Below are positions 1 to 24,000 of a stretch of 24,000 nucleotides of DNA, one piece after another (the first letter of the stretch is position 1; every line of letters begins with the position of its first letter). The stretch is taken from positions 12,974-36,973 of the forward strand of contig JAKFFI010000049.1 of the NCBI GenBank assembly GCA_036677085.1, written 5' to 3'. Source of the stretch: Porticoccaceae bacterium (GTDB lineage Bacteria > Pseudomonadota > Gammaproteobacteria > Pseudomonadales > Porticoccaceae). The position numbers were made by a program, and so were the translations under genes. The notes under the pieces were generated by a model. That model saw nothing but the letters and a program-made list of their open reading frames with translations. It searched no databases and was not told where the DNA came from.

Positions 1-434
1 GTCAGGACATCCTGCGCATCGGCACCTACGAGGTGGGTTCACGTTCCTATGTGGGTCGTTTCAATTTCAAGGGCAGCGACCAGCAGAAACGGGTCGGCGA
101 TCTCTCCGGTGGTGAGCGGGGCCGCCTGCACCTGGCCAACACCCTCAAGCAGGGCGCCAATGTGCTGCTCCTGGACGAACCCTCCAACGACCTGGATCTG
201 GAAACCCTGCGCGCGCTGGAAGAAGCCATTCTGGCGTTTCCCGGCTGCGCTCTGGTGATCTCCCACGACCGCTGGTTCCTGGACCGCATCGCCACCCATA
301 TCCTGGCGTTCGAGGGCAACAGCGAAGTGGTGTTCCACGAGGGCAATTACAGCGATTACCACGCGGATCTGCTGGCCCGCAAAGGTACCGAAGCACAACC
401 ACAGCGTGTCCGCTACAAGCCGCTGAAAACCTGA
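1..434 (+). CDS. ettA: ABC-F ATPase, EttA/YjjK-like (energy-dependent translational throttle), C-terminal part; 5' end lies outside the window
   Basis: Frame is open from nt 3 to TGA at 432-434. Translation has the ABC signature LSGGERGR, Walker [13 protein letters not shown]-loop region ISHDRWFLD and a typical EttA C-terminal tail. Confidence 0.85.
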
Positions 435-504
435 TCGGCGTAAATCAGGATCAGGGCCAACGACCCCGCCGGTGGCGGGCGTGCGGCATGAAGGAGACGA
501 AATC

Positions 505-1074
505 GTGATCGACACCACTTTTCTCGCGGTTGGCTCCATGATGCTGCTGACGGGATATGCCGTGATGGGCCGCAGCAATCTGGTACGTATGCGGCAACAG
601 GCCTCCAAGGCATGGGCCATTATCGAGCCGCCCTTGAAACAACGCGATGCCGCGCTGAGCGAGCTGGAAGTCACCTGCCGACAATTGATGCCGCAGGAAC
701 GCGGCGCACTGGAGCGGGTCGCGGCGGCGCGAGCGCGGGTTGCGAGCGCACATCAGGCGTTCGATCCGGCGGCACTGGGACCCGCGGAAGCCGAGCTGCG
801 CAGCGGTCTCAGCCAGTTATTCGCGGCGGCCCAAAACCTCAAGAATCAGGCCGGCGATTCACCGTTTCGGCAGCTGTTCGCGCGGATCATTGCGCTAGAA
901 GAGAAGATTGCGGAACGTGGGGAAGCCTACAATTCCGCGGTTAATTTCCATAACCTGCAGATTGCGCAGTTTCCCTACCTGCTGCTGGCCCGGCCCTTGG
1001 GGTTTACGGCGTTAGTCCGTCTCTCATCAGCTGGCTGGAAGGCGACTGATGCCGGTGGCAGTGCTTCGTTATAG
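505..1074 (+). CDS. LemA-family membrane protein
   Basis: ORF 472-1074. I prefer GTG at 505, which is preceded by AAGGAG (about 491-496). It has an N-terminal hydrophobic helix (FLAVGSMMLLTGYAV), then the LemA-like pattern (R..ASKAW..IE..LKQR ... AYNSAVNFHN..I..FP..LLA..LGF). TAG stop at 1072-1074. Confidence 0.75.
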   Translation: MIDTTFLAVGSMMLLTGYAVMGRSNLVRMRQQASKAWAIIEPPLKQRDAALSELEVTCRQLMPQERGALERVAAARARVASAHQAFDPAALGPAEAELRSGLSQLFAAAQNLKNQAGDSPFRQLFARIIALEEKIAERGEAYNSAVNFHNLQIAQFPYLLLARPLGFTALVRLSSAGWKATDAGGSASL

Positions 1075-1182
1075 CTTGGTACCTTTGTCACCATGAAATT
1101 GTCGATAATCCGCGGTTCATTGACCTTGGGGACGCCGATCGCAGCGCACCGGCGCTGCCGGCGCCCTGTTCAGGATCCAGCC

Positions 1183-2184
1183 ATGTTGCGGTTCAGCCGT
1201 CCGCTGTGGGCAACCTTGCTTGTTGGTGCGCTGCTGGTCCAGGCATCGGCGCACGCAGACACTCTCATTCTCGCGCCCGCGGATACGCGACTGGTTGGCA
1301 CGGTGCGCTACATCAAATCGCGAACCGAAGATACGCTGGTCGATCTCGCCCTGCTTCACGGTCAGGGCTACGACGAAATGCGCAGCGCAAACCCTACGGT
1401 TGACGCCTGGCTGCCGGGCCAGGGCACTGTTATCACCATTCCTTCCCAGTACCTTCTGCCCGATGCAGTGCGGGAAGGGATCATCGTGAACCTCGCGGAA
1501 ATGCGCCTTTACTACTACCCCACGCCCGGTCTCGGGGTGCCACCATCCGTCATCACCTATCCGATCGGGATTGGCCGCGACGACTGGCCCTCACCCACTG
1601 GAGCGACCAAGATCGTCGCGAAGATCCCTCAACCGGCCTGGCATCCGCCAGCCTCCATCCGCGCGGAACATGCCGCCCAGGGCCGCCCGCTCCCCGCCTA
1701 CGTGCCACCCGGACCGGACAACCCGCTCGGTCAGTACGCCATGCGCCTGGGTTTTTCGGGCTATCTCCTGCACGGAACCAACAAGCGCTATGGGGTTGGT
1801 ATGCGGGTATCCCACGGCTGCATCCGGCTGTATCCGGCCGATATCGAGGCGCTGTTCGCCCAGGTACCCAACGGCACCCGGGTGGAATTGATCGACAAGC
1901 CCTACAAGGCCGCCGTTCAGAACGGGCGTCTCTATGTCGAGGTGCATCAACGCTACGACGAGAATGGCATTACTCAGGGTGACTTCACCGCATTGCTGGA
2001 GGTGGTTCACCAGACCCTGGCCGAACACTCCGGCCTGCTGGCGGGAGCGCCAAATCTGGCAGAGCTCCCCGCAATTTATGCCCGGGCAAGCGGGATGCCG
2101 GTCGCGCTCGAGGTCATCGGCGGTGGTCGGCCCGCGGGTGACGGTCATCGCCTGACACAGGCGGGTGGAGCCGAGGCACGGTGA
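1183..2184 (+). CDS. L,D-transpeptidase, YkuD domain (ErfK/YbiS/YcfS/YnhG family) with LysM-like N-terminal segment
   Basis: ORF 1093-2184. ATG at 1183 gives a signal peptide MLRFSRPLWATLLVGALLVQASAHA. Family motifs are IVNLAEMRLYYYP, GPDNPLG and LHGTN, plus the catalytic SHGCIRL. Confidence 0.9.
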   Translation: MLRFSRPLWATLLVGALLVQASAHADTLILAPADTRLVGTVRYIKSRTEDTLVDLALLHGQGYDEMRSANPTVDAWLPGQGTVITIPSQYLLPDAVREGIIVNLAEMRLYYYPTPGLGVPPSVITYPIGIGRDDWPSPTGATKIVAKIPQPAWHPPASIRAEHAAQGRPLPAYVPPGPDNPLGQYAMRLGFSGYLLHGTNKRYGVGMRVSHGCIRLYPADIEALFAQVPNGTRVELIDKPYKAAVQNGRLYVEVHQRYDENGITQGDFTALLEVVHQTLAEHSGLLAGAPNLAELPAIYARASGMPVALEVIGGGRPAGDGHRLTQAGGAEAR

Positions 2185-2230
2185 TTACTCCGCCTCCGTC
2201 ACTGAGATGGCTAAAAAAATTCAAGGCATA

Positions 2231-2267
2231 AAAAAAGGCCGGCCTCGGTATACCGAGGCCGGCCTTT
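2231..2267. terminator. Bidirectional rho-independent terminator between convergent L,D-transpeptidase and lipoprotein genes
   Basis: Perfect 12-bp GC-rich stem ggccggcctcgg (2237-2248) / ccgaggccggcc (2253-2264) with loop tata. It is flanked by an A-run (2230-2236, a U-run for the minus-strand transcript) and TTT (2265-2267). Confidence 0.75.
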
Positions 2268-2308
2268 GCCGCACACCTAGCCCGCCAGGGGGCCTCGGCG
2301 CGGGAAGA

Positions 2309-2596
2309 TCACTTACGCTGTGACCGCTCGAATACGCGATCGAGCTTGCTCTGAACTTCGTTGCAGCACGCTTGCGACTTGTCAGCCTTGGCGGATGCTG
2401 CGTCTGCCGCAGATTTTGCGGCTGCAGCGGTTTGCTGCGCCGAGCTTGCGGTCTGTTTGGCTTCCTGAGCAGTACGCAGCGCCTCGTCTGCCGTGCTCTG
2501 GGCCTTCTGGACGCTTGAGTTGGATGCGCAACCTGCGGCCAGAGCCACAACAGCTGCCAGAGCCAGTACCCTTATTCCCTTGCTTTGCTGAAGCAT
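2309..2596 (-). CDS. Lpp/OprI-like outer-membrane lipoprotein (alanine-rich coiled coil, C-terminal RK)
   Basis: Internal ATG at 2596 of ORF 2309-2737, preceded by AAGGGGA. Lipobox is LAAGC|ASNSS. The body is Ala/Gln/Lys-rich and heptad-like, resembling Pseudomonas OprI and E. coli Lpp. It ends in ...SQRK (Lpp ends YRK, OprI ends SRK). Confidence 0.8.
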   Translation of the reverse strand: MLQQSKGIRVLALAAVVALAAGCASNSSVQKAQSTADEALRTAQEAKQTASSAQQTAAAAKSAADAASAKADKSQACCNEVQSKLDRVFERSQRK

Positions 2597-2804
2597 GGTA
2601 AATCCCCTTGATGGAATGATCGGTTTTGCACACTGACGAAACAAAACAGTGGTGTCGTCCCGCCCCTGATCGCCCGGTACCGCCCAGCCCGCAGACAGTA
2701 CCCAAACCCCAGGCACTACGGCCACCGATGAAACCATAGCAAATTCAGACCAAAAACGCAGCCGATATGTATCAAGTATTGGCGCAAATCCAGTGGCGGT
2801 GCGC

Positions 2805-3806
2805 TCAAGAGTCTGGCGAAGCAGCCGCCGCAGGCGTCGATTCCGCTGGCGCTGGCGCTGGCGCTGGCGCTGGCGCTGGCGGAACAGTGTTCACTGGCCG
2901 CACCCAAATCTCCAGGTCGCGCGGTGCCCCACTGCGATGCCAGGCCTCGAGCGCGGATCTGACGCTCGCGAAACGCCCAAAGGTGACCAAAATATACTGA
3001 TGGGGATCCTGAGGTTCCCGCCGTAACGCCAAGGTCGGCAGATCACCCAGATTGTGTTGCGCGATATAGGCACGGGCAGCGCGATCGCTTTTGAAAGCGC
3101 CGATCTGCACCGTGTAAGTACGCCGATCGCGGATTTCAGTCGGGCCCGGTGCGCGGACCGCGCCAACCGCTGGTACGGACCGTGGTTTGATGGGTATGGC
3201 GGCGGTGGGCGTGGTGGGTGGCGCGAGCACTTTTTCGGGCTGCGGGAACTGCTCGTGGACTTCGCCCCGCGGTTCCGCTGCCGCTTTGGCGTCCGCGTCC
3301 GCCGCCGCCTTTTCCCAACGCGCGAAGACCGGCTCCGGTTCAGGTGGTGGCTTCCGCGGTTCCCGATCCGCAGCTTTCGACTCCGACACCGGCGGGACCT
3401 CCACAACGCCAGCGGACAGTGCCGGCAAAGCCGCACTCCATCGGTTTGCGTTGCTCTCAGGCTGCTGGAGCACGAGCTGAGCCCTGGCCTGCCGGGTCCT
3501 CTCGGGAGCGCCAGAGGGTTCATTTGCAGTGGTCGCGGTTCCAGTCTCGACGTTGGGCGCGACCTGGCGCGACGCCGACACGCTGTTCCGCTGACGCTGC
3601 TGGCTGCAGGCCCAGTCGCGGCCATCCGGTGTCCGCTCGCAGAACCAGCTCTCCTGATCACTCCGCGGCTGTGGCGTTGCGCAACCGGCGGTGCATATCA
3701 CAAGGACACCCAGCAACGCCCTGCCGCGCGGCACCCCGGTGATCTCGCGCAGTCGTCGACCCACGACGCGCACTGCCGAATCACATACCCAGGTCGGCGA
3801 GCGCAT
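2805..3806 (-). CDS. SPOR-domain (peptidoglycan-binding) lipoprotein with proline-rich linker
   Basis: ORF 2805-3806 has a lipobox-like LGVLVICTAGC near the N-terminus, a long Pro/Ala/Glu-rich low-complexity middle, and a C-terminal SPOR-like block YTVQIGAFKSDRAARAYIAQH...YILVTFGRFASVRSALEAW. The ATG at 3806 overlaps the upstream gene by 26 nt, so in-frame GTGs at 3773 or 3764 are alternative starts. Confidence 0.75.
   Translation of the reverse strand: MRSPTWVCDSAVRVVGRRLREITGVPRGRALLGVLVICTAGCATPQPRSDQESWFCERTPDGRDWACSQQRQRNSVSASRQVAPNVETGTATTANEPSGAPERTRQARAQLVLQQPESNANRWSAALPALSAGVVEVPPVSESKAADREPRKPPPEPEPVFARWEKAAADADAKAAAEPRGEVHEQFPQPEKVLAPPTTPTAAIPIKPRSVPAVGAVRAPGPTEIRDRRTYTVQIGAFKSDRAARAYIAQHNLGDLPTLALRREPQDPHQYILVTFGRFASVRSALEAWHRSGAPRDLEIWVRPVNTVPPAPAPAPAPAPAESTPAAAASPDS
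2845..2880. repeat. Perfect hexanucleotide microsatellite (GCTGGC)x6, encoding (PA)6 at the C-terminus of the SPOR protein
   Basis: Six uninterrupted gctggc units read directly from the sequence at 2845-2880. On the minus strand they translate to PAPAPAPAPAPA. Confidence 0.95.
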
Positions 3807-4047
3807 CGACGACCCGGCGCAGGGCAGCGGCGATGCTCGGATGATCGGTCTCGAACACCGCCACCTGGGCCTCGAGGCGCGCGCGCAGCGTTCCCCGCCC
3901 CGCGCGCAGGGGTTCGGCGGTAAGGGTGGTTACATCGTGGACCACGTGACTCACGAGCGTCAGCAGATCCGGATCTGCTTCGGTGGCGCGCGCAAGCTCC
4001 TCCTGGAGGGCCGCCAGTTCTTCGGCGAGGGATTTCCGCATGTCCAT
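3781..4047 (-). CDS. Small acidic helical protein, DUF4404-like
   Basis: 88-aa ORF with ATG at 4047 preceded by GGAG. The pattern L..EL..L..EL......D...L..L..DV...........L...LE..V..FE.DHP.....LR.V.D.LA.LGM matches my memory of DUF4404 proteins. It lies directly upstream of the SPOR gene on the same strand. Confidence 0.55.
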   Translation of the reverse strand: MDMRKSLAEELAALQEELARATEADPDLLTLVSHVVHDVTTLTAEPLRAGRGTLRARLEAQVAVFETDHPSIAAALRRVVDALADLGM

Positions 4048-4312
4048 GTCAAGGCTCCAGTCGCGCTCGGCGCGGGGTTTGATGAAAGACTGACAGGCTC
4101 TGAGCCCGTCTTATGAAAAACCTAACTCGCTGATGCTGTCCAGGGTAAGTTTGCCGATTCCCCGCGCGAAATCAGGTTGTTCAGTACTTTCTCGGAATTG
4201 CTCAAGCTACTTTATGCCAGACGCGACGGTTAGCACAGAAGTCGTTGATCGGCTGGCGCGATGTCACCATGGCGCACCGAAATAAGGCGATCAGGCTATA
4301 GGTGGGCCCTAT

Positions 4313-4328
4313 TGGCGCAGTGTTTGCT
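4313..4328 (+). promoter_or_regulatory. Candidate sigma54 (-24/-12) promoter for amtB
   Basis: TGGCGC-AGTGT-TTGCT fits the TGGCAC-N5-TTGCW consensus, with the invariant GG and GC at correct spacing. It sits 114 nt upstream of the amtB ATG in an AT-richer intergenic region. Confidence 0.6.
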
Positions 4329-4441
4329 TATACCTGCGACAAACATAACTTTCTCTTTAAAAGTGCACTATTTTGGGTCGATATTAGTTCTTTATCCTCT
4401 TTGGCGCACCTTTTAAGACCACACTTGCCACGAGATGCCCT

Positions 4442-5755
4442 ATGCCATCCGCCCTAAAAAGAACCGCCACTCTGGTACCAGCCGCGCTCCCCCTGCTGGC
4501 ACTGCCGGCGTCCGGATACGCCGATGCATTGAACGGCGCCGACACCGCCTGGATGCTGACCGCTACGGCACTGGTACTGTTCATGACCATCCCCGGGCTA
4601 TCGCTGTTTTACAGCGGCCTGGTGCGCACCAAAAATGTGCTTTCGGTAGCCATGCAATGCTTTGCCATCACCTGCGGTGCCTCCGTCATCTGGCTGTTGG
4701 TCGGCTACAGCCTCGCGTTCGGCGACGGCGGCAGCGTCAACGCCTGGATCGGCGGCCTGGACCGGACGCTGTTCCGGGGTATCGACGTGGATTCCGTAAA
4801 GGGCACCATCCCGGAATCGCTCTTCGCGCTGTTTCAAATGACCTTCGCCATCATCACGCCGGCCCTGATCGTCGGCGGCTTCGCCGAACGCATGCGCTTT
4901 TCGGCCATGCTGATTTTCAGTCTGGCCTGGTTGCTGGTTGTGTATATCCCGATATGCCACTGGGTCTGGGGCGGCGGCTGGCTCGCCCAGATGGGCCTGC
5001 TGGATTTCGCCGGCGGTACCGTCGTCCACATTAGCGCAGGCGTTGCCGCACTGGTTGCCGCCATGGTGCTCGGCCCCCGCAAGGGTTTCGGCACCCATAG
5101 CCTGTCGCCCCACAACCTCACCCTCACCGTCGCCGGCGCGGGAATGCTGTGGGTGGGCTGGTTCGGTTTCAATGGCGGTTCCGCCCTGGCCGCCAACGGC
5201 AGTGCCAGCATGGCGATCCTGGTGACCCACGTCTCGGCGGCTGGCGGCGCCCTCGCCTGGATGGGCATGGAGTGGCTGCGCCACGGCAAGCCCTCGGTGT
5301 TGGGCATCGTGACCGGCATGGTAGCGGGACTCGGGACCATCACGCCGGCGTCGGGGTATGTAGGTCCGGGCGCAGCACTGGCCATCGGGCTCGCGGCCGG
5401 CGTGGTCTGTTACTTCGCCACGCAAACGCTCAAGCAGGTGTTGCGGGTGGACGATTCGCTGGATGTGTTCCCGGTCCACGGCGTGGGTGGAATACTCGGC
5501 ACCCTGCTGGCCGGCTTCTTCGCATCCGACCAGTTGGGTGTGTTCAGCGGCAGGGGCTACGCCGAGGGCATGACAATGAGCAGCCAGATGAGTGTCCAGC
5601 TGACCGGAGTTGCCGCAACCGTGGCATTCACCGCCACCGCTACTTTCGTGCTGCTCAAGGTTCTGGACCTGACGCTGGGCTTGCGGGTAACCACCGACCA
5701 GGAGACCGAAGGCCTCGACCTCACCCAACACGACGAGCGCGGTTACGATATCTGA
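4442..5755 (+). CDS. amtB: Ammonium transporter (Amt family) with N-terminal signal peptide
   Basis: 437-aa ORF. The N-terminus ...ALNGADTAWMLTATALVLFMTIPGLSLFYSGLVRTKNVLS, together with FAGGTVVHISAG, GWFGFNGGS and VHGVGGILGTLL, are hallmark Amt motifs. TGA stop at 5753-5755. Confidence 0.93.
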   Translation: MPSALKRTATLVPAALPLLALPASGYADALNGADTAWMLTATALVLFMTIPGLSLFYSGLVRTKNVLSVAMQCFAITCGASVIWLLVGYSLAFGDGGSVNAWIGGLDRTLFRGIDVDSVKGTIPESLFALFQMTFAIITPALIVGGFAERMRFSAMLIFSLAWLLVVYIPICHWVWGGGWLAQMGLLDFAGGTVVHISAGVAALVAAMVLGPRKGFGTHSLSPHNLTLTVAGAGMLWVGWFGFNGGSALAANGSASMAILVTHVSAAGGALAWMGMEWLRHGKPSVLGIVTGMVAGLGTITPASGYVGPGAALAIGLAAGVVCYFATQTLKQVLRVDDSLDVFPVHGVGGILGTLLAGFFASDQLGVFSGRGYAEGMTMSSQMSVQLTGVAATVAFTATATFVLLKVLDLTLGLRVTTDQETEGLDLTQHDERGYDI

Positions 5756-5769
5756 TGCCCGCACCGCTC

Positions 5770-5801
5770 ACCGCCATGGCCGACGCAACGGCCATGGCGG
5801 T
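5770..5801. terminator. Stem-loop (13-bp stem) inside repeat copy 1; terminator-like but with no U-tract
   Basis: accgccatggccg (5770-5782) pairs perfectly with cggccatggcggt (5789-5801) around the loop acgcaa. It lies between convergent amtB and the DUF6580 gene. Confidence 0.4.
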
Positions 5802-5827
5802 TACGATATCTGATGCCCGCACCGCTC

Positions 5828-5859
5828 ACCGCCATGGCCGACGCAACGGCCATGGCGGT
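5828..5859. terminator. Second copy of the same 13-bp stem-loop (repeat copy 2)
   Basis: Identical sequence to 5770-5801, shifted by 58 bp. Confidence 0.4.
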
Positions 5860-5870
5860 GGATGAATACC

Positions 5871-6386
5871 TCAGACCAGCGCCTTGTGCCGGTCCGACCG
5901 GACGGCGAGCCAGTACTCCATCCCGAACAGCAGCGCGCCATAAACCAGCGTCGCGAGCACTGTCTGGTGAAAAAACGGCAGTGCTGCGAGATAGCAGGCC
6001 GCCAACCCCGCACCGGTGGCGGGATAGATGTCCTGGGTCAACCAGACACCGGCGTTGCTGACCAGAAAAAACAGACTCGCACCCGTTATCCCCGCCGCCA
6101 GCAACGGCAGGGGACGGCGCCGCGCTCCGAGCCAGCGTCCAGCCCCGACCGTCAACGCCATGCCCAGATAGACAAACGCCATGGTGGCGTGGAACCCCAG
6201 CCACAGATCCGCCATCAGCATCGCCGCCAATGGCACCAGCAATGCCAGCCGCCAGTCCCGCAGCGCGGCGCCGCTGAACAGCGCCAGCGCCATCACCGGT
6301 GAAAAATTCGGCGGATGCGGCAGCAGGCGGGTCAGCGCGGCAATGAAGATGGCGATGGCGAGAATCCGGGTGGTCGGGGACGGCAT
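5871..6386 (-). CDS. DUF6580-type polytopic membrane protein (putative transporter component), co-operonic with btuB-like receptor
   Basis: 171-aa hydrophobic ORF. The N-terminal motif LTRLLPHPPNFSPVMALALFSG is the signature I associate with the DUF6580 family of putative transport proteins. It starts 43 nt downstream of the receptor gene on the same strand. Confidence 0.7.
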   Translation of the reverse strand: MPSPTTRILAIAIFIAALTRLLPHPPNFSPVMALALFSGAALRDWRLALLVPLAAMLMADLWLGFHATMAFVYLGMALTVGAGRWLGARRRPLPLLAAGITGASLFFLVSNAGVWLTQDIYPATGAGLAACYLAALPFFHQTVLATLVYGALLFGMEYWLAVRSDRHKALV

Positions 6387-6429
6387 GGCATGGCTCCTGG
6401 TCGGTCGTTTCTGGTCAGGTGGATGCTGA

Positions 6430-8361
6430 TCAGAAGTCGCGGGAAAGCGTCAGCATCAAATTCCGCTCCGGGGATGGATACAGCGCCCGGGTACCGAAAA
6501 AGCTGGCGAACTCAGTGTACTGCTTGTCGGTGATGTTGTTCAGCCGGGCCTGCAGCGTCCAGGCCTGCCGGATCCAGGTCGCCGCCAGATTGGCCACTGT
6601 ATAGCCACCCTGTTGGGCATTGTTGGCGAGATCGAGGTTGCGGGGACCGGTATAAACCAGTTCGCCAAAGAGGTTGAGGTTCTGATCGAAGCGATAATTG
6701 GCGTTGAGTTTCAACAGCTGGCGAGCGACATCGGGTACATGGTTGCTGTCGTAAGGCCCGGCGACGAAGCGGGCATCGACATAGGTATAGATGCCGCCGA
6801 ACACGAGTGCGTCGGTCGCGTGGTAGCGCGCATCCAGGGTGCCGCCACGGCGGCGCGTGTCATCGAAATTGGTATTGGCACCAAAATCTCCGCGCCCCGG
6901 ATCGAAACCAATCTCGTGGTTCAGATCCTGCTGAAACAGCGCGGCATGAGCATCGACGACAGCCCAGCTCCACTCGCCGCCCAATTCCCAGGCGACGCCG
7001 CGCTGCACCTTCAGCGGGTTGAAATTGCCCAGAAAATCGATGTTTTCATCGGCCAGCGCGAAACGGAAGGTTTCGTCGCGATTCAGGTAATAACGGCCGC
7101 GGTCACCGCGCCAGTTGAGACCGACCGTGTGCACGACCGTGCTCTGGTCGTAGTTCAGATCGAAGGGTGTGACTTCGGCATCCAGACGGGCGTGACGCAA
7201 CCCGCCCTGCACGTCGAGACGGTCGAGCGGGCTATAGATGAAATGCAGGTATTCGCTGCGCTTGCGCTGGCGCTGTTCGGTACCGCTCGCACCAAAGCCG
7301 AAATCCAGCGCGAAGTCGTAGTCGACCCGTTCGACATCCATGCCCAGCGTGGCCCGCAGCCCGTCCGTCGCAAACACCAGACGCGGATCGAACGTCCTGA
7401 TCTGGCGCTGCTGTCCGGTGACCGCCGCACCAAAGCTCGACATCGAATTGATGGCCACATCCTCGTTCCGGTCGCCGTAGCTTGCGAACAGCTCCAGATA
7501 TTCCCCCAACCGCTGCTCGCCGCCGATCCGAACTGCCCGGTTGACGGCGGCATAATCGTTGAAACTCGACCCGGCCTGACGGCGATCCTGTGCGACCAGT
7601 GCCGCGGATAACGCGCCCGCCAGACGAAACTCGTCGTCACTCTGGCGCGCCTCGACGAACAGCTCGCCATCCCCGTGGCGCCAGCCCGCCCGCCCACTGT
7701 AGTTTTCGTAATTGATGGCGCCGCCATCCCGGTAGGCGTCGCTGCGCTCGATCTGGGTGCCGACCCGATAATAAAGGCCCGACGCAAATCGATCCTGATA
7801 GCTCCCGGCATAGTTTTCGGCATCGTAGCTGCCGCGCCCGACACTGACTCTGCCCTGACGGGGTCCACCGCTGCGCGTGATGATATTGATCACTCCGCCC
7901 ACCGCCTGATCGCCGTAGAGCGTGCCGGCACCGCCTTCCAGAATCTCAACACGCTCGATATCGCCCACCGCAACCGCCGTGAGGTCGGGCCCCGCCAGAT
8001 CCGTGTTATTGATGGAACGGCCATCGACCAGCACCTGGACGTTCTGCGCGCTGGCGAACCCGCGCAGGGCCAGCCGGCTGTCGCGCCCGGTGCCCATGCT
8101 GTCCTGCACCTGAACCGGGCCCAGGTTGCGCAGCAGTTCGGAAAGATTGTGGGCGCCACTGGCGCGGATTTGCTCCGCGTCGATCACCCGCACCGTGCTT
8201 GCGACATGATCGGCGCTATAGGGCGAGCGGGTGGCGGTGACCACCAGCTCTTCGTCGACCGGGATTGCCGCGCCTGCCGTCGCGACGGCAAACAAGGGTG
8301 CCGCCAGCGCGCCTGAAAACGCGCCCGACAACAAACGTTTCGAGTTGAACTGAACCGACAT
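6430..8361 (-). CDS. btuB: TonB-dependent outer-membrane receptor, BtuB-like (cobalamin)
   Basis: ATG at 8361 (internal to ORF 6430-8481) is preceded by GCGGAG. Signal peptide ...AVATAGAA, TonB box EELVVTATR, plug motifs (IRASGAHNLSELLRNLGPVQV, LALRGF) and a beta-barrel ending in a terminal F (LTLSRDF). A cobalamin riboswitch lies in the leader. Confidence 0.85.
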   Translation of the reverse strand: MSVQFNSKRLLSGAFSGALAAPLFAVATAGAAIPVDEELVVTATRSPYSADHVASTVRVIDAEQIRASGAHNLSELLRNLGPVQVQDSMGTGRDSRLALRGFASAQNVQVLVDGRSINNTDLAGPDLTAVAVGDIERVEILEGGAGTLYGDQAVGGVINIITRSGGPRQGRVSVGRGSYDAENYAGSYQDRFASGLYYRVGTQIERSDAYRDGGAINYENYSGRAGWRHGDGELFVEARQSDDEFRLAGALSAALVAQDRRQAGSSFNDYAAVNRAVRIGGEQRLGEYLELFASYGDRNEDVAINSMSSFGAAVTGQQRQIRTFDPRLVFATDGLRATLGMDVERVDYDFALDFGFGASGTEQRQRKRSEYLHFIYSPLDRLDVQGGLRHARLDAEVTPFDLNYDQSTVVHTVGLNWRGDRGRYYLNRDETFRFALADENIDFLGNFNPLKVQRGVAWELGGEWSWAVVDAHAALFQQDLNHEIGFDPGRGDFGANTNFDDTRRRGGTLDARYHATDALVFGGIYTYVDARFVAGPYDSNHVPDVARQLLKLNANYRFDQNLNLFGELVYTGPRNLDLANNAQQGGYTVANLAATWIRQAWTLQARLNNITDKQYTEFASFFGTRALYPSPERNLMLTLSRDF

Positions 8362-8504
8362 GAACGTGCTCCGCAAGCTAAACCGCCGGACACGGCCACA
8401 GCAGCGGAACCACAGACATTGTGACCCGGCGCGGCGACCGTGCGTCTGCGCTGCACGGCGAACCACGACGGCCCGCAGCAACGGTTACCCCGACCGTTAC
8501 ACGA

Positions 8505-8690
8505 CAACGCGGTTGTGGCAGGTCTCCTGGCTTCCGGGTCGGTGCGTCCGCCCGCCTTCCCGACCGAAGTCAGTGGCATCCGGGCGGCGCTCGCCGGGTA
8601 CAGTTGCGGAGACAGCTTCGATTGCGCAGCCACCGGGCCGCGGACGAATTCCCTCGGGGCCCTCGCGGGCACCACAACGGCGGGGATTCT
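8505..8690 (-). promoter_or_regulatory. Cobalamin (B12) riboswitch in the btuB leader
   Basis: The minus-strand RNA reads ...GUUGUGGUGCCCGCGAGGGCCCCGAGGGAAUUCG...CUCCGCAACUGUACCCGG...GAUGCCACUGACUUCGGUCGGGAAGGCGGG...GGAAGCCAGGAGACCUGCCACAAC. It contains a canonical B12 box AGCCAGGAGACCUGCC (plus-strand 8517-8534). It also has the GCCACUG, GGGAAGGC and CGCAACUGUA conserved blocks, and a P1 closure GUUGUGG/CCACAAC. Confidence 0.85.
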
Positions 8691-8723
8691 ACCAGCGCGC
8701 CGCTTGGCGCGCCGGTGACTTGA

Positions 8724-9962
8724 TCAGGACTCCGGCGAACAGAAGGCCACGCCCTCGCCGATCCAGCCGTTGGCGATCATGTGTCGATAGGTGTCCGCGC
8801 TAACGACAAAGCGATGGTTACTGTCCGACTCCGCGAAGCGATTGTTATAGAGTCGCCACACCGGCATAGTGCCGGCAGGGCACGAACCCTTGGTAGGCAC
8901 CAGCGCCCGGAGTGCGATGCCTTCATAGACCCAGCCGCTATCCGGCCGCTTGAGTAACTCGCACTCGCCAGGACCCGCGGTGTAAAAATGTGAATTGACC
9001 ACCGTCGAATAAAACCGGCACACCGGCTGCGCCGCCTCGGGTGCTGGGCTGTCGGCAGGCCATGCCTTGAAGCCCGCGTCCACAATCTGCCAACCGCCAC
9101 CCCCACCACCGGCCAGCAACGCCGCGTGCTCGGCCGCGCCAGCGGTGATGAAATAGTGTTTGATGGTGTCGTTGTAAAACGCATGAACCTGTTGGGGAGA
9201 CGGCACCGTGGCGACGATCAAATCCTGAACGCTCTCCTCCCGCACGCCGTTGGTACCGCGCGAGCGCACGCCAACCCGGTACTGTCCACCCGGGACACCT
9301 CCTATGGTCATAAACTGGGTGGTGGCGTCCGGGCATGGCTGTTGATCCGATACCGGAAAGTCCACAGTAATCGCGCGTGTGGCAAGGTCAACCTGCACAC
9401 TCAAGGCATCCCCGGTGGAACACGGAATTGACTGGTACAGGTGCCGGGAAAAGGTCTGGTAAGCCTGGGGCAGCGGCGGATCCTCAGGGAAACCCATGTA
9501 GGAGTCCACTCCCGCGAACACCACCCCCAGATGAGCCGCAACAGAACTCGCCGCCAGCACGGCCGCCTCCACCGAGGGGTAGGTCAACACCAGATAGCGG
9601 TGCAAGCGTTCGAGGGGATCGTCGGGGCTTAATAGCGCGCGCTCCTCAGGACTGCGCCGATCATCAGTGAGGAGGTAGCGTGCCGCACTGGGGTCCTGGA
9701 AGAAATCGGCCGCGACCAGATCGTGGGCATTGACTGCGTCCAGCACCGCCTGCTCACCCGTCGGCTGGGGGAGCGGGGTGGGCAGATTGGGCAACAAGGC
9801 ATCGAGGGCAGGGTCAGCGAAGTCGAGCATTACGACGACGGTATTGACACGATTTTGCCAGTCGACCAGGAACGGCGCAGGCTGATGTGCCGAGTGCGCG
9901 CACAGAGAAACAAAAAGCGCGCAACTGGCAACCATTGCCAGCATCTTGTTTCGTATTGCCAT
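8724..9962 (-). CDS. Secreted hypothetical protein with three C-terminal DUF5648-like repeats
   Basis: ATG at 9962 (internal to ORF 8724-10085) is preceded by GGAG. Signal peptide MAIRNKMLAMVASCALFVSLCAHSA. The C-terminal third has three modules: FYNDTIKHYFIT...GW, RFYSTVVNSHFYTAGPGECELL...GWVYEGIAL and RLYNNRF..SNHRFVVS...GWIGEGVAF. Confidence 0.65.
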   Translation of the reverse strand: MAIRNKMLAMVASCALFVSLCAHSAHQPAPFLVDWQNRVNTVVVMLDFADPALDALLPNLPTPLPQPTGEQAVLDAVNAHDLVAADFFQDPSAARYLLTDDRRSPEERALLSPDDPLERLHRYLVLTYPSVEAAVLAASSVAAHLGVVFAGVDSYMGFPEDPPLPQAYQTFSRHLYQSIPCSTGDALSVQVDLATRAITVDFPVSDQQPCPDATTQFMTIGGVPGGQYRVGVRSRGTNGVREESVQDLIVATVPSPQQVHAFYNDTIKHYFITAGAAEHAALLAGGGGGGWQIVDAGFKAWPADSPAPEAAQPVCRFYSTVVNSHFYTAGPGECELLKRPDSGWVYEGIALRALVPTKGSCPAGTMPVWRLYNNRFAESDSNHRFVVSADTYRHMIANGWIGEGVAFCSPES

Positions 9963-10209
9963 AGCGTCGCTCCATGTCCCGGTGGACTTGCCTAACAGAC
10001 CAATATTCCTGACCAACTCGCAACTTGGCGTGGGCTGGGCCAGCGCGACCAAGCGCTTACTCTTCCCCTGATTCTTGCCGCGCATTGTGACTGCTCGCTT
10101 GGATCACTTGGGTGAGCAAGCCACTCCAGACTCACACCAAGCCTAATGGAAAGTCGCATTGCTGCATACGTCTCCCCGGCACACCGCAGACAGAAAGGCA
10201 TCCGACTCC

Positions 10210-10320
10210 GCCACCGCCTGGGTCGATCTGTGGAAGCCGGAATACCACGGCCGCATCATGCTGACCAACGACGTGCGCGAGGTGTTCCACGGCGACCTGC
10301 GCGTACTGGGCTATTTCTGT
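10210..10320 (+). pseudogene. Relic fragment of a PotD-type periplasmic polyamine-binding protein gene
   Basis: Translation ATAWVDLWKPEYHGRIMLTNDVREVFHGDLRVLGYF closely parallels the E. coli PotD segment [34 protein letters not shown]. There is an in-frame stop about 70 nt upstream, the frame runs into the radA 3' end, and the rest of the roughly 350-aa protein is absent. Confidence 0.55.
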
Positions 10321-10333
10321 CGCCGCACCGTTA

Positions 10334-11701
10334 CTACCCATCGAGCGCGGCCAGCGCCTCGGCCAGATGGCGCACGCCGATCACTTCCATGCCCGCCGGC
10401 GCCTGCTTGGGAGCATTGCCGGCCGGGACGATCGCGCGGGTAAAGCCGTGCTTGGCCGCCTCCCGCAGCCGCTCCTGACCGCCGGGCACCGGACGAATCT
10501 CGCCGGCCAGGCCGATCTCGCCGAACGCCACCAGTTGCCGCGACAGCGGGCGGTCGCGAAAGCTCGACACCACCGCGAACAGCACAGCGAGATCGGCGCC
10601 GGTCTCCAGCACCCGCACGCCACCGACCACATTGGCGAACACGTCCTGGTCCCCCACCATCAGGCCGCCGTGACGGTGCAACACGGCGAGCAGCATGGCC
10701 AGCCGGTTGCCATCCAGCCCGACCGTCACCCGCCGGGGATTACCGAGCGCACTCGCATCCACCAGCGCCTGCACTTCGACCAGCAGCGGCCGGGTGCCTT
10801 CCCAGACCACCATCACCACACTGCCCGCGGCAGTCTCCTCGCCGCGCTGCAGGAAAATCGCCGAGGGGTTGGCGACCTCGCGCAGCCCGCGGTCGGTCAT
10901 GGCGAAGACGCCGAGCTCGTTGACCGCGCCGAAGCGGTTCTTGTGGCTGCGCAGGGTACGAAAGCGGCTGTCGTCGGAGGCTTCGAGCATCAGCGAACAG
11001 TCGATCATGTGTTCCAGCACCTTGGGCCCGGCGAGCGCGCCCTCCTTGGTGACATGGCCGACCAAGAACAGCACCATACCGGTCTGCTTGGCCAACCGCA
11101 CCAGTTGCGCGGCGCTCTCGCGCACCTGCGACACCGTGCCGGGCGCCGCGCTGAGTTCGGCGCAATGCAGCACCTGCACCGAGTCGACCACCATCACCCG
11201 GGGCGCGCGGCGCAACGCGGTTGCGCAGATGGTCTCGGTGGCGGTTTCTGCCATGATCTCGACCCGATCCAGGGGCAGGCCCAGGCGCCGGGCCCGCAGC
11301 GCGACCTGCTGGGGCGACTCCTCGCCGGTGACGTAGAGCGCCGGCACCCGCGCGCCGAGTTCGCACAGGACTTGAAGCAACAGGGTACTTTTGCCGGCGC
11401 CAGGCTCGCCGCCCATGAGCACGCAGGAGCCCGCCACCAGACCGCCACCCAGCACCAGATCCAGCTCCGCAAAGCCGGTGGCCAAGCGCGGCTCCGCCGC
11501 CACTTCGACATCCGCGAGGCGCACGATCGTGCCGTCTGCCGCGCCCGCGAAGCCGCGCGTCGCGCCACCGCCCGTGACCCCCGCGAGGCGGATTTCGGCG
11601 AGTGTATTCCAGGCGCCGCAATCCCCGCACTGGCCCTGCCACTTGGTGTACTCGGCGCCGCAGTCGCCGCAGACGTAGGCGCTCGCCGGTCTCTTCGCCA
11701 C
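10334..11701 (-). CDS. radA: DNA repair protein RadA/Sms
   Basis: 455 aa, with GTG start at 11701 preceded by GGGGGA. N-terminal zinc finger CGDCGAEYTKWQGQCGDCGAWNT, Walker A GGEPGAGKST, the KNRFG motif and a Lon-protease-like C-terminal domain. Confidence 0.95.
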   Translation of the reverse strand: MAKRPASAYVCGDCGAEYTKWQGQCGDCGAWNTLAEIRLAGVTGGGATRGFAGAADGTIVRLADVEVAAEPRLATGFAELDLVLGGGLVAGSCVLMGGEPGAGKSTLLLQVLCELGARVPALYVTGEESPQQVALRARRLGLPLDRVEIMAETATETICATALRRAPRVMVVDSVQVLHCAELSAAPGTVSQVRESAAQLVRLAKQTGMVLFLVGHVTKEGALAGPKVLEHMIDCSLMLEASDDSRFRTLRSHKNRFGAVNELGVFAMTDRGLREVANPSAIFLQRGEETAAGSVVMVVWEGTRPLLVEVQALVDASALGNPRRVTVGLDGNRLAMLLAVLHRHGGLMVGDQDVFANVVGGVRVLETGADLAVLFAVVSSFRDRPLSRQLVAFGEIGLAGEIRPVPGGQERLREAAKHGFTRAIVPAGNAPKQAPAGMEVIGVRHLAEALAALDG

Positions 11702-11953
11702 GCTTGCATCCCCCTGAATGCCGGCATCCTAGCAGGTTGCCAAAAAACTTCCGTGGCAGCCGTCTGCGTCGTTGGACGGTGCTCGCTCCCCCGCCTAGCG
11801 ACTTGATAGGTCTCGGTCGCTGCGCTCCGTGCGGCGCGCATCCGGCCAACTCGCAACGTTTTTCGGCAACCCGCCGTTCCCCACTGCCGACGCCTCTATA
11901 TCTGCCGACGGTCGGGGCGCGGTCCGCGACAGCGATCTGCTAAAGTATCCAGC

Positions 11954-13033
11954 ATGTCCCTGATCCCCGAAAAACCGCTGCTTTTCTTCCCCCATGTGGC
12001 GGTGACCCTGGGGCTGCACGAAGCCATCCTGCTGCAAACCCTCAAGGAAATTGCCTGCCACCAACCGGCCGAAGAGCGCAACGGCTTCCGGTGGGTCGAG
12101 ATTGCGGGGGCCAGCCTGCTGGCGCTCCTGCCCTTCTGGAACGAGGCGGAGTTGCAGCATCTCACCGCCAAACTGCGCGAACAGGGAATCCTGCTGATCG
12201 GCGGCGCGCCCCTGTCCGCGACCGGGCGCTGGCGCTTCGCCTTCAACGAGCAGCGCGCCGGCTCCGCCAGTGCCGCCCCGCGCGCCACCAACGTGCAGCC
12301 GATTCGCGGCGACTGGCAACCGGAGCGCGACCTGCTGGCGCAACTCGCCCAGTACGGTATCCCCGGCGCGTTCGCCCTCGCCCAGGTGCCCGAATTCGTC
12401 ACCTACTGGAGCGAACGCGGCGAGCCACGCCACAGCTGGGGTGCGAAATTCATCAAGCAGGTACTGCGCTGCTGGCGCGAACAGGAAACCGTGCAGACAC
12501 GCCGCGATCAGGAACAGCCCATGACGGCGGACTGGCAGCCCGGCGTCGATGCCATGGAAATCCTGGTCCGTGCCGGCATCAACCGCAATTTCATCGAAGA
12601 CGCCGTGCCCGAGTTCGTCCTCTACTGGCGCGACCGCGGTACCTTGTCGAACACTTGGAATTCCCAATTCGTCCAGCATGTGCGGCGCCAGTGGGCGCGC
12701 TACACCACCACGCTGGCCAACGACTCCACGCCCCGACCCATGGTCCCCGACTGGCGGCCCGACCCCGCGGTCTACGACGTGCTCGCCATGGCAGGCATCG
12801 GGCAGAGCTTCGGCGCCAGCCTGGTTCCGGAATTCATCCTCTACTGGCAGGAAAGTGGTGCCGTCCTCAACACCTGGAACACCAAGTTCTTGCAGTACGT
12901 CAAACGGCAATGGGCCCAACGCAACACCACGGCGGAAGTGCGACATGCAACACGGCAAGGACCTGGCAGAACAGGCAGCACGCGATCTCGCGACCTCGTC
13001 GACGAACTCAGCGACCGCAGTTGGGCCGGCTGA
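11954..13033 (+). CDS. DnaT-like ssDNA-binding repeat protein (N-terminal winged-helix-like domain plus three DnaT-type repeats)
   Basis: 359-aa ORF. It has three internal repeats of about 55 aa at roughly 73-aa spacing (nt about 12314-12916), with the pattern W(Q/R)P....... L...GI...F....VPEF(V/I).YW...G....(S/T)W..KF...V.R.W. This resembles the DnaT C-terminal DNA-binding domain. The tail reads ...DLVDELSDRSWAG. Confidence 0.65.
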   Translation: MSLIPEKPLLFFPHVAVTLGLHEAILLQTLKEIACHQPAEERNGFRWVEIAGASLLALLPFWNEAELQHLTAKLREQGILLIGGAPLSATGRWRFAFNEQRAGSASAAPRATNVQPIRGDWQPERDLLAQLAQYGIPGAFALAQVPEFVTYWSERGEPRHSWGAKFIKQVLRCWREQETVQTRRDQEQPMTADWQPGVDAMEILVRAGINRNFIEDAVPEFVLYWRDRGTLSNTWNSQFVQHVRRQWARYTTTLANDSTPRPMVPDWRPDPAVYDVLAMAGIGQSFGASLVPEFILYWQESGAVLNTWNTKFLQYVKRQWAQRNTTAEVRHATRQGPGRTGSTRSRDLVDELSDRSWAG

Positions 13034-13604
13034 ACGGTCGCCCCCCGATCCGGGGCTGATCGACGCCATCAACCAGGCGTTTGCGCTGTTCCGCGTCAAC
13101 TACCACAACCAGTTTTACAGCGCCTTTGCCGATACCACGTTGCTCGACCAGGCCAAGCGACTGTGGCTCGACAGCCTGCGCCATTTCGATCCCGGGCTGG
13201 TGCTCGCCGCCGCCCGCGCGCTGATCGAGCAGGAGGACTACCTTCCCACCCTGCGCAAGATGCTCGGCGCCTGCGAGGACCAGTTGGCCGCACGCGGCAT
13301 GCCGCGTCCCCGCGATGCCTACCGCGAAGCCTGCAACGCGCCCCGCCCCAAGGACGCCCAGCGCTGGTCGCACCCGGCGGTCTACCACGCCGGTCGCGCC
13401 CTGGGTTGGTACGACCTGGCAACGCGGCCCGAAAGCGTGACCTGGCCGGAATTTCAGCGCGCCTACCGCGACTGCTGCCGCCGCGCGCTCGCTGGCGAAG
13501 ACCTGAGCATTCCGGCGCCACCCGCGCCGACACCGGTGCCCGCACTCAGCCGGAAGGATGGCGCCAGGCGGCTGCACGAACTGCGCCGGCAACTGGAGTC
13601 CTGA
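12945..13604 (+). CDS. Phage lambda replication protein P-like protein
   Basis: ATG at 12945 (internal to ORF 12549-13604) overlaps the upstream gene by 89 nt. Translation INQAFALFRVNY...AKRLWLDSL...YLPTLRKMLGAC...GMPRPRDAYREAC...WSHPAVYHAG... aligns in order with lambda P (INGVFSQLL...RRQWVLAF...FLPSPGQFVAWC...GLPNVSELV...). The exact start is uncertain. Confidence 0.55.
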   Translation: MQHGKDLAEQAARDLATSSTNSATAVGPAERSPPDPGLIDAINQAFALFRVNYHNQFYSAFADTTLLDQAKRLWLDSLRHFDPGLVLAAARALIEQEDYLPTLRKMLGACEDQLAARGMPRPRDAYREACNAPRPKDAQRWSHPAVYHAGRALGWYDLATRPESVTWPEFQRAYRDCCRRALAGEDLSIPAPPAPTPVPALSRKDGARRLHELRRQLES

Positions 13605-13671
13605 CCCGGTGCGAACCGCCGTGCAGCCTGCCGCGACTGCTGGTCCGTTGCGCAACAGCACCGCGCGGCGC

Positions 13672-15384
13672 ATGGCCAAAACCATCTACAACGGCTTCCA
13701 CAGCTATTTCGCCGATTTTCAGAACATCACCATGGGAGCCAAGGCGCGTTTCGAAAAAGCCGACTGGCATGCGGTACAAAGCGCCAATCAGGGCCGCATC
13801 GAACTCTACAAAAGCAAGGTGCGAATGACCGCTGAGCTGCTCGGCACAGTGACCAACCGGGATGTCACTGAACTCGCACTCTGGCGCCAAGCCAAGGATG
13901 TCTACACCCGCCTGGTGGCCGGCGCACCGAACTTCGAAATCGCTGAAACCTTTTTCAACTCCGTGTTCGGTCTGATCAACGACCACGACAAGATCGACGA
14001 CGCGCTGATCTACGTGTTTTCGTCCCAGCACAAGCAGTTGCCCGGCAGCGAATACAGCATTTATGTTCGCTACGAAAATCAGGCCTCACCCCGCGCTCTG
14101 TTCCGGCAGATCCTGCTCGATACCGAGTTCTCGGTGCCCTGGGAAAACCTCGACCGGGATACCGACGCCATTGCCGCGGCCTTTACCGAGGAAGCCGAAC
14201 CCGAGATCGGCAGCAAGTTTCACCAGCTGAAATTCGATCTGCTGGAATCCGTGTTCTACCGCGGCAAGGCAGCCTATCTGGTCGGCCGTATCATCGACGG
14301 CTACCGTTCGCTACCGCTGGTACTGGCGGTACTCAACAACGAGGCCGGCGGACTGCTGATCGACGCCGCGATCTTCAACCGCGCCGAAATGAGTGTGATT
14401 TTCAGCTTCGCCCGCGCACATTTCATGGTCGATGCGCCCCTGCCCTATCAGTATCTGCATTTTCTCAAGCAGCTGTTGCCCCACAAGGGCGACTACGAAG
14501 TCTATACCAGCCTGGGCTTTACCAAACACGCCAAGACCGAGTTCTACCGGGAGTTCGTGCAGCACCTGAAAATCTCCCAGGACCAGTTCGTCACCGCCCC
14601 CGGCATCAAGGGCATGGTGATGACGGTCTTCACGCTCCCGTCCTACGACATCGTGTTCAAGGTGATCAAGGACCGCTTCGACTACCCCAAGGATGTCACT
14701 CGCGAAGTCGTGCGGGAAAAGTACCGCCTGGTGTCCCGCCACGACCGCATCGGCCGCATGGCCGACACCCAGGAATTTCACAACCTGACCTTTCCACTGC
14801 ACCGGTTTTCCCCCGCGCTGCTGGAAGAATTGCAAGCCACGGCGCCATCGCTGCTCCACATTGCAGGCGACCGGCTGATCATCCGCCACCTCTACACCGA
14901 GCGGCGCATGACGCCGCTCAACCTTTATCTCAAAACCGCCGATGAAGCGGAAACCCGCGGCGTTATCGACGAATACGGCAACGCCATCAAGCAGCTCGCG
15001 GCAGCCAACATTTTCCCCGGGGATATGCTGCTCAAGAATTTCGGCGTCACCCGCCATGGTCGCGTGGTGTTCTACGATTACGACGAAATCTGTTATTTGA
15101 CCGACTGCAACTTCCGCCGCCTGCCCGAACCCCAGAACGAGGAGCAGGCCTTGTCGGCAACGGCCTGGTACACAGTTGGCCCCAATGACATTTTTCCGGA
15201 GGAGTTCAGGCTGTTCTTTTCCGGCAATCCGCTGGCGCGAAAATTCTTCGAGGAACTTCACAGCGACATCTACACGCCGGAATTCTGGCAGGCTATCCAG
15301 GCGGAAATCCGTGGGGGCAAGATCGTGGACGTCTTCCCCTACCGCCGCAAGCGGCGCTTTTCCGAACGGGTGCGAGCAGCCTGA
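13672..15384 (+). CDS. aceK: Isocitrate dehydrogenase kinase/phosphatase
   Basis: ORF 13558-15384. The N-terminus IYNGFHSYFADFQNITMGAKARFEKADWHAVQ parallels E. coli AceK [32 protein letters not shown]. Similarity continues along the length, ending in FPYRRKRRF. ATG 13672 is chosen, but GTG 13609 is an alternative that would give a more typical N-terminal length. Confidence 0.9.
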   Translation: MAKTIYNGFHSYFADFQNITMGAKARFEKADWHAVQSANQGRIELYKSKVRMTAELLGTVTNRDVTELALWRQAKDVYTRLVAGAPNFEIAETFFNSVFGLINDHDKIDDALIYVFSSQHKQLPGSEYSIYVRYENQASPRALFRQILLDTEFSVPWENLDRDTDAIAAAFTEEAEPEIGSKFHQLKFDLLESVFYRGKAAYLVGRIIDGYRSLPLVLAVLNNEAGGLLIDAAIFNRAEMSVIFSFARAHFMVDAPLPYQYLHFLKQLLPHKGDYEVYTSLGFTKHAKTEFYREFVQHLKISQDQFVTAPGIKGMVMTVFTLPSYDIVFKVIKDRFDYPKDVTREVVREKYRLVSRHDRIGRMADTQEFHNLTFPLHRFSPALLEELQATAPSLLHIAGDRLIIRHLYTERRMTPLNLYLKTADEAETRGVIDEYGNAIKQLAAANIFPGDMLLKNFGVTRHGRVVFYDYDEICYLTDCNFRRLPEPQNEEQALSATAWYTVGPNDIFPEEFRLFFSGNPLARKFFEELHSDIYTPEFWQAIQAEIRGGKIVDVFPYRRKRRFSERVRAA

Positions 15385-15415
15385 AACCGCATTGGCTCTG
15401 AATCAGTCCGAGGGT

Positions 15416-15445
15416 CTGGCAAGCGCCAGGATTTTCATTATTTTC
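15416..15445 (+). terminator. Weak candidate intrinsic terminator after aceK
   Basis: Short stem ctggc/gccag (15416-15429, loop aagc) followed by the T-rich gattttcattatttt. The stem is only 5 bp. Confidence 0.25.
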
Positions 15446-15546
15446 ACGCTTGCGACGAATAGGTGCGCACTTTCGCCAGAACAGCGCGCCTTCGCCAGGA
15501 CAAAGCGCTAATTCTTTCTTTTCACCAGCCTGTCCATGTGAAAAAA

Positions 15547-16191
15547 CTAGTCCGTCTTTGGTTTCGGTTTGAAGATATTGCTACGGCCAGAGCCCCAAAT
15601 AAACACGCCGCAAAACGCGAACAACAGCACATAGTAAGCAACGTATTTGGCGTAATTCCCGCCCCCAACGTAGAACGGAAACACCGAGCGGTAACTCAAC
15701 CCGGTAGCTTGGTGGCGAGCTTCGATAATACCCACATAGCCGCCATTTTCCACAAAAGGATATCGAACGCTTATCGTGCCTGCTCTATACGATTTTGGCT
15801 CTTCGTAGAAAACTGTGGCTTTTTCTACCGCTTCCGGCCCCCCCAAGTCCTCGTAAATCGCCTTGCGACCGATATTTTTGACGTCGCGGACAATCCGAAA
15901 ATCGATGTCCATAACGCGCAGTTCGTCACTAATGAAATCGATTACAAAAATCGCCTTGGTGGCAATTGGAATATCTTCACAGAACTCCTGCGAAGCACGT
16001 TCCTGCGGGAGATAGCCGGTAAAGTGCGCGGTGTATGGCCCGATCTTTATCAAGCACACGTCATCTTCCATGGAGACGCCACCGTGGCCTAACGCGGCTG
16101 CCGACGCGAAGAGCAAGCTCATCCCTACCCACAGGCCAAGCGCCGATTGCAAGCCGCCCGGATGTGTACGATTTTTTTTGGTTCCAATCAT
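15547..16191 (-). CDS. Uncharacterised fourth gene of the CuMMO operon: signal peptide, periplasmic domain of about 150 aa, and C-terminal TM anchor (PmoD/AmoD-like architecture; homology not established)
   Basis: ORF 15547-16227. ATG at 16191 is the likely start; a TTG at 16227 overlaps the pmoB stop as TTGA. It is on the same strand as pmoB, 32 nt downstream. n-region MIGTKKNRT, h-region ALGLWVGMSLLFASAAALG, then HGGVSMEDDVC... The C-terminal helix is YVAYYVLLFAFCGVFIWGSG with a basic tail RSNIFKPKPKTD. It shares the lower GC and A/T-rich third codon positions of pmoCAB. Confidence 0.7.
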   Translation of the reverse strand: MIGTKKNRTHPGGLQSALGLWVGMSLLFASAAALGHGGVSMEDDVCLIKIGPYTAHFTGYLPQERASQEFCEDIPIATKAIFVIDFISDELRVMDIDFRIVRDVKNIGRKAIYEDLGGPEAVEKATVFYEEPKSYRAGTISVRYPFVENGGYVGIIEARHQATGLSYRSVFPFYVGGGNYAKYVAYYVLLFAFCGVFIWGSGRSNIFKPKPKTD

Positions 16192-16223
16192 GAGATAACC
16201 AGCACTCGCATCGCAAACCACCG

Positions 16224-17498
16224 TCAAAAGAAGCTGGGGAGAATTGAGCCACCAAGTTCCTGATAGTAACGTTTTCCTTGATCGTCGTTGTAAAACAATA
16301 GTCCCGCAAAACGACTGTCAGGATCGTCGATCAGACCGGTCATGCGATATTGCTCCCAGAGCGTATCGGATGCCACGATGACAACATCCTTCGTCTCTCC
16401 GGGATTGACGGCATCAACCGAAACCGTGAGGCCATCGCGCGCCACCATTTCCTCGCCTTCGACAATTTTACCCTCGGCGACCTTTGGGTTTACAAAACGG
16501 ATGTTGGCCGTAATAAACTCATCAATCCGCAACGGTCGCTCGCCATTATTGGTCATCTTGGCATTGATGGTCAGGCTTCTACCCTCAAGCTTGTACGAAG
16601 CGTTCTCCACTTCGATCTTGAGATCGCCCGTCGGCACCTCTATGCCTTCTACGAGAACTTTACCCGTCTGCAGCGGAATGGTGAGCGGGTATTTCCATTC
16701 CGCCCACAGATATCCTGTGAGAATGATTGTTAATGTCAGCGTGAAAAATATAGCCGAAGCAACAAAGTCTCTTCTGGTCAGAAGTTCATTTGCCCGGTCG
16801 TTGCCAAGCGCCCGGATACGCATGAACCTTGGGATAAAAAGCTCCTTTCGGACCAACCAGAACAGCAACCATGCGACACCCATGGCAATCCAAACCAAGT
16901 GCCAACCGATCACACCACTCAACCCAAAGGTCTCGAGGTCAACAGTTTCGCCAGTAAGCAGTGTTGCATCGTTGACAAAGGGGGCATCCGTGTTCGCCTT
17001 GTCAATCTCAAGCCAGGTCCCTTTGCCGATAAGGGAACCTGCATCTAACACATTAATCAACGGATGAACATGATAGCGACCCGGGATTCGCGCGCGCAGG
17101 ACAACCTTGTATTCGTACACTTTGCCCAATGGGAACGCCGTGGACCGCATCATGGGCACGCCGTTTACTTCCGAGTGCACCCTGAGGAAGGTCGGGCCGG
17201 GGACACCGACATTGAGATAAGCGGTGTCGGCGATGCTGGGCAGGGTTTCCGGCCAAGACGTGGACGGGATGAACTTGCCCGTGAGGGTAACGGTATCGCC
17301 CACCTTGGCCTTGAGGGGAGTGACTTGAGTGTCAAACCAGTGCACCGTCCTCATCCGCATGCTCGCCAATTGAGCGCGCTCACCGTGAGCCAGAACTTCG
17401 CCGGAGAACAGCACCAGCGCCGACAATACGATTGAAGTCAGCCCCAATCTCGAACGGATTTTTTTTGCAGCCATCACAGTCTGTTTTTTAGCACCCAC
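16224..17498 (-). CDS. pmoB: Copper membrane monooxygenase subunit B (PmoB/AmoB/HmoB family)
   Basis: 424 aa, with GTG start at 17498 preceded by GAGGGGA. Signal peptide ends ...SGEVLA, followed by HGERAQLASMRMRTVHWFD (M. capsulatus: HGEKSQAAFMRMRTIHWYD). The GRYHVHP (HxH) motif is conserved, there are two central TM helices, and the C-terminus reads DPDSRFAGLLF....LPSFF. Confidence 0.93.
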   Translation of the reverse strand: MGAKKQTVMAAKKIRSRLGLTSIVLSALVLFSGEVLAHGERAQLASMRMRTVHWFDTQVTPLKAKVGDTVTLTGKFIPSTSWPETLPSIADTAYLNVGVPGPTFLRVHSEVNGVPMMRSTAFPLGKVYEYKVVLRARIPGRYHVHPLINVLDAGSLIGKGTWLEIDKANTDAPFVNDATLLTGETVDLETFGLSGVIGWHLVWIAMGVAWLLFWLVRKELFIPRFMRIRALGNDRANELLTRRDFVASAIFFTLTLTIILTGYLWAEWKYPLTIPLQTGKVLVEGIEVPTGDLKIEVENASYKLEGRSLTINAKMTNNGERPLRIDEFITANIRFVNPKVAEGKIVEGEEMVARDGLTVSVDAVNPGETKDVVIVASDTLWEQYRMTGLIDDPDSRFAGLLFYNDDQGKRYYQELGGSILPSFF

Positions 17499-17553
17499 GC
17501 CTTATTCCCCTCAGTTTCGATCAATTACTTATTAAAATGCAGGTTGATTTTTC

Positions 17554-18357
17554 TCACATGATACGCTTGGCGAAAGTCACCAGCTTATTCACATAAGAAC
17601 CCACCCACAGGAAGATGGCATAGACCACAATGCTGACAAAACCGGCAAACACGGCCGTCAACGGTACTACCGACCCGCCGAAAGTGCGCAGCGTGGAACT
17701 CTCGATAATTCTCAGGTATTCGGGGGTAGTGGTACGGATATATTCGTACCCCATCAAATCGGCCAGTGACAGCAGCGTGCCATTGAACTCCACCGCCGTC
17801 CTGTATGCCGCGATCAGGGGCCAATTCAATGGGTACACCAGGGCGCCGAACAAACCGGCACCTATGAAAGCGGAAACGACGAGACTGCGGGTCATTACCA
17901 GCGCACAATCGAGCAGAATGCCAACCCCGATGTAGGTCGCCGGAAAGACAAAAGTTAGCGGAAAGTAGGTAAAGTGATAGAAATTCAGGTAGTGGCTGCC
18001 CCAGGCCACCAGACACAACAGTGTAGTTAAGGCGGTCGCCATGATGGGTAGGCGTACCCGCTGCCATATGCCGTAGGTGAAGGCTCCTATAGGCATCAAC
18101 AGGGTAAGCGGCGTCACCAAAGGCCACCACCGACGATCTTTCCAATCTACCCAGTAATCCCAATCCCCAGCCGTCAAAGTGAATTGGATCTGGATTCCCA
18201 GGGTAAGAAAAGTAAACAACACCAAAATCAGGATTCCGTCGAGCCGTCGATATAGCTTCATGGCGGCCGGATTGTTAAGCGACTCCATGTCGAGAATCTG
18301 CGCTCTGGCTTCTTTTACTTCCTTGGCCCGCAACTCTTCTGATTGCACTTCGTTCAT
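17554..18357 (-). CDS. pmoA: Copper membrane monooxygenase subunit A (PmoA/AmoA family)
   Basis: 267 aa, with ATG at 18357 preceded by GAGGTG. Hallmark blocks are GDWDYWVDWKDRRWW, YFPLTFVFPA, NWPLIAA, EFNGTLLSLADLMGYEYIRTTTPEYLRIIE and TLRTFG. Confidence 0.93.
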   Translation of the reverse strand: MNEVQSEELRAKEVKEARAQILDMESLNNPAAMKLYRRLDGILILVLFTFLTLGIQIQFTLTAGDWDYWVDWKDRRWWPLVTPLTLLMPIGAFTYGIWQRVRLPIMATALTTLLCLVAWGSHYLNFYHFTYFPLTFVFPATYIGVGILLDCALVMTRSLVVSAFIGAGLFGALVYPLNWPLIAAYRTAVEFNGTLLSLADLMGYEYIRTTTPEYLRIIESSTLRTFGGSVVPLTAVFAGFVSIVVYAIFLWVGSYVNKLVTFAKRIM

Positions 18358-18418
18358 CTGGGCGACACCTCACGTTTTTGAAATGGCAATAGGCTGAGGG
18401 CGTGCAGCGGCTGTCCGC

Positions 18419-18454
18419 AGAAAAGAGTCCCCGCAAGTATGCTTGCGGGGACTC
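18419..18454 (-). terminator. Strong stem-loop plus short U-run in the pmoC-pmoA intergenic region (attenuator, partial terminator or mRNA-stability element)
   Basis: gagtccccgcaag (18425-18437) pairs with cttgcggggactc (18442-18454) as a 13-bp perfect stem with a 4-nt loop. On the minus strand it is followed by UUUUCU (plus-strand 18419-18424). It lies 62 nt after the pmoC stop and 68 nt before the pmoA ATG. Confidence 0.5.
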
Positions 18455-18515
18455 AGGGATTACCACTTTAGTACGCCGAGATCTCTCGACAAAAAGATGG
18501 TGCTTGATGGAGAGA

Positions 18516-19316
18516 TCAAACCACCTGGCGACTTTTGAGGGCAGTCACCTGTGCGATGGAGCGGCCCATGTAGGTGAAGAGCTGCACGACCAGCGGTACA
18601 AAGAAAAACAGCGACCAGCCCAGCAAGACAAAGCCCCAATGGATCGGCGCCGCAAACAGTTCCTCTGCATAGAAGAACGTATGGCCCCACTCATTGAACC
18701 CATAATTCGGCATGATCATGAGAATGCCGACAACCACTGCCAGGAACGGCAGCGACACTTTGTTCATGTAGGCCGGCAGGCGGGTGTGCGCCCAGATGAA
18801 CGTCGGAATCAGCATCGCGGTCAGGAAAGGCAGCGAGAAGTAGAAAATGATGATGTGGGTCGGGGTGAAATCGGTATCCCGGATCGTCACCTGATGCCAG
18901 GCGGCGTCCGACTCTACCGACGTAATCGCCACCGTCGCGGCCCACAACCCCATGACGGTAAACACGCCAAGCAGCTTCCAGTAGCGGCTTAACTCAAGTT
19001 CGGGGCCAATCTTGCTGGCGTCTGTCTCGCGCGTCATCCACATATAAACGGACACAGCAACGGTAAACAAGGTCAGTACGATGATTTCGCCGTACAGCAG
19101 TGGCATCCAATAGGTCTGGAATTCTGGGGCGTAATAGTCGGTTCCCGTCGAAAACGCCATCATGCCCATATAAAGACGCAACCCGGCGCCGACCGCCAGC
19201 ACCAATGCGCCAAAGCCCCAAGCAATCCGGTTTCGCCTGAAGTGTCCGGCAGTCTTGCTGCCAAAGCTCTCGCCGGAGCCGACAGCCAAGTCGTTCGTAG
19301 CGTGTGTCTGTGCCAT
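18516..19316 (-). CDS. pmoC: Copper membrane monooxygenase subunit C (PmoC/AmoC family)
   Basis: 266 aa, with ATG at 19316 preceded by AGGGG. Conserved blocks are SDAAWHQVTIRDTDFTPTHII and NYGFNEWGHTFFYAEELFAAPIHWGF (M. capsulatus: LDASWHQTIVRDTDFTPSHII and [26 protein letters not shown]). Confidence 0.93.
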   Translation of the reverse strand: MAQTHATNDLAVGSGESFGSKTAGHFRRNRIAWGFGALVLAVGAGLRLYMGMMAFSTGTDYYAPEFQTYWMPLLYGEIIVLTLFTVAVSVYMWMTRETDASKIGPELELSRYWKLLGVFTVMGLWAATVAITSVESDAAWHQVTIRDTDFTPTHIIIFYFSLPFLTAMLIPTFIWAHTRLPAYMNKVSLPFLAVVVGILMIMPNYGFNEWGHTFFYAEELFAAPIHWGFVLLGWSLFFFVPLVVQLFTYMGRSIAQVTALKSRQVV

Positions 19317-19504
19317 ATCAAGTACCCCTATATAATATAATAATGATGTCAGTCAGTGGTTCGGTTAACCGTATGCACCCATATCCGGCGGACGAGTCCA
19401 TTGCTCCGTGGACACCGCGACTACCTCGCTTAGGACTGCCTGTCGAAACGGTGCCATGAAGCACTGGACAACTCTTCATGATCGTACGTTATTTTGTTGG
19501 ATGA

Positions 19505-19533
19505 ACTATAGGCAAGCCATCCGATTCTGTTAC
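19505..19533 (-). promoter_or_regulatory. Candidate sigma70 promoter for the CuMMO operon
   Basis: Minus strand reads GTAACA (19533-19528), a 17-nt spacer, then TATAGT (19510-19505). This would give a leader of about 180 nt. It is an eyeball match only. Confidence 0.25.
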
Positions 19534-19908
19534 AGGACAATAGGTGACAGAGGTATTGCAGAAAGTGACATCGGCTTTCGACTCTGACTTGCCTTACTTG
19601 GCAGGCTTTAATTCATATCTAATTGAAAACTAACTACTTTTTTCCGAACAGTCAGTATTCACACCAATACCAGGCTACGGCCTTGGGCACATTTCATTGA
19701 GTTTTATTCGCCAGCGCCACCCACGCCAGGGAGCCCCGGGGTAATTCGGTTGGCGCACCCTTCCAGTGCACCTTTGCCCGCTCGCCGTCGGCATGCGAGA
19801 ATCCGCTGCTCAGCAAACTTACTATCGTGAAGCTGCCCGCGCGTCCTGACCGCCAAACCTAATTTGCGGCCGGACGGTTCGCTGCGGGGCCGTGGTCAGA
19901 GAGATAAC

Positions 19909-20982
19909 ATGACAGAACCACACGGCTCCATGCGCCCCCCCGACAAGCTGGCGGTCGCGGCACAACCACCCACGCCCGATAGCCGCTTCGTCAATGCCAG
20001 CTATGCCAACATGGTATTTCACACCCTGGGAGGAGGGCCCGAGGTACGCGCTATTTTCGAGCGCCATGGCCTGCCGAAGTCGCTGCTGGAAGACTCGAGT
20101 GCGCCGGTCCCGTTTGCGGATCTGGCGCAAGCCGTGTTTGCGGTCATGGCGGCTCTCGACCTGCCTACCGCGGGGCTATCGCTCGGCTCCAAGCTCCATG
20201 TCTCCAAACACGGCACCATCGGCATGGCGGTCATCTCCGCCGAAACGGTAGGGCAGGCGATCAAGGACATCGCCAGGTACTACCAGACGACCGTAACCTT
20301 CTGCGACATGGCCATGTTCTACGAGGGGGACCGAATTGTCCTGGAGCTCAAGGAAGCGTTCACCAGCCCTGAAATCAAGGTGATCGTCGTCGAGGCGCTG
20401 ATGCTGACGCTGCAAAACGCCCTCGAATTCGTCAGCGGCCAGCCACTCACCGACAGCCGGATTATCTTCGGGTACCCCCCACCGCCCTATGCGGACCAGT
20501 ACGATCTGTATTTTTCCGGCAAGACCGAGTTCGACGGCGATCGCCATCTGATGATTCTGCCGGCGTCCCTCCAGGCAGTACGCTGCGTCTCGGCCGATGC
20601 CCGCATCCACCGCATGGCGGAAGAGCAACTCCAGCACCAGATGCACGAGCTGCGCGCCAACAACATCACCGCCCACCATATCCTGGCGGAATTGCGCAAA
20701 AACCCTGCTGCCATGCCGACACTCAAGGACATGGCCAAGGCGTTCAGCCTTTCGTCGCGCACCCTGATCCGGCATCTGCAAGCGGAAGGCACCACCTACC
20801 GCGATCTGCGCGAAAGCATCCACAAGCAGATGGCGATTGACTCACTGCGTAATTCGGACCAATCCATCGACGCCATCGCGATGGAATTGGGCTACCAGGA
20901 CACCACCAGTTTTCGCCGCGCGTTCAAACGCTGGTGTGGCTGCTCGGCCTCCGAGTACCGGGAACGCAGCCGCCGCGAATGA
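19909..20982 (+). CDS. AraC/XylS-family transcriptional regulator (N-terminal AraC-binding-like domain, C-terminal double HTH)
   Basis: ORF 19864-20982, ATG at 19909 preferred. The C-terminus reads LKDMAKAFSLSSRTLIRHLQAEGTTYRDL....A...L.....SIDAIAMELGYQDTTSFRRAFKRWCGCSASEYR. It is divergent from the CuMMO operon across a spacer of about 590 bp. Confidence 0.85.
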   Translation: MTEPHGSMRPPDKLAVAAQPPTPDSRFVNASYANMVFHTLGGGPEVRAIFERHGLPKSLLEDSSAPVPFADLAQAVFAVMAALDLPTAGLSLGSKLHVSKHGTIGMAVISAETVGQAIKDIARYYQTTVTFCDMAMFYEGDRIVLELKEAFTSPEIKVIVVEALMLTLQNALEFVSGQPLTDSRIIFGYPPPPYADQYDLYFSGKTEFDGDRHLMILPASLQAVRCVSADARIHRMAEEQLQHQMHELRANNITAHHILAELRKNPAAMPTLKDMAKAFSLSSRTLIRHLQAEGTTYRDLRESIHKQMAIDSLRNSDQSIDAIAMELGYQDTTSFRRAFKRWCGCSASEYRERSRRE

Positions 20983-21056
20983 AGCGACCCTGATCATCCG
21001 CCGGTGCGTCCGCGCCGGCGGGAGGACTCCAACACACCCAGTCCGGGAGGACACCC

Positions 21057-21875
21057 ATGGCAAATCAAGGCATTCAAATTTCCCTGGCCGGCAAGGTCGC
21101 GCTGATCACCGGCGCGGCGCGCGGTCTCGGCGCCGAAATCGCCGCCACTTTTTCCCGCGCCGGTGCCGCCGTCATGATCGCGGATATCCTGGAGGATCAG
21201 GGGCGCCAGACCGCCGCCGCCATCCAGGCCAGCGGCGGGCGGGCGGCCTTTATCCGCCAGGACGTAACCCGTGAAGCCGACTGGGAGACCGCCGTCACCG
21301 AAACGGTACGACAACTGGGCGGCCTGGATATCCTGGTCAACAATGCCGGCATCGAGATCTGTGCCCTGGTCGAAAACACCGAGCTGAAGGATTTCCAGCG
21401 CATCCTGGATATCAATGTGACCGGGGTTTTCCTGGGTCTGAAAGCCGCCTGCAAGGCGATGAAGCCGGGTGGCGCAGCGGGTCGCGGCGGCGCCATCATC
21501 AATCTGTCGTCGGTGGCGGGGTTGCGCGGCTTCTCGGGCCTCAGCGCCTACTGCGGCAGCAAGGGCGCGGTCAAACTGCTGACCAAGGCCGCCGCCGTCG
21601 AATTCGGATTTCTCAACTACGGCATCCGGGTGAATTCCATCCACCCCGGTCTGATCCCGACCGACATGGGCAACGCGGTGCTGAAAGGGTTTGTGACGGC
21701 AGGTCTCGGCAAGGACGCGGCCAGTGTGCAGCAGGCGTTCGAGCGCGGGACGCCGCTGGGCATGAAAGGCACCCCGTCCGATATCGCCAAGGCAGCCTTG
21801 TTCCTGGCGAGCGATCAGTCGCCCTGGGTCACCGGCGCAGAGATCGTGGTCGATGGCGGGACTACCGCCACCTGA
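21057..21875 (+). CDS. Short-chain dehydrogenase/reductase (classical SDR)
   Basis: 272 aa, with ATG at 21057 preceded by GGGAGGA. Cofactor motif ITGAARGLG, NNAG, catalytic Ser (LSSVAG) and YCGSK (YxxxK). Confidence 0.9.
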   Translation: MANQGIQISLAGKVALITGAARGLGAEIAATFSRAGAAVMIADILEDQGRQTAAAIQASGGRAAFIRQDVTREADWETAVTETVRQLGGLDILVNNAGIEICALVENTELKDFQRILDINVTGVFLGLKAACKAMKPGGAAGRGGAIINLSSVAGLRGFSGLSAYCGSKGAVKLLTKAAAVEFGFLNYGIRVNSIHPGLIPTDMGNAVLKGFVTAGLGKDAASVQQAFERGTPLGMKGTPSDIAKAALFLASDQSPWVTGAEIVVDGGTTAT

Positions 21876-21899
21876 CCCCAGCTCACCACGTGAAATCCA

Positions 21900-21920
21900 G
21901 CGACGCCGGGGTGGCGTCGC
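21900..21920. terminator. Small GC hairpin between convergent SDR and ParA-like genes
   Basis: gcgacgcc (21900-21907) pairs with ggcgtcgc (21913-21920) around the loop ggggt. There is no U-tract on either strand. Confidence 0.3.
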
Positions 21921-21926
21921 ACGGGT

Positions 21927-22598
21927 TCAGTCCGGTTTTGCGCGCGCATTCGCGCGTGAAGACCGGCTCAACCAGCGCAGGATACGCAGCCACTGCTCCC
22001 GGTCCGGGAAAGTCCTGACCGGGGCGAACTCGAAGATCGACAGGCCCCGCTCGGCGGCCTGAATATAGTTCTGGCTGGCGCGCAACGCCGCGAGAAATGG
22101 AAACGGCTTGCCGTTGGGCAAGCTGAAGTCCTGCAAGTAGCTTTCCAGACCTGCCGCCGCCACGGATTGCTCCCGCACCCGATTGGCCACCGTCGCCAGC
22201 CGCACGCCGCCATTGACCAGCTTGCGCACCGCATTCAATTCGCCAATGAAATGACCGGCCGCGCGGATATCGATGGGCGAAGGCAACAGGGGCATCAGCA
22301 CGCTGTCGGCCCGCCGTACCAGCTCCGCCAGCTCGCGGCCATGCGTCGCCGCCGGGCTGTCCATGATCAGCCAGTCGGTGTCGCGGGGTACCCGCAGTCC
22401 ATCCCGCCAGGCGGCGATGCCCTCGATCCCGGGACGATCCGCGGGGCGCACCGCGAGCCAGTCCATACTGCAACCCTGGGGATCGAAATCGGCCAGCACC
22501 ACGCGCCTGCCCTTGCTGGCGTGATAGCCGGCCAGATTGGTGGCGAGAGTGGTTTTGCCGCATCCACCCTTGGCATTGAGAACGAGCACAGTTCGCAT
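21927..22598 (-). CDS. ParA/MinD-family P-loop ATPase (orphan; no parB-like partner seen)
   Basis: 223 aa, with ATG at 22598 preceded by GGAGGAGGG. It has the deviant Walker A LNAKGGCGKTTLATNLA and Walker A' region VVLADFDPQG. Confidence 0.85.
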   Translation of the reverse strand: MRTVLVLNAKGGCGKTTLATNLAGYHASKGRRVVLADFDPQGCSMDWLAVRPADRPGIEGIAAWRDGLRVPRDTDWLIMDSPAATHGRELAELVRRADSVLMPLLPSPIDIRAAGHFIGELNAVRKLVNGGVRLATVANRVREQSVAAAGLESYLQDFSLPNGKPFPFLAALRASQNYIQAAERGLSIFEFAPVRTFPDREQWLRILRWLSRSSRANARAKPD

Positions 22599-22662
22599 TG
22601 TCCCTCCTCCCTGTTGCGAGCACCGCGAGGTGGGCTTGCCGCCACCCTCCGGGCGCCAGAAC

Positions 22663-23427
22663 TCAGTGCGCGGTATAGCCGCCGTCGATGATCAGTTCCG
22701 TACCCGTGACATAGCGGGACTCGTCGGACGCGAGATACAGAATCCCGTACGCCTGATCGATGGGCTCCGCCATGTGACCGATGACGATCTCGTGCTGGAT
22801 CCGCGCCAGATCGGCGGGACCAAATACACCCCCGACGCTTTCCGCCATGGGCGTTTTGGTAAATCCGGGATGTACGGAATTCACCCGGATGTTGTACTTC
22901 TTCTCGGCGCAGTAGAGCGCTGCCGATTTGGTGAACAGCCGCACCCCACCCTTGCTGGCATTGTAGGCCGCGGAACGCGGATCGCCGATGATGCCTTCAA
23001 TCGACGAGATGTTCACGATACTGCCACCGCCGTTCTGCTTCATCTGGCGGATCGCATTCTGGGTGCCCATGAACACCGCTTCCAGATTGACCGCGTGCAC
23101 AAAGCGCCAGTGGGCGAGATCGCTGTTTTCCAGATCGGTGCCGGCACCCACACCGGCGTTGTTGACCAGCACATCGAGGCGGCCATGGTGGCGCACCACC
23201 TCGGCGACGACCTCGCGCCAGCGCGTCTCGGACGTCACGTCCTGTTCGACAAAACGGGCGTCATAACCCTGGTCACGCAATTTTTGCGCCGCCGCCTCGC
23301 CTTCCTTCGGTCGGATATCGGTGATCACCACCGCGCCGCCCTCGCGGCCGAACAGCTCGGCACTGGCGTAGCCGATGCCGGCCGTGCCGCCGGTGATCAA
23401 ACACACCTTGCCCTGAATCCTCCCCAT
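22663..23427 (-). CDS. Short-chain dehydrogenase/reductase (classical SDR, hydroxysteroid or secondary-alcohol dehydrogenase-like)
   Basis: 254 aa, with ATG at 23427. Motifs ITGGTAGIG, NNAGVG, ISSIEG and YNASK, and the C-terminus IIDGGYTAH. Confidence 0.9.
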   Translation of the reverse strand: MGRIQGKVCLITGGTAGIGYASAELFGREGGAVVITDIRPKEGEAAAQKLRDQGYDARFVEQDVTSETRWREVVAEVVRHHGRLDVLVNNAGVGAGTDLENSDLAHWRFVHAVNLEAVFMGTQNAIRQMKQNGGGSIVNISSIEGIIGDPRSAAYNASKGGVRLFTKSAALYCAEKKYNIRVNSVHPGFTKTPMAESVGGVFGPADLARIQHEIVIGHMAEPIDQAYGILYLASDESRYVTGTELIIDGGYTAH

Positions 23428-23440
23428 GACCCTGTCCTCG

Positions 23441-24000
23441 TCAGTGCGCCGTAAAGCCGCCGTCGATGACCAGCTCGGAACCGGTCATGTAGCGGGACTC
23501 ATCGGAAGCCAGAAACAGGATGCCGTAGGCCTGGTCGATGGGCTCGGCCATATGGCCCACCACAATCTCGCGGTTGATGCGCTCGGCATCCGCGGGCGAG
23601 AACAGGTCGATCGCGCTGTCCACCATGGGCGTCTTGGTGAAACCCGGATGCACCGAATTGACGCGGATGTTGTACTTTTTCTCGGCGCAGTAGAGGGCGG
23701 CGGATTTGGTGAACAGCCGCACGCCACCCTTGCTGGCGTTGTAGGCCGCGAATCTGGGGTCGCCCACCAATCCCTCGATGGACGAGATATTGATGATGCT
23801 GCCGCCGCCATTGAGCTTCATCTGCCGGATCGCGTGCTGGGTGCCCAGGAACACCGCTTCCATATTGACGCCGTTGACGAAGCGCCAGTGGGCGAGATCG
23901 CTGTTTTCCAGATCGGTTTCGACGCCCACGCCGGCGTTGTTGACCAGCACGTCGAGGCGGCCATGGTGGCGCACCGCCTCGGCGACCACTTCGGGCCAGC
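23441..24000 (-). CDS. Short-chain dehydrogenase/reductase, tandem paralogue of 22663-23427; N-terminal part lies outside the window
   Basis: The frame is open to the window edge. The visible 182+ residues are about 80-85% identical by eye to the downstream SDR (same NNAGVG, ISSIEG, YNASKGGVRLFTKSAALYCAEKKYNIRVNSVHPGFTKTPM and VIDGGFTAH). Confidence 0.9.
   Translation of the reverse strand, partial: WPEVVAEAVRHHGRLDVLVNNAGVGVETDLENSDLAHWRFVNGVNMEAVFLGTQHAIRQMKLNGGGSIINISSIEGLVGDPRFAAYNASKGGVRLFTKSAALYCAEKKYNIRVNSVHPGFTKTPMVDSAIDLFSPADAERINREIVVGHMAEPIDQAYGILFLASDESRYMTGSELVIDGGFTAH

Follow-up and report, generated by a model that had tools for sequence, protein, structure and literature searches.

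PmoD proteins are almost confined to genomes that encode a CuMMO, which hold 98.5% of the sequences in the published dataset (PMC6189053). The member from Methylocystis sp. Rockwell (Met49242_1452; 6CPD; PMC6189053) accompanies a pMMO and is encoded directly after pmoB. Its Cys41 is a copper ligand, whereas the CuA site can do without Cys65; in the crystal these two cysteines are joined as an intramolecular disulfide. A Met49Ala variant abolished CuA, and according to the authors CuA formation is limited to PmoDs with the motif Cx7MxHxnC (PMC6189053). The representative of the Cx9HxnC class that was assayed in vitro, MettrDRAFT_0370 of Methylosinus trichosporium OB3b, bound copper and gave no CuA spectra (PMC6189053). 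Disruption of pmoD in strain OB3b leads to a copper-dependent growth defect (PMC6189053). For both pMMO and AMO, cryo-EM in the native membrane has not strongly evidenced an association of PmoD with the enzyme (2026 review, PMC13058606).

The family extends to the ammonia oxidisers, in which AmoD (orf5) and AmoE (orf4) are encoded after amoB (e.g. NE0941/NE0942 of Nitrosomonas europaea and Noc_2500 of Nitrosococcus oceani). Their motifs are Cx8MHxnC and Cx7MxHxnC, respectively, and their partner enzyme oxidises ammonia. In Supplementary Data 2 of Fisher et al. 2018, Solimonas aquatica DSM 25927, a gammaproteobacterium that is neither a methanotroph nor a nitrifier, has a Cx9HxnC PmoD (Ga0070002_104146) with the neighbourhood 'cabdcd', encoded directly after pmoCAB. 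An in-operon orthologue of the protein described below is already in that dataset.

The fourth gene of the operon

The window (the whole stretch of 24,000 nucleotides that was analysed) contains on the (-) strand pmoC (18516..19316; PF04896, E 1.5e-62), pmoA (17554..18357; PF02461, E 1.8e-70) and pmoB (16224..17498; PF04744, E 2.5e-121; NF041640), the last specifying the CuB histidine-brace subunit with the mature N-terminus HGE. It is followed on the same strand by ORF4 (15547..16191), which comprises 214 codons and a stop, with an ATG at 16191 and the stop codon at 15547-15549. The pmoB stop and this ATG are 32 nt apart; were translation to begin at a TTG at 16227 instead, start and pmoB stop would overlap in the sequence TTGA. 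The preliminary description had given both arrangements, and the coordinates agree. In the alignment the homologues start at the position equivalent to the ATG. No strong Shine-Dalgarno sequence is found in front of it, and a promoter/terminator scan revealed neither a convincing terminator 3' of ORF4 nor an internal promoter above shuffle expectation. ORF4 has a GC content of 0.51 (GC3 0.59) and pmoCAB 0.53-0.57, as compared with 0.59-0.70 (GC3 0.71-0.87) in the flanking genes. In base composition ORF4 is thus like pmoCAB and unlike its flanks; the preliminary description had noted an atypical codon usage common to the four genes. An ORF on the opposite strand (15463-16092, +) is without any support.

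Database searches revealed 601 homologues of ORF4 (E <= 1e-3) and, at the level of 50% identity, 656 clusters. In all 79 evaluable loci the homologue lies immediately 3' of pmoB, which bears out the earlier view of ORF4 as a fourth, tightly linked gene of a CuMMO operon. The divergence of the family follows that of PmoB (Spearman 0.80), and among distant loci its median identity is 50% against 44-46% for the catalytic subunits, a conservation at least equal to theirs. An alignment of 119 sequences contains 30 invariant columns. ORF4 is under strong selection and, as a genuine conserved gene, stands far above chance.

Protein layout and assignment to the PmoD/AmoD family

Hydropathy and the AlphaFold2 (AF2) model predict a signal peptide, a periplasmic domain and one C-terminal transmembrane helix. 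The putative Sec signal peptide (residues 1-35; 16087..16191, -) has the n-region KKNR, a hydrophobic core and Ala-Leu-Gly before the cut, and is delimited by hydropathy, the family-wide -3/-1 pattern and a conservation which starts exactly at His36. A beta-rich, cupredoxin-like domain is predicted for residues 36-179 (15655..16086, -; pLDDT mostly 80-96), followed by the transmembrane helix (residues 180-202; 15586..15654, -), which aligns with the membrane helix of PmoD, and a basic cytoplasmic tail (RSNIFKPKPKTD, with four Lys/Arg) which extends to the stop codon (15547..15585, -). Two maxima of hydropathy, at residues 14-36 and 180-202, the latter exceeding 1.6 on the Kyte-Doolittle scale, coincide closely with AF2 helices at 13-33 and 180-202. 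Of the three cysteines Cys46 and Cys71 lie in the soluble domain and Cys194 in the membrane helix. The earlier description of this layout, with its two periplasmic cysteines, as the architecture of PmoD/AmoD agrees with both methods.

Scans of Pfam and NCBIfam with ORF4 returned no family at E <= 1. This is because neither database has a PmoD model, and the empty result is uninformative since the canonical Methylocystis PmoDs are also without a Pfam domain and are named 'hypothetical'. Direct comparison gave a different picture. In an hmmsearch of PDB sequences the family profile matched PmoD (6cpd_A) with E 1.2e-18 over residues 40-172, and hhalign against 23 canonical Methylocystis PmoDs gave a probability of 99.75% (E 2.9e-27) over 165 columns, from the signal peptide to the membrane helix. 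The AF2 model (pLDDT 82) had 6cpd_A as its top PDB match in Foldseek (E 1.7e-11, TM 0.87, rmsd 2.5 A). The preliminary description had seen no clear sequence similarity to PmoD and had raised the possibility of a new kind of CuMMO partner; neither view holds against these matches, which place ORF4 in a known family. The profile searches that it had proposed matched PmoD, while CopC, PCuAC and YcnI gave no Pfam match at E <= 1.

The Methylocystis protein and ORF4 share their fold and layout at an identity of only ca. 24-27%, and have in common Cys1, His2 and Cys2 and the blocks EFC(E/D)(E/D)IP and DFRI(I/V)RD. In the alignment to 6CPD these three ligand positions correspond to the invariant Cys46, His56 and Cys71 of ORF4, of which the two cysteines, the counterparts of Cys41 and Cys65, are present in 119/119 sequences. 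The core motif is therefore read as C46-x9-H56-x14-C71 (15979..16056, -). Histidine is found at C1+10 (His56), but the methionine which serves as CuA ligand at C1+8 in the Methylocystis Cx7MxH motif is replaced by Thr54, and by K/R/T/S across the family. On this account ORF4 belongs to the Cx9HxnC class as delimited in PMC6189053 rather than to Cx7MxHxnC, and a CuA site is not expected. His160 is nearly invariant within the ORF4 subfamily and is without a counterpart in the Methylocystis protein, whose mature N-terminus is Glu-Gly-Gly where that of ORF4 is predicted to be His-Gly-Gly. While the Cx9HxnC genes of methanotrophs are often near copC (PMC6189053), ORF4 is an in-operon copy, and its homologue at the Solimonas locus (L071) is 47% identical to it.

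Taken together, sequence and model identify ORF4 as a divergent PmoD/AmoD-family protein of the Cx9HxnC subclass, in an operon of the hydrocarbon-type CuMMO clade of Porticoccaceae-like Gammaproteobacteria; to this reading, together with the mechanism proposed below, we assign a probability of about 0.7. On this reading the gene order is pmoCABD.

The N-terminal histidine

Ten residues before Cys1 a histidine occurs in 219/232 homologues, always after a signal-peptidase-type site, and in all 219 the next residue is Gly. In ORF4 this is His36 (codon CAC, 16084..16086, -), the 'H1' of Fisher et al.; Supplementary Data 2 (Fisher et al. 2018) already tabulates the residue as a column of that name, with H1 present in Solimonas aquatica and in AmoD/AmoE of ammonia oxidisers. 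Since the ALG|H cleavage site is conserved across the family, the mature protein most likely begins with His, as the preliminary description had suggested in proposing an HGG start. The AF2 model has pLDDT < 50 at residues 34-37, so that His36 is not placed relative to Cys46 and His56.

All published PmoD constructs carry an additional vector-derived Ser-Met at the N-terminus, and the one that was crystallised starts only after residue 11 of the predicted mature protein (PMC6189053; 6CPD chain sequence). A near-universal predicted N-terminal histidine is therefore preserved in none of them, and a brace site, if there is one, would have been overlooked for this reason. We found no paper in the searched literature that brings PmoD and the histidine brace together, and the combination of AmoD with an N-terminal histidine returned unrelated uses only.

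AA10 LPMOs use an N-terminal histidine brace. With them, and with PmoB (CuB), CopC, PCuAC/PmoF and YcnI, ORF4 would share a histidine exposed by the removal of the signal peptide and a periplasmic beta-sandwich, but no sequence homology to any of these families was found, and its structural likeness to them is weak and generic. We tentatively raise the possibility that H1 of most PmoD/AmoD proteins, ORF4 among them, is the true N-terminus and, by itself or with His56, Cys46 or His160, makes up a Cu(II) site of the histidine-brace type, and that PmoD is a membrane-tethered histidine-brace copper carrier serving the CuB site of PmoB, itself a histidine brace; we consider this conceivable rather than probable.

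Possible function and alternative readings

Homology to PmoD makes it very probable that ORF4 handles copper as an accessory protein, and the role suggested for it in the preliminary description is to this extent upheld. It would be exported by the Sec pathway and cut by signal peptidase I after Ala-Leu-Gly35, leaving a cupredoxin-like domain of ~144 residues in the periplasm, tethered by the C-terminal helix to the inner membrane beside the CuMMO. The invariant Cys46 and His56, and possibly Cys71, are the candidate copper ligands at the N-terminal end of the domain, by analogy with other PmoDs studied in vitro; His36, once it is the N-terminus, may contribute its free amine and its imidazole as well. 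Such a protein would most likely act as an accessory in copper acquisition, or in the loading or upkeep of the copper sites of the CuMMO, a role which we favour over that of a CuA electron-transfer centre.

As an alternative, two copies of ORF4 could, as in the Methylocystis PmoD, enclose a mixed-valent Cu2S2 centre of the CuA kind and supply the CuMMO with electrons. The fold, the Cys1 and His2 ligands and the position within the operon are all those of the CuA-forming proteins, but the methionine of the Cx7MxHxnC motif is missing (Thr54 here, K/R/T in the family). Its exchange in Met49Ala, the assayed Cx9HxnC protein without CuA features and the restriction of CuA to Cx7MxHxnC stated by the authors (PMC6189053) all make electron transfer of this kind improbable. 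A structural or assembly subunit, with its helix packed on PmoC or PmoA and its domain stabilising PmoB and with no essential copper chemistry, would account for the strict 1:1 linkage to pmoB, the co-divergence with it and the presence of the membrane helix throughout the family. Yet that helix is the least conserved part of the protein, and the most conserved residues (Cys, His and acidic) suit a metal site rather than an interface, so that we regard this role as rather unlikely.

The invariance of Cys46 and Cys71, and the disulfide between their counterparts in the 6CPD crystal, could also indicate a redox pair, in a periplasmic protein that exchanges thiols and disulfides or reduces Cu(II). 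This we consider very improbable: in PmoD Cys41 is a copper ligand and Cys65 is not needed for the CuA site, and ORF4 contains no thioredoxin-like motif or fold. Lastly, the predicted N-terminal His and the invariant Gly after it, together with second-tier fold matches that include AA10 LPMOs (E 2e-3 to 4e-2, TM 0.3-0.4), would fit a new histidine-brace copper chaperone of the CopC, PCuAC or YcnI kind, unrelated to PmoD. The profile, fold and profile-profile matches to PmoD refute such a separate origin, for which we retain hardly any credence, and the failure to match the three Pfam families also speaks against it; a brace within the PmoD fold is a separate matter and, as above, a tentative one. 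The LPMO matches (TM <= 0.41, E >= 1.7e-3, identity 6-16%) were rejected as a sign of homology, being of the generic likeness that any beta-sandwich would give. The reading of ORF4 as a copper-accessory PmoD thus remains the preferred one, although the cryo-EM result, the want of a strong Shine-Dalgarno sequence, the low pLDDT around His36 and the lack of multicopper oxidase or copCD genes after pmoD in the window speak against it.

The gain is chiefly one of annotation, since 'hypothetical protein' is the label of ORF4 and of all its ca. 600 relatives. The analysis shows the order pmoCABD for the hydrocarbon-type CuMMO operons of Porticoccaceae-like bacteria, Macondimonas, Solimonas/Nevskiales and their kin. 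In the searched literature the term 'pmoCABD' was found only in a paper on Verrucomicrobia, and the preprint on Porticoccaceae CuMMOs (10.1101/2022.11.07.515388) does not mention pmoD. The conservation of PmoD, which equals or exceeds that of the catalytic subunits, strengthens the case for it as a general CuMMO accessory that is not specific to the oxidation of methane or ammonia.

The relatives differ in what follows pmoD. In the window it is the last gene of the operon, and a search of the window for the genes that follow pmoD in relatives, namely those for a multicopper oxidase, a CopD-cytochrome c and a large membrane protein, found none. By comparison, in relatives the next gene specifies a multicopper oxidase in 54/80 loci, and in 7/80 pmoD is followed by copC and a copD-cytochrome c fusion, the arrangement seen in Solimonas.

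The pmo operon and its fourth gene

The genes pmoC (18516-19316), pmoA (17554-18357) and pmoB (16224-17498), all on the minus strand and all with strong Pfam and NCBIfam matches, are followed directly by ORF4 (15547-16191, minus strand), which starts with ATG and specifies a protein of 214 amino acids. The ATG lies 32 nt beyond the TGA of pmoB; an in-frame TTG upstream of it, at 16227, overlaps the pmoB stop codon as TTGA, and in alignment the homologs of ORF4 begin at the position equivalent to the ATG. Hydropathy and an AlphaFold2 model agree on the layout of the protein: an N-terminal helix of signal type is followed by a soluble domain rich in beta structure (residues ~36-179), which carries two cysteines, C46 and C71, and then by a single C-terminal helix (180-202) and a basic tail. 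ORF4 has a GC content of 0.51 (GC3 0.59), the low GC being common to pmoCAB. The four-gene block (~15500-19900) ranges from 0.51 to 0.57 (GC3 0.59-0.75), and the flanking radA, aceK, araC-type and SDR genes from 0.59 to 0.70 (GC3 0.71-0.87), a composition consistent with a horizontally acquired island. In position, composition, layout and soluble-domain cysteines the preliminary description of this gene was accurate.

The operon fits the Porticoccaceae hydrocarbon-type CuMMO clade of a 2022 preprint (10.1101/2022.11.07.515388), in which pmoD goes unmentioned. PmoA and PmoC fall under their NCBIfam cut-offs while PmoB scores 466.7 against a cut-off of 336 for the equivalog "bacterial ammonia monooxygenase AmoB", so that automatic annotation may wrongly call this hydrocarbon-type enzyme an ammonia monooxygenase. 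The best terminator-like match in the region is a strong stem-loop between pmoC and pmoA (18425-18454, minus strand), with 13 bp, nine of them G-C, a 4-nt loop and a trailing TTTTCT; it may act within the operon as an attenuator or in the processing or stability of the mRNA. An AraC-family regulator (19864-20982, plus strand) lies divergently upstream of pmoC. Elsewhere in the window, the protein encoded at 11954-13033 (plus strand) carries three tandem DnaT DNA-binding domains (Pfam PF17948, E 1.3e-71, three stretches), a repeat which is unusual for a primosomal DnaT-like protein.

ORF4 is a real gene. A database search returned 601 homologs at E ≤ 1e-3, all unnamed or "hypothetical", and an exhaustive profile search gave 656 clusters at 50% identity. 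Thirty columns are invariant among 119 sequences, including C46, H56-F-T-G-Y, E-F-C71-E-D-I-P, F-R and F-P-F-x-V-G. When one genome per species was scanned, yielding 80 loci, pmoB was found immediately upstream of the homolog on the same strand in 79, the sole exception beginning at a contig edge. The identity of the homologs tracks that of PmoB (Spearman 0.80), and in the 31 most distant operons the ORF4 homolog is slightly better conserved (median 50% identity) than the catalytic subunits (44-46%).

Identification as PmoD

ORF4 had no match in Pfam or NCBIfam at E ≤ 1. This is no argument against a known family, since the canonical Methylocystis PmoDs, too, have no Pfam domain and appear as "hypothetical" in the database that was searched for homologs. 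Three independent tests show that ORF4 is a PmoD. The 119-sequence profile matches 6CPD, the crystal structure from Methylocystis sp. Rockwell and the only solved PmoD, at E = 1.2e-18, and the match spans almost all of the crystallised domain. When profiles were compared, 23 canonical PmoDs aligned with the ORF4 family at 99.75% probability (E 2.9e-27), and the alignment is collinear throughout, signal peptide and membrane helix included. Among PDB structures the AlphaFold2 model (mean pLDDT 82) most resembles 6cpd_A (E 1.7e-11, target-normalised TM 0.87, rmsd 2.5 Å). The earlier reading thus stands in seeing an accessory for copper handling, built like PmoD and probably bearing an N-terminal histidine; its view that PmoD similarity was lacking, and the protein possibly new, is overturned by these values.

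Ligand motif and N-terminal histidine

The classification of PmoDs by Fisher et al. (2018; PMC6189053) rests on the ligand motif. One class, Cx7MxHxnC, includes AmoE and the PmoD that alpha-methanotrophs encode within the operon, and two monomers contribute Cys41, Met49 and His51 to its CuA site. The others are Cx8MHxnC (AmoD), Cx8MxnC, Cx9HxnC and CxnC; of the last three, the representatives that were tested bound copper without CuA spectra (PMC6189053). ORF4 reads C46-x9-H56-x14-C71 with Thr54 at the methionine position, which in its family is K, R, T or S, and therefore belongs to the Cx9HxnC class. So does Solimonas aquatica PmoD Ga0070002_104146, listed in a CuMMO operon with the neighbourhood "cabdcd" (PMC6189053, Supplementary Data 2); a Solimonas locus (L071) among our 80 encodes a homolog 47% identical to ORF4. 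PmoD encoded within CuMMO operons of organisms that are neither methanotrophs nor nitrifiers has thus already been catalogued, though not discussed. His160 (codon 15712-15714, minus strand) is nearly invariant (≥ 90%) in the ORF4 subfamily, whereas hhalign places a gap or Thr there in canonical Methylocystis PmoD; it may be an additional metal ligand peculiar to the ORF4 clade.

Conservation begins exactly at His36 (H-G-G-V-S-x-E-D-D-x-C). Among 232 homologs with a complete N-terminus, the residue ten before the first motif cysteine is His in 219, Gly in eight, Ala in four and Ser in one. In the 219 with His, position -1 is Ala, Gly, Ser or Thr in 216, -2 mostly Leu, Phe, Trp or Tyr, -3 small or aliphatic in all, and +2 invariably Gly. 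The -3/-1 pattern is a signal peptidase I signature, predicting cleavage just ahead of the histidine; the alternative ASA|A site of ORF4 does not recur in a 30-sequence alignment. The same histidine is found in Cx8MH (AmoD-like) representatives; in canonical Methylocystis PmoD the residue aligned with it is Glu (A|EGGAG...). The residue had already been noticed: the metadata table of Fisher et al. (PMC6189053) has columns "H1 / C1 / M / H2 / C2" and scores H1 present for most of the entries examined, AmoD and AmoE included.

The near-universal His might provide PmoD proteins with a histidine brace at the N-terminus, an idea for which our literature search found no paper connecting PmoD with such a brace. 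The construct that was crystallised lacks the first 11 residues of the predicted mature chain and begins at Gly38, and all constructs carry an extra vector-derived Ser-Met (PMC6189053; 6CPD); the native N-terminal amine was therefore absent from them. Our AlphaFold2 model has low confidence at residues 34-37. A minority of homologs (P0259, P0269, P0299, P0300, P0380-P0382) are predicted to start, once mature, with Gly-Gly-Gly rather than His-Gly-Gly. The histidine is thus not needed in every member, and these homologs offer natural controls for the idea.

Proposed role and gene neighbourhood

With homology, fold, architecture, linkage and conservation established, ORF4 would by homology with PmoD be exported, cleaved so that His36 becomes the first residue, and held at the membrane by its C-terminal helix, and would bind copper at the Cys46 and His56 cluster, possibly with Cys71 and His36. 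Disruption of pmoD in Methylosinus causes a copper-dependent growth defect (PMC6189053), and this, together with the gene neighbourhoods, suggests that ORF4 supports copper supply to, or upkeep of, the CuMMO. The missing Met ligand, and the lack of CuA spectra from the Cx9HxnC representative (PMC6189053), make an electron-transfer function through a CuA centre unlikely. A purely structural role is conceivable, but the most conserved residues of ORF4 resemble a metal site, and native-membrane structures gave no strong evidence of association between PmoD and the enzyme (2026 review, PMC13058606).

A part in copper handling is strengthened by the genes directly downstream of pmoD in relatives (loci L008-L080). 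The next gene specifies a membrane-anchored multicopper oxidase, Pfam confirmed, in 54 of the 80 loci (~560 amino acids with a C-terminal hydrophobic segment, e.g. L011:10613-12319), and seven, the Solimonas group, have copC together with a copD-cytochrome c fusion at this place (Pfam confirmed; e.g. L071:10567-12921). None of these three was found in the window, where aceK converges on pmoD, nor did the downstream ORFs of L001-L004 match their families; L004 shares the aceK synteny. Another group of loci (L010, L012, L028, L031, L033-L036) encodes, 100-450 nt downstream of pmoD, a protein of ~700-800 amino acids (e.g. L010:11052-13154) which has no Pfam match and whose N-terminus appears to be membrane-embedded.

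Follow-up and report, generated by a model that had tools for sequence, protein, structure and literature searches.

An apparently functional four-gene copper membrane monooxygenase operon, xmoCABD, of a Porticoccaceae-type clade, adjoining genes that resemble secondary-alcohol dehydrogenases

The xmoCABD operon and its copper sites

The window, i.e. the whole 24-kb stretch of DNA analysed, comes from an uncultured high-GC gammaproteobacterium labelled Porticoccaceae by the MAG submitters, and carries what is, judging by its sequence, a complete and apparently functional four-gene copper membrane monooxygenase (CuMMO) operon, xmoCABD (Table 1). Three co-oriented minus-strand ORFs, xmoC, xmoA and xmoB, were found where an earlier sequence-only reading had placed a C-A-B set, and Pfam confirmed that assignment with scores far above gathering thresholds (211.6 bits for XmoC against AmoC, 238 bits for XmoA against AMO and 405.9 bits for XmoB against Monooxygenase_B); the fourth gene, xmoD, located directly downstream of xmoB, had been missed. 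The neighbouring aceK, AraC-family and short-chain dehydrogenase (SDR) genes listed by that reading were also recovered using Pfam. The top PDB matches of all three subunits were chains of particulate methane monooxygenase (pMMO), namely PmoC 6cxh_C for XmoC (6.3e-50), PmoA 1yew_B for XmoA (1.7e-59) and PmoB 6cxh_A for XmoB (1.4e-101).

Table 1 Features of the xmo locus (positions refer to the window)
Feature	Position	Strand	Evidence
xmoD, PmoD-family periplasmic copper-protein homologue, 214 aa	15547..16191	-	phmmer, profile, Foldseek to 6cpd
xmoB, CuMMO subunit B, 424 aa, signal peptide	16224..17498	-	Pfam Monooxygenase_B 2.5e-121
xmoA, CuMMO subunit A, 267 aa	17554..18357	-	Pfam AMO 1.8e-70
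Terminator-like stem-loop, xmoC-xmoA spacer	18425..18454	-	motif scan, fold z-score, conservation
xmoC, CuMMO subunit C, 266 aa	18516..19316	-	Pfam AmoC 1.5e-62
AT-rich divergent intergenic region, candidate promoter	19317..19908		composition, promoter scan
AraC-family regulator, 357 aa as called in metagenomes	19909..20982	+	Pfam Arabinose_bd + HTH_18
SDR1, short-chain dehydrogenase, 272 aa	21057..21875	+	Pfam adh_short_C2 4e-62
Orphan ParA/CbiA-like P-loop ATPase, 223 aa	21927..22598	-	Pfam CbiA 5.5e-14
SDR2, R-specific alcohol dehydrogenase-like SDR, 254 aa	22663..23427	-	NCBIfam, PDB match 1zjy
SDR3, SDR2 tandem paralogue, N-terminus missing at window end	23441..24000	-	Pfam adh_short_C2 1.7e-43

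Copper ligands were called by aligning XmoB and XmoC to solved pMMO chains and computing the corresponding residue positions. In XmoB, the CuB site comprised His38, the first residue past the predicted signal peptide (..VLA|HGE..), together with His143 and His145 of an HVH motif, while XmoC contained the CuC (Asp137-x3-His141-x12-His154) and CuD (Asn208-x3-His212-x13-His226) ligand sets. All nine of these residues were invariant in 38/38 aligned homologues. The claim that every CuB, CuC and CuD ligand can be read off the translations was thus borne out, and with its full set of metal ligands the enzyme looks intact. Given this conservation, XmoCAB would be expected to assemble like pMMO and to bind copper both at the N-terminal His/HVH site of XmoB and at two sites in XmoC. 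An identical XmoA recurred, in unchanged synteny, in 58 sample blocks.

Although databases list the xmoD product as hypothetical, by sequence, profile and predicted fold it is a homologue of PmoD-family copper proteins. XmoD matched PmoD 6cpd in a phmmer search (6.8e-11), and a profile search against PDB returned this structure (3.2e-18) and no other; an AlphaFold model (pLDDT 79.8) was aligned to 6cpd by Foldseek with an E-value of 3.8e-12 and a TM-score of 0.87. His36, Cys46, His56 and Cys71 were invariant, and the motif C-x7-T-x-H assigns the protein to the Cx9HxnC class, rather than the CuA class, of the motif classes described for the family (PMC6189053). In 35 of the 38 related named loci xmoD was located 3' of xmoB. 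We read XmoD as a membrane-anchored periplasmic PmoD-type copper protein whose role is probably to deliver copper to, or handle electrons for, XmoCAB.

Regulatory features

The 158-nt xmoC-xmoA spacer contained a stem-loop with a 13-bp stem and a U-rich tail in the motif scan (fold z = -4.7). A hairpin was seen at the equivalent spot in 14 of the 16 related loci examined, and an alignment of 10 sequences revealed compensatory changes on both sides in 8 of 14 pairs. The element is probably a partial terminator or stabilises the mRNA, and this conserved hairpin 3' of xmoC would probably tune the ratio of xmoC to xmoAB message.

Transcription of xmoCABD probably starts in the AT-rich region 5' of xmoC (GC 0.45–0.52), controlled by the divergent AraC-type regulator. 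A candidate sigma-70 promoter was located there (GTAACA-17 nt-TATAGT, positions 19533–19505, minus strand), albeit in a scan in which the count of promoter-like matches was no higher than expected by chance. Bases 19317–19576 could be aligned to relatives and those at ~ 19577–19763 could not; an AraC operator presumably lies within this intergenic region. The regulator itself, which matched Arabinose_bd (6.9e-29) as well as HTH_18 and had CypR as its top NCBIfam match (170 bits, below the cut-off of 500), was syntenic in L007–L013, L017–L019 and L056, and is a probable activator of the xmo operon.

Relationship to other CuMMOs

Neighbour-joining analysis of XmoA, the only tree method used and run without references from Haliea, Cycloclasticus or the B045 MAGs, recovered a clade of 32 non-redundant MAG sequences with 200/200 bootstrap support, of which the labelled members were Porticoccaceae, Pseudomonadales or Gammaproteobacteria. 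Within the clade, identity to the window's XmoA ranged from 54 to 85%, no sequence outside exceeded 51%, and the nearest named relatives were Porticoccaceae MAG proteins (69–76%). Among 1.84 billion proteins at 50% clustering, only the window's own cluster representative scored above 221 bits.

As the sequence-only reading had suggested, the enzyme was not nested in canonical pmo or amo clades: XmoA was 42–43% identical to PmoA of M. capsulatus and 20Z and fell outside the pMMO group in the neighbour-joining tree, and both XmoA and XmoC scored below the NCBIfam pMMO/AMO equivalog cut-offs. The locus shares with pMMO (M. capsulatus Bath, M. alcaliphilum 20Z; 1yew, 3rgb, 6cxh, 7s4h) the C, A and B subunits, the CuB, CuC and CuD ligands and a PmoD-family partner; it differs in that no C1 metabolism genes are found near xmo and in that the XmoD motif does not have the Met of the CuA-forming class.

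The affinity to actinobacterial hmo/bmo enzymes proposed by the same reading was not upheld. The hosts of those systems (hmoCAB of Mycolicibacterium chubuense NBB4; Rhodococcus sp. ZPP) are likewise neither methanotrophs nor nitrifiers, and there too an AMP-binding ligase is encoded close to the operon. However, XmoA was only 33–37% identical to actinobacterial HmoA (and to PxmA) and subunit B ~ 30% identical, while the actinobacterial loci (L048, L050) contained no pmoD-like gene and no such SDRs, and adjoin mdo, annotated as an NDMA-dependent methanol dehydrogenase. More similar in layout were the xmoCAB(D) loci of Nevskiaceae and Burkholderiales (Solimonas, Panacagrimonas, Nevskia, Hydrogenophaga, Aquabacterium), which share the CABD order, an XmoD with the same HGGVS...C-x9-H...EFCEDIP signature, and hosts that are neither methanotrophs nor nitrifiers; their XmoA proteins, however, were 45–51% identical and lay on the opposite side of a split with 77% bootstrap support, and the SDR/AraC module described below was not detected in their xmo loci.

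By sequence, the enzyme belongs to a Porticoccaceae-type CuMMO clade that is distinct from pMMO, AMO, Pxm and actinobacterial HMO. Judging by taxon labels, this is probably the Porticoccaceae CuMMO (‘pHMO’) clade of Arrington et al. (bioRxiv 10.1101/2022.11.07.515388), reported from the genera B045, HB2-32-21 and FW300_53, tied to methylcyclohexane and methylcyclopentane blooms and proposed to act on methylcycloalkanes, a substrate assignment reached there by genomic inference. On this reading the clade is already described in that 2022 preprint, and the window enzyme is a further member. The window's clade and that of the preprint both stand apart from proteobacterial pmo/amo and have hydrocarbon-associated hosts, and soils polluted with petrol and diesel show enrichment of related 16S taxa. 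The window's lineage differs from other members in the GC content of the locus (60–62% versus ~ 47–52%), and the window has neither the pair of multicopper oxidases nor the RND transporter found after xmoD in most of them. Neither xmoD, nor the SDR/AraC module, nor any ketone carboxylase is mentioned in the preprint (‘carboxylase’ occurs 0 times in a text search).

Conserved neighbourhood and proposed reaction

The gene order ligase, SDR(s), ParA-like, SDR1, AraC, xmoCABD was kept in L007–L009, L012, L017–L019 and L056, relatives with XmoA identities of 60–97% and otherwise different flanks. A second subclade (L051, L054) had no SDR/AraC module, with acyl-CoA dehydrogenase, MoxR and VWA genes upstream instead. 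This conserved module and xmoD, the best functional clues at the locus, went unrecognised in the sequence-only reading. The module SDRs were closest to R-specific secondary alcohol dehydrogenases. SDR2 scored 306 bits against the NCBIfam NADP-dependent (R)-specific alcohol dehydrogenase (cut-off 400) and had R-specific alcohol dehydrogenase 1zjy as its top PDB match (8.8e-66). SDR1, conserved within the module across related loci, matched (R)-specific alcohol dehydrogenase and trans-4-hydroxycyclohexanecarboxylate dehydrogenase at ~ 220 bits each, below the cut-offs. The match of the truncated SDR3 begins at profile position 61, and a paralogue pair of the SDR2/SDR3 type was 84% identical in L008. 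The ParA-like gene (NCBIfam ParA_partition, 115 bits versus a cut-off of 180) was retained in every locus with the full order.

The window ends within SDR3. In close relatives the next gene beyond the tandem SDRs is an acyl-CoA ligase, and L008/L009 and L059 additionally carry an Apc-type (acetophenone-carboxylase-type) cluster in the order HydA, gamma, HydA', HydB, epsilon-like, CoA ligase, whose position would lie beyond the window. This cluster is variable among relatives: in L007 and L017 rimO immediately precedes the ligase and no apc genes intervene. The HydB of the cluster scored higher against ApcD (297 bits) than against the acetone carboxylase alpha subunit (156 bits). The order equals apcABCDE-bal of the anaerobic ethylbenzene pathway of Aromatoleum aromaticum (Ped, ApcABCDE, Bal), and the SDRs that come after the cluster and ligase in L008/L009 parallel the 1-phenylethanol dehydrogenase step. 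The two systems differ in that an O2-dependent CuMMO would here replace the oxygen-independent ethylbenzene dehydrogenase, in that HydB of the relatives scores far below the ApcD equivalog cut-off (227 versus 1500 bits), and in that L007 and L017 lack the cluster at this position.

Methanol dehydrogenase, hydroxylamine oxidoreductase and CopC/CopD domains were found in no sizeable ORF of the window, in agreement with the sequence-only reading, whose view of the context as neither methanotroph nor nitrifier held within these 24 kb. A divergent pMMO in an unrecognised methanotroph could account for the retention of every pMMO metal ligand and for a PmoD homologue, a family most strongly linked to methane and ammonia oxidisers (PMC6189053), and the isolate names of some related MAGs, taken as names alone, suggest sand filters. 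We nevertheless consider this very unlikely, given the distance of XmoA from solved PmoA, scores of XmoA, XmoB and XmoC below the TIGR pMMO/AMO equivalog cut-offs, secondary-alcohol dehydrogenases as conserved neighbours, and a lack of genes for methanol dehydrogenase or C1 assimilation both in these 24 kb and in ~ 20 kb of ten related loci. An ammonia monooxygenase, with the host a new nitrifier of heterotrophic or lithotrophic type, is highly improbable. Automated annotation would indeed call an ammonia monooxygenase subunit, since XmoB passes the NCBIfam AmoB_BACT cut-off (467 versus 336 bits); the gene order is that of amoCAB-amoD of Nitrosococcus (PMC6189053), and amtB is present at 4442–5755. 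However, AmoA_BACT (253 versus 290 bits) and AmoC_BACT (228 versus 319 bits) both fell short, solved AMO chains scored below pMMO chains, hao or cytochrome genes were found in none of the loci examined, and amtB, a ubiquitous gene, is 11 kb distant and surrounded by housekeeping genes.

Epoxidation of alkenes (ethylene/propylene) has been proposed for Haliea, of a neighbouring marine gammaproteobacterial family, whose pMMO-like genes are linked to ethylene assimilation (credited to Suzuki 2012), and CuMMOs are promiscuous enzymes. Such a role is improbable here: a CoM pathway, epoxide hydrolase and glutathione transferase were not found in the window or related loci, ethylene-type sequences fall outside the Porticoccaceae clade (bioRxiv 10.1101/2022.11.07.515388), and the SDR module suits alcohols rather than epoxides. 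We also regard as unlikely that the enzyme oxidises a ketone or another oxygenate instead of a hydrocarbon. An acetone-oxidising CuMMO is documented (Methylacidiphilum PmoCAB3, acetone to acetol; PMC8630023), and ketone-metabolism genes adjoin the operon (SDRs, and the Apc-type carboxylase in relatives); however, hydroxylation of the ketone would make the ketone carboxylase next to the operon superfluous, XmoA was 32.5% identical to the Methylacidiphilum PmoA compared, and three secondary-alcohol dehydrogenases are more simply placed downstream of a hydroxylase. Finally, lower GC3 in xmoA, xmoB and xmoD (0.59–0.66) than in adjacent genes (0.75–0.82), and greater divergence of the xmo block than of its flanks among the close relatives compared, would fit a passenger operon that was acquired recently, is poorly expressed or is decaying, and has no current role. 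This appears extremely unlikely for an operon with four intact ORFs and every ligand kept, an identical XmoA and synteny across the sample blocks, AraC/SDR synteny held down to 60% XmoA identity, and a regulatory hairpin maintained by compensatory changes.

The analysis itself shows what the genes are, which ligands are conserved, where the enzyme falls phylogenetically and how far synteny extends; activity, regulation, substrate and downstream route we infer. A Baeyer-Villiger monooxygenase, needed by a cycloalkane route, was not found within 24 kb. We consider it rather likely, if far from certain, that the enzyme is a non-methane, non-ammonia hydrocarbon hydroxylase of the Porticoccaceae-type clade yielding a secondary alcohol, as the conserved neighbour genes suggest. 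XmoCABD would most likely hydroxylate a secondary carbon of a non-methane hydrocarbon; the candidates are a cyclo- or methylcycloalkane, a short n-alkane attacked subterminally, or an alkylbenzene attacked on its side chain. The three adjacent R-ADH-like SDRs would then oxidise the resulting alcohol to a ketone. The ligase next in line in close relatives and, in some, the five-gene Apc-type carboxylase suggest that this ketone may then be carboxylated to a beta-keto acid and converted by the ligase to its CoA ester.

Subunits, copper ligands and phylogenetic placement

In methane and ammonia oxidation CuMMOs are the key enzymes; to our knowledge little characterisation exists for their relatives that oxidise hydrocarbons, and we know of no experimentally established substrate for the Porticoccaceae-type clade. 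The three CuMMO subunit genes of the window are contiguous, co-oriented and arranged in the order C-A-B, and all three exceeded Pfam gathering thresholds. Top matches among solved structures were pMMO chains (1.4e-101 for PmoB, 1.7e-59 for PmoA and 6.3e-50 for PmoC), with bacterial AMO chains scoring somewhat lower for XmoA, XmoB and XmoC. Alignments to solved chains together with position counts placed the CuB site of XmoB at His38 and at His143/His145 of an HVH motif, His38 being the first residue past the predicted signal peptide (cleavage between VLA and HGERAQ). In XmoC, structure alignment and position count identified the CuC site as Asp137-x3-His141-x12-His154 and the CuD site as Asn208-x3-His212-x13-His226. 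All nine ligand residues were invariant in 38/38 aligned homologues. The sequence-only reading had thus placed these open reading frames and copper ligands correctly. Judged by subunit homology and metal ligands, XmoCAB belongs to the CuMMO superfamily, and at the level of sequence the enzyme is intact.

Features of the window discussed in the text
Feature	Coordinates	Strand	Description
xmoC	18516-19316	-	Pfam AmoC PF04896, 211.6 bits, 1.5e-62
xmoA	17554-18357	-	Pfam AMO PF02461, 238 bits, 1.8e-70
xmoB	16224-17498	-	Pfam Monooxygenase_B PF04744, 405.9 bits, 2.5e-121
xmoD	15547-16191	-	Starts 32 nt past the end of xmoB; 214 aa according to metagenome gene callers
Terminator-like hairpin	18425-18454	-	13-bp GC-rich stem, U-rich tail, in the 158-nt xmoC-xmoA spacer
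xmoC-araC intergenic region			592 bp, AT-rich, upstream of xmoC
Segment of the intergenic region	19577-19763		~190 bp, read from alignments as a variable insert
SDR1	21057-21875	+	Short-chain dehydrogenase
ParA/CbiA-like P-loop ATPase	21927-22598	-	Orphan, between SDR genes; kept to 60% XmoA identity
SDR2	22663-23427	-	Short-chain dehydrogenase
SDR3	23441-24000	-	Short-chain dehydrogenase
TonB-dependent receptor gene	6430-8481	-
Cobalamin riboswitch RF00174	8500-8691	-	90.4 bits, E 1.7e-21; upstream of the receptor gene
DnaT-repeat protein	11954-13033	+	359 aa, three DnaT DNA-binding repeats (PF17948, 1.3e-71)
ORF after the DnaT-repeat protein	12549-13604	+	Weak lambda replication protein P domain

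A neighbour-joining tree was built from 132 non-redundant XmoA sequences with 200 bootstrap replicates, using as references solved PmoA (M. capsulatus, 20Z), Methylacidiphilum PmoA, Methylomagnum PxmA, NBB4 HmoA and the Rhodococcus ZPP subunit. In this tree, which held no Haliea, Cycloclasticus, Nitrosococcus or B045 reference sequences, the window XmoA fell into a 32-member clade (200/200 replicates) apart from the solved PmoA chains; bacterial AmoA stood outside the tree and was compared through PDB scores alone, which were lower. Members of the clade were MAG and metagenome sequences, the labelled ones being Porticoccaceae, Pseudomonadales or Gammaproteobacteria. Identity to the window XmoA was 54-85% within the clade and at most 51% for the best sequence outside it, falling to 42-43% for solved PmoA. 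When 1.84 billion 50%-cluster representatives were searched, only the representative of the window's own cluster scored high (74% identity); the next full-length representative was 45% identical, and labels among the ten named representatives were Methylacidiphilum, an Actinomycetota MAG and an Alphaproteobacteria MAG.

Canonical pMMO/AMO equivalog models (NCBIfam TIGR03078/79/80 and NF041557/640/641) were passed in one case out of six. Both XmoA scores (236.9 vs a cut-off of 318, 253.1 vs 290) and both XmoC scores (204.3 vs 280.6, 228 vs 319) were below threshold; XmoB missed one cut-off (377.5 vs 394.9) and passed that of AmoB_BACT (466.7 vs 336), so automated pipelines will label this subunit a bacterial ammonia monooxygenase. 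Surveys based on amoA/pmoA, as well as automated annotation, may therefore assign such genes wrongly to nitrifiers. With five of six cut-offs missed and XmoA in a separate clade, the earlier claim that this is no ordinary pMMO or AMO held up, and the sequence comparisons argue that the window CuMMO is not a canonical member of either group. The affinity to actinobacterial HMO/BMO proposed alongside was not borne out: XmoA was 33-37% identical to HmoA and PxmA, hmo loci carry mdo (annotated NDMA-dependent methanol dehydrogenase) instead of SDRs, and xmoD was found neither in the actinobacterial hmo loci nor in the pxm locus of Methylomagnum.

A novel monophyletic pmo clade, found only in three genera of Porticoccaceae (B045, HB2-32-21, FW300_53) and separate from the pmo/amo sequences of other proteobacteria, has been described, with methylcyclohexane and methylcyclopentane proposed as its substrates from genomics only (Arrington et al., bioRxiv 2022, 10.1101/2022.11.07.515388). 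Related 16S taxa bloom in soils polluted with petrol or diesel. Our 32-member clade matches this description by taxon labels, and that study's B045 MAG sequences were not identified among its sequences. The genome of isolate DC_out119, source of the related locus L014, may be a Douglas Channel HB2-32-21 genome, a guess made from the isolate name. The rapid-sand-filter metagenome studies searched for the Porticoccaceae-type clade contained no mention of it. It is probably with this already described clade that the window CuMMO has its affinity.

Identical XmoA was found in 58 sample blocks, with the same neighbours every time; a cultured member of the lineage was not found. The closest genomes, at 96-97% XmoA identity, were four MAGs: 'Gammaproteobacteria bacterium' Bjer_18-Q3-R1-45_BAT3C.258, uncultured Gammaproteobacteria bacterium MFD10097.bin.1.40, Gammaproteobacteria bacterium B_bin_40 and 'Porticoccaceae bacterium' CA_2019_TPBF_14. 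Further Porticoccaceae MAGs followed at 69-83%, and at ~50% and below the relatives were Nevskiaceae (Solimonas, Panacagrimonas, Nevskia), Hydrogenophaga and Aquabacterium. The locus extends the Porticoccaceae-type clade to a high-GC lineage, whose sources, judging only from MAG isolate names, are wastewater, soil and sand-filter samples.

A PmoD-family gene downstream of xmoB

The gene following xmoB, xmoD, is annotated as hypothetical in source databases; it had no Pfam or NCBIfam match, and its homologues, 30 in all, likewise fell into no Pfam family when scanned. Comparison with the PmoD soluble domain (PDB 6cpd) gave 6.8e-11 for the single sequence and an E-value of 3.2e-18 for a 30-sequence profile, which matched no other PDB entry. 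The same entry was the best structural match of the predicted XmoD model (Foldseek E 3.8e-12, TM 0.87), followed by weak matches to AA10 LPMOs (TM 0.3-0.4). PmoD proteins are CuMMO-linked and consist of a signal peptide, a periplasmic cupredoxin-like domain with two conserved cysteines, plus a transmembrane helix at the C-terminus (Fisher et al. 2018, PMC6189053). In XmoD, the model had helices at residues 12-32 and 181-205 on either side of beta strands that run between 39 and 175, and Cys46 and Cys71 were invariant among aligned homologues. As judged from profile and predicted model, XmoD is a member of the PmoD/AmoD family.

Only the Cx7MxHxnC subclass of PmoD (Cys41, Met49 and His51 of PmoD Met49242_1452) forms a CuA site, and the Cx9HxnC class bound copper and formed none (PMC6189053). 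The motif in XmoD reads C46-x7-T54-x-H56...C71, with T, K, R, S or L at the Met position in 36/36 aligned homologues, which assigns it to the Cx9HxnC class and not to the CuA-forming subclass. The predicted mature N-terminus was an invariant His (residue 36, GHGGVS; 30/30 aligned homologues), and a histidine-brace-type copper site at this end of the modelled protein is conceivable.

The position of xmoD directly after xmoB was kept in 35 of 38 related named loci (Porticoccaceae, Nevskiaceae, Aquabacterium), so the operon is best written xmoCABD. PmoD, so far deemed essentially specific to methane and ammonia oxidisers, is encountered here in a large group of non-methanotroph CuMMO operons, which widens the known range of the family.

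Conserved neighbours, regulatory features and allele mosaicism

Divergent from xmoC, across the intergenic region, lie genes for an AraC-family regulator (best NCBIfam match CypR, below cut-off), SDR1, the ParA/CbiA-like ATPase and the tandem paralogues SDR2 and SDR3. SDR2 was nearest to R-specific secondary alcohol dehydrogenases (NCBIfam NF052562, 306 bits; PDB 1zjy, 8.8e-66), and an exact look-up returned no other record identical to it. An alternative ORF at 21883-22623 was rejected as the ParA-like gene, being in the wrong frame by codon-position GC; no ParB partner or plasmid context was seen for the ATPase. The full module, in the order 519-aa acyl-CoA ligase, SDR(s), ParA-like, SDR1, AraC, xmoCABD, was present in related loci L007-L009, L012, L017-L019 and L056 (XmoA identity 60-97%), whose flanks otherwise differ; its SDR/AraC part was wholly absent from a second subclade (L051, L054). 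Most clade members (L012, L014, L017-L019, L051, L054-L057) have, right after xmoD, genes for a multicopper oxidase, for a small Cu-oxidase_2-like protein and for an RND/MMPL transporter; aceK takes this place in the window and in L007, L009 and L016.

Methanol dehydrogenase with C1 assimilation genes and hydroxylamine oxidoreductase were found neither in the 24 kb window nor in ~20 kb of the related loci. The absence of methanol dehydrogenase, HAO and CopC/CopD from the window, noted in the sequence-only reading, was confirmed for every sizeable ORF, and its view of a locus typical of neither a methanotroph nor a nitrifier agrees with the hydrocarbon/alcohol-type neighbours.

Some relatives additionally carry genes of an Apc-type ketone carboxylase (L008, L009 and L059). 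L008 and L009 (96-97% XmoA identity) have an epsilon-like ORF and a Hydantoinase_B protein ahead of the ligase. Full clusters were seen in L058 and L059 (HydA, Acetone_carb_G, HydA', HydB and a ~275-aa ORF), followed by the ligase in L059, the same order as the apcABCD(E)-bal arrangement defined for acetophenone-carboxylase-type enzymes (Weidenweber et al.). The HydB protein scored 297 bits with ApcD and 156 bits with the alpha subunit of acetone carboxylase, and is thus nearer to the former. In L007 and L017, rimO lies directly ahead of the ligase with no apc genes at that position, so the carboxylase link is variable; the window itself stops inside SDR3, short of where such a cluster would lie. 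In L018 (1148-2188) and L059 (14680-15693), the acyl-CoA ligase is followed by a metallochaperone GTPase of the CobW/COG0523 type, which may have to do with loading metal into the Apc-type carboxylase.

The hairpin between xmoC and xmoA (fold z = -4.7) is kept throughout the Porticoccaceae-type clade: of 16 related loci examined, 14 had a hairpin in this place, with double compensatory changes at 8/14 pairs in a 10-sequence alignment. It is probably a partial terminator or RNA stabiliser, and may set the ratio of xmoC to xmoAB transcripts. A repeat search for AraC operators in the intergenic region returned only chance-level 10-mers. The segment at 19577-19763 could not be aligned to the 92-94% identical relatives L007-L010, with both sides aligning; on these alignments the regulatory region has a variable insert here.

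GC3 was 0.59-0.66 in xmoA, xmoB and xmoD versus 0.75-0.82 in the AraC, SDR and ligase genes, a dip seen only in the high-GC sublineage and missing from relatives with 47-52% GC. A recently acquired island, as the dip alone might imply, is too simple a reading, since GC3 is host-like in the AraC, SDR and ligase genes that share the synteny. Across 15541-19577, comparison with L016, L009 and L008 gave 77.5-86% nucleotide identity in the xmo block and 93-95% in the flanks. In L016, identity changed at the xmoD/xmoB junction from 94-95% in the flanks to 77.5% in xmoB and xmoA; in L009 it was 93-94.5% in the flanks and 85.8% in the xmo block. Together with the GC3 of xmoA, xmoB and xmoD, 0.1-0.2 below that of the genes around them, this mosaic suggests that xmo alleles were replaced through recombinational exchange among related lineages.

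Elsewhere in the window, the cobalamin riboswitch ahead of the TonB-dependent receptor gene indicates that the receptor is probably a BtuB-type B12 importer. An unusual primosome-like DnaT/protein P pair lies between radA and aceK and is kept in relatives.

A candidate pathway for hydrocarbon oxidation

Taken as a whole, the sequence-only reading of an intact, non-canonical enzyme in a hydrocarbon/alcohol-type context stands, with the Porticoccaceae-type clade taking the place of hmo/bmo. Because actinobacterial hmo loci are flanked by mdo and this one by SDRs, the product here is expected to be a secondary alcohol, which would be in keeping with hydroxylation of a ring or of a subterminal position; for some genomes, ketone carboxylation and then CoA activation would come after alcohol oxidation. 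These assignments of chemistry go beyond gene identity. In the scheme we propose, the CuMMO would hydroxylate a hydrocarbon that ends in CH2-CH3, be it propane, butane or a ring bearing an ethyl group, to a secondary alcohol. Stereo-complementary SDRs would turn this alcohol into a methyl ketone, which would be carboxylated by an ATP-dependent enzyme of the Apc type, and a Bal-like ligase would activate the product. The monooxygenase would be assisted by a PmoD subclass that had gone unannotated and whose mature N-terminus, an invariant His (HGGVS), could form a histidine-brace copper site. Such a route would mirror, under aerobic conditions, the ethylbenzene pathway known from anaerobes. That the CuMMO serves as the O2-dependent entry to a sequence of hydroxylation, dehydrogenation and ketone carboxylation, helped by a histidine-brace PmoD subclass, is a speculative proposal that we rate as rather improbable in its entirety.

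What is new here is the recognition of xmoD and of the conserved module of SDRs, ligase and, variably, Apc genes, which leads to a testable pathway hypothesis. For this clade of CuMMOs, the conserved association with an AraC regulator, three secondary-alcohol-type SDRs, a CoA ligase and sometimes an Apc carboxylase provides a concrete substrate hypothesis that is open to test.
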